From Mobula hypostoma (Eukaryota): DNA of 60,000 bases. Where the stretch lies: positions 163,248,001-163,308,000 of the forward strand of contig NC_086097.1 of the NCBI RefSeq assembly GCF_963921235.1, given 5' to 3'. Made by a program: the position numbers and the translations under genes. The notes beneath the pieces are model-generated. The model was not told the DNA's origin. It saw only the letters and a program-made list of their open reading frames with translations, and made no database searches. Positions 1 to 60,000 of the stretch are shown here, one piece after another; the stretch's first letter is position 1; every line of letters begins with the position of its first letter.

Positions 1-1056
1 ATGGAGAGATTGTCTACTGAGTCTCTGTGGGTGGAAGTTAGGAACAGGAAGGGGTCAATAACTCTACTGGGTGTTTTTTATAGACCACCCGATAGTAACA
101 GGGACACCGAGGAGGAGACAGGGAGACAGATTCTGGAATGGTGCAATAATAACAGGGTTGTTGTGATGGGAGATTTTAATTTCCCCAATATTGATTGCTA
201 TCTCCCCAGAGCAAGGGGTTTAGATGGGGTGGACTTTATTAGGTGTGTTCAGGAAGGTTTTCTGACACAGTATGTAGATAAGCCTGCAAGAGGAAGTGGA
301 TGAGGAATTGGAAGGATGGGTTAGTAAATTTGCTGATGACACCAAGGTTGGGGGCATTGTGGATAGTGTGGAGGGCTGTCAGAGGTTACAGCGGAACATT
401 GATTAGATGCAAAACTGATTTGAGAAGTTGCGGATGGAGTTCAACCTACATAAGTGTGAGGTGGTTCATTTTGGTAGGTCAAATATGATGGCAGAATATA
501 GTATGAATGGCAAGTCTCTTGGCAGTGTGGAGGATCAGAGAGATCTTGGAATCTGGATCCATAGAACACTCAAAGTTTCTGTGCAGGTTGACTCTGTGGT
601 TAAGAAAGCATATGGTGCATTGGCCTTCATCAACTGTGGGATTTTCAAGAGCCAAGAGGTAATGTTACAACTATACAGGACCTTGGTCAGACCCCACTTG
701 GAGTACTGTGCTCAGTTCTGGTCACCTCACTATAGGAAGGATGTGGAAACTATAGAAAGGGTGCAGAGGAGATTTACAAGGGTGTTGTCTGGGTTGGGGA
801 GCATGCCTTTTGAGAATAGGTTGAGTGAACTTGGCCTTTTCTCTTTGGAGTGATGGAGAATGAGAGGTGTATAGAGCTGTATAAGATGATAAGAGGCACT
901 GATCGTGTGGATAGTCAGAAGCTTTTTTCCTAGGGCTGAAGTGGCTGACACGAGAGAGCTGTTTTAAGGTGCTTGGAAGAAAGTACAGAAGAGATGTCAG
1001 GGGTAAGTTTTTTATGCAGAGAGTGGTGAGTGGGTGGAACGGGCTGCCTGCGATGG
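1..1056 (+). mobile_element. CR1 LINE fragment (AP endonuclease part joined to RT C-terminus by an internal deletion); continues at 2748-2910
   Basis: ORF 1-303 has APE motifs (GVFYRPP, VVMGDFNFP). From ~290 the sequence jumps to FADDTK and RPHLEYCAQFWSP, matching the CR1 copy at 23690+. Confidence 0.92.
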
Positions 1057-1225
1057 TGTCATGGTCCGGTCCGTGAAGTCTGCATTCTGGTTCACGGTTC
1101 GGTCAGTGGACTCAAGACTCCGGGTCTTCCAGCTGTCCCTCGTTTGATTGAGTTAAGTATAGGCACCTGATTCCCATCTTGCAGCTTTGAACATAAGTAG
1201 CCTTGGGATTAAGTGTGGGCTGCTG

Positions 1226-1692
1226 AGGCATTGTGCATTAAACAAAACATTGAAAATGATAGGGAAACACCAGACAGGATTGTGTGAGGAATGTCAGGAA
1301 GAGGAGTCAGTAGAACATGTAGTTCTGAGTTGCAGGAAGTATGGGATACAGAGAGAGATGATGAGAAATAAATTAAGGGAGTTGGGGATGCAGGAATTCA
1401 CATTAAAAGGGTTGTTGGGCATGGGTGAGAGAGCACAAGTCCGGGTATTTTTAGCGTTTTTAAGGGGTACAGGGGTTTTTTATAGAATATGACGAATAAA
1501 CAGGAATAGGATACTAGGATGGTCAAAGATGGGAGGGTGAAGTGTAGGTTTGTATATATATATATGTGTGTGTGTGTGTGATTGGGTGAAGGGATTTAGA
1601 ATGTATGTCTAGTGCACATTCTGGAGCAGAGGGTGGCGGTAATGTACCATTAAGCTGGATGCCAACCGCCGTAAAACAAGATACAGACAGAC
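1226..1692 (+). mobile_element. Nimb/I-clade LINE 3' end inserted in the solo LTR
   Basis: C-terminal zinc knuckle CEECQEEESVEHVVLSC; 3' end GGTGGCGGTAATG...CCAACCGCCGTAAAAC plus (GACA)n; 14-bp TSD AGTGTGGGCTGCTG at 1212-1225 and 1693-1706. Confidence 0.8.
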
Positions 1693-2341
1693 AGTGTGGG
1701 CTGCTGGTTTGTCTTGTCAGTCCTCCTTGGGGCTACCTGCTGTTGGAAGGCTAGTGAAACTATTTGAGATCTTTAGGCCTGGTTGGAGGACTACTGCTTC
1801 ATGGAGCCTTGTTGCCACTTGTTGGAGTAGTCTTTGTGGTATGGATACAGCTGTTTCCTGGGCCAGCTGAGTGGCTGCTAGCCACTCTGAGCTAGGTAGG
1901 AAACTGGCTGTTTCTGTAGCCAGCTGAGGTTGCTGGCTGAACTGAGACTCGGAGCTTCCCTGGAGCAGGGATGGAACTGTCTGTTGTTCTTTTGTGTTTG
2001 TCTCTTTTTGTCCTCGCCTCTGTGGGGTAAGTCAGGCTGTTCTGCTGTTGCCCTGCAGGGGGACATGTCTTGTCTTGTCTTTGCCTCTGTTGGGTAAGTC
2101 TGGCTGTTCTGCTGTTACCCAACAGGTGGACCTGTCCCACCTTGGTATGGAGAGGTTGAGTCCTGACTTGTCTAAGTATAAGTCCTGGCTCTGTCTGTGT
2201 ACTGTCCTGTCTCATGTTGGTGTTGTGTTAACGATGAGTCCTGGCTTTTAGAAGGATAAGTCCTGGCTCTGTGTTAATGTTCAGTTCCCAGTCAGTCTCT
2301 CTGCTCCAACCTCTGAGTTATCAGCCTCTGCATTTCAAGAC

Positions 2342-2424
2342 GAGGATCCCGCAGCCGCACTCGAAGGCCCCCAGCCTCAAGGATCCCGCAGCCGCGCTCG
2401 AAGGCCCCCAGCCTCGAGGATCCC
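2342..2424 (+). repeat. 37-bp tandem repeat (~2.2 copies) within LTR
   Basis: GAGGATCCCGCAGCCGCACTCGAAGGCCCCCAGCCTC repeated near-perfectly. Confidence 0.9.
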
Positions 2425-2747
2425 AAGCTCAGGCCTCTAGACCCCAGACACGTCCTGTCCTGAAGCCATGTCATGTCCTTGTCTGGTTCCGGGGTCCGAG
2501 CCTGAGGCAAGACCCAGGTTTTGGGTCCTTGTCCAGTCTCAGGCTCGGAGTCCAAGCCTTGTCTCCTAGTCCATGACTCTTAGTTCTGGTCCCACTTTTC
2601 CTAGCCCAAGACTGCGTTCTTGTCTGCATTCTTGTCTCTGCTCCTTACCTGAATCCTGTCATGTCCCCACTCTAGTCAAGTCCCGTTCCTTGTACTTCAG
2701 TGTCTCTGTCTCGCATTTGGGTCCGTTCCCAGCAACCCATTGTGACA

Positions 2748-2910
2748 GATAGTGTTGGAGGCAGATACAACAGGGTGTTTTAAGAGACTCCTGGATAGGT
2801 ACATGGAGCTTAGGAAAACAGGGGGCTGTGGGTAACCCTAGGTAATTTCTTAAGTACATGTTTGGCACAGCATTTTTCTGTAGTTTTTCTATGTTTCATG
2901 TTTCTATGTT
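2748..2910 (+). mobile_element. CR1 3' UTR and (TTTCTATG)n tail
   Basis: Matches the 3' end of the CR1 at 24450-24629. Confidence 0.85.
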
Positions 2911-4229
2911 ACTCAGGTAGGTAACACGATTTGCAGAGATGAGCTGGACCAAAAGGCCATTCCATGCTCTATAGCTCTAAGACCCTATGACTAAACATTA
3001 AGTGTCATCAAAATTCCAAACTTCTATATTATTGTTCTCCAGATATTTTATTATGCACCACAATTGTCAATAGGAATTTTCCCTGTTCAATGTAAGTCTG
3101 CTGATAAAGTTCCTTAAAATTGTTACTTGAATAACAGCTTTACATAGTTTCTTATGTAGGTCAATGTGATAAATAACAACTTAATTTTAATTACCTTATT
3201 CAAGGATCACCACATTGATATAGTCTTTAAGGGTCTTCATCAACTAAAGGGTCCATTCCAAGGCTGTTTTCTGAAGGAACTAAATTCATGATGATTTTGA
3301 TAAATAAAGTAGGATAATTGGATTGAATGTTGCATTTATTATTGGATCCCCAAAAAGTTGTGTTGTGACATGGACCTGAAAATAACATCTGATGTCCGAA
3401 GACTTGCCCTCCCCAATTCATCAAAAGCATCCCAAACTGTGAAGTAAGCTTCCACACAATTGCATATAGGCACAGATGCATTCCTCTACTACTTCTCCCA
3501 TTTAATCTTCAGCATCTTTATCAGTAATCAGTAATGGATGACCTCACATTTTACCAAGTTATGTGCCATGGCTAATCTTTTAATTCATCCCCAACCCCTG
3601 TAACCTCTTGATATCCTGCCCACAACTCATCAGCAAATACCTCATACTCTCATCCAAATCATTAATACAGGATATGAATATCTGGGGCCAAAGCATCAAT
3701 CTCTATGGCGCACACACCCAATTGAAAGTGACCCATTTTTTCCTACCTTTTGATTTCAGCTTTAAGTCAACATACTACCCCCAAACTGTGCCCTTTAATT
3801 TTCATCAATATCTTAGGCAGCACCACATCAAAGGTCTTCTGAAAGTCCAAATGCACCACAGAAAATGGCTAATACTCATCTATTATTTTGTGGTTACAAC
3901 TACAAACATCTTGTCAAACATGACCTCCCTTTTGTAAATCCATGAAGACTCTGCCCAAGCCTATCATTATTTTCTAAGTGCATTGTCACCACTTGCACTT
4001 AGAAACTACCAATGTCAAGCTGACTAGTCAATGGTTCTTTTACGTCTCTGCCTCTTCCTTAAATAATGGGGTTACATTTTTTGCCTTTCAATCTGCGGGA
4101 ACTGTTCCAGAAATTCTGAAAGATGATAAACAGGGTATCTGCTCACTATTATCATTTCCCATTAATTTCTTGTTTATCATTTGCCTCTTTACTGAAAAAG
4201 TCCCTTTGCGGGGTACCTACCCTGAAGAA

Positions 4230-4650
4230 ATTTAGATCCTTTCCGTGATTGGAGTTCAGTGAGACTCCCTCAGTGCTCCCCATCTGTGATCTCTACTGCT
4301 CTAATACTCTTTGACCATGTGCTCACCCAGACTCACTACCACAGCCACATGTATCACCTGTCCTCCTCGCCCCCACCTTCTTATTAGTTTCTGCACCCTT
4401 TTCAGTCCTGATGAAGGGTCTCAGCCCAGAATCTCAAATGTTTATTTTCCTCCATAGATGCTGCCTGACATGCTGAGTTCCTCCAGCATTCGGGTCTCGG
4501 CCCGAAGTATCGACTGTACCTCTTCCTACAGATGCTGACTGGCCTGCTGTGTTCAGTATTTTTTGTGTGTGTTGCTTGAATTTCCAGCATCTGCAGATTT
4601 CCTTGTGTTTGCATTTTTAAATCCTCCAGCATTGTGTGCATTGCTCAAAA
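4230..4650 (+). mobile_element. Penelope-like terminal (pLTR) fragments, two nested
   Basis: CAGTCCTGATGAAGGGTCTCAGCCC and GATGCTGCCTGAC...CCAGCATCTGCAGATT motifs shared with the GIY-YIG-bearing copy at 34908-35630. Confidence 0.7.
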
Positions 4651-7254
4651 TTTCACTGGTTCAGTTTTTTATTTCTTTGAAAGTTATGTATTCATTCTTT
4701 ATATACTAGCCATTATAGTTTTGCTGTTATACCCATTCTACCATAGCTAATTTACACCTCATGCTTTCATAGTCTGCTTCAAGGTCAGATTTAAGTCTTT
4801 GGTTTCAATTTCAAATAAATCAATTTTAATTTTTATGTAAAATTCTGTCATATTACAATAACAATCCTCTAATGGTACCTTAGCCATGAGCTCATTAATT
4901 AATTGTTATATTATTGGATCTAAAATAGCCTGTTCCTTCATTGGCTCCTCAGCACGCTGAAGCAGAAAACTATCCCACTAGACAATAAATATATCTGCAA
5001 CTTGTAACTTCATAAACGAACTGAAAAAAAAAACGGGAGACCAGGATAAATGTGTACTGTTCATTTTGACTTTTAGTGGAGTGCGCAGATATGACATAGT
5101 GATGTAATGACGTATGCCATTCACGTACATTTACATATAACCTGTATTGAATTATTTAAACAAAAAAGAATGCTTAATCAAACAATACATTTACAATATT
5201 ACTGAAATATTAAATGCACGACGGTACCTTTCCCGTATTCTTGTCAATTTAATTTTCCCTGCCTATCTGTAGATTATTGCATTACCCTTGCTAAATGTGT
5301 CTCTTGAATTATACCAAGCCTGCATACTCACTACTGTCTAGGGGCCTATAATCAACTCCCACCAATGTTCTGCTGTTTCTTAGCTCCGACCAAATTAATT
5401 TAACTTGATGATTTTCTGAACTACTCTCTGCTATCTTTATCCAATTATTTAATATGACTATTCCATTTTGTTTTCATTTTTTCATTATCTTTAAGTATTT
5501 TGGAATATTTAATTCCCAGCCTTGATCACTTTGCAACCACTTTTCTGTTCTTAGATCATGTTTTATATTTGTTTATGTCATTAATTAATCTGTCTTGTTA
5601 TCAATGCCCAATGCAGTAAGATAAAGAACTTTCAATTTTGCCCTTTTCTGTTTTTTTCCTGCTTTGACTATAATTGGGTGTATATCCATGTATTTTAATG
5701 TTTTTTTCCCCTTTCTAACAGACTCTGGTTATCAGTTGGCTACTCTGCATTCTGACAACTTTGTCCTTTTCATTTAACTTGGTAAATATCTGCTCCTCAG
5801 GACTTATCTTAATTTCCAATTATTCAGCCTTTTCTGTAGTCCTAGTTACTTATTCCTGTTTTTATAGAGCAATCCAGAAAGTTTTACTTTTGACTCCTTT
5901 TTTTTTGTTTGTTTCATGAAAATGATTGTTTCACAGACACTATTGATATGGAGTTTTTTATTTTGGGCTTACTAAACGTTGATTTCCAAGTTCTGAGATT
6001 GAAATAAATCATGGCTGAATGAGCTATGTGTCTGGATACAGGTTCAGTAGGTTGCTATTGTAGCTCACTACGTTGCTGTCTCTGATATGTCAAATATTGT
6101 TCCCGAGATTCCATATTAAATTACAATTGATATCAGAGCTTGATAGCTATGAAGCTGTACTGAACCACAGCACTAGAGCATCAGTGACTTACAGCTCTAC
6201 TACTATTCATACTTCAGAGTCAAGCTATGTCCAACTTTGACATCTGTTGGTTTCTACTACTTAATGTGGTTTATCATTGAGTTTGCAATGATTGCAAGAG
6301 ATAAATTTAATGAGGATGAGATCAATCTGAAATACTTTTCACCTTGCTCCGTCATCTGATGCAACTATAAATAGGAAAAAGCGTCAGGATTCTGCTTGCT
6401 TGCTGAGGTTTCCAACCACAACTGGAGTGGATATTGAAGTTCATTTTGTGCCTGTGCTCAAATAGCTCAGTGTGTCTAAGCTCGGAAATGTCAATTGTCA
6501 ATTGAGGACATCCATCTTTCACACATCATCCTTTAGGGTAGGGGTCGCCAACCCGTCAATCTTTGAGACTTTCCCAGTCGATCCCGAAGAAAAATCAAAA
6601 ATAAATACACAAATACTGTTGTAATGTGAGCATTATAAAAGTAAGTAATACTAATTAGGATAATGGTAATATAGCAATATTTTCGCTAAAAAGCTGTTTG
6701 TAAAGAGAGATTGTTTCCGGGTTGTGGGGGTTTAGTTCCGTTCTTTCTGCCCAGTGCGCATGGGTGTAGTTCCCCCGCCATGCACCGCGTTTTCAGCGTA
6801 GCCTGTGCTGCATAGTGACCAATCAGATTAGGTAACAGTACAGACTGTCGCAAACATCAATATATGGCAGTGTCCCCAATCTCTGGGCCAGGAATTTAAA
6901 GACACCTACCTCCCAAAGAGCGCAATTTGTGCCTGGAATGTTGAGGAAATGAAATGGGGGTTGAAGGCCCAGCAATCGTTTTCCACAAAACATGCTGCTC
7001 AAAATAAGGCTGCTATTGAAGCATGATTTCGTGTAAGTCACCTTTTGGCTAAACACAAGAAGCCTTTTACAGATGGTGATTTATTCAAGGAAGCAATGGT
7101 CATTACCAAAGACTCTTTAATGACTTTAAAAACAAAAACGGCATCACAACCGCAATACATAATATACCGCTTGGCCCTGCAACAGTGACAAGGAGGGCAG
7201 GGTCACTGTAGAGTTCATGGATGGACTTGTCACTCTGTGAATATTTTTCACTAC

Positions 7255-8111
7255 TGGAGAGTCAGTGACAGCCCGTAGAGACGGCAACCAGGGCAGAACA
7301 GGCTGGCAACCCAATCTGTGTCCTCTGAGAGGAGGACCCCCACAAAAGCTACAAAGAATCTAAGGAAAAGATACCCCCGGGGTGCCCGAGAGGTGGGGAG
7401 GATGAGCACCCCAGTCGGATGGACACAACGACGTCAGACCCAGGCGATGAACAAATGACGATGAGGAAGCAGTGTGCATGTGGCAAAACCTGCAAGAACG
7501 ATCGCGGCTTGAAGATCCACCAAGCGAGGATGAAGTGTTTGGCGGGAGCAGGAGCAGCACAACGCGCAGGTATCCAACCTGGTGAGACGAAGGAGGGGCC
7601 AGGCCCGGAGTCACCTCATAGTGCCCAGAACCTCCAAGTATTGCAAACTAATCCCTCCAACATGAAGTCTAACAGGAGGCGGATCAAATGGCCTGCAGCT
7701 AACATGACTTCACTGTGGAAGCAGTTTGATGAAGATGTTAACCAAATTCTGGAGGCAACGGCAAAGGGAGGAGTTGATAGGAAGCTGCCAGTGGAGGTTT
7801 GTTGTAGGGGATTCGTAGCCCATTCTTTAGTTAGAGCCTTCAGCATTTTGGGCATCGAGGGAGAGAGGAAGAGGAGAGCCATCTGCAGTACTACCGATGC
7901 GGCAGAGAGGGCCTCAAGAGGGCTGTGGCTCAAAAGAGGGGAGCCATGGAGTCATAAGTAGCTAGCCATCTGGACACAAGCTGGGGTCTGATCAGCCCTG
8001 GCTGGGTCACGTGGAGGAGGTTGTATGATGTTGAAAGACCCAAAACACCCGATGATTCCAGGAACATCACTGAAGATGTGTCCAGAAGCATCAATAGATG
8101 TGTGTACACAG
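7255..8111 (+). mobile_element. HERO-like (R2 superfamily) non-LTR retrotransposon, internally deleted
   Basis: ORF 7419-7961 joins an N-terminal zinc finger (CACGKTCKNDRGLKIHQARMKC) to an RLE C-terminal tail (PVEVCCRGF...AERASRGLWLKR); flanked by CTAC at 7251-7254 and 8112-8115; splits the hAT transposase. Confidence 0.8.
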
Positions 8112-8522
8112 CTACAGTTCGATGAATCCCTGGATGTAATGCAAACAGCTCAGCTTGTTGTATTTGTCAGAATGGTTTTCCAGGATTTCACAACAAAGGA
8201 GGACTTCCTCACTCCTTTGCAATTAAAGGAAAGAACGAGAGGTGAGGATATTTACAATGAATTTAAAAAATGTCTGTGAAAATGACATCCCCATTCATAA
8301 ACTGGTGTCAATTACTACTAATGGGGCCGAGCAATGCGCGGTCTGTGCGTTAGTTTTATAGCACTGAAAGTCAGTGCCTACTTCGGGTCACTACTATGTG
8401 AAATTGCATTTTCACAGATGAAAATTATTAAATCTAAGTACAGGAGCTGACTTACTGACAGACACCTCTCTAGGGTTGCCAACTTTCTCCCTCCCAAATA
8501 ACGGACGAAAGTAGCAGTCAAA

Positions 8523-8949
8523 ACAACAGGAAATCTGCAGATGCTGGAAATTCAAGCAACACACATCAAAAGTTGCTGGTGAACGCAGCAGGCCAAGCAG
8601 CATCTGCAGGAAGAGGTGCAGTCGACGTTTCAGGCCGAGACCCTTCGTCAGGACTAACTGAAGGAAGAGTGAGTAAGAAATTTGAAAGTGGGTGGGGGAG
8701 ATCCACGGACCTCCTGTCCCATGATCCTTTCATATCCCTTTTGCCAATCACCTGTCCAGCTCTTGGCTCCATCCCTCCCCCTCCTGTCTTCCCCTATCAT
8801 TCCAGATCTCCCCCTCCCCCTCACTTTCAAATCTCTTACTAGCTCTTCCTTCAGTTAGTCTTGACGAAGGGTCTCGGCCTGAAACGTCGACTGTACCTCT
8901 TCCTAGAGATGCTGCCTGGCCTGCTGCGTTCACCAGCAACTTTGATGTG
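8523..8949. mobile_element. Penelope pLTR inverted-repeat insertion
   Basis: Two opposite-orientation copies of the Penelope terminus; 13-bp TSD AGTAGCAGTCAAA (8510-8522, 8950-8962). Confidence 0.85.
8619..8656 (-). ncRNA. Minimal type I hammerhead ribozyme motif (Penelope-associated)
   Basis: Minus strand TAGTC-CTGACGA-AGGGTCTCGGCCT-GAAA-CG-TC-GACTG: helix I, CUGANGA core, helix II, GAAA, minimal helix III, UC site. Confidence 0.7.
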
Positions 8950-9827
8950 AGTAGCAGTCAAATCCCGGGACATTTGCGTTTATCCCGAGAAAGACTACAG
9001 TGACCATGAAGCCTTGCGCGGGCAGCTGTGTGCGCATGCGTGATGTGCCAATTTCCCCCCCCCACACCCAACCCCACGAATCGGTTTTGGCTTAATCTTC
9101 ATTATTTCTACTATATATAGGCTGTGTATTTATCATATCATTCCTGCTTTTACTATATGTTACTGTTACTTTAGGTTTTATGTGTTATTTGGTATAATTT
9201 GGTAGGTTTTTTTGGGTCTGGGAACGCTCAATTTTTTTTCCATATAAATTAATGGTAATTGCTTCTTCGGCGTAAAGCATTTCGGCACGAAAGGTTTCAT
9301 CGGAACATGCTACCTTAGCGGGGGAAATACGGGACAGTTGGCAACCCGACACCTTACAGACTGTCTCAGACTAGCTGTCTGTAGTTATGAGCCAAATTTC
9401 AGGGAACTAACAGAAAGTATTCAGCCCCAGTCATCACACAGAGTGATGAATTTTTATTCATTTATTTTTCGTGTTGAAATAAAATTAAATAATGAAACTT
9501 AGAATTAAAGGTGTGAAGTATTGTAATATTCTTAAAGAAAGACAGCTATTGCCTGTTTGATATACTAGTTACAGTGTTTTCTTGTTTGAATTAATTTGAA
9601 AGTTTGACAAAAGTATTTTGTGTAATTCAAATACAATTCGCCCAAATAAAAGGCCTCAAATTGGAAGTACAATCTGAGCTGTGTTTTCTCTAAATGATTT
9701 AGTAGGTAGATCTTGCCTTTCACTAAGGTCGAGGTAGGTGATCTTGGGATTAAAAAGGTTGGTGACCACTACTTTAGGGTATCATAAAGTCATGAAACCA
9801 TCCAAAGTGGCCCTCAACTTTGAACAC

Positions 9828-10070
9828 GGCATGCACAATAGTGTAGCAGTTACCATAACCTTATTGGAGCACCAGCTATCTGGGTTCAATCCCACTGCTG
9901 TCTCTCAGGAATTTATACCTTCTCCCCATGACCATGTGGGTTTCCTCCGGGTGCTCCAGTTTCCTCCCACATTCCAATGACTTATGGGTTAATTGGTCAC
10001 ATGGGTGTAATTAGGTGGTATGGGCTCTTTAGTCCGGAAGAGCCTGTTTACCGTGCTATGTTTCTAAATT
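9828..10070 (+). mobile_element. tRNA-derived V-SINE (HE1-like)
   Basis: B-box-like GGGTTCAATCCC and V-domain GGGTTTCCTCCGGGTGCTCCAGTTTCCTCCCACA. Confidence 0.8.
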
Positions 10071-11562
10071 ATTATTTAGTTTATTAATAAAAATAAATAC
10101 ACTGAGATAATTTTATTCTGCTATCGTACCTAAACACTCCATCTTTAAGACAGTAACCTCTACCTACCTACAGCAATGACTGACATTCCCTCAGCTCAGC
10201 ACACGTGTTGCTGAAACCCTCAACCATCAGTAGATCCGTGGATTAATAGCGAAGAAATGAATAGATTAGCAGATATTGCAGGAGTCAAGGGATACTCTGC
10301 AAAGTGGTACTGAAGTAAAAGATCAACCTGGATCTTACTGATTGACATCTGGTGGCCCAGATGACAGACAGAAGCCACAGCTCTTTATGGTAGTTTGAGA
10401 GGCAATTTGTACCTGCTGACAAGTTGCCTATTGGGTTCGAGGGTGGCGTGAGGGCACTGGTAAAGTGACTGGAGCCATAAGCAGAGCAAGCAGCAATCAA
10501 AGAAGTGATGAGGTAGCTGGACTGCAGCTATACGCCACTGCCTTGAGAGTTCCCTTCATCAGATTATATCAGTAAGATCATTACAGAAAATGTAACAGGA
10601 ATTGGGGGCTATGTACCAAAAAATAATGCAGTCTGCAGCACTGGGCACAAACTAGCTGAATGACAGAACAGACTTTCCGAACGACCAATTGCTATTTTTC
10701 CCCTATCTTCTTAAGTTGCTGCCTTGTGCATTTGTCCTGTTTCCATTGCAAGGAGCGTTAGAGTTACAAATGTTAGGAACCAGATTAATAATGATGAGAT
10801 TGGAAAATTTGTCTTCAAGTGCCTGTAGACATCTTCTACAGAAAGAAAGAATAAAATATAGAAAGGAAAGTAAAATGAATTAATATAATGTGAAGGCAGT
10901 ACCATCACAGCATGATACCACTCAGATAGATTAAAAATAACACAAGAAATAAACAGCACATTAAAGTGCAAGTGTTGAGAAACTACTTCTTATGGTGATA
11001 GTTCTGCAATAATCACATTTTTCTTTCAATACATTTTAACATATTTTAAATAGATTTTTATTATCTATTCTCATTTTAAACTTGATTATGATTATTCCAA
11101 TCCCAACTTCAAAGATTTTATCTTTCTGTATTTCCCAGCTGGTATCTCCAACAGTTGATTTCCTTGCAAGACATTACTGAAATGTCAAAGCATAGATAGT
11201 TGACACAAACATTTTCAAAATCAGTTCAATACACAATATTGCAAATATGTGAAACTGTTACAACTGTGGGAGTATCACAGAGAAATTCTGGAAGGCAGTA
11301 TTGCAGAGACACTGGGAATCTGGTGCTGTTCCAGCCTAACCACAGGGAAATGTGCAAAGTAAGAGAAAGCAGTATCAGAAATAACAATGCAAGATGTGAA
11401 ATATTTGATGCTAGAATGAATGTTCCATCCGTATATAGCTCTAACAAAACCTAGGTACAGTCAGATATATCAGAGTTCATAAATTTCCCTTAGATAGAGT
11501 TGCAAAGAATGTGACGTTTTCCATATTGGTTAATGTGAAGTAGATGCTTTTCAGGTACCATA

Positions 11563-12381
11563 TGTCATGTACCCCGTGACGGGTTAAAGATCCAGCAGAA
11601 ATGGAAAACACTTTGAAGTCCAGTATTGCTATTAACTAATGGTATTCATTAGTAACTATGCAATACAGTAATATAAATGCAGATATATCAAACAGGTTAG
11701 CAATGATTATATATAAGTAAGTGTGGAAATATATGAAAACCAAGCTTCTTCAAGTCTAGGGGTAAATCGATAGTCTTACGATGATGAGTAAGTTTCAGTT
11801 CAGTTCGTGGTATTGAATTGAGTAGTGATGGAGAGAGAGAGAGGGAGAGGTTTGAGTCTTCAGGTGAGCTGATCTCGTCGATCTTCCCGTTGTCCTCTGA
11901 AATCCTTTAGAAGTCATCGACTGTGACCACAACAAAGGGGACAGTTCTTCTGTGGTGGAATTATTAACCCAGGTGAGGGTTGGACACACAAATAACTTCC
12001 CACCGGTCACACCCTTTTCACACTGCAAGAGCCGCTGATCGATCCACCTGATTGATCCTTCAAAAACCCACCTTTTCTGTGGGCACAACAAAGCTCATTC
12101 AGTGTCCAAACCATGTGTCTGTAGCTCTAACAGCTGACCTTCTATTTATCTCACCGTGCTGAATACCAGCTGTCCATCAAGCAGCTCCTCCCTTCTCTCT
12201 CTGTAAGAACTTGGAAGCTGCCAGTGTCCTTGTAGAAAGTATAAACAAACTGTGAGCAGTCTTTGCCTCTCTCTCTCTTTCTTTCTCTCTCTTTTTAACA
12301 AGGAGTCTGTGTTGAACAACTCTCTCTGTCCTTTTCAAGGTATAGTCCACAAAAAAATATGACCCCTAGGGGTACATAACA
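11563..12381. mobile_element. Probable solo LTR
   Basis: TG...CA ends with a 13-bp terminal inverted repeat TGTCATGTACCCC / GGGGTACATAACA; TSD not clean. Confidence 0.6.
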
Positions 12382-14249
12382 ATATAAATTAGGGAATTGT
12401 TACAGTGTTTGATAGCATCTAATAAGAGTTGACAGTCTAACAACAAGACTGGATTTATTTCAATTGTGTATGGTTGGAACTATACCAGTGGGAATAACGG
12501 AAAAGGGAGAAGTTGAGCGATCAGGAATCAAATCTTGGATTTTCATAATTGGGGTTGTTGACCTGATGACCACAAGCCATTGAGAAAACCAGGAAATTTT
12601 TTGGTGAGTTTTTACTGTGTGCTGGAATTTATTAGATTTATTTATTGAGATACAGCACAGAATAGGCCCTTCTGGGTGAAAAAACCTCAAACAACATTTA
12701 ATCAATTTTTCCAATTTCCAGAAGCCATCCATAAATTGCCAGATTTATTTAACTCATTTTGCACTTTCCAAGTTGGGTTTTAAAATCATTCTCCAGGTTA
12801 TCATATCCACGATAGCTATCATAATTCTAGGAAATTTCCACTGATTATTAACAAAAAATAATTACCTTTTTATAGTTGAACAGTTGAAACTAGACAGCAC
12901 TGTCTCATACAAGTGCATTTAATGTCCTTTGACCACAATCCAATGACCCCATGTATAGCAGCTGAGAGAAGAACTAGAGCTGGTCATTCCTAAGGCATAA
13001 CACACATTCTCCACATTCACTCCTCAACATGTTCTAATTACTTTAGGATCTCTGGGATAAACATTCAAGTTTGAAATTATACCTTTGGGAAGGAACAGGA
13101 GAAAAGTAAGCTCAAAAAATGTATATTGTTATCCAGCATCCTTAATATGGAATAAAATTGGCAGTTTCCAAAATGATGCTTACTGTAGGAACTATGGTTT
13201 AAAACACAGTTCAAATTGCTGGTAAATTTTGCATCTATATTTTCAAAGCTCTCTGCATATCAAATAGGTAATTGTAGACAATTGATAACAATTAATTCCA
13301 ATCTTATGGAATGGCAAAGCTTAGGAAGAAATTAAAAACATATTTTTGGACTGAATTTCGATCCAATCTACTTATTTCACTTGTGAACAACAGTGCTTGT
13401 ACTCCTTCCCTCCACCTACTTATTTTGGCTTCTTCCCTGTTCCTTTCCAGTCCTGATGATGGATCTTGGCCTGAAATGTTGACTGTTTGTTTCCCTCCAT
13501 ACATGCTGCCAGATTTGCCAAGTTCCTCCAGTACTTTGTGTGTGCTGCTCAAGATTTCCAGCATTTTCAGAATCTCTCGTGTTTATAACAGAGTTTGCAT
13601 TTTGTTACAGCATTTTATGGGTGCTTTTTTTTTTGCATAGAAAAGACAAGAATATATGTAGTAACCTTTAAAGCGCTTGATTGTTCATTTGGTAAATAGT
13701 GTACAAATCTGACACATGAAGACCAGAAGATAATATGTCTAGATGACTTAGCTGATATCATCTTTTTTATTTAACTTATATATTCATGCTGGATGGTGGG
13801 GTGGAGATATGTCGCTACCAAAGGAGGTGTAAGACACTCCTTCCCTCCATTACCCTGCAGGTCACCCTTGGGCAAGGTGTTGCATCTGCTTAGTCCCCCG
13901 ATCAGGGTCATGTGAAACCATGGGAGCAGGTGGTGGATGGCCGTATGAGTAGCTGTTGCATATCACAAGTGACCACGGACACCAAGCAGAAAATCTCTGA
14001 AGAGCATTGATTGCAATGGTTGGTGTCACCTGTCTTGTAAGACACTGCCCAGAAGAAGGCAATGCAAACCATAGAAAAATTTGTCAAGAACAATCATGGT
14101 CATAAAGACCATGATTGCCCATATCATACCATACAGCACATAATGATGATCTCTTCTGGACATCAACAGTAACAGTAGTATTTCAAGATGATGTGTTTAT
14201 GTTTGCATAGAAATTACAAGAAATATATTAAGACTAGTATTTCTTGCTC

Positions 14250-15500
14250 ACTTTAATTACCCTTAAAAGATAATAAACTGCCTTCTTGAACGACTGTAAT
14301 CATTCTGTTGAAGGTACTCAAACAATGCCATTTGGTAGGGAATTCAAGGAATTAAAGTGAAAGTCAAGGAACAAATTGCGATATATTTCCCTGTCAAAAT
14401 CTCTGTGACTTGGAGGAGGTGATGGTGTTCTTGGGTGCAGTTCATGAGGTTATGAGGTGGTGTCAGATAGACTGGGCAAGAAACAGAAGTGTACTTTGAA
14501 AGTGGTATATCCTCTTGCCACTGGGTGTCAGAAGTAGAGTAAATAAATAATTCAAGTTGTTTGTAAGGCACTAATCAAGCTGCTGTGTTCTGCTTGGTGT
14601 CAAATTTGAGCATTGCTGGGCTCTTCCACATAAGGGAAGAGTATTTCAGCATACTTTTGACTTGCGCCTTGTAAATACTGGAAAGACTTCAGAGTGTCAG
14701 GAGGTGAGTTTAAGTTACATAATGCAGGATAACTGGCCCTTAACCTACTTTTGTTGACATGGTGTTTATATGAGTGCTTCACTTAAGGATCTGGTCAATG
14801 TTGATAATGGAGGACTTGGCAATAGTAAAGCCATTGATGATCAAGGAAAGCTATTTGTAGTTGGTCTATATTGGACATTTTTCAAATGTGACTGTTGTCT
14901 AAATCTAGATCCCGGCAGCTTCAGTTCCTGAATAAGAATGAAAATTAATGTTTTGCAATCATTAGTGAACTTCTGAGTTTATGATGGAAGGAAAGATGAA
15001 ATGAAACAGATGAAGATATTGGGCCTAAAACATATTACTACAGTGATGTTCTGAGGATGGGAAGATTGACCTCCAACAGTATCACCATCTTTCATTGCTC
15101 AAGGTATGACACCGACCATTAGGAATGTTTTGCCCCACATGGTCATTGGCCTTAGTTTTACCAAGTACCACGGAGTTGGACTTGGCCAAGTGCTGCCTTG
15201 ATGCCAAAGAAAATCATAGTTAGCTCACCTCTGAATGGACTTCCTTGGTCCATTTTTGGATTAATGAGATCTGTAGCATGGTCCTGGGGAAACCTGAACT
15301 GTTTATCAATGAGCGGACCATTGATGAGCAAATGCCACTTGGTATTACTGCTAATGTCACCCTCAACCATTTTGCAGATGATCGGGAGGAGACCTATTAG
15401 GTTGCAATTTGATTGAATTTCTCCTGCAGTTTGTGAATGGAACATATCTGGGCAATTTTTGACATTGTAGGTAGATACCAGTGTGATAACAATACAAGGA
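14250..15500 (-). mobile_element. Old degenerate CR1-group LINE (RT)
   Basis: ORF 15158-15445 has decayed RT motifs (IGLLPIICKMVE, QFRF, FGIKAALGQV resembling DIKAAFDxV). Confidence 0.55.
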
Positions 15501-15720
15501 CACTGCCAATAGCTGTCTACTTTCTATTTACTTTTGATCTCCCAAAGTGAAACACCTTGTCCCTGTCTGCCACCCCTCTGCCCAAATCTACAGCTGATTT
15601 ACATCCCACTGTATTCTTTGGCAACCTTCTATACTATCTATGGCATCGCCAAACTTTGTGTCATCTGAATCCCTTTATCAGGAACAGAAAACAGAGAAAC
15701 TTAATTAATTACATTATATG

Positions 15721-18050
15721 AATTGAATTGAATTGGAATTGAATTGAATTGACTACTTCTTACATCTTTCACATTGATGAGGAGTGAAAATCTTTATGTT
15801 ATGTCTCTGTCTAAATGTGCAATCATTGTAGTTTACGGGACAACCCGGTGACCCAGTGGGACACCCTTTGAGAGAAAGGTAGTGCAGTCTGATGTGATGT
15901 GCTTTGGAAATTAAAGAAGAAAAACTCAGTTTATTAAAGAAGAAAGACATGTAGCATATATAGCTCCTCCTCGTTTAACAAAAAACACTTGATGACAACA
16001 TTTCTGGTTGATCTGCCACCCTTCAAGCAGTCGCACACATATTCATATACTTTTCTTTGCTCATTATTCAATAGGGTACTCTTTGCCGCATATTCTCGAG
16101 TTGATCTTTCCTTTTCTCCTCTGTCTCTTCCTCCCTCCTCCTTCTCTGCCTGTTTTTGTCATTCTGGAGATGCGCAGCCCTTTCATCCTTCGTCTCTTCA
16201 TCTCTTCTACCATTTGTTCTTTCTCTCTGATCCTGGAGTCGTGCGGCCCTGGCCTCATCGATTTTTGTTCCCTCCCTCTCCTTGTCGTTTCCCAACAACG
16301 TTTGGCGTCATCTCTTGACCATAATGTCCCCCTTCTCTTTCCACGCGGCATAATTAAGCTGTCCATTTTTTTTTACCCTAATGCTTGATAGAAGATATGA
16401 AGCGGTAACAACAAAGCCTCCAGGATGCTGATTTTTGTTGATGATGTGGTTGGCGCTGTCCTAAATGGATGTGATAGCCCTGCCCTTTTTGCTGCGGTTG
16501 GTGTCGCTGCTGTGAGCATCGTGAGGCGCTGCTGAGGCTGGCCGTGCGCATGCGCCATGGTGTTGTGTCGCGGTTTCCATTAAAGCTGGAATCGGCTCGG
16601 GTTGTGGAAAGTGGGGCCTGTTGATTGACAAGTGAGCAATTTTGTACGTATATATAACCCTGAACTTTGCATGCATTCTGTAAGTTAGCACATTTTAAGT
16701 CGATTTAGTCAAAAAAAAGTGCCGCTGTAATGCACCGTTTGAGCTAATTGGAGGTCACAAACAGACAAACAGAGCATGAGAATTTTATTATTATATAGAT
16801 AATAATTTATAATAAATAGAACAGTCAATGTGACATAGAAATACACTCAAATCAGCGTGAGTTCATCAGTCTGATGGCCTGGTGGAAGAAGTTGGTCCTG
16901 GCTTTTATGCTGTGGTACCATTTCCTGGATGGTAGCAGCTGGACTAGATTGTGACTGGGGTTTCTCGGGTCCCCAATGATCCTATGGGCCCTTTTTACAC
17001 ACCTGTCCTTGTAAATGTCCTGAATCATGGGAGATTCACAGCTACAGATGTGCTGAGCCGTCCGCACCACTCTCTGTGGAGTCCTGTGATTAAGGGAGGT
17101 ACAGTTCCCATACCAGGCAGTGATGCAGCCAGTCAGGATGCTCTCAAGTGTGCCCCTGTAGAAAGTTCTTAGGATTTGGGGGCCTATACCAAACTTCCTC
17201 AACAGCCTGAGGTGAAAGAAGCGCTGTTGTGCTTTTTCACCACATAGCTGGTTTGTACAGACCAGGTAAGGTCCTTGGTGATGTGGATGCCAAGGAATTT
17301 AAAGCTGTTTACGTTCTCAACCCCAGATCCATTGATGTCAAAAGGGGTTAGCCCGTCTCCATTCCTCCAGTAATCCACAACTGGCTCCTTTGTTTATGCA
17401 ACATTGAGGGAGAGGTTGTTTTCTTGACACCACTGTGTCAGAGAGATGACTTCTTCCCTGTAGGCCACCTTGTTATTGTTTGAGATTAAGCCGATCAATG
17501 TAGTGTCATCGGCAAATTTAATTAGCAGATTAGTGCTGTGGGTGGCAACACAGTCATGGATATACAGGGAGTAAAGGAGGGGACTTAGTACACAGCCCTG
17601 AGGGGCTCCTGTGTTGAGAGTCAGTGGGGCAGAGGTGAGGGAGCCCACTCTTACCACCTGCTGACGATCTGACAGGAAGCCCAGGATACAGCTACACAAA
17701 GAAGGGTCAAGGCCGAGGTGACTGAGCTTCCTCTTGAGCCTGGATGGAATTATGGTGTTGAATGCTGAACTGTAGTCCAAGAGCAGCATTCTCACATAAG
17801 CATCCTTCTTTTCCAGATGTGTAAGGACGGTATATACAGCAGTGGCAATTGTGTCGTCTGTCATTCGGTTGTGTCGGTAAGCGAATTGTAGGGGGTCCAG
17901 TTTGGGTGGTAGCAAACTGCAGATGTAATCCTTGACCAGCCTCTCAAAGCTTAATATTGAGGTGAGTGCAACAGGATGCCTGTCGTTCAGCATGTTACCT
18001 TGGTCTTTTTTGGTACAGGGACAATAGTGGATAATTTGAAGCAGGAGTGG
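15721..18050 (-). mobile_element. Rex1/Babar-like LINE (RT and 3' end), split by a Helitron
   Basis: ORFs 17394-17993 (DPLQFAYR, LDYSSAFNTI, GAPQGCVLSPLLYSLY, KFADDT) and 16852-17202 (ESILTGCITAWYG); (CAATT)n tail at 15721-15752. Confidence 0.9.
15836..16799 (-). mobile_element. Non-autonomous Helitron with STPR-like repeat remnant
   Basis: Minus-strand 5' end A|TCTATATAATAATAAAA...TGTTTGTCTGTTTGT; GC-rich 3' end finishing CCCG|T (canonical CTRR degenerate); A|T insertion without TSD; 23-aa E/R-rich repeats in ORF 16068-16298. Confidence 0.75.
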
Positions 18051-18576
18051 ATGGGGAAGGATGGATCAGACCAAATGAATCAATCTCTGGCCAGGGTGAA
18101 GCAATCTCTGCTCAGGTGATGCCACTGTTCAGAAGATGTCTGGTTGATAAATTACTGAGTGATTGAGATACAGGAAAAAAAAGAGAGCAAAACAAGGAAG
18201 AAGACACTTTAAATCTGTGCAATGCTAGTCAGAAATGGTTGGTTCTGCTGTTTGGCTATCTATCTACAAAATTAACTCTGTCTTTCTCTCTCCATGAGCA
18301 CTGACTGTTCTGTAGGCAGACCCAACATTTTGCTTTTGATTTCACGTCTCAAAAACAGCCCTGATTTGCATTTCAGAGATTTATCATGTCTTTTTGTTTA
18401 AATGTTGTCATTGATCTATCAGCCTGTTATCAAACAGTAGGATCACCTCTGTAACCTTGTTATCGGCATGTCTGCCCCTTCCATTCACTCACCCACCTCG
18501 ATTTGGAACTTAAATTCTCATCTTGGATTAAGGGTCTCAACCTGAGGACCATTTTTTTTTGCTTCTCTTTCCACAG

Positions 18577-20162
18577 ATCAGAATCAGAATCAGGTTTATT
18601 ATCACCGGAATATGTTGTGAAATTTGTTAACTTAGCAGCAGCATTTCAAAGCAATACATAATATAGAAGAAGAAAGAAAGAGAAAAAATAATAAAAATAA
18701 ATAAGTAAATCAAATACAGTATACATATATTGAATAGATTGAAAATTGTGCAAAAACAGAAATAATAAATATTAAAGTGAGGTAGCATTCACGGGTTCAA
18801 TGTCCATTCAGGAATCAGATGGCAGAGGAGAAGAAGCTGTTCCTGAATCACTGAGTGTGTGCCTTCAGGCTTCTGTACCTCCTACCTGATGGTAACAGTG
18901 AGAAAAGTGCATGCCCTGGGTGCTGGGGGTCCTTAATAATGGATGCTGCCTTTCTGAGACACCACTCCCTAAAGATGTCCCGGGTACTTTGTAGGCTCAT
19001 ACCCAAGATGGAGCTGACTAGATTTACAACCCTCTGCAGCTACTTTCGGTCCTGTGCGGTAGCCCCCACCCCCACCCCATACCAGACAGTGATGCAGCCT
19101 GTCAGAATGCATTCCATGATACATCTATAGAAGTTTTTGAGTGCACTTGTTGACATACCAAATCTCTTCAAACTCCTAATGAAGTATAGTCACTGTCTTG
19201 CCTTCTTTATAACTGCATCAATATGTTGGGACCAGGTTAGGTCCTCAGAGATCTTGACACCCAGGAACTTGAAACTGCTCACTCTCTCCATTTTTAATCC
19301 CTCTATGAGGATTGGTATGTGTTCCTTCATCTTACCCTTCCTGAAGTCCACAATCAGCTCTTTCATCTTACTGACGTTGAGTGCAAGGTTGTTGCTGTGA
19401 CAGCACTCCACTAATTGACATATCTCATTCCTGTACACCCTCTCGTCACCATCTGAGATTCTACCAACAATGGTTGAATCATCAGCAAATTTATAGATGG
19501 TATTTAAGCTATGCCTAGCCACACAGTCATGGGTATAGAGAGAGTAGAGCAGTGCGCTAAGCACACACCGGAGGTGCACCAGTGTTGATCATCAGCCGAA
19601 GAGAAGATATTATCACCAATCTGCACAGATTGTGATCTTGCAGTTAGGAAGTTGAGGATCCAATTGCAGAGTGAGGTACAGAGGTCAAGGTTCTGTAATT
19701 TCTCAATCAGGAATGTGGGAATGATGGTGTTAAAAGGTGAGCTATAGACGAAGAACAGCATCCTGACATAGGTAACACACACAAAAAGTACTGGTGAACG
19801 CAGCAGGCCAGGCAGCATCTATAGGAAGAGGTACAGTCGACATTTTGGGCATGTTGCTTGAAATTCCAGCATCTGCAGACTTGCTTGTGTTTGCGTTCCT
19901 GACAAAGGTGTTTGTATTGTCTAGGTGGTCTAAAGCCGTGTGAAGAGCCATTGAGATTGCATCTGCCATTGACCTATTGTGGCAATAGGCAAATTGCAAT
20001 GGGTCCAGGTCCTTGCTGAGGCAGGAGTTCAGTCTAGTCATGACCAACCTCTCAAAGCATTTCATCACTGTAGATATGAGTGCTACTGGGCGATAGTCAT
20101 TAAGGCAGCTCACATTATTCTTCTCAGGCACTGGTATAATTGTTGCCTTTTTGAAGCAAGCG
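18577..20162 (-). mobile_element. Rex1/Babar-like LINE fragment
   Basis: RT motifs [23 protein letters not shown]; (CTGATT)n tail. Confidence 0.9.
19774..19896. mobile_element. Short 5'-inverted Penelope terminal insertion in Rex1
   Basis: 13-bp TSD TCCTGACA(T/A)AGGT at 19761-19773 and 19897-19909; two Penelope pieces in opposite orientation. Confidence 0.75.
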
Positions 20163-20339
20163 TGACCTGCAACATTTTCTGCTTTATCTCAGATTTCCAC
20201 TGTTCACAGTTAGAAAAAAATTCCAACACATGCTCTCTGGTCTTAATCAACCTTGGTTCAGCAATTGTATTCTCAACCTTGAGTGAGAAGGATTTGGGTT
20301 CAAGTAACACTCCAACGAATTACACATGTAACCTTAGCC

Positions 20340-20530
20340 TTTGGTGCAAAGTTGCACTTGAGATGATGCTCTTCATTGGAGGTGTTAAATTGAGCACTTG
20401 ACTCCACAGTGTATCTGCTGTTTGTGGGTTGTTGCTGCATGCAAATTGCCTGTATCGTTTTCAGCAACAATTCAAAATAATTTGTTAGTTGTGAAGAGTT
20501 GAGGGCCACTCTTTGGTGATTAAAAAGGTC
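20340..20530 (+). mobile_element. Ancient Deu-SINE (AmnSINE1/SacSINE1-like) relic
   Basis: TGCTGTTTGTGGG..TTGCTG..TGCAAATTG and GTTAAATTGAG segments resemble the Deu-domain consensus as recalled. Confidence 0.5.
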
Positions 20531-21016
20531 TAATTTCAAAATGAAAACTGAACGCATCATCACTAAACTGAAAGCCACACATTAGGCCTGCACATTAAGC
20601 TTGCAGCCACTGCAGTCGTGTTATTCTGTGCTTGCATCATTAATTACTGTATCATGCATGCTGCCCTGCAATGAAGCAAATTGGATTAATGGATTTTTGA
20701 TGACTGGCCATGACCTGTGAGCTAGAATATCTGCAATTTGACTAATTACTTTTCTTCAGACAATATGTTCATTGGTATCTTTTTTAAAAAAAGCTCTCCT
20801 CACATCTCTCCATTAACTGAACATGTTTATCACTGAACTGCTATAAGTATGTATGCAAAAAAAAATTGCCTCCAGATTCATTCCTAATCAGAGGCACACA
20901 GTTAATTGCAGTAGGTTGTACTCTTTTTTTCCTCATTCACTACTTCTAACATCCTGTGGAACTGAACTTCGGAGTACAATTCGCTGTTGCCTCTGTACAA
21001 AGCATTTGCTAGGCTG

Positions 21017-21229
21017 TAAACACAAAATAATCTGCAAATGCTGGGGTCAAAGCAACACTCACAACACGCTGGAGGAACTCAGTGGGTCGGGCAGCATCAG
21101 TGGAAAAGATCGGTCGATGTTTCGGGCCAGAACCCTTCGTCTTCGAAGGGTTCCAGCCTGAAACGTCAACCGATCTTTTCCACTGATGCTGCCCGACCTG
21201 CTGAGTTCCTCCAGCGTGTTGTGAGTGAG
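21017..21229. mobile_element. Penelope-derived near-perfect hairpin insertion
   Basis: Arms 21056-21139 and 21144-21227, loop TCTT; 13-bp TSD ATTTGCTAGGCTG. Confidence 0.85.
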
Positions 21230-21469
21230 ATTTGCTAGGCTGAATTGTTTTGGCATCTTTCACAAACTTAGAATTCTCCAAAGTACTAGCCCATTACATA
21301 CAGTCGGTGAATCGTCATGGAGTCAGAAAGCATGGAAACAGGCCCTCCGGCCCACCTGGCCTCTGCTGACCAAGATGCACCATCCAAGCTAGTCTCATTT
21401 GCCAGTGCTTGGCCAATAACCTTCTAATCTTTTTATTTACCTGTCTAATTGTTCAATAGTCATTCTTGT

Positions 21470-21660
21470 ATTGTGGGAAGCACAGCAGTCACTTTACACT
21501 CAGCCAAGCTCCTATAGGCAGCAATGAAATGATGACCTGATAGGTTTTTAGTTACGCTGTTTGTCATCATCCAATCACCCGGAGAAGTCCAATGTCCTTT
21601 GGTAGTATTCCATATGACATTTCAAGTTCACTCAGGCCTTTGTTTAAAATCTCTCTTAAA
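21470..21660 (-). mobile_element. Ancient Deu-SINE relic
   Basis: CAGCAATGAAATGATGACC...GTTTAA resembles the reverse complement of the Deu domain. Confidence 0.45.
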
Positions 21661-21676
21661 ATAGGCTAGGGTAGGA

Positions 21677-22285
21677 CTTCTACAGTTTAAAACAGTACAT
21701 AGACTCCATTATTCCAAAGAAAAGTTGCACGTTGTCTATCCTGATATTTCACCAGTTTGTAATAGATGTAAATCTGTGAACAGTAACTTGTCACATTCAT
21801 TCTGGTCATATTATAAGCTTTATGCATACTGGAAAAGTATTTTTCACTGTTTCTCTGAGGCTTTTGGGAAGCGGTGGGAACCAGACCCACTCATAGCCAT
21901 CCTTGGAGCAAGTATGAAAAAATGGCTATTATTTGGAATGGTGATTGCTAAGAAGTTAATCCTGCAAATGTGGAAAATGGACTCTGTGCCTACGTACGAT
22001 CTGTGGCTAAGAGAACTGGCAAATACTTTATATTTGGGGAGACTGAGACTATATAATGAGGACAGAGGGGACATCTTTGAAAGGATATGGGGTCCTGTAT
22101 TGGACTTTCTCACGGGGTGAGGACTGAGGTTTTTTGGTGCAGTGCACCTTTGCTGTGTATGTTTACTTTTGCCTTTATATTTTTCTCCCTTTTGCTACTC
22201 AATATTTAACTTGATTTTGTTATGGTTGTGGTTTCTGTGGATGTGCAGTATTTTTTTGTAAACAGGTTACACCTGAAAAAAAAAA
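21677..22285 (+). mobile_element. L1-clade LINE 3' end (zf-RVT)
   Basis: YPDISPVCNRCK...HSFWS motif in ORF 21725-22120; poly(A); TSD core AAAATAGGCTA on both sides. Confidence 0.82.
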
Positions 22286-22389
22286 TAGGCTACGGTGGAA
22301 ACTTATTTTTGGTTGCTTGCATTAGCCGCACATTCAATTCACAGGAACCAAATTTTATTAGCGGTATATAGCACAACATTCAACTACTA

Positions 22390-24629
22390 GCTCCACTCAT
22401 TTACCATAGCTTTGTAGAGGGATAGAAACAGACAAGTTAGGAAAGTGTTTAATTGGAGTAAGGGGAAATATGAGGCTATCAGGCAGGAACTTGGAAGCAA
22501 AAATTGGGAACAGATGTACTCAGGGAAATGTACGGAAGAAATGTGGCAAATGTTCAGGGGATATTTGCGTGGGGTTCTGCACAGGTACGTTCCAATGAGA
22601 CAGGGAAAGGATGGTAGGGTACAGGAACCGTGGTGTACAAAGGCTGTTGTAAATCTAATCAAGAAGAAAAGAAGAACTTACGAAAGGTTCAAAAAACTAG
22701 ATAATGATAGAGATCTAGAAGATTATAAGGCTAGCAGGAAGAAGCTTAAGAATGAAATTAGGAGAGCCAGAAGGGGCCATGAGAAGGCTTTGGTGGACAG
22801 GATTCAGGAAAACCCCAAGGCATTCTATAAGTATGTGAAGAGCAAGAGGATAAGACGTGAGGGAATAGGACCAATGAAGTGTGACAGTGGAAGAGTGTGT
22901 ATGGAACTGGAGGAGATGGCAGAGGTACTTAATGAACACTCTGCTTCAGTATTCACTACGGAAGAGGATCTTGGCTATTATAGGGATGACTTACAGTGGA
23001 CTGAAAAGCTAGAGCATGTAGATATTAAGGAAGAGGATGTGCTGGAGCTATTGGAAAGCATCAAGTTGGATAAGTCACCGGGACCAGACGAGATGTACCC
23101 CAGACTACTGTGGGAGGTGAGGGAGGAGATTGCTGAGACTCTGGTGATGATCTTTGCATCATCAATGGGGACGGGAGAGGTTCCAGAAGATTGGAGGGTT
23201 GCGGATGTTGTTCCCTTATTCAAGAAAGGGAGTAGAGATAGCCCAGGAAATTATAGACCAGTAAGTCTTACTTCAGTGGTTGGTAAGTTGATGGAGAAGA
23301 TCCTGAGAGGCAGGACTTATGAACATTTGGAGAGGCATAATATGATTAGGAATAGTCAGCATGGCTTTGTCAAAGGCAGGTTGTGCCTTATGAGCCTGAT
23401 TGAATTTTTTAAGGATGTGACTAAACACATTGATGAAGGTGGAGTAGTAGATGTAGTGTTTATGGATTTCAGCAAGGCATTTGACAAGGTACCCCATGCA
23501 AGGCTCATTGAGAAAGTAAGGAAGCATGGGATTCAAGGGGACATTGCTTTTTGGATCCAGATGGTTTGCCCACAGAAGGCAAAGAGTGGTTGTAGACAGG
23601 TCATATTCTGCATGGAGGTCGGTGACCAGTGATGTGCTTCAGGGATCTGTTCTGGGACCCCTACTCTTCGTGATTTTTATAAGTGATCTGGATGTGGAAG
23701 TGGAGGGATGGGTTAGTAACTTTGCTGATGACACAAAGGTTGGGGGTGTTGTGGATAGTGTGGAGGGCTGTCAGAGGTTCCAGCAGGACATTGATAGGAT
23801 GCAAAACTAGGCTGAGAAGTGGCAGATGGAGTTCAACCCCGTTAAGTGGGAGGTGGTTCATTTTGGTAGGTCAAATATGATGGCAGAATATAGTACTAAT
23901 GGTAAGACTCTTGGCAGTGTGGAGGATCAGAGGGACGTTGGGATCTGAGTCATAAGGACACTCAAAGCTGCTGTGCAGGTTGACTCTGCGGTTAAGAAGC
24001 TATGTGGTGCATTAGCCTTCATCAACCGTGGGACTGAGTTCAAGAGCCAAGAGGTAATGTTACAGCTGTGTTGGACCTTGGTCAGACCCCGCTTGGAGTA
24101 CTGTGTTCATTTCTGGTCACCTCACTACAGGAAGGATGTGGAAACTATAGAAGGAATGCAGAGGAGATTTACAAGGATGTTGCCTGGATTGGAGAGTGTG
24201 CCTTATGAGAACAGGTTGAGTGAACTTGGCCTTTTCTCCTTGGAGCGACGGAGGATGAGGCCTGACCTATTAGAGGTGTATAAGATGATGGGGGGCGTTG
24301 ATCGTGTGGATGGACAGAGGCTTTTTCCCAGGGCTGAAATGGCTGGCATGAGAGGGCTTAGTTTTCAGGTGCTTGGAATTAGATGCAGAGGAGAGGTAAG
24401 TTTTTTACGCAGAGAGTGCTGAGTGCGTGGAATGGGCTGCTGGTGACAGTGGTGGAGGCGGATACGACAGGGTGGTTTAAGAGACTCCTGGATAGGTACA
24501 TGGAGTTTAGAAAAATAGAGGGCTATGGGTAACCTTAGGTAATTTCTAAGGTAAGGACATGTTCGGCACAACTTTGTGGGCCGAAGGGCCTGTATTGTGC
24601 TGTAGGTTTTCTATGTTTCTATGTTTCTA
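22390..24629 (+). mobile_element. 5'-truncated CR1 LINE (RT, frameshifted)
   Basis: 395-aa ORF with KSPGPD, NYRPVSLTS, QHGF, DFSKAFDKV; then QGSVLGP and FADDTK; (TTTCTATG)n tail. Confidence 0.95.
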
Positions 24630-26546
24630 ACCTGACACTTCACATCTGACCACTTCTGATGGGAGCAGACTTGCGGATGAAAAGAGAACAGGAAAACAAA
24701 TTTAGAAGACACTGAGAGAGCATTTCAGCAAACCATGAAAAGTGTTAAGTCGTAACAGTATTTTGTAATAAAGCTACATATATGTACTTTGATAATAAAT
24801 TTACTTTGAAATTTGAAGTTTGGTTCAGGGAGGTAGATGTTTACTTGTATAGATCAGATAAAAGTTATTGGGAAAGTAACTGGGAAGGAAAGCAATTTAC
24901 AGCAGAGACATCAAGTTCCACCTTGATGGCAAGGCAGACAGAGAAAGAGAAGAAATTGCACACAGCATCTGAAGAGAGCGATCTTTGCCTAAATCGGAAT
25001 GGACACAAATGAGCTGGGCTTTTTCAGTGGTTGGGTCAGTGATCAAAGGGACAGTCCGGGAGGTGGTGCCACTGGAGTGAGGGCCTAGCAGCCAATCTAA
25101 TAGAGAGCACCCCAAACCATCCTGTAGATTGATTAAAGGGACCAAGAGACTTGTCAGAGTATTCTGACAATCTACTGTCATGGCATGGAATGTGAGCTGT
25201 GTGAATTGTTGTCTGTGAGGCTGAAACAATTACTTGCCGTGGCCCTGCGCACAGAGTAAATACCGATGGCCACTGCTGAGTTTTGGCTATCAGGTATTGA
25301 AGTGGCGAAGATAAGGATGTGTAAACCACAGTGAGCCAGAAAGGAAGGAGGCAACAAGCGCATGAATGAGTAAGCAGCATTTTAAAGACTGGTTGACATT
25401 GAGATCAAATTTCTGGAACACTTTTTCCATCTCTGCTTAGTCTTGTAAATAGCCAGCTAGGGATGATAATGTTGATGTAGGTTCCCATAGAAACATGGTA
25501 GGTTATTAGTTGGGGAAGGGCTCAGAGTGACAGTCAATTTTGCTGCCCCTACTTAATTGCATCCTCCTTGAAGTTTGCCCTTTGTGGGCACATTTCTGGT
25601 GGGGCCCAAGAGAAGGGCATGTTGAAGAGTATCCTGGACTACCATGAATAGAGCAGATATTAATTCAAGCAAGAAGTAGGCTTTAGTTTTTATTGTAAAT
25701 TGCAAGCAGTAACTTGAAGTTAAAAGCACGTGCTGGCCCACAGACTAATAAGAGATTTCATATCCTCTGTGGGCGACACCTCTGAAAGTTCAAATACCTT
25801 TGTTGAGACAAACTAACTGCAAACTTCCCTGAACTTAAACAAAGTTACAATATGCAAATTCCTTCAACCCTCAGTTGATGGAGGGCAATTTACACAACCC
25901 CATTGTTTTTAAGTTTGGCTGGTGCATATGAAGTATTTGGTTTGTGGGCCAGCCTGTGCTTTAAACTTCAATTTGCTGCTTGCAATTTACAATAAAAACT
26001 GAAGATTGGATGTGCTTGAATCAATATCTGCTGTATTGACATAACTCCAGAACACTTGGCAGTGATGTCCATCAGCACTCACCATCAGGGATCTCACGTG
26101 GATTCATCAGTGGACAGTACTGTATGCCTATTGAAGTGTACACACATTCAAATCTGTAAGAGTGTCTTCCTTTAGCTATGAAAAGTCAGGAAACATGTGG
26201 CTTATTTCAAGATTGAAGAATGTTTATTGCCATTCTTCAGTACTCGAGAGTAAAGGAGAACAAAATGATTTTTACTCAGCATCCAATGCAGCATAAAAAA
26301 CAGAACAGGCTTAAAAATATACTTTTATAAACATAAATATAAAACTAATCCTATAAAACACAATGTACTAAGATATTTAATACAATATTAAGATATTTGT
26401 TTTTATATAAACAAAAATATTTAATGTTAAGTGATAAGATACTTCTGAAACAGAATTGTAGACCCAAAACACTGACTTATTTCTCTTTCCACACATGCTG
26501 GCTGAGTCTGACCTGTTGAGTGCTTTCAGCAATTTGTCTTCTTGTG

Positions 26547-27670
26547 GCAGTCCCTACTGACATCATTGGCAAAACTATAAACTGATCCACCCCCACCTTT
26601 GATTTGACCTATGATAGTGTTGTCATTAGCAAACTTAAATATGACATTGGAGCCATGCTTAGCTACACAGTCAAAAGTATAAAGTGAGTAGAGCAGGGGG
26701 CTAAGCACACAGTATTGCTAATGGAGATTATGGAGGAGATGCAGTTGCCAATTTGAACTGTCTGGGGTCTGCAAGTGAGGAAATCGAGGATCCAGTTGCT
26801 CATTGAAGTATTGAGGCCAAGGTTTTGAAGCTTATAGATTAGCTTTGAGGTGATTATAGTATTGAATGCCAAGCCGTAGTCGATTAAGAGCATCCTGATA
26901 TATGCATCTTTGCTGTCCATATGTTCCAGGGTTGAGTGAAGAGTCAATGAAATGGCATTTAGTATGGACCTGTTGTGCTGGTAGGCAAATTGGAGTAGAT
27001 CCGAGTCGCTTCTCAGGTGGGTGTTGATAAGTTTCATCACGAACTTCTGAAAACACTTCATCACTGTGGATGTGCAGCTGGATGATAGTCACTGAGGTAG
27101 GCTATCACATTCTACTGAGGCACTGGTGTAATTGAAGCCTGCTTGAAGCAGGTGGGTACCTCAGACTGTCAAAGTGAGAAGTTACAGATATCAGTGAACA
27201 CTCCAGCCTGTTGATTAGCACAGGTCTTTAGTACTTAACCAGGTATCCCATCTGGGCCAGGTGATTACAATGGATTCACCCTCCCGAAGGATGCTTGCGT
27301 GTCAGCCTCAGAGACTCAAATCACAGGATAATCGGGGGTGTGGGTGTTTGTGATGGTTCCTCCATGATTTGACGGTCAAAACGAGCATTGAAAGAAATGA
27401 GCTCATCTGGAAGCAAAGCCCTTTCGTCACTTACATTGCTTGAAGTGAAGTCATTCAAGCCCTGCCAAAGCTGCCGAGCATCCTTCAGTGATTCAAGTTT
27501 AGTTCGGAATTGCCACTTTGCCTGTGACATGGCTTTCCAAAGATTGTACCCAGACCTCTTGTAACTTTCTTAGTCACCAGACTTGAATGCCTTTGATCTG
27601 GCCCTCAGCAGATTGAGAGTCTCATGGCTCATCCAGTTCTTCTGGTTCGGGAAGACACTGACTGATTTTG
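26547..27670 (-). mobile_element. Rex1/Babar-like LINE fragment
   Basis: LQFAYQHNRS, AFNTII, LSPLLYSLY motifs. Confidence 0.85.
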
Positions 27671-27689
27671 TAGGACAAAAACAGAGCGT

Positions 27690-28125
27690 TGTTGCAAGAA
27701 AGGAGCATCCATCATCAGGGACCCCATCACCCAAGTCATGCTTTCTTCTCGCTGCTGCCATCAGGAAGAAGGTACAGGTGCCTCAGGACTCCACACCACA
27801 AAGTTCAGGAAAAGTTATTATCCCTCAACCATCAGGCTCCTGAACCAGAGGGGATAACTTCACTTAACTTGACTCACCCCATCAGTGAACTGTTCCCACA
27901 ACCTATGGGCTCACTTTCAAAGTCTCTTCATCTCAATATTTATTGCTTATCTATTAATTAATTATTATTTGTTTGCATGATGTGTGTTTTTTCCCCCGTT
28001 TGCGCAGTGGTTATGGTCTTTCTTTTTTTTAATTGGATTCTTCAGGTTTCTTGCTTTGTGGCTGACTGTAAAGCAGACAAATCTTAAGATGTATAATTTA
28101 TACATTCTTTGATCATAAATAAAGG
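27690..28125 (+). mobile_element. Rex1-like 3' end
   Basis: HHPSHAFFSLLPSGRRYR motif and the family 3' UTR. Confidence 0.75.
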
Positions 28126-29539
28126 TATTTTGCATCTTTGAAACTTAATGTGTCATCTAGTTTTGGACACAAGTAGAACAGACAGAGACAAAGTCGTGGA
28201 CATTTTGGGACATAGACGGCCACCAAAATTGTCTCTTTATAAATTTCAGGGTCTGTTAAATCTGCAGGTGGCCATTCAGACAGGAAGGGTGACCCCACTC
28301 CAACACTCTGGGGCATACAGTGGCAAGGACAAACAGCTGGTTGGGGGCGGGGGGGGGCCCTGGATCTGACTATTGGGCAGCCCTCACTTTTCTTTTTATT
28401 TCGCAGATCACCAGATGACGGTCTCTGGATTGGCGTTGTCCTCAGGGATGTCAAGCTGGTGGGAGAGCACATTGGTCTTGGTGTTCTTGCTGCCAGAATG
28501 GTAGATGAGGGTGAAATTAAACTGGGTGAAGAAGAGAGCTTAAACAGGCTTGAGAAGAGTTGCGTCTTGTGGCATCACAAATGTAGGAGAAACTCTTGTG
28601 ATCTGACCATACCAGAAAAGAGTGCTCAGCCCTCTCTAGCTAATGTTGCCATGCCTCCAGGACCTCTTTGTCAACCAAAAGTTCTCAGTTCCTGACATCC
28701 TAGTTAAACTCTGCAGGATTCAAACAACTGGAAAGAAAAGCACAGGGGTGCAACTGACTATCTACAAAAGATCACTGGGAGATGCAGCTCCAGTGCTGAC
28801 ATTTGATGCATCAGCCTCGATGACGAATGGACGGAGCAGATGTGGATGTTGCAGCACTGGGGCAATGGTGAAGTGCCACGTTAGCTCTGAGAATGCTTGG
28901 TGTGCTTCAGTTGTCCACAGGAATCCTGCAGATCTCTTCTTGGTGAGTGCATTTATGGGGCTGCAATGGAACTGAAGTTTCTGATGAAGCAGCAATGAAG
29001 TTTGCAAAGACAACGAAGAATCTCACCTTTTCGACCGTAGATTGTTTGGGCTACTCTGTGACTGCCTGAACTTTACATTGTTCCACTAGAACACTGGAAG
29101 TGGTGAAGATAAAGCCCAAGAACAACATTTGCTCTTTGTGAAACTTATATTTCTCTGGATTGGCATAAAGTTTGTTCTCGAGGAGCCATCTGAGAACCCT
29201 CTGGACATGCTGGCCATGTTCCTGAGGAGAGTAGGAATAGATAAGAACGTCACACAAAAAAACTGATTCAACATATCCTAGGGCAAATAATTGACAAAGG
29301 TCTGAGAAGCAGCTGGGGCATTGGCCAAACCGAATGACATCAAAAGGTACTCACAGAGGCCAGCAGCGGTGTTTAATGCTGCCGTTCGCTCATCCCCTTC
29401 TTAGATGCAAACCAGGCTGTAAGCATTGCACAGACCTATCTTGGAGAATATGATTGCTCCCTGGAGATCTTCAAATGCAGAGGCAAGTAGGGAAGAGGGT
29501 AATGGTTCTTCATGGTGATACTGTTGAGAGGCTGATAAT

Positions 29540-30415
29540 TCAAAGATTCAAAGACCAATTATTATCAGAGTCTGTTTAGTATACAGTGTACATCCTGAGA
29601 TTCATCTTCCCCCAGACAGCCAAGAAACAAAGGAACACCACAAAACCTGTTCAAGGAAAAACATCAAAAACTTAATGTGTAAAAGAAAAGGACAAATCAT
29701 ACAAACGGCAAAAAAAAACAAGTGTATAACACACAGAATATTAAACATCGAACTGCAGAGTCCTTGAAACAGTCTAGGAGAGTTTAGTTCAGTCCAGTTC
29801 AATTCAATTTAACACTGTGATGTTCATTGGCTACTGGCCACAGTACCAGTCTACTCTAATCAAACTCACGCAAAATACCAATTAAAAAGGAGTAACCAGA
29901 AACCAGAACGCATATAATAAGAACTGTACAGTTCTCTCAAAACAAGTCCAATCCACAAACCGCGCCATTCAAACCTTGCCAAAGACCCAAAACTCCTGCA
30001 CCTTTCTCCAGCAGCAGCGAGCCAGAGGGAGAGGGAGAATAGTCAAACGCAGACAGACTGCGCTGAACACCCGCCCGCCTTCCACTCTCATCCTCACTGA
30101 TTTCAATCCTGCTCGACACTTTAATTCATGAGTTGGTCGAGAATTGGAGCCAATCATAGGTTTGTGCTCTGCCATTAGGCCACACACTCCGTCCCCAATC
30201 TTGCTCTCAACTACGCTGATTTCCCTCGGAAACACCAAAAGCGCCAGGTTGCTCAGTCAGCCCAAAAACACATCATCAAGATGTAAATTACAGGCTCCAA
30301 TCACACACAGATTAGTGGTAGAAGTATAATTAAAAGAAGGAGAAGAAGAAGTAATTTCTTGAATTGTCTGCAGGACATCGCTGTTAGTTGCGTTGGTCAC
30401 TGGTGCCATCTTGCA
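29540..30415 (-). mobile_element. Non-coding retroelement insertion within Gypsy pol
   Basis: (CTTTGAA)-type tail at ~29540, AAGATGGC start at ~30412, 3' UTR similar to 27980-28125 and 48850-48985; interrupts Gypsy RT. Confidence 0.5.
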
Positions 30416-31514
30416 ATGCAGGCATGGAGCTAGTCATCTTTCTTGCCCGCTCCTGTTGGCGAGGTTGACAAACAGGTAAATCCTATGGCCAATGTCTCCT
30501 GAATGTATTCTTCCATGGCCAGCGTTTCAGGGTGAGGAAGGGAAAAGAGCCAGCACTGGGGAGGACTAGTATTGAGTGAATGGTCAATATTGCAGATGTA
30601 TGGTTGTGTGGAGGCAGGGGGGTGGACTCCTTCTTCCTGAAAACCTCAAGAAGGTCAGCATATTCAGCTGGAACACCAGACAAATCTACACTAGCAATAG
30701 GCACAGGTTGGGATATGCTGACAGGAACTTAAGCTGGAGCATGTCAGTCCCCACTCTTGGAGTGCCTTTAAGACCAATCAATCTGCAGGTTGTGTCATGA
30801 TAACCACAAATGGCTATCTCAACACTAGCAGCAGTTCAGGTGAATGAACAAGATAGACGGATAGCTGTTCCCTATGGTTGCCTTCTAGCACAAATTGGAG
30901 GGATACTGTGGAAAGGTGAATCTTGCCAGTGCCCAGAGGCTGACCATCCAGAGCCTTGACATCAATATTCTCTTTCAATTGTTGAGCGGGATTTCCCCAT
31001 CTTTAAGCCAAAGCGATATCCATGAGGTTCTCTGCTACCCCAGGGACAATAAGTGCCTGAAGCTCCTGGGTTTGGGAACCCCAAGACAGGGAAGCTGGGA
31101 GCATTACTTGATTCAGGGAAGATGCTTGCAGAGGGAATCAACCCATCAAGATTTCCTTTCTTGCTGATGGGTATCCTCTTTTACCGGACACTTTGGATGT
31201 GATGCATGGAAATGTCCTGGAGGCCACAGTAGAGGCAGCAACCTGTTCTCCTGTACCAATATCGTTCCTCCTGAGATAGCGCAGGCCCCCCACTTGCATA
31301 GGCTTCTCTGTAGACTGCGTGCTGGGTGATGAGGGAGAGGCTGAAGACAGATGGTGACCGAGAGAGTAGGGGGCTCAGGGCATTCTATCTCTGCACCACT
31401 CAGTAGCCCCATTGTCTATTTGAAAGGCCAGGTCATCCAAGCTGTCTGGTTTATCAAACACTGCAAACTCACGCCAGACCGCTGCACTTAGCCCACACTA
31501 GAAAGCAGTAATGA

Positions 31515-32721
31515 ACATAGAACATAGAAATCTACAGTACATTACAGGCCCTTCAGCCCACAATGTTCTTCCAACTATGTAACCTAATCCAGAAACTGCC
31601 TAGAATTTCCCTACCACATAGTCCTCTATTTTTCTAAGCTCCATGTACCTATTTAAGAATCTCTTAAAAGACCCTATTGTATGTGCCTCCACCACTGTCG
31701 CTGGCAGTGCATTCCACGCACTCACTACTCTCTGTGTGAAAAACTTACCCTGACAACCTACTTCTAGGCACCTTAAAACTATGCCCCCTCGTGTTAGTCA
31801 TTTCAGTCCTGAGAAAAAGCTTCTGACTATCCACGTGATCAATGCCTCTCATCATCTTATGCACCTCTATCAGGTCACCTCTCATCCTCCGTCGCTCCAA
31901 GGAGAAAAGGCCAAGTTCACTCAACCTGTTCTCATAAGGCACACTCTCCAATCCAGGCAACATCCTTGTAAATCTCCTCTGCATTCCTTCTATAGTATCC
32001 ACATCCTTCCTGTAGTGAGGTGACCAGAACTGAGCACAGAACTCCAAGTGGGGTCTGACCAGGGTCCTGTATATTTGTAACATTACCTCATGGCTGTTGA
32101 ACTCAATCCCACTTTGGTGAATGCCAACACACCACATGCCTTCTCAACAACACCGTCAGCCCGCACAGTGGCCTTGAGTGTCCTATGGACATGGACCCGA
32201 AGATTTCTCTGAACCTCCACACTGCCAAGAATATTACCATTAATACTATAAGCTTTCTTCAAATTTGACCTTCCAAAATGAATCACTTCACGTTTATCTG
32301 GTTGAACTCTGTCTGCCACTTCTCAGCCCAGTTCTGCATCCTACCGATGTCCCACTGTAACCTCTGACAACCCTCCAGACTATCTCCAACACCCCCAAAC
32401 CTTTGTGTCATCAGCAAACTTACTAGCCCACCCTTCTATTTCTTCATCCAGGTCATTTATAAAAATCACAAAGAGGAGGGGTCCCACAACGGATCCCTGC
32501 AGAACACCACTGGTCTCCGGCCTCCATGCAGAATATGAACCATCTACAAACACCCTTTGCCTTCTGTGGGCAAGCCAATTCTGGATCCACAAAGCAAGGT
32601 CTCCTTTGATCCCATACCTCCTTACTTTCTGAATAAGCGATGCATGGGGAGCCTTTTCAAATGCCTTACTGAAATCCATACACACTACATCCACTATTCT
32701 ACCTTCATCAATGTGTTTTGT
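31515..32721 (-). mobile_element. CR1 LINE inserted in Gypsy gag
   Basis: RT motifs [30 protein letters not shown] (31509-31514, 32722-32727). Confidence 0.9.
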
Positions 32722-33220
32722 TAATGAGTAATCCCTCTTTCCACCCAGTCTCAACTGCAAGAGTGCAGAATTTTACAGTGTAGTCCCTCACAGTTCTTTT
32801 CCCTTGGCGCAGGTCCAGGAGTCGGTGGGAGCGTCTTGACCCCATACTGAAGATCAAATTGCTGGAAAGACTGACTGCAGGAGAAGCTTGTTCTCAAAGA
32901 GTGTTGAAAAGACTGAGTGGGGATCCAGCTCAGAGATTCACCATGTAATCCATTCTACATTTGTCATCACCAAACTGAACTTGCTGGGCTTGGAAAATCA
33001 GTTCACGCTGGGTACTGAAGTTCCTACATTGACAATAAACTTGAATACAGAGTCACTAGAGTATCAGCTCTAGTGGAGAAATAGTTGGTTCAGATCTGAA
33101 GGCTGGCAAAGGAATTGGGGCATTAGTAAATACAAAATACTCTGCAGATGCTGGGGTCAAAGCAACACTCACAACACGCTGGAGGAACTCAGCAGGTCAG
33201 GCAGCATCCGTGGAAACTAT

Positions 33221-33258
33221 CAGTCAACGTTTCGGGCTGGAACCCTTCGTCAGGACTG
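33221..33258 (-). ncRNA. Minimal hammerhead ribozyme motif
   Basis: Minus strand CAGTC-CTGACGA-AGGGTTCCAGCCC-GAAA-CG-TT-GACTG with perfect helix I and helix II. Confidence 0.7.
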
Positions 33259-33911
33259 AAGAGGGGAGGGGCAGAGGCCCTATAAAGATGGTGGGGGGAG
33301 GGTGGGAAGGAGAAGGCTGGTAGGTTCCAGGTGAAAAACCAGTAAGGGGAAAGATCAAGGAGTGGGGGAGGGGAAGCAGAGAGGGGATAGACAGGAAAGG
33401 TGAAGAAGGAATAGGGGAAAGCACAATGGGTAGTAGAAGGAGGCAGAACCATGAGGGAGGTAGTAGGCAGCTAGGGGAGGGGGCAGAGTGAAAAAGGGGT
33501 AGGGGAAGGGAGAGGGAAGGAATTACCGCAAGTTGGAGAATTCAATGTTTATACCAAGGGGCTGGAGACTACCTAGACAGTATATGAGGTGTTGCTCCTC
33601 CAACCTGAGTTTAGCCTCATAATGGCAGTAGAGGAGGCCATGTATGGATATATTTGAATGGGAATGTGAAGCAGAGTTGAAATGGGTGGCAACCGGGAGA
33701 TCCTGTCTGTTGTGGCAGACGGAACGGAATTCTCCAACTCCCCCTCCCTTCCCCTATCCCTATGTCACTCTGCCCCCTCCCCCAGCTGCCTACTACCTCC
33801 CTCATTGTTCCGCCCCTTCTTCTACCCATTGTGTTTTCCCCTATTCCTTCTTCACCTTTCCTGCTTCCCCTCCCCCCACCTTCTTTATAGGGCCTCTGCC
33901 CCTTCCCTCTA

Positions 33912-33949
33912 CTGTCCTGACGAAGGGTTCCGGCCAGAAACGTCGACTG
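33912..33949 (+). ncRNA. Minimal hammerhead ribozyme motif (slightly degenerate)
   Basis: CTGTC-CTGACGA-AGGGTTCCGGCCA-GAAA-CG-TC-GACTG. Confidence 0.55.
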
Positions 33950-34907
33950 ATCATTTCCACGGATGCTGCCCGACCTGCTGAGTTCCTCCAGTGTGTAGTG
34001 AGTGTTGCCAGGGCATTAGTAGCTGAGGCTGATGAGACTGTTACAGAGGAGGATGTGGGAGGTTCTGATTCTGGGAGTGGAACTGTCCTGGCAGAAGGCT
34101 GCTGAATAGTGGTAGTGGAAGTAGTCATGGCTGCACCTGATTCTGCTGCTAAAGAGCAGCAGGAATGGATGCCATGTGATTCAGTCTGCCTGTGATAAGT
34201 TGCTGAACTTTTGCAATGAGAGCTGACACCTGTTTTCCCTGCTTGGACTGGGCTTCCTGCTCTGAAAGAAATTGTTGCATTGCGTGAACCATTTCTGCCA
34301 ACCTAGCCTCCACTGACTTCAGTGTCTCCAGCTGGCTAACGAACTTTGATTTGGGCTGGGTTTGACGCTCTTAAGAGTAGTTGCTGCACTGCACGAGCTA
34401 CTTCTGCCAAACCAGCTTCCACTGACTTTAACTTCTCTCCTAACTGACCAACGAAATTCAGCGCCAAAATCTCTGCCGGGTCCATTTTGTTGCAGAAAAC
34501 ACAGACACAGAGGCAGAATGAATAATTCACTGAGTTTAAATAGTAATGTACAGAACAAATGGAAAATAATAATTGCTAGGCCAACAGGACCACCAACTAA
34601 AACTTTCAAACTAAAATCTAACACTGTCTCTGTGTAATTTTCTTTCACAGAACGTGGACTCCTTAGTCTCCGTAGTAACCAGGGAGAATTGCTGTCACTG
34701 TTCTTTGAAAAAGACTGAAATGAAAGGAAGGGAGTTAAATACAACAGCAAAGAAGCCCTAATTGCCTGGAATATGCATTTTCACGGGTGTGCTTGCCTAC
34801 TCCTTTCAGCTGCCTGCCTGCGAGGGTGCCCAGACTCAGAGGCACAGTCCACATTGTGACACAGACACTGATTTTAACAACAAAAACAGAAAGTGCTGGA
34901 GTCCGGT

Positions 34908-35211
34908 GCTCCCGATGCGGCCTTCTATATATTGGCGAGACCCGACGCAGACTGGGAGATCGTTTCGCTGAACACCTATGCTCTGTCCACCAGAGAAAGC
35001 AGGATCTCCCAGTGGCCACACATTTTAATTCCACGTTCCATTCCCATTCTGATATGTCTATTCACGGCCTCCTCTACTGTAAAGATGAAGCCACACTCAG
35101 GTTGGAGGAACAACACCTTATATTCTGTCTGGGTAGCCTCCAACCTGATGGCATGAACATTGACTTCTCTAACTTCCGCTAATGCCCCACCTCCCCCTCG
35201 TACCCCATCCG

Positions 35212-35242
<31 letters not shown>

Positions 35243-35630
35243 TATACACTTTCTTTTTCTCGCTCTCTCTCCTTTTTCTCCCTCTGTCCCTCTGACTATA
35301 CCCCTTGCCCATCCTGTGGGTTCCCGCCCCCCCCCGTCTTTCTCCCTGGGCCTCCTGTCCCATGATCCTCTCATATCCCTTTGCCAATCACCTGTCCAGC
35401 TCTTGGCTCCATCCCTCCCCCTCCTGTCTTCTCCTATCATTTTGGACCTCCCCTCCCCCTCCCACTTTCGAATCTCTTACTAGCTCTTCTTTCAGTTAGT
35501 CCTGACAAAGGGTCTCGGCCCAAAACATTGACTGTACCTCTTCCTAGAGATGCTGCCTGGCCTGCTGCGTTCACCAGCAACTTTTATGTGTGTTGCTTGA
35601 AATTCCAGCATCTGCAGATTTTCTCGAGGC
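34908..35630 (+). mobile_element. Penelope-like element 3' end with GIY-YIG endonuclease
   Basis: CSRCGLLYIGETRRRLGDRFAEH...LEEQHLIF..GSLQPDGMN; pLTR follows; TSD TGCTGGAGTC(C/G)GGT. Confidence 0.9.
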
Positions 35631-35892
35631 TGCTGGAGTCGGGTAGCATCGGTGGAAAAAGATATAGAATTAATATTTTAGAAGAACTTGTCTATGAATA
35701 TAAAGAATTAAAAGGCATTGCACAGTTTATTCTTGTAATTACATTTTAAAATTATGAATAAAGTTTATTTTGGTTAAAACTATGTTTCAGAAGAACTGGG
35801 AAAGAGTGAGATTGTGCCTCTGTTCCAGAAAGAAACAGAGGGGCTTCATACCATCCAAGTTAGGTTTATTTTCACGTATACAGGTTCAGTGC

Positions 35893-37490
35893 AGAAACAT
35901 AGAAAAGCTACAGAACAATACAGGCCCTTCAGTCCACAATGCTGTGCCGAACATGTACTTACTTTAGAAATTATGTAAGGCTACCCATAGCCCTCTACTT
36001 TTCTAAGCTCCATGTACCTATCCAGGAGTCTCTTAAAAGACCCTATCGTATCTGCCTCCACCACTGTCGCCAGCAGCCCATTCCACGCACTGACAACCCC
36101 TGACATATACTCTGTACCTACTCCCAAGCACCTTAAAACTGTTCCCTCTCTTGTTAGCCATTTCAGCCCTGGGAAAAAGCCTCTGACTATCCACACGATC
36201 GATGCCTCTCATCACCTTATACATCTCTAACAGGTCAGGCCTCATCCTCCGTCGCTCCAAGGAGAAAAGGCCAAGTTCACTCAACCTATTCTTGTAAGGC
36301 ATGCTCCCCAATCCAGGCAACATCCTTGTAAATCTCCTCTGCATCCTTTCTATAGTTTCCACATCCTTCCTGTAGTGAGGTGACCAGAAGTGAGCATAGT
36401 ACTCCAATTCAGGTCTGACCAGGGTCCTATATAGCTGTAACCTTACCTCTCAGCTCTTAAACTCAATCCCATGGTTGATGAAGGCCAATGCACCATCAAC
36501 CTTGACCAGAGTCAATCTGTGCAGCAGATTTGAGTGTCCTATGGACTCGGACCCCCAAGATCTGTCTGATCCTCCACACTGCCAAGAGTCTTGCCATTAA
36601 TACTATATTCTGCCATCATATTTGACCTACCAAAATGAACCACCTCACACTTATCTGGGTTGAACTCCATCTGCCACTTCTCAGCCCAGTTTTACATCAT
36701 ATTGATGTCCCGCTTTAACTTCTGACAGCCCTCCACACTATCCACAACACCCCCAACCTTTGTGTCATCAGCAGATTTACTAACCCATCCCTCCACTTCC
36801 TCATCCAGGTCATTTATAAAAATCATGAAGAGAAGGGGTCCCAGAACAGATCCCTGAGGCATGCCACTCATCACCGATCCATGCAGAATATGACCTGTCT
36901 ACAACCACACTTTGCCTTCTGTGGATAAGCTAATTCTGGATCTACGAAGCGAGGTCCACTTGGATCCCATGCCTCCTTACTTTCTCAATAAGTCTTGCAT
37001 GGGGTATCTTATCAAATGCCTTGCTGAAATCCATATACACTACATCTTCTGCTCTACCTTCATCAATGTATTTAATCACATCCTCAAAAAATTCAATCAG
37101 AAGCTCATAAGGCACGACCTACCTTTGACAAAGCCAAGCTGACTATTCCAAATCATATTATGCCTCTCCAACTGTTCATAAATCCTGCCTCTCAGAATCT
37201 TCTCCATCAACTTACCAACCACTGGCCTATAATTTCCTAGACTATCTCTACTCCTTTTCTTGAATAAGGGAACAACATCTGCAACCCTCCAATCCTCCAA
37301 TCCTCCAGAACCTCTTCTGTCCCCATTGATGATGCAAAGATCATTGCCAGAGGATCAGCAATCTCTTCCCTCACCTCCCACATTAGCCTGGGGTACATCC
37401 CATCCGGTCCCAGTGACTTATTCAACTTGATGCTTTCCAAAAGCTCCAGCACATCCTCTTCCTCAATATCTACATGCTCAAGCTTTTCAA
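35893..37490 (-). mobile_element. CR1 LINE fragment
   Basis: [16 protein letters not shown] and FWSPHYRKD motifs with CR1 tail. Confidence 0.92.
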
Positions 37491-38619
37491 TCAGGTTTCT
37501 GATGGCAACAGCAAGAAGAAGGCATGATCCGGATAGTGGGGGTCCTTGATGATAGATGCTGTCTTCTGATGTGGGATGGAAGTGTAGCGTGATTATACAG
37601 CATGTGCATGGTAAGGAAGACCAAGGAATTGGGATCTGTCAGTGTGACAGAGAGCATCAGATATATATAAAAAAAACATGCTTTCGGGTTATGCAGTTTT
37701 CAAATTCCAAATTTTATTTAGTTGATTTAATTTATACTTTCCAGTTGTGCTGGAGAGATGTAAACATATTAATTGATAATCAGTCCGGCAATTTTGATAC
37801 CATGCTACCTTACCTTTTAACCTTGTGATGTTGATACCGCGCTATCCTGAACTGGGAGTAAAACGCCGGGAAGCAGCAATATTGGCTGGTTAATGGCCCA
37901 TTGCCTTTTTGTATCTCAGCAGTAGGGAGCGCTGTCAGCCCGCCGGCATTCCTTCAACAGCGGCGCAGCGAACCCCAGCAAGAGTTCACGGCAGCCTCCG
38001 GTCCCACTTACGTGTGTGTGTATATACAATTGCCTTTTTTTTGGTGACAGCTTCACCATACACACCGTGTGAATGATGCTGAGGTTAATTGACTAATTAA
38101 TTTAGAGGACCCAGAGCTTTTGCATGGCAGAGGTGTTACTATCGTTTCCATCAATTTGGATATCCGTACAGGAAAACAATCCCTTCTTCGTATCTTGCTG
38201 GCAAAACCAAAACTAAATGAGAGAGAAAGAATCTGTAGTCTCTTCTTGTGTTTCCATGATAGGAACAATCTCTTCCAATCCACCCACCCCCCACAAACAA
38301 ATTTGAGAAACCGTTAATTTGTTTCCCTTTAACGGAAGCTTCAATGGCGGAGTTTTTCCATCATCTTTTGCTTCATAATATTAAATTTTAGGAACATTCT
38401 CAATATTTTAGGAACAGCTTCTTTCCCTCTGACATCAGATTTCTGAATGGTCAATGAATCCAACTCGACCTCACTATTTTGCTCTATTTATTTTGATATA
38501 TTTCTTATTAAGTATTGCACCGTATTGTTGCTGAAAAACAAAACGAATTTCATGATGTCTATGATGATGAACCTGATTATTATTTGCTTGTTGCCATCGG
38601 CAAAGGCACAGAGACAGGA

Positions 38620-39995
38620 CGTAGAGGCTGCACTCCGATCCAGGGCCACAAATAGTCCATCCAGGTGAGGCGACACTTCACCTGCAAGTCTGTCATTGTC
38701 ATCAGCGCAGCCTCCTTTTCATTGGTGAAATCAGACACAGATTGGGGTCTACGTTGTCAAGCACCTTCACTCAGTCCCCTCCAAAAGGCAGGATCTCCCG
38801 ATAGCCGCCCCTCTCTATCCGACCTCCCATTTCCATTTTGACCTGTCTTTCCATTGCCTCCTCTACTGCCACCATGAGGCCAAACTCTAATTGGAGGAGT
38901 AACATCTCATATTCTGTCAGAGTAGCCTTTTAACCTGTTGGCAAGAACATCGATTTCTCTAATTTCCCCATTCTGGTTACCCTCCCAACCGCTTCTCTTC
39001 TCCTCAGCAGCCCATTACCTGCACCTGTTTGCTTTCTTTCTTCCTTTCTTTTATGGTCTACAGTTTTCTCCCATTAGATTCCTTTTCCTTCATCCCATTG
39101 CCTCTTACTTTACTATATTGTCACCAAACAATTGATACTAGAGCATACAATCATCACAGTGATACCTGATTCTGCGCTTCGCCTATCCCCTCCCAGCTTA
39201 GAAACATAGACCATAGAAACATAGAAAACCTGCAGCGCAATACAGGCCCTTCGGCCCACAATGCTGTGCTGAACATATACTTACTTTAGAAATTACCTAG
39301 GGTTACCCATAGCCCTCTATTTTTCTAAGCTCCATGCACCTATCCAGGAGTCGCTTAAAAAGCCCTATTGTATCCGCCTCCACCACTGTTGCTGGCAGCC
39401 TGTTCCACACATTCACCACTCTCTGCGTAAAAAACTTACCCTGACATCTCCTCTGTACTTACAAACACCTGTGCTAGTCATTTCAGGCCTAGGAAAAAGC
39501 CTCTGACTATCCACATGATCAATGCCTCTCATCATCATCTTATACACCTCTATCAGGTCACCTCTCATCCTCCGCTGGTCCAAGGAGAAAAGGCCGAGTT
39601 CACTCAACCTATTCTCATAAGACGTACTCCCCAATCCAGGCAACATCCTTGTAAATCTCCTCTGCATTTTTTCTATAGTTTCCACATTCCACCTCATGTA
39701 GTGAGGTGAGCAGAACTGAACACAGAACTCCAGGTGGGGTCTGACCAGGGTCCTATATAGCTTCTTACATCATCCCCTCTCCCCCACCCATCCATCTCTC
39801 CCCTATCACCTGACAGCTTGTATTCTTTCCCCACTCCCCACCTTTTTATTCTGGCTTCTGTCCCTTCCTTTCCAGTCCTGAAGAAGGTCCTTGGTCAGAA
39901 ATGTTGACTGCTTATTCTCCTCCATAGACATGCTGGTGAGTTCCTCCACCATTTTGTGTTTTGCTTAGGAGTTCCAGCACCTGCAGGATCTCTTG
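38620..39995 (+). mobile_element. Degenerate Penelope element interrupted by CR1
   Basis: Decayed GIY-YIG-region similarity to 34908-35180; pLTR resumes at ~39760. Confidence 0.65.
39200..39760 (-). mobile_element. CR1 3' fragment
   Basis: MQRRFTRMLPG...RMRGDLIEVYK and CR1 tail. Confidence 0.9.
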
Positions 39996-41671
39996 TGTTA
40001 TAGATGTGCACAGTTTCTCCCCCCTCCCCCATGTAATAGGCACATTTACAGGCAGTAGCATCTGCATACACATGAAATATTTGAGGAACTCAGCAGATCA
40101 GGTAGCATCTATAGAAGGAAATAAGCAGTCGACATTTTGGGCCGAGTCTTTCAACTGGACAGGAAAAGAAGGGAGCAGAAGCCAGAAGAAGAAGGTGTGG
40201 GGGGTGTAGTAGGTGGTGATAGATGAGGCCTGATGACAGGAGGAGGTGGGGGTGGGTGGGGGGTGTTAATATGAGAAGCCGGGAGATAATAAATTAAAGA
40301 GGCAAAGGGGTGGTGAACAAGGAACCTGAAAGAGAGGACAGTGGGCCATGGAAGAAAGGGAAGAAGGTGGGGGACCAGAGGGAGGTGGTGTGCAGGTCAA
40401 ATGAAAGATCTTGATCTGAAATGTTGACTGTTCATTTAATTCAATAGATGCTGTCTGATCTGTTGAGTTCTTCCAGCATTTTGTGCATGTTGCTCAAGAT
40501 TTTCAGCATCTGTAGAATCTCTTGTGTCTCTGACACACGGACATCCTTCTTCTTAGAAAGCCTCTTGGAACAAGGATCATTTGCTTCCCCTCTGTTTTAG
40601 TGTTTTAGTGGGCTATAAGGTGGCATTGATATGAGCAATGTAGGAGCCACAGACCCTTCAACAGATAGAGAAGGAGGTGTCTGATGGGGTTGGTGTGAGG
40701 GTGGTTTATGAAGTCTTCTCATTTCTACTTGGTCTTAATCCATGGCCCTGAAGTTCAATGCTCCTTCCACACTTTAAATAGTCTTAGAGCAGAAAGTCAA
40801 TTGGAATATTGCATTTTTTTTCAGGGAGGTTTTGCGTACATTCTTCAAGCTTGCCCCTGTCCACTTGATAAACTTCCCAAGGCTTCCCACAGAACAGAGT
40901 GTGTGTTTCAGGAGGTTGATGTGGCTTACCCAAAGCAGCTGACTGAGGGTAATTAGGATCTCCATGCTGAGGACAATGGCAGAGTTATAGAGTCATACAG
41001 CATAGAAGCTGGCCCTTCAGCCCAACTAGTCCATCCTGACCAAGATGCCCTTCCAAACTCATCATACTTGCCTGCATTCAGCCCATATCCCTTTAGATTG
41101 TCCTTATCCATCTACCAATCCAGATGTCTTCCCATGTTGATTGCCAGTTCATGTATCCTTTTAGTGAATTTGGAGGGTTTTGCAGAGACAGTGCTGATGG
41201 TGTCTTTCAACTGCCTTGACATGCTTACCATAGCTTTCCAAAGGATGGGGTGTGATCACTGTTGGCCAGCAGACTGCAAGTGTCATGCCAGGCCTATGGT
41301 ATCGATCATTTCCTCACTGAGGTTCAAAATTGTGCAGGTGCTTTGACAGTGATGGTGAGTTTCTTTATCAATGTCTGCCTTCACCAAGCGATAGTTCCTG
41401 AGATATGGAAATGTTACATTTGTGTTGCCCTGTTATTAACAAGCTTTATGTAGGCACCCTCTAACAATGAACGTCCAAAAGAAAAACAAGAGATACAGCA
41501 CAAAAGGAGATGTTTCAGTCCATTAACTCTGTAGTAGCCCTATGTAAGAACAATCCAGCTGGTCCCTTTTGCCTGCTCTCTCCCCAGAGTCTTGCAGATT
41601 ATTTTCTCTCAGTACTTATTCAGTTTCCTTTGAATGCTACAATTAAATCTTCCTCCAATACTACACCTCCA

Positions 41672-42252
41672 TTGTTAAGATTGTGTATTGGTGTTCATTA
41701 ATCAGAGAATTGATTTCAAGAGCTGTGAGGTAATGTTGCAGCTTGATAAAACTCTGATTAGATCACATGTGGAATATTGTGTTTCAGTTAAGGTTGCCTC
41801 ATTAAAGGAAGGATGTGGAAGCTTTAGAGAGGATGCAGAGAAGATTTACCAGGATGCTGCCTGGATTGGAGAGCATGTCTTATGAGGAAAGGTTGAGTGA
41901 GCTAGGGCGTTTCACTTTGGAGCAAAGGAGAATGAGAGGTGACTTGATAGAGGTGTATAAGATGATAAGAGGCATAGATAGAGTGGACAGCCAGCAGCTG
42001 GGCATAATTTTATGGTGCTTGGGAGAAAGTTTGTTTTTACACACAGAGAGGTAAATACATGTGATGCACTGCTGGGTGTTTGTAGAGGCAGTTACATTAG
42101 GGGCATTAAGAGGCTTTTAGATAGGCACATAAATGAATGAAAAATAGAGGGTTATGTGGGAGTGAAGGTTTAGATTGATCTTGGAATAGGTTAAAAAGTC
42201 ACACAACATCGTGGACTCAAGGGCTTGTATCGTGCTATACTGTTCTATGTTC
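41672..42252 (+). mobile_element. CR1 3' fragment
   Basis: ERMQRRFTRMLPGLESMSYEERL; TGTTCTATGTTC tail. Confidence 0.85.
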
Positions 42253-44339
42253 GATGTACACCAGCCTGTGCATTTCCAGAGCATCACTGCTGGATGTGAA
42301 AGAATGTTTATCCTTGAGACTCCTTTTTCTTATTATTTTAATTCCAGCTTCCATAGTTCTTGACCTCTGCACCAGTGGGAACAGCTTCACTCCATGTGCT
42401 CTGATTATGCTCTTCCTACTGATAAGTACCTCTGTCAGATCCTTTCTTCCACTGCTCTGTTTCAGAGATAACAGCTTCTTTAGTCTATCCACCTAACCAA
42501 AGTCCCAGTCTCTGTGATCATTCTAATAAATCTGCACTTTCTCTAAATCTTTGACCACTTTGCTAAAGGGTAGTGTAGTGTCCACACCTGGACACAGCAC
42601 TCCATTTGTAGCTGATTATGTCATATCTTCATCATTCCTATGTCTTTTTGCCATTATTTATAAAGCCTATCTTGTCCATATTAATGAGCTGAGCTGTACC
42701 ACTTAATTAGACTATGTACATATACAGTAACTCTTGCTCATTTTTATAATAATGCCATCTAATAATACCTCTTTCTCTTACCAAACTACATCATATTTCT
42801 CAGCATTATATTTCATCTGTTATCTATCTGCTCATTCCATCAGTCTGTCTGCCTTCGGAGCAAAGGAGAATGAGAGGTGACTTGATAGAGGTGTGTAAGA
42901 TGATAAGAGGCATAGATAGAGTGGACAGCCAGCACCTGGGCATAATTCACTACCCCTTCAAGGTTTTTGTCATCTGTACCTTTGGAAATTATGTTCTTTC
43001 TATCCATGTCCAAAGCTCCTGAGGAACTCCACTGTACACTTTTTCTCAGCCTGAAAAACATTCTATCGCTATGATCTGCTTCTTATTAATGAACTAGTTT
43101 TCTAACCACACCACTACAACTTCTTTTCTTCCAAGTTCCTCAACATTGATTACAAGCTTGTTATGTAGGATCTTATTAAATGGCTTTTTAGATGTCGATA
43201 TATATTACTTTACTATGTTTCCCTTATTGGCCACCTCTGCCACTTCATCAAAAAACTCCAAGTTACTCAAAAACACATGATCTTTTCGAAGTCCAAATGC
43301 TTTTTTGTTTAAAAAGTCCACATTTGTCCAAACAACTGTTAATTTTATCCCTTCTGGAAGTTATTCCTTATGAAGGTTAAATTGACTTATCTATAGTCAC
43401 TGGTATATCCTCTTGTTTTGAATAGCTGCTGTAACATTTTACAATTTTATGTTCCTTAGGAATCACTTCTGAACCTGCAGATGTTAGGAGATTATGAGAA
43501 GGGCCTTTGTAATTTGCTCCTTTATGGTCCTCAGTACCATTTGTCCATTATAAGCACAGTACTTCTGGTTTATCAAAGTTAATCCATTCTGATCATCAAC
43601 CATATCTTTCTCACCAATAACCTGGCAGAATTTTCTTCCTTGGCAAAGAGTGTAATAAAATTGAGGTCCTCCATTGGTCGGAGACCATGGATATTGCATC
43701 CCAGCTGTCTACATGATATGCAAGCCAGGGCAGTATGATACAGAGAGCAAGCTGTTGCCATGTAGCAGGCTCTCCCTCTCCGTGCAGCTGATGAATCCAA
43801 AAGAATGGCAGAGACCTCTACAGTTTGGCACCAGCAGTATCACAGGAGTTGCCAGTCAGCAATGAATTCAATGTAGAGACTCCAGCTCCAGATTTTTTCC
43901 TCAGGATTTACTCGTGAAGCCTTCCTCATGAGTGAGTATAGCTGCAAAACAGTGGAGGTTTGAGATCAATGTTTTCATTCTCCTAGATGAGCTGCCAACC
44001 ATGGCTGATGAGCCCCATCTGCCTGAAGTGGTTGGTTTTAAGGCAACAGTAAACTACCTTTTCCTCTTCTCCTGTCAGTAAAAATGGTTCTGCCAGGTTT
44101 AGTAGCTAAGCCACACATGAAGGCCAGGAGCTGGACTTAGATGTCAGAGACTATTTGAGACAGATGCCATTGGGAGCATTTAATAGGTAGTGGGATCTTA
44201 TCCCTACTATCACCCCCAGCTTTTAACAGCCTTAAGTAAGACACCAAATAAAAAGCTATTTCATATTTCAGACACTCCCTTCACTTCCATGAACAGATTT
44301 CCACAGTAGTCCCTATGCACATGCTGCTGGTTATGTAAA

Positions 44340-45010
44340 TGGTTTTGAGGTTGAGCGGATTAAAAGCTTCAGGTTCCTAGGAACAGATATCGCCGATAGC
44401 CTATCCTTATTGAACCACATAGATAACGCCGCCAAGAAAGTGCACCAATGCCTCTACTTCCTCGGGAGGATAAAGATAATTTCATGCCTCTTTGACCCTC
44501 ACAAACTTTTAGCCGTGCACCATAAAAAGCATCCTATCTGGATGTACCATGCGCTAGTATGGAAACTGCTCTGCCCAAGACAGAGTTGTTCATGGAAACC
44601 AGCCTCCCCTCCATGGACTTTGCCTACACTTCTCACTGGTCCTCTACAGCAGCCAATGTAATCAATGACTCTGCCCAACCCAGACATTCTCTCTCTCCTC
44701 CCTTCTGCTGGGCAGAAAATACAGAAGACGGAAATCACGTACCATCAGGCTCAAGGACACCTTCTATCCTGCTATTATAAGACTTTTGAATGGGTCCTGG
44801 TACCATAAGATGAACTCTTGACCACAAATACTACTTGTCATGGCCTCGAACCTTATTGACTACCTGCACTACACCTTCTCTCTAATTATAACACTTGATT
44901 CTGAATTCTGTTGTTGTTTTATTTTGTACTACCTCATTGTCTGTTGTATTGAAATGATCTGGATGGTATGCAAAGCTTTCCACATGTGACAATAATAAAC
45001 CGATTTACCA
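44340..45010 (+). mobile_element. Degenerate Rex1-like 3' fragment
   Basis: SFRFLG, KKVHQCLYFL and later Rex1 C-terminal remnants. Confidence 0.65.
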
Positions 45011-47007
45011 ATCATTCAGTGTAATCTTACCATCTGCAATTCTTTCCCGGTACACATACCAACAGAATATTTCTGAAACCCATTCTATCAATGCCATCAG
45101 ACATCTCTCAACCTCTCTCAGTCTCTCTGGTTTTCTCTTAACTTCCCATCACCATTATTAACTGCTGTTGTGTGAACGAAGTCACTAGTGAAAATTACTG
45201 GTAGATACAAAGTAGCTTCTTTATTTGACAAAACAAGGTACAGCAGGCATCATATGGAGATGCTTTTGGTGGAAAGGTCTGCTGGTCCAACATGGGGCTC
45301 GATACTTTATGTGCCAAGTATGAAAGGACAACTCCATATTTACAATGTACGGACAACACTTCCTTTGAATATACATTCAACCTTCACACCTCCTGATTCA
45401 CATCCACACCACAGACATACAAGTGAACTTTAATCAGCATTGTCTGGACTGCGATTCACTGCCTTTAGGAACCCATTGTTCAGAGTTGCACTCCAAATTA
45501 AATGCACAATACATTTTCAGATGTGAAGACTGGTAGCCAAAGCCAATTGCTAAAAGTACACATCCTAAACCCAAAAATCACTCTCACTTTCCAGCACCTT
45601 TCACATTTCCTTACTAGCAATCAATGTATTTCTGAAGTCTTGTTGCTGCTGAAGTTTCATTGAAGAAAAGAAACAATAGGGACCTCATTGTGCTTTGGGA
45701 GCTCTCAAAAATATCGATGTGATGATGACCAGATGAATCAGTTCTTAAGGGAAGCAAATGTTAAATGAACCCAGCCAGCCCATCAGCATCTGTGGGAAGA
45801 GAAACCAGTTAACCTTTTACTTCAGATACCCTTTTTCAGAGCTGGAAGGAGGAGTAGTTTCCTCCTTCACCCTACAAAGCAGATTGAAGGGTTAAAATGA
45901 GTCAGTTCACTGGAGATAATTACACTGCTCTTCTTTGTAATAAATGGAGCAGAGAGGGTCTTGGTTAGAGCATCATATGTTAGAAACCATGTCCGATAAT
46001 GCAGCGTGCTGTCAGCCTTAAACTGAAGTTTTGGCATGGATTTTTCTGCTCAAGCCTCTGCAGAAAAGCAAGTGGGTGATGTTTGTACAGATTTTCACTT
46101 TTTTTTTTATCAACGTGCATGTAGTTTGCAGCCTATTTGCTTCCAGCCAATGTTCTAAGTCATGGCCATCCATGGTAAGGAACCTAGACCATCAGAAACA
46201 CTGAGGCATCAGTGACTGACTCATCGTGATTCATCTGGCTGTGCTGCTTGACTTGAGTTGGATTTCATTCGCACCAAGACATCATTTGCTATGAAGAAGC
46301 CAGTCATTGTGGAGTATAAAATGTCACTTTTCAAGTTGGCCAAAGGAAATTCAGTGTAGCTTGGATCTGGGTTCCTCTTCAGCACAAAGACTTGATTTTT
46401 ATATCAATTACACCCACAGAAACCTTCCCCCTTTTCACCTGCCACACCCCCACACCCCTGCCTTTCCTGCTTTCTACTAATTCTGTCCCTGGTTATTATT
46501 TCTGGAACCTTCTCCACCATGATGATAAACTCAAAATGAAAATAAAAATAACTATATGCAGGAAATTGGAACTGAAAACAGTAAGTGCTGGGAGCACCCA
46601 GCAGGCCAGGCAGCATCGATGAAAAGAGAAAAGGAGCTAGACTATGAAACCAAAAGCTTCTTGTCCGAGGTGAAACTGAATGGTCTGTAGTTACTGTGTT
46701 TCACATCAAGTTTCGAATGAGAACTTAACTTTTGCAGCTTTTCACTCCACGGTGATGATGCCTAAATCTATCAATGACTTGAAAATAAGGGCAGGGTCTT
46801 TACAATTTCCTGTCGTATGTACCTCATTAATCTAGGATGCATCCTATGTAGATCCAGTCTTTAGAACAGAGTTTAGGAGGCACTTCGCAGAACTATTGGT
46901 TTCACTGTACGATCCGTAGTGCAACTGATAGCTTGCTGGACTTCCACTGATATGAGAGCATGTAAATCAAAATTAGTGGGTTTCAGTCCCACCAGAGCTG
47001 TTATATT

Positions 47008-47240
47008 GCAGGGCAGCACAGTACCAGAATTAGTAGTGCATCACCGTGTGGCACCGGTAGTCACTGATCAGAGCTTAGTTCCTGCTGCTGCCTGTCAGGA
47101 GTTTGTACATTCTCCGCGTGACTGTAAGGGTTTTCTCTGGGTGCTCTGGTTTCCTCCCACATTCCAAAGATGTATGGCTAGAGTTAGTGAGTCGAGTGCA
47201 TGGTATGCTGGTACCAGAAACATGGCAACACATGCCCAGT
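47008..47240 (+). mobile_element. V-SINE (HE1-like)
   Basis: V-domain GGGTTTTCTCTGGGTGCTCTGGTTTCCTCCCACATTCCAAAGA; a second, older copy follows at ~47285-47600. Confidence 0.7.
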
Positions 47241-50099
47241 ACAATTCTTCCTAATAGATGCAAACTCTAATAGGTTATTTAGGAAACAGTGCCACAGCAG
47301 GTAGTGCAGCTATTTTCTAGTATTGTCTACAAAGAGTTTTCACTTTCTTCCACGTGAGTGACTGACTGCAGGGGTTTCCCACCACTGCTCCAGTTACCTC
47401 ACACATCCAAAGCACATACTGGTTGGTGGATTAATTGGGTGCCATGAATTCACCTCGGTGCAGGTAGCCAGTGCGAGCATCAGTCGGTTAGTTTGGAATG
47501 CATGTGAGTGAATAGATCTCACATAAATAAGTGGGGGAATGGAACTGTTGGGATTGCACTGAGATCTGGCATCGACTCAATGGGCTGAATAGCTCCCTCC
47601 TATAAGGCAATATGAGAAAGCCTCACAAAAATAGAAAAATGCATTCGCAAACTTAACAAATTCAACTTGTGATAAGAGATGAGATTCTACCAGAGTTAGA
47701 AAGAAAAACATCTTGGAAAAGAATCAGCATGAGGAAGGATCTATATTCCAAAGTAAGGTGAAACTCATTCTGTTCCAAGGTTCTTGTTTAGTAAAACAAC
47801 ATCAATCTCAATACGAATCTCTTGTCAGTTCTCTCCGAGAAAATGATGATGTTTGCCTGAAGATTTTTGAGGGACAGTAGTGGTAGCAGTGAATTAATTC
47901 ATTGGTGTTTTTACACTGAGCTTTAGCACACATGATTATACTTCTGGAGTGGCACTGCTCCGTCATCCACATTTTCAATTATGATCAGTTCAGAGTAATC
48001 AGGAATGCAAACCCCGTTGTAGCTTCTTCAGTGCTGAGTTTAAGATGGTGCTAGTGAAAATGTGCGACAGCTTATTGGTCGTTCGAAAACAAAGAAATTT
48101 AATTAAAACCATTACTAATAAGACTTATTTGAAAGAAAATTGTGGAAAACTATCACCACAAACAATGAAGAAGAAGCAAAGGCAAAGCTGATTTGTGGGA
48201 CATTCCCTGCTGGCACGCTGCAGAATCAACACACTTGGAATTGGGGCTGTCCTGGTTGGACTGATCGATTCAGAGGGGAGAAGACAGGGCAAAGGAGTTC
48301 AGTTGCCCATTCAGTTAATCTGGGTATGAGGCTGGATTGCTCTAAACGCTGAGCCAAATCGGAGAGGCTGAGAACGGCTTCTTTGGCAGCGAACTCCAGG
48401 TCCAAAGTGAATTGCTGGGCAGTGTGTTCTTGGCCCAGAATGACTGACCATGGTGAGGCCTAGGTCCTAATGCGAGGTACAATTTTCTGTTTGGACAATC
48501 TAAATGTTGGCCCATATAGACTGGAAAGGCGGGTCAGACGAGGTTGGGTTGTTCTGGGCGCCGAGCTGCTTTGGAGAGGTCAAGAACGGCTCCTTCGGTA
48601 GCGAAATCTAGGGCTGGATCGATGTCCCGGTGGAGGGGCCGGGTCCTAGTGTGAGGTTCGGACAATTTAAATGCCAGCCCACAGAGTCTGAGGGCTTCTC
48701 TCTCCACGGTACTAAGGCTGTTTGCAGCGATTTGCCCCACTAATATGATGAGCTGAACACCAAGGCTTTGGGCCTACCCCAGGCTGCTCCTGGGTTTTGG
48801 ATCTATGGACCCAATTTTGGGTTGGAATGCTGTTGCTTGCTTTTGTTGGGCATTGGAGGGTTGGTCTTATTTTTTTAATTGGGTTCTTTCAGGATTCTTG
48901 ATTTGCAATTGTCCTTAAGCAAACATATCTCAAGATGTATTATTTATTCATTCTTTGATAATAAATGCACTCTGAAACTTTGAGCCCAATTGTAGAATCC
49001 CAGCTGTGCTTCCACTCAGGTTAGGTGGGTTGCCTCTTCTGACAGTCCCCTCTCTCATAATGTTTCTTGTAACTTGAAAGGGCATAAAATTACACGTGTC
49101 CAAGTTGACAATGAAACTCTACACATGCACTTCTTTACCCTTGGTGGTAGGATTTTAAGCTAATTTTAATAGAGGGGCCCGTCAGCCTGTGAAATAAGAG
49201 GCCGCCAAAGAACCTAAGGAGAAATGGGAAAATTTGATTTAAGTTATAACAACATGAAACACATCATCTGTAACAAACAATCTCAATAGGACAGAAGGAG
49301 ATATTTACTTGTAAATGAAAGAAATCTGGTTCATAGTGAATGGTCCCAAGCTGGGGACCAATTGGATAATTCCTTTAAAGGGCTGTAATTGGGCAGGTGA
49401 TCAAATGTTTTCCTTTTGGATTCCATGTACAGTACAATACCAATTTAGAATGAAGCTTTTATGACAGCATTAACAACTACATGCAGGAGATTGGTGTGGC
49501 TAATTCAAATTCCTCCTGATCTGAATGCACATTTTCCTTGAATCTTCCCTTCCCTAGGTGAAGCAGATTTGGTTTGTGAGGTGGAATCAGTGAGCAGTTT
49601 GAATGTATGTTCCTGCTTCCTGTGTATAAACCAATGTATTAACTTTAGCAACAATTAACAGAAAAACCAAATCTCGTTTTAAGTTCTACCTCTATACACA
49701 GTATGCAAGACAAGCTTTTTGCTGTATTTCAGTTCATGTGATGATAACAAACTAATACCAAAACTAATATAAATACCAAATTATACATTACTTTTTGTGA
49801 GGTTTGGGTAGTATGGAGACAGGCCCTTTGGTCTATGTCAACCATCAATCATTCATTTAGTGTAATCATATTTTATGCTCCCCACATTCCTGTCCAATGG
49901 CTCTAGATTCTATAACTCACCTACACACTAGGGGCAACTTACCGTGGCCAACTAACCATCAACTACACTTTGCGATGTTGATAGAAACTGAAGGAAACTC
50001 ACACAGTCAAATGACAAACCTGAGATGGGAGGTTGGAGCTCTTCTAGCTGAACCATTGTGCTACTGGGATTAAATTATTTTTTTTTATCCCAGTAGCAC

Positions 50100-51248
50100 T
50101 TACATCTACAGTGATGAAACGCTTTGAGAGGTTGGTCATGACTAGACTGAAATCCTGCCTCAGCAAGGACCTGGACACATTGCAATTTGCCTATCACCAC
50201 AGTAGGTCAACAGCAGATGCAATCTCAATGGCTTTTCACACAGCTCCTCAACTTCCTAACCAGAAGACCACAATCTATGTGGATTGATGATAATATCTCC
50301 TCCTCAGTGTACCGTGGGGGTGTGTGCTTAGCCCACTGCTCTACTCTTTTCTCCCCATGACTGTGTGGCTAGGCATAGCTCAAATACCATCTATAAATTT
50401 GCTGATGATGGAGACGAGATTCACATGGAGACGAGAGGGCGTACAAGCGTGAGATATGCCAACTAGTGCGGTGGTGCCGCAGCAACAACCTTGCACTCAA
50501 CTTTGCCAGTAAGATGAAAGAGCTAATTGTGGACTTCAGGAAGGGTAAGATGAAGGAACACACACCAATCCTTATAGAGGGATCAGAAGTGGAGAGAGTG
50601 AGCAGTTTCAAGTTCCTGGGTGTCAAGATCTCTAAGAACCGAACCTGGTCCCAACATATCGATGCAGTTATAAAGAAGGCAAGACTGCAACTATACTTCT
50701 TTAGGAGTTTGTACCGTGGAGAGCATTCTGACAGGCTGCATCACTGTCTGGTATGGGGGGAGGGGGACAGCTACTGCACAGAACCGAAAGAAGCTGCAGA
50801 GGGTTGTAAATTTAGTCGGCTCCATCTTGAGTACTAGTCCAAAAAGTACCCAGGATATCTTCAAGGAGTGGTGTCTCAGAAAGGCAGTGTCCATTATTAA
50901 CGACCTCCTGCACTCAGGGCATGCCCTTTTCTTACTGTTACCATCAGGAAAGAGATACAGAAGCTTGAAGGCACACACTCAGTGATTCAGGAACAGCTTC
51001 TTCCCCTCTGCCATCTGATTCCTAAACAGACATTGAACCCGTGAACACTACCTCACTTTTTTAATACACATTATTTCTGTTTTCTTGCACAATTTTTAAT
51101 CTATTCAATATATGTATACTGTAAATTTATTTATTTATTTATTTATTTTCCCCCTTCTTCTATATTATGTACTGCATTGAACTGCTGCTGCTAAGTTAAC
51201 AAAATTTCACGACATATGCCGGTGATAATAAACCTGATTCTGATTCTC
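50100..51248 (+). mobile_element. Rex1/Babar-like LINE fragment
   Basis: Closely similar to 18577-20162; ESILTGCITVWYG, LLPSGKRYRS; (CTGATT)n tail. Confidence 0.9.
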
Positions 51249-54039
51249 AGTGGTAGTTGGCAATGTTTTAAGGATTGTTTCGGGGAGACATTTACTATTC
51301 AGGTTGGTTTGAAAACTACAGTGCTTGTGTTTCTAAATTCATCCATAAATTTGATCCAACTTTATTTCCCAATATTTAAACACAATTCAAAAGCTACCTC
51401 TCAAACAAGGTTTCAGTGTTTTAATCCTTTGTCTTTCCTCTAGATTTGTAATGCATGCCTCGCTTTTTAAAAATTTGATCTATAAATGTGGTTGTATTGT
51501 AAGGACTCAAAGGAATAAAGGCACAATTAAATGGTTTATGATTGATATTTCCCAAAGTTATTCCAAGTAAATTAAATGAAACTAAACTTTACCCATATAC
51601 CTGTTTTTACTTTTGTGAGAAGACGAGAATCAGTGTTACCTTTTAGTGGATGGTTGGACTGCCAACAATGGCTGGATATAAGTCTACATGTTCAGCTACC
51701 TTGTCCCCATATTCCAATGACTTGTTACCCTGCTCACACATATTCTCATTATCTTTCCACACCAACTGGAAAGTGCACAGATTCTTCATTACAAAGCTGG
51801 ATGATTTCTTTCCATCAAGAAACCTCCCTCCCATCATCTCCTGTTTTTCTTATAATTAATACCCAAATATTTTGCTCCAAGAACAAAGTATTTAGATTAA
51901 TTCTTGGAGTCTCCAACTCAAGGCTGGAAGATTGTCATTCCCAATCAGAGGAGTGACTGTACCTTTTTCAGTCAAAAAGGAAAATATTCTAATTTCTATT
52001 GACCCAAATCTTAATTTAAAAAAACTATGCTGTGTTGTATCAAGCAACCATCCTAATGATCAGATTACATCTTATCAAGTCAAGTTAAGTTAAGTCAAGT
52101 TTATTGTCATTTAACTATATACATGTATACCACTAATCGAGACAATGTTTCTCCGGATCAGGGTGTAAAGCACAGTAGTACACAAAACACAATAATCTAG
52201 GAAAGTAAGAATTAAATCTACAAATGAACTATACATAGATGAACAAAGTAAAGTGCATAAACATAGATAGAACATAGAACAGTAATGCACAGGAAAAGGA
52301 CCTTCAGCCCACAATGTTGTGGCAGGCTAATTAAGGTATTGATAACTAATTAAATTAATCCTTTCTGTCTGCACATGGTCCAGTACTACCACCACTCCGA
52401 CCCCTTTCTGCACTTCTGTCAACATCTCGGACAGCATATTCCAGGTACCCACCACTTCTTTTTCTGTAAAAATACTCTCCCTGCATATCTCCATTTGTTA
52501 TTTTTAATAATGATAATTTTGGATGCAATTCTATATATGGTGCTGGCAGCCAACATTGATCAGGGTAATTTGAAAATAAAAAAGCCCTTGATGGTTGCTG
52601 AGACTCCCAGTCAAACACTGAGCCAAGTAAGAGGTGAAGAAACATATTCTCAAAACAGAATTTACTCAGAAAACCTGCCAGAACAGTCATGTCCTCGTTT
52701 CTTCTCCTCTGTGGGCAGCGATTGATGCGTCTCCTGGCCTGAGTCTAACTGAAGCAGGTTTATTCACCTCCCAGCCAATCTGTGCTAGATACAAGATTGA
52801 TAGTTGCCAGTGGTGATGAAATTTAAAGTCAAACAAAAAGTGAAAATCACCTGTATTTTTAAATAATTAAGTGGCCTCTAGGATTCAGTGCTTTTAGTGA
52901 GTCAGATCTGCCTCCCAAGCTTGGATTAAAATATTACTAATCATCAGCAAAGACACACAAATAACTGTGTAGTTAACCAAACATACATCTGTTGCTTGAA
53001 AGAGTGTATTATGCTGTGAGAGTGAGCGCATTACTGTAGCCCAGTGTTGGCAGATAAGCCTTCAGTCTCACCAGTAGTCAGTGGAGATGATGCTGGGCTG
53101 GGGAGCGGCTGTCTTGAAAGGAGAATAAGAGAATGATTCCCCATATTTGAATCTGCCTTTTGTTGGAGTGGTCCCAATATCACCACAAGTGGAGATTTAA
53201 AGACCCCTGTTACAGAGGACTCAACATACTTTGTTAAAAGAAAGAGAAACACCAAGCATGGTAGATAAATTGGAATGTAACTGTACAACTCAACAAGCTT
53301 GCCTGGGGATGAAAATACTGATTGCTCTAAGCTGAATCAGGCTGCTTCAGCAAGTTCTGTTCCTGCTCCTTTCCACGTGCTAAGACTAGTACTGTCCTTT
53401 TTTACTGTCCACTTATCTGTCTCTTTTCCTCCTCACTCCCTTTTGCCTCACTTCTCTATCAAACCCCCTTTTCCCCCTCATCTCTTCCTTCTCCTTCCAC
53501 ATCTCACAACCCCTCCTTCTTCTTCCGCTGCACACTCTCTCTCTTTCTAGCCCGGTGCATTTTCTCTTATCCCACTTGTCCCGGTTGGTTTATTAGGGGA
53601 GGTATATGAGTGAGCGAGAGCGAAAGAGGGAGATGCGGGGACGAGCGCCGCCTGTCATACAGAGTCGCGCCCGCAGTCAGCCACGACTGTGCACGCTCGC
53701 AGCCTCGGGAGCCCAGAGCAGCCCGCGCGCTCCACGGGAAGCGGGCGCGCGCGTCTCCCCCCGACGTCAGCGCTTTCCTGGCCAGTCTTGTCGAGCCAAG
53801 TAACCCGAAGTAGTGGAAAAAAGCTCAACGCGAGAGGAATTTAACTTGAAAAAGAAAGGCGAAGGGAAGGAAATCATCGGGTCCAAATCTGGGAGCTCGG
53901 CTTTGTATCTGAGACCCCTGCAGGGTTTCGGCGAACCCCGGTTCAGTTTCTGGGACCCCCGCCTCTCTTGCTGAGTTGTCTGGGACCCCTCGACTTTGCG
54001 GGTTCCGCTCTTTTTTCTGGAGGAGTTGCGCTGGGAAGG

Positions 54040-54112
54040 ATGGAGCGGTTTCTAAGTTACCTTCTGGTTGGATTGAATCTTTTGCAAAGAGTTGGAGGGC
54101 AGACGATTGCAG
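54040..54112 (+). CDS. First coding exon (signal peptide MERFLSYLLVGLNLLQRVGGQTIA) of a secreted or type I membrane protein
   Basis: Strong Kozak context AGGATGG; hydrophobic core with probable cleavage after VGG; consensus donor CAG|GTAAGC, phase 1; within the CpG island. Confidence 0.75.
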
Positions 54113-55627
54113 GTAAGCGGGGCACCCAGAATGTGCCCAGTGAGTTCATCTGGCGGCTCAGCCTGGCTTGCTCATGTTCTGAAGGCGCTCGTACCCCAAA
54201 CCTGCCCTTCTTGCCCATATCTGGGACTCCGTTCAGGGACTTCCCCAGCCCCCTATTTCCGGGACCCTGTCCGGGCACTTCCTCTTCCATCGCTGGGACC
54301 CCGTTTTTTCCCTATCTTGGGACTTGCCATCTTCAGTTCTGGACACTCCCTTGCTTCCTACCGTCATGGGTCCCATAACCTTAAAGCCTCGGGATTGTCC
54401 GACCTACCCCAACTCTCTGAACTCTAAACACCCCCTCCTTACCCATAAGGAAACTTAATCCGACCACCGAAGCCCCTAAATTCTCCTGTATCGTTCTCCG
54501 AGTCGTGACACTGCTAACTCTGGCTTGCCACCTTATTATGATTTGTGTTTCAAGACGTCAGTTATGTTTCTAGCCGGCAAAGAATTTTTCTAGTTGTGTA
54601 TTGAGACAGTTTATTTGAACCCTTTGCTTGCGCGGGAGTGTCTGTCGATCTTGTTTACACTCGGAGACGTATTCCTGCTGCCCTCGGCTCAGGCGCAGCC
54701 CCGCTTTCACCAACTCGCTGTCGCCTCGCGCTCTGAGCAGCGGCAAAGTTTCCGTCCTGGCCGGCTTTGCTCCGCAAAAGTTGTTATTTACAGTCCGCTG
54801 TGGCGTTGTTTACGCGTGCTGTTAAATTATGGTACTGGATGCTTCCGAGAGTCCGTGGATCAGGTCTCGCCAGCTAATCACAGCTCTCCCCGTGGGATCC
54901 GCACAGAGGCGTCGCGAGGGTTGGAGCTTTGCAGAAATTAACAGTGAACTTTTTCACAGCTCGATCCCACACTCAGTACAGCGCTGGAAGGAACTGTAAA
55001 CGGAAGTGCTTTCAGAATCCGAGATAACGTGAGACGTGAGGGGAGAAGTGTTTACATAAAGATATTTAGGATTCGGAGTGACCCAGGGGTATGGGTAGAG
55101 TGTGCTGATGGAGTCGGTTGTCTGCACCTTACTGGCGCAAAATAACTGAAGCGTGGTGTCCCTCACACTCACTCTTAACAACGACAAGAAAATTATACCG
55201 TTCTATGTAACTGTGCCCGGCTCCTGAAGCCGGCGTGACAACTGGAATTGAATGTTGACGGCCTGAGCGGGAGTATATGGTTCTCGGGGATGTCAGTCGA
55301 CGTGACCGGGGTGCAAAGAGCAGAAGGAATGAACCACAATGGCAGGACAGGGGGCATAGGACCCAGTATGTGGAATCATTTCGCAGAGGCTCCGGGATTT
55401 GGGCCACAAGATCGCACCGACCAGCCCTTTGGCTCATTTTATCGTCTAAAATTAGGATTGGGGATTCCCCCAAATATGACACCCTCTCCGGGGAGCGTGA
55501 AAGACTGAGATCTGAAACTTGGCGTTTGAGATTCCAGTCAAAACCTAATCCGAAGCTAAAACTTCAAGGCAGAAGTGACGAATAAAAACAGCGTGCAGCA
55601 AACGGAGAATAGAACTTGGCATGATAC

Positions 55628-55636
55628 TGTGTGTGT

Positions 55637-55674
<38 letters not shown>
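55628..55674 (+). repeat. (TG)n microsatellite
   Basis: Direct inspection. Confidence 0.95.
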
Positions 55675-55677
<3 letters not shown>

Positions 55678-57084
55678 ACTGGTCCGGAGCTTTCCCGAGC
55701 GCTTGCTATGGAGTGGAGGGGAAAATGAGGTTTGTTCGTCTAAGCTACTAGGGTCCAAACCATCTCCCATTTGATTAGAGCGAGGACCGAAGCAGTCCTT
55801 AAATGTAGAAACGTGGAGGGAGTTTGTTGCTCATTGAGAGAGTGGATCGGCGCGATCCTGCTGCTGTACGCAGGGAGTCCCTAACGCACCACATAAAAGG
55901 CTGCGGAGCAATGGGATGTTCTCCTTGCTTCCCGTTTTCCTTCACCGCGCAATACAGGTGTAACCGGTGACCGTGCCAAACACAGAAAAAAAAAAGCACG
56001 ATGCTTTATTGTCAAGCCCCGAATAATAAATTTGTAAAGCGGCGGCGTCAAGTCCAGCAGCTTATCATTGTGGAGCAAACTAGAGACATTTGGCACACAC
56101 GTAGATTTCAAATATTGTGCTGGGTTGTTTGTTTATAGAAATAGGAAGAAGAGCCCTCAACTCCCTGTTAGACGGGATGTCATTGTTGTATGAAAAAAAA
56201 TCTAATCACACTAGTTACACGGAGAACTCAGAGGCGCAAGAAATATAGATGGCTTCAAAAAGAGAAAACGGTTACCTCATTCCATTCTAGTCCGAGAAAG
56301 TGTGTCAAATGTTCTCTAACTTGACTCGGATCTGCCGGTCTCAGTGTGTGTTAACCATTAATATGTAGACAACTTCATGTAGTTTGCTTGTCCGGTGTCT
56401 GCCGCTGGACCACATCGTATGATCAACCGCTTCGATGTATACGGTGCACCCTTCTGACCATTTCTTCTGTTGGCATCCACCGAGTGTGAAGTGAGAACTA
56501 CCACCCACGTTTTAGTGCTAGGAATTAGTTCTGATCTGAAGCCCCGCACCAGATAAGACGAGAGTGAGAGAGCATGAAGGGGCAGTGAGTGGGGTAGGAT
56601 TTTAGAGGGAGATGATTGACTGGGCGGAGGGGGGGCGGCTGCGTGAGCTGCTAGTGGTGAATAAAGGGGAAAGGAGTTAAAATGAAAGGCTGAATGAAGA
56701 GGGAGCGTGTTAATAGGGAGTGGGATGTAACAGGAGAGGTGAGGAGGGCAGAGCTCCTGGGAGGGTCGGAATGATAAAGAGAAAAGCAAAAGGAGTGAAG
56801 TAGACCAAGTATTTGTGTGTGTGTGTGTCAGTCTGTCCATCTGTTCGTGTGTGTGCGTGTATGCGCTCCTCGACATTAGACCAAGACGCCTCTGTGTCGA
56901 GCTCTACGGCAACCCCATGTTCATAGAATTCACACAAAGACATTTTCCCTCTTCAGAACTGGAGTGGAAATAAGTCCTCCTCAAGTGGGGGCATCCTGAG
57001 GAAGAAGAGGGAGCTGGCCATTGCAGGCTGAACAATACTCCTTATTATCCACCCTTCCTGTAATAGCACTCAATGACTTGTTCT

Positions 57085-57933
57085 TTCTCCCAGATGTGTC
57101 CCAGTTGCTGAGATGACAAGAGTGAGCTTGTTTCCTGAGCTGTATATGACACCTTGAGCCTTTGTTTTAGCAGTTTGTGATGGTACCGTATTATTCAGAA
57201 TATATTATTCTGGACAATTTTCCTTCAACTCACAGAAATTCTGTAAGATGAGCATGCAGCTGAATGGTTTAGATGACATTGTAGGCGGTTGGCGTTGAGG
57301 TGGGGGAGTGGTGCTGAGAGCATTGGTAATTGTAATTATAATTGATTGGAACCTGCAATCCTGTTTGACTTGCCCCAGTTATAGAGTGCACATATCCCTA
57401 ATGGAGAAGGAAAGGAACTAAACAAAAAGCTAGGAGACACAACTGACATTTACTGTATTTCCAAATTGCCATAATTTTATTCAACTGATAGAACTAATGA
57501 AGATCCTCAGAGATTAAAATATTTTAACCTCTAAAGCAAAGTTTCCACATGGGGCAAATTTAGAAGTACAGTTACTTATGTTTTAGATGTTCTAGTAGCA
57601 GCACAAAACTAATTGATAGGTTGATTCTAGCCTGCTGAAATATAGAATTGTGCTCACATTTTCATGACATATATTCTCAAATTAACTGCTGGATGTCATG
57701 TATTAATCATGATATATGATTTACTAAATATATAAATATTTTTAATCGGATAAATATTTTGAATCAGATAAATATTTTCCCCCAGATGTGTCCCAGTTGC
57801 TGAGATGACAGGAGTGAGTTTGTTCCCTGAGCTGTATATGACACCTTGAGCCTTTTTTTTTAAGCAGTTTGTGATGGTACCATATTATTCAGAATGTATT
57901 ATTCTGGACAATTTTCCTTCAACCCACAGAAAT
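57085..57933 (+). repeat. ~155-bp direct repeat pair (57085-57239, 57777-57933)
   Basis: Direct alignment by eye, roughly 90% identical. Confidence 0.9.
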
Positions 57934-58419
57934 AAATGTGTAGTAATGAGAGCATAATAATATTACAAAGTATCTGTACTGTTACTTTTTGTTAGTGTAT
58001 CCATTTTAGCATTAAGGTTTTGCCAAATGTAGCAGAAGTGAATTGTTGCATTGATACATGTAGCACAGCGGGTGGCTCGACAATCACAGAGCATTTCAGA
58101 TGTAATGGCTGGTGCTCTAGCATGCATGGCTATCAGAATGTTCAATATCCACCTGTATCTTCCGTTTCACGCTCACTGAAGGAAAATTGCTCATTAGATC
58201 TGAAAGGATTTTATACTGTCTTGTATCTTTGACCTTCAGGCTAGGATTGGATTTCAATGACCATTTGTTCTCTTTGACCATGTATTTAATTCTGACTAAA
58301 CAGCAAGTGTCTATTTGAAAGCAAGAGTAAAATACCGCTGATGCTAGGTACCTGAAATAAAAAAAAACAGGCAATGCTGAGAATAAACATCAGGTAGCAT
58401 CTAGGGAATAGAACGTTTT

Positions 58420-58717
58420 TGCACTGTTACTATCAGGTAGGCACACACTCAGCGATTCAGGAACAGCTTCTTCCCCTCTGCCATCCGATTCCTAAATGGA
58501 CATTGAACCCTTGGACACTACCACACTTTTTAAATATATATTATTTCTGTTTTTTGCACAGTTTGCAATCTATTCAATATATGAATACTGCAATTTATTT
58601 ATTATTATTTCATTTTGTTTTTTTATATTATATATTGCATTGAACTGCTGCTGCTAAGTTAACAAATTTCACAACACAAGCCGGTGATAATAAACCTGAT
58701 TCTGATTCTGATTCTGA
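58420..58717 (+). mobile_element. Rex1-like 3' end
   Basis: Matches 50930-51248; (CTGATT)n tail. Confidence 0.85.
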
Positions 58718-59109
58718 AAGGTACAGCATGGGAACAGGTCATGCACCCCATGATGTTTGTGCAAAACACAATACCAAATATCAAACTCATTTTTTCTCTA
58801 TCTGCACATGATCCATATCTCTTCGTTCCTTGCTATTCATGTGTTTACCTAAAAGCCCACTGAATACCTCTATTGTATCTGCTTCCACCACCACCCCTGG
58901 CAGCCTGCCCCAGGCACCTAACACCACTGTTCCCTTCAAGCTGCTTGGGTGCTTGGCCACGCAATACCTGAAATGCTCACGTGCACGTAGCCTTTGTTGC
59001 CGTGCGGATGGAATTTTCTTTTATATAATGTTTTATTAAAGTGCTGCTCAATTTTGTCTTTGTAAAAATTTCCTGCTCAGTGCAATGGTTTGTCCTTGCT
59101 TCTATAAAA

Positions 59110-59860
59110 ATAAAAGGAGCACTGCCTACCACACTTTAAAAAAAACTTGTCCCACACATCATCTTTAAACTTTTTCTCTCTGACTTTTGCGTATTTGATT
59201 TCTCGATCCTGGGAAAAAAAGATTCTGACTATCTACCTTATCTATGCCTCTCTTAATGTTATAAACCTTTATCAAGTATCTCCTCATCCTCTCATGCTAC
59301 AGAGAAAGTTTGCCATACTTCTCATTATAGTCACACCCTCTAATCCAGGGATCATCCTGGTAAACCCTTTCCAAAGCCCTATATTCTTTTTGTCATGGGG
59401 TGACCAGTATTGCACACAATACTCCCAAGTGCAATCTAACCAAGTTTTTTATTTACCATTGCAATATGATTTCCTTACTCTTGTACTCAATGCCCCAACC
59501 AGTGATGCCAGGCTTTCCATTTGCCTTCTTTGCCACCCTATCTATTTGCCTGGCCTCTTTCAGGGAGCTCTGAAGTCAGACTCCAAGATCACTCTGTACT
59601 GTTGTTAAACTGTTTAGGTTCCTGCCATTAACTGTATACTTTCCTCATATGACTTCCCAAGTACAACATCTCACAGTTGACTGAATTAAATTCCATCTAC
59701 CATTTCGCTGTGCACATCTGTATTTAATTGATATTCTGCTTTATCCTGTAACAAACATCTACCCTTTCTACTACTCCACTAATCTTTGTGTGTTCTGCAA
59801 ACTTACTGACCCACTCATCTACATAATCATTTTCATCCAAATTATTTATATATAGCAACA
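59110..59860 (-). mobile_element. Degenerate CR1 fragment
   Basis: YINNLDE..WVSKFAEHTKISGVV remnant. Confidence 0.7.
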
Positions 59861-60000
59861 ATAGACTAGAGTAAACTTTTCTGATTGATGACCTTTTGAT
59901 ATAAAGGCATGGACCTGAAAGAGTTAGTCTGCTTTCCACTTGACAGACAGTGTCTGATTTGCTGAGTATTTCCAGCATTGCCAGTTTTTATTTCAGACAC

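What the first reader, a model, noticed from the sequence alone, without database searches (positions are those of the whole stretch)
8619..8893. Minimal hammerhead ribozymes carried by Penelope termini, recurring across the window
Seen: the motif (C/T)AGTC-CTGANGA-AGGG-loop-CC(C/T)-GAAA-CG-TH-GACTG, with complementary helix I arms. It is best preserved at 8619-8656(-), 33221-33258(-) and 33912-33949(+), and decayed at 4403, 8856 (core C>T), 13448, 35497 and 39873. Known: Penelope-like elements carry minimal type I hammerheads with an almost absent, palindromic helix III, proposed to cleave as dimers. Inference: two subfamilies (helix II loop TCTCGG vs TTCC(A/G)G) keep the core and helices while the loop varies, which points to selection on RNA structure. 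The genome may hold a large, dispersed self-cleaving RNA family.
Basis: partly seen in the sequence, partly recalled or inferred. Interest (0 to 1): 0.75.

Follow-up and report, generated by a model that had tools for sequence, protein, structure and literature searches.

The report
Penelope retrotransposon ends with minimal hammerheads
These repeats are the cut-short, mostly mutated tail ends of a Penelope-type jumping gene, likely in a ray genome, carrying a tiny RNA motif already known from such elements and predicted to cut RNA only in pairs or with protein help; they are ordinary, apart from a possible intron that would end inside the motif.

Summary
The motif is real. All eight listed copies lie where stated, and six more partial or decayed ones were aligned. 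It sits 271-322 nt behind GIY-YIG endonuclease remnants 96% identical to a Mobula protein. The insertions show Penelope hallmarks: head-to-head arms, a one-sided tail of about 35 nt, and 11-14-bp target-site duplications. The architecture matches the published minimal type I hammerheads of Penelope-like elements (PMC4209133). Three subfamilies, not two, keep core and helices (A vs C: 2/28 differences against 25/46 in flanks). Individual copies decay no more slowly than their flanks (24/300 vs 109/1226, p=0.73), and covariation does not beat shuffles. So selection acted on active lineages, not on these genomic copies. Only 1 of 8 has an intact core plus G10.1-C11.1, and inverted pairs are predicted to lock the motif. 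All 14 aligned copies run through the cut site. One lead: the 3' UTR may be an intron from the stop codon to helix I (donor supported, acceptor weak). The scan noted the same family in at least 12 other genomes. Verdict: new member of a known kind.

The parts
8619..8656 (-). Minimal hammerhead, subfamily A. Core intact, G10.1-U11.1, C17; predicted cut between 8624 and 8623; lies on the tail-bearing arm
8856..8893 (+). Minimal hammerhead, subfamily A, C3>U (core broken); lies on the tail-less arm
8523..8949 (.). One insertion: two head-to-head pLTR arms joined near 8700-8707, flanked by a 13-bp target-site duplication (8510-8522, 8950-8962)
34908..35630 (+). 5'-truncated element, subfamily A, flanked by a 14-bp duplication with one mismatch (34894, 35631)
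34901..35182 (+). [quoted passage not shown]
   Evidence: (Pfam GIY-YIG E 0.003, below the curated cut-off)
35178..35499 (+). Pyrimidine-rich (78% Y) 3' UTR and candidate intron; donor poor in this copy, YAG acceptors ending at 35495 and 35499
   Evidence: one imprecise joint 35182->35498 in one run guessed to be RNA; inference
35497..35534 (+). Minimal hammerhead, subfamily A, decayed (G8, G12, G16.2 and C17 changed); the family majority has the intact letters
   Evidence: (table 3)
35549..35626 (+). Conserved downstream block and tail. A predicted stem pairs the block's start with the tail; family 3' ends fall near 35595-35596 (tail-less) and 35621-35626 (with tail)
   Evidence: (table 7)
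33129..34010 (.). One insertion, subfamily B: minus arm 33723->33129 (endonuclease end, UTR, hammerhead, tail) and plus arm 33730->34010 (tail-less), with an 11-bp duplication (33118, 34011)
33526..33723 (-). Endonuclease C-terminal remnant, 87% identical to Hypanus XP_059827357.1. The stop codon overlaps a donor-like G|GTAATT at 33527/33526
33221..33258 (-). Minimal hammerhead, subfamily B; the only copy of 8 with intact core and G10.1-C11.1; U17
33912..33949 (+). Minimal hammerhead, subfamily B; core intact but 11.1=A and one mismatch in helix I
21017..21229 (.). Short head-to-head insertion, subfamily B; both hammerheads are cut inside the core at the junction (21141/21144); 13-bp duplication (21004, 21230)
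19774..19896 (.). Very short head-to-head insertion, subfamily A, inside a LINE reverse-transcriptase remnant; 13-bp duplication with one mismatch (19761, 19897)
4403..4440 (+). Decayed hammerhead, older subfamily C
4492..4621 (+). Subfamily A stub (begins at helix II) inserted into the older C pLTR, with an exact 12-bp duplication (4479, 4622)
13448..13485 (+). Decayed hammerhead, subfamily C, in a pLTR stub at 13395-13590
38632..39999 (+). Old subfamily C element: endonuclease remnant 38632-38967, UTR split by a LINE insertion (about 39212-39770), hammerhead 39873-39910, tail
40068..40535 (.). Old head-to-head pair, subfamily C, with decayed hammerheads at 40126-40162(-) and 40393-40430(+); no duplication found

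Best explanation
These are 5'-truncated insertions of an abundant endonuclease-bearing Penelope-like retrotransposon, likely of the Neptune type and likely in a ray, whose terminal repeat carries a minimal type I hammerhead motif that was likely under selection only in the active element lineages and now decays in the genomic copies at the rate of its flanks. Shown: the order endonuclease, pyrimidine-rich UTR, hammerhead, conserved block, tail; two classes of 3' end about 61-66 and 97-101 nt past the cut site; head-to-head pairs with one tailed and one tail-less arm inside 11-14-bp duplications; and all 14 aligned copies continuous across the cut site. Inferred: a single motif cannot form helix III and, when position 7 is C, folds as an inactive rod. 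It would cut after ACGU-H only when two motifs pair through the ACGU palindrome (tandem transcripts) or when the element's protein refolds it, as shown for the anole element. Reverse transcription would start at two sites downstream of the motif, on RNA that is uncut (or re-joined) at this hammerhead, which is why even very short stubs carry it. The likely job of cleavage is to trim tandem or read-through transcripts of full elements. The dispersed stubs are passengers.
For: Enrichment. Endonuclease remnants upstream of three hammerheads, and close ray homologs. A CX3-4CxxC linker in homologs P0001, P0002, P0003 and P0005, the Neptune/Nematis mark according to PMC8557442. Duplications at 5 of 9 boundary pairs tested, scores 10-12, against 1 of 498 random pairs reaching 10, plus one found by eye afterwards. 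One tailed and one tail-less arm in 5 of 5 inverted pairs. Loose ends at both 3' positions among laid contigs. Between subfamilies, core+helix versus flank differences: A-C 2/28 vs 25/46 (p=4e-5), A-B 0/21 vs 6/10 (p=3e-4), B-C 1/20 vs 4/11 (p=0.04). No excess conservation within subfamilies. Monomer rod fold. Published parallels: PMC4209133, PMC11167929, PMC3846280.
Against: No cleavage was measured. The hammerhead dimer is not the predicted best dimer: for 33221 it scores -19.3 kcal/mol against -30.9 for an alternative duplex and -25.8 for two monomer rods (the energy model omits tertiary contacts). No reverse-transcriptase part and no linker lies in the window, so the clade rests on homologs, and Neptune was not separated from Nematis. 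The within-subfamily test has 14 copies and majorities of 3-5, so weak selection could be missed. The between-subfamily flanks are low in complexity and align poorly, which inflates that contrast. The downstream block differs at 10/32 (A-B) and 9/32 (A-C) but only 3/32 (B-C).
Confidence: 0.8

Rival explanations
1. Cleavage and re-ligation are obligatory: the hammerhead releases unit-length RNA that circularises, and insertions span the cut site because they are copied from circles (retrozyme-like).
For: Proposed for these elements in PMC4209133. A 2026 preprint links animal retrozymes to pLTRs and reports them in its one chondrichthyan genome. Copying from a re-joined circle would also give continuous cut sites.
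Against: There is no tandem array of units in the window, and three copies carry endonuclease sequence. Hammerhead mutants of the anole element still insert in vitro, and no RNA-seq reads began or ended at its cut site (PMC11167929). None of the 30 joints shown falls at the cut site (248 more were not shown).
Confidence: 0.15
2. The motif is kept as a folding or protein-binding element, or as part of a splice acceptor, and cleavage is vestigial in this family.
For: The monomer folds as a rod and the catalytic dimer is not favoured by energy. Published minimal hammerheads cleave weakly, and 8 of 9 Xenopus dimers did not cleave. Naiad elements thrive without hammerheads.
Against: The subfamily majorities differ at no core position: 0 of 11 for A-C and 0 of 9 each for A-B and B-C. 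That fits catalysis better than generic structure. The related anole motif cleaves with protein and loses activity on C3 or G8 change.
Confidence: 0.15
3. One reading: a large dispersed family of working self-cleaving RNAs whose genomic copies are kept by selection on the host.
For: About 7% of the window (4412 nt) is from this family; 5 of 8 full copies keep the core letters; 3,379-14,812 contigs per run guessed to be RNA match it (one of these runs is flagged as probably DNA).
Against: Copies decay as fast as their flanks; no covariation; only 1 of 8 has the core plus G10.1-C11.1; copies in inverted pairs have helix probabilities of 0.0 in the whole-insert fold; same-strand partners are hundreds to thousands of bases apart.
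Confidence: 0.06

Closest known systems
Minimal type I hammerheads (min-HHR) in pLTRs of metazoan Penelope-like elements (Cervera and de la Pena 2014, PMC4209133; read: parts 1-2 of 4 of the text and part 2 of supplementary file 2)
   Same: CUGANGA, one unpaired base, G10.1-C11.1, GAAA, a C-G palindrome with no helix III, UH, and a short helix I; described in Xena, Poseidon and Neptune elements of fishes, with about 4,000 copies in coelacanth and 9,000 in Xenopus.
   Different: Helix II has 4 bp here, against 7-8 bp in Schistosoma. The chordate rows of that alignment include no shark or ray (supplementary file 1 could not be searched).
Poseidon element PAc of Anolis carolinensis (Frangieh et al. 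2024, PMC11167929; read: parts 1-2 of 4)
   Same: Hammerhead upstream of two reverse-transcription start sites that delimit a 30-40-nt tail; uncut RNA is the main template.
   Different: Poseidon lacks the linker zinc finger, and its ORF starts inside the hammerhead. Here no start codon gives a frame shared by the subfamilies (read from the sequence), and the ORF start is not in the window.
Endonuclease-bearing PLE insertions with an inverted pLTR and a one-sided tail (Arkhipova 2013, PMC3846280; Craig 2021, PMC8557442; passages read)
   Same: Head-to-head 5'-truncated arms, a tail on one arm, short target-site duplications.
   Different: Duplications are 11-14 bp here against 8-10 bp in Adineta. 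Targets are not microsatellites, unlike the bias suggested for Neptune elements.
Drosophila virilis Penelope pLTR intron (via PMC4209133 and PMC8557442 passages)
   Same: An intron whose 3' end maps to the 5' arm of helix I, giving different spliced and unspliced hammerheads.
   Different: 75 nt and demonstrated there; 271-322 nt, with a donor overlapping the stop codon, and only partly supported here.
Non-LTR retrozymes (bioRxiv 10.64898/2026.07.22.740005; read: abstract, first part of Results, passages; supplements closed)
   Same: Type I hammerhead in pLTR-related sequence, reported in one chondrichthyan.
   Different: Retrozymes are tandem arrays; these copies are dispersed or inverted, and some retain coding sequence.

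Membership tests
Minimal type I hammerhead of PLEs | CUGANGA and GAAA boxes, U16.1-H17 | tested here: met
   Intact in 5 of 8 full copies; no core difference between subfamily majorities; the family majority restores G8, G12 and C17 lost in the 35497 copy
Minimal type I hammerhead of PLEs | Unpaired base between 9 and 10.1; G10.1-C11.1 | tested here: met
   A at that position in 11 of 12 copies covering it; 10.1-11.1 is GC in 5, GU in 4, AU in 1 and unpaired in 3 of 13
Minimal type I hammerhead of PLEs | Helices I and II | tested here: met
   89% of cells paired against 16-46% in slid controls
Minimal type I hammerhead of PLEs | Compensatory covariation in the helices | tested here: inconclusive
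   2 two-sided changes, 153 of 500 shuffles as high; covariation score reached by 210 of 500; only 14 related copies
Minimal type I hammerhead of PLEs | Palindromic 15.2-16.2 with no stable helix III | tested here: met
   ACGU in 4 of 8, AUGU in 2, broken in 2
Minimal type I hammerhead of PLEs | Self-cleavage as a dimer or with protein | not testable with these tools
   Only contigs were available
EN+ Penelope-like element | C-terminal GIY-YIG endonuclease with CCHH finger | tested here: met
   CxxC and both His align with homologs; Pfam GIY-YIG E 0.003, below the cut-off
EN+ Penelope-like element | Telomerase-like reverse transcriptase in the same ORF | tested here: inconclusive
   Absent from the window by truncation; RVT_1 at E 2e-6 in homolog P0012, which is 51% identical over the endonuclease
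EN+ Penelope-like element | pLTR with inverted truncated arm, one-sided 30-40-nt tail, target-site duplication | tested here: met
   5 inverted pairs, each with one tail; duplications at 4 of these 5 and at 2 single insertions
Neptune clade | CX2-5CxxC linker finger before the endonuclease | tested here: inconclusive
   Not in the window; present in homologs 74-96% identical; shared with Nematis
Neptune clade | Placement in a reverse-transcriptase tree | not tested
   No RT in the window and no reference set fetched
Non-LTR retrozyme | Tandem non-coding units, each with a full hammerhead | tested here: not met
   No such array among the repeats or motif hits; the adjacent 4403/4492 pair is a nested insertion
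D. virilis-type pLTR intron | Splice donor used | tested here: inconclusive
   Two Hypanus RefSeq isoforms are identical up to FSNFR and diverge right after; predicted models, with RNA support not seen; the donor is poor in the A copy
D. virilis-type pLTR intron | Acceptor at the 5' arm of helix I used | tested here: inconclusive
   Acceptor-like YAG at or 4 nt before the arm in 6 of 9 copies; one imprecise single-contig joint; not among the 15 joints shown for subfamily B

The most novel reading that the evidence does not exclude
In ray Neptune-type elements the whole 3' UTR is a spliceosomal intron whose donor overlaps the ORF's stop codon and whose acceptor AG is part of the 5' arm of helix I. 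Splicing would remove the stop codon and cut helix I from 5 to 3 contiguous pairs, a switch between a ribozyme-competent unspliced RNA (the form found in every long insertion here) and a ribozyme-weak mRNA. The intron-hammerhead coupling of Drosophila Penelope would then extend across PLE clades to vertebrates, and the donor would let thousands of fragments splice into host transcripts.
Probability: 0.3. Interest if true: 0.55.

Novelty: new member of a known kind. Interest (0 to 1): 0.25.

Why it matters
As it stands it adds a ray family to a published class and shows that its abundance comes from retrotransposon copying rather than host use. The family is large enough to measure, from insertions alone, where reverse transcription starts and whether cut RNA is ever copied. 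That bears on the open question of what hammerheads do in Penelope-like elements. If the intron is real, it links splicing to ribozyme activity in a vertebrate element and is testable by one RT-PCR.

Tried and rejected
No whole genome was held, so copy number and genome-wide selection could not be measured. Rfam gave no hammerhead family; its mir-1791 hit at 21078-21204 is the fold-back of the inverted insertion, and the other five matches are below their gathering scores. The pattern scan of viral contigs found nothing. The metagenome scan gave 12 loci. 7 of 11 distinct ones extend helix I by 3 or more pairs outside the pattern (p=1e-6), but none hit the four PLE proteins tried within 600 nt and only one matched the family, over 42 nt; they show that the motif is general, not this family. 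No RNA holder was listed, and all runs were contigs, some only guessed to be RNA, so RNA ends at the cut site could not be examined. Summed contig depth in the RNA-guessed runs falls relative to the DNA run over the candidate intron (for example X13/X1 about 0.09 at 35140-35168 and 0.03 at 35169-35197, worked out by hand). I do not count this, because contig depth cannot rank parts of a stretch and other subfamilies cross-map. Allele shares in RNA versus DNA runs point both ways (11.1 more often changed, G8 and G12 less often), so they say nothing about cleavage. The expected subfamily B splice joint 33255->33527 was not among the 15 of 41 joints shown. The downstream stem shows no covariation above shuffles (147 of 500); its inner hairpin is misregistered in the subfamily A rows, and fold z-scores were -3.2 and -0.8 for two copies. 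No duplication was found at 4 of 9 boundary pairs. The primary paper on dimer cleavage (Lunse et al., PMC5785218) is not held; I saw only its reference entry and a review's summary (PMC6765202 passages). Literature searches for hammerheads in cartilaginous fishes and for this intron layout found no direct description, but the library lacks most subscription papers, Repbase and Dfam were not available, and supplements I could not see (file 1 of PMC4209133; the preprint's) may list shark or ray motifs.

Full report
Observation. A 15-nt version matched 9 times against 0.51 expected, and a 38-nt scan found 12 places where shuffles gave 0.07 on average. The core boxes alone are barely enriched, 14 against 7.8. 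Rfam has no model that detects it. Reading it as a type I hammerhead gives: helix I of 5 bp, CUGANGA, one unpaired A, helix II of 4 bp with a four-base loop, GAAA, C-G, U-H. Of 8 full copies, 5 keep the core letters, 2 (8619, 33221) also keep all pairs of both helices, and 1 (33221) has G10.1-C11.1. 33912, named among the best, has A at 11.1 and a helix I mismatch. Fourteen copies were aligned; four weaker or motif-less pieces seen (19843, 45830, 46628, 59903) were left out of the counts.

Carrier. Three hammerheads lie behind remnants of a GIY-YIG endonuclease: 34901-35182(+), 33526-33723(-) and 38632-38967(+). The first is 96% identical to a Mobula hypostoma protein and 88% to a Hypanus sabinus protein, so the host is likely a myliobatiform ray (inference). 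Pfam support in the window is weak (E 0.003). Homologs continue upstream into a reverse transcriptase and carry a CX3-4CxxC linker, which PMC8557442 gives as the mark of Neptune and Nematis (passages). No RT or linker lies in the window, so the clade is inferred. About 4412 nt, 7% of the window, derive from the family (hand-set intervals). 202,279 contigs of one DNA run were laid on one 851-nt copy, which shows great abundance but is not a copy number.

Insertion anatomy. Direct repeats of 11-14 bp flank 5 of 9 boundary pairs tested, with scores of 10-12; 1 of 498 random pairs reached 10. A sixth, exact 12-bp duplication marks an A stub inserted into an older C terminus at 4479/4622 (found by eye). 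All five head-to-head pairs have one arm with and one without the tail; in the three measured pairs the ends lie 97-101 and 61-66 nt past the cut site. Loose ends among the laid contigs fall at 35595-35596 (X13, X17) and 35621-35626 (X16, X17, X1), matching both classes (24 rows shown, 2472 hidden). This is the published layout of endonuclease-bearing Penelope elements (PMC3846280 and PMC8557442 passages) and agrees with the two reverse-transcription start sites of the anole element (PMC11167929, parts 1-2). All 14 aligned copies are continuous across the cut site, and none of them begins there.

Selection. There are three subfamilies. Between their majorities, core plus helices differ at 2/28 (A-C), 0/21 (A-B) and 1/20 (B-C), against 25/46, 6/10 and 4/11 in the upstream flank and spacer (p=4e-5, 3e-4, 0.04). 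Upstream flank was available only for A-C, and it is low in complexity. The downstream block differs at 10/32, 9/32 and 3/32, so it is also constrained, at least between B and C. Within subfamilies there is no excess conservation: non-CpG 24/300 against 109/1226 (p=0.73), CpG 14/48 against 3/26 (p=0.15). The motif is CpG-rich and decays there first. Covariation does not exceed shuffles. Among contigs laid on the 35497 copy, the DNA run shows G8 in 79%, G12 in 67% and C17 in 76% of summed depth, so that copy decayed from an intact ancestor. The pattern is that of constraint during retrotransposition followed by neutral decay.

Mechanism. Predicted monomers of the best copies fold into a rod in which the core pairs with the CGUH strand. 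The catalytic dimer can be drawn through the ACGU palindrome, but it scores worse than alternatives (-19.3 against -30.9 kcal/mol for 33221). Folding each whole insertion gave helix probabilities of 0.0 for 5 of 5 copies tested; four are locked in the inverted repeat. Published minimal hammerheads are inactive as monomers and weak as dimers (PMC4209133). The anole motif cuts only with its protein, and its mutants still insert in vitro. I therefore infer low, dimer- or protein-dependent cleavage that processes tandem transcripts of full elements, with uncut or re-joined RNA as the template. No step of cleavage is shown here.

Possible intron. The stretch between stop codon and hammerhead is 78-82% pyrimidine. 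In subfamily B the stop overlaps G|GTAATT; in the A copy the site is poor. An acceptor-like YAG lies at or 4 nt before the helix I arm in 6 of 9 copies, against 0.8 such sites per kb in the window, but helix I itself requires that AG and the UTR is pyrimidine-rich throughout. For: two Hypanus RefSeq isoforms are identical through FSNFR and then diverge, and the end of the first one seen matches no frame of the B UTR. Of 15 joints shown, four start at 35177-35182, all in runs guessed to be RNA, and one goes to 35498; each is a single contig with unknown letters between. Against: the matching joint was not among the 15 of 41 shown for subfamily B, and the DNA run's joints were incompletely counted. 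Splicing would leave 3 of 5 helix I pairs. The same geometry is known for Drosophila virilis Penelope. Probability about 0.3.

Comparison and novelty. The motif meets every sequence feature of the minimal hammerheads of PMC4209133, whose alignment holds the same C-G, U-H arrangement in fishes, lamprey and Xenopus but no shark or ray row. A 2026 preprint reports type I hammerhead repeats in one chondrichthyan. The copies fail the tandem test for retrozymes. Searches found no paper on ray Penelope hammerheads, and 36 and 65 none on this intron layout, within a library that lacks most subscription journals. Earlier notes of this scan report the same kind of element in at least 12 other genomes; none was found for the intron idea. 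Verdict: new member of a known kind, interest 0.25.

Noticed in passing
window 7329-7961 (+): A 210-aa frame with an N-terminal CxxC..H zinc finger joined to what resembles the C-terminal end of a restriction-like endonuclease of R2/HERO-type non-LTR elements (recalled resemblance); no Pfam hit. Possibly an internally deleted element.
   Followed up: partly
window 297-1058, 22418-24623, 31492-32772, 35893-37638, 39212-39770, 41716-42947, 59140-59787: Many copies of a LINE with a reverse-transcriptase remnant (RVT_1 E 3e-14 at 22418-23629; repeats). The CR1-like label is recalled.
   Followed up: partly
window 16852-18065, 18774-20188, 26593-27088, 50089-51083, 58439-58553: A second LINE family with RVT_1 and ALKBH8_N-like hits; one copy is interrupted by the 19774-19896 Penelope insertion.
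   Followed up: partly
window 4479-4633: A younger Penelope stub inserted into the conserved block of an older Penelope terminus, with an exact 12-bp duplication.
   Followed up: yes
target-site duplications at 4479, 8510, 21004, 34894: 4 of 6 duplications contain TGCT or AGCA, a word also found near the tail-less 3' end of the element; this could reflect a target preference or short priming homology. Noticed after the fact, small numbers.
   Followed up: no
window 21111-21172: Both arms of this subfamily B insertion share a C at helix I position 1.4; the partner base is lost to truncation, so a compensatory change cannot be checked.
   Followed up: no
P0003 and P0018 (XP_059827357.1, XP_059827355.1): Hypanus RefSeq proteins named DIPK1C isoforms consist almost wholly of this Penelope ORF, which suggests exonisation or misannotation.
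   Followed up: partly
window 28243-28695 (+): Weak DUF4672 hit (E 2e-4, below cut-off); possibly a host exon.
   Followed up: no
window 53800-55700: GC-richer stretch (51% at 54001-56000) with several open frames lacking Pfam hits and a TG microsatellite; possibly a host promoter region.
   Followed up: no
L001-L012: Minimal hammerhead-like motifs in metagenome contigs with varied helix II and predicted helix I in 7 of 11 distinct loci; not linked to a Penelope ORF within 600 nt.
   Followed up: partly
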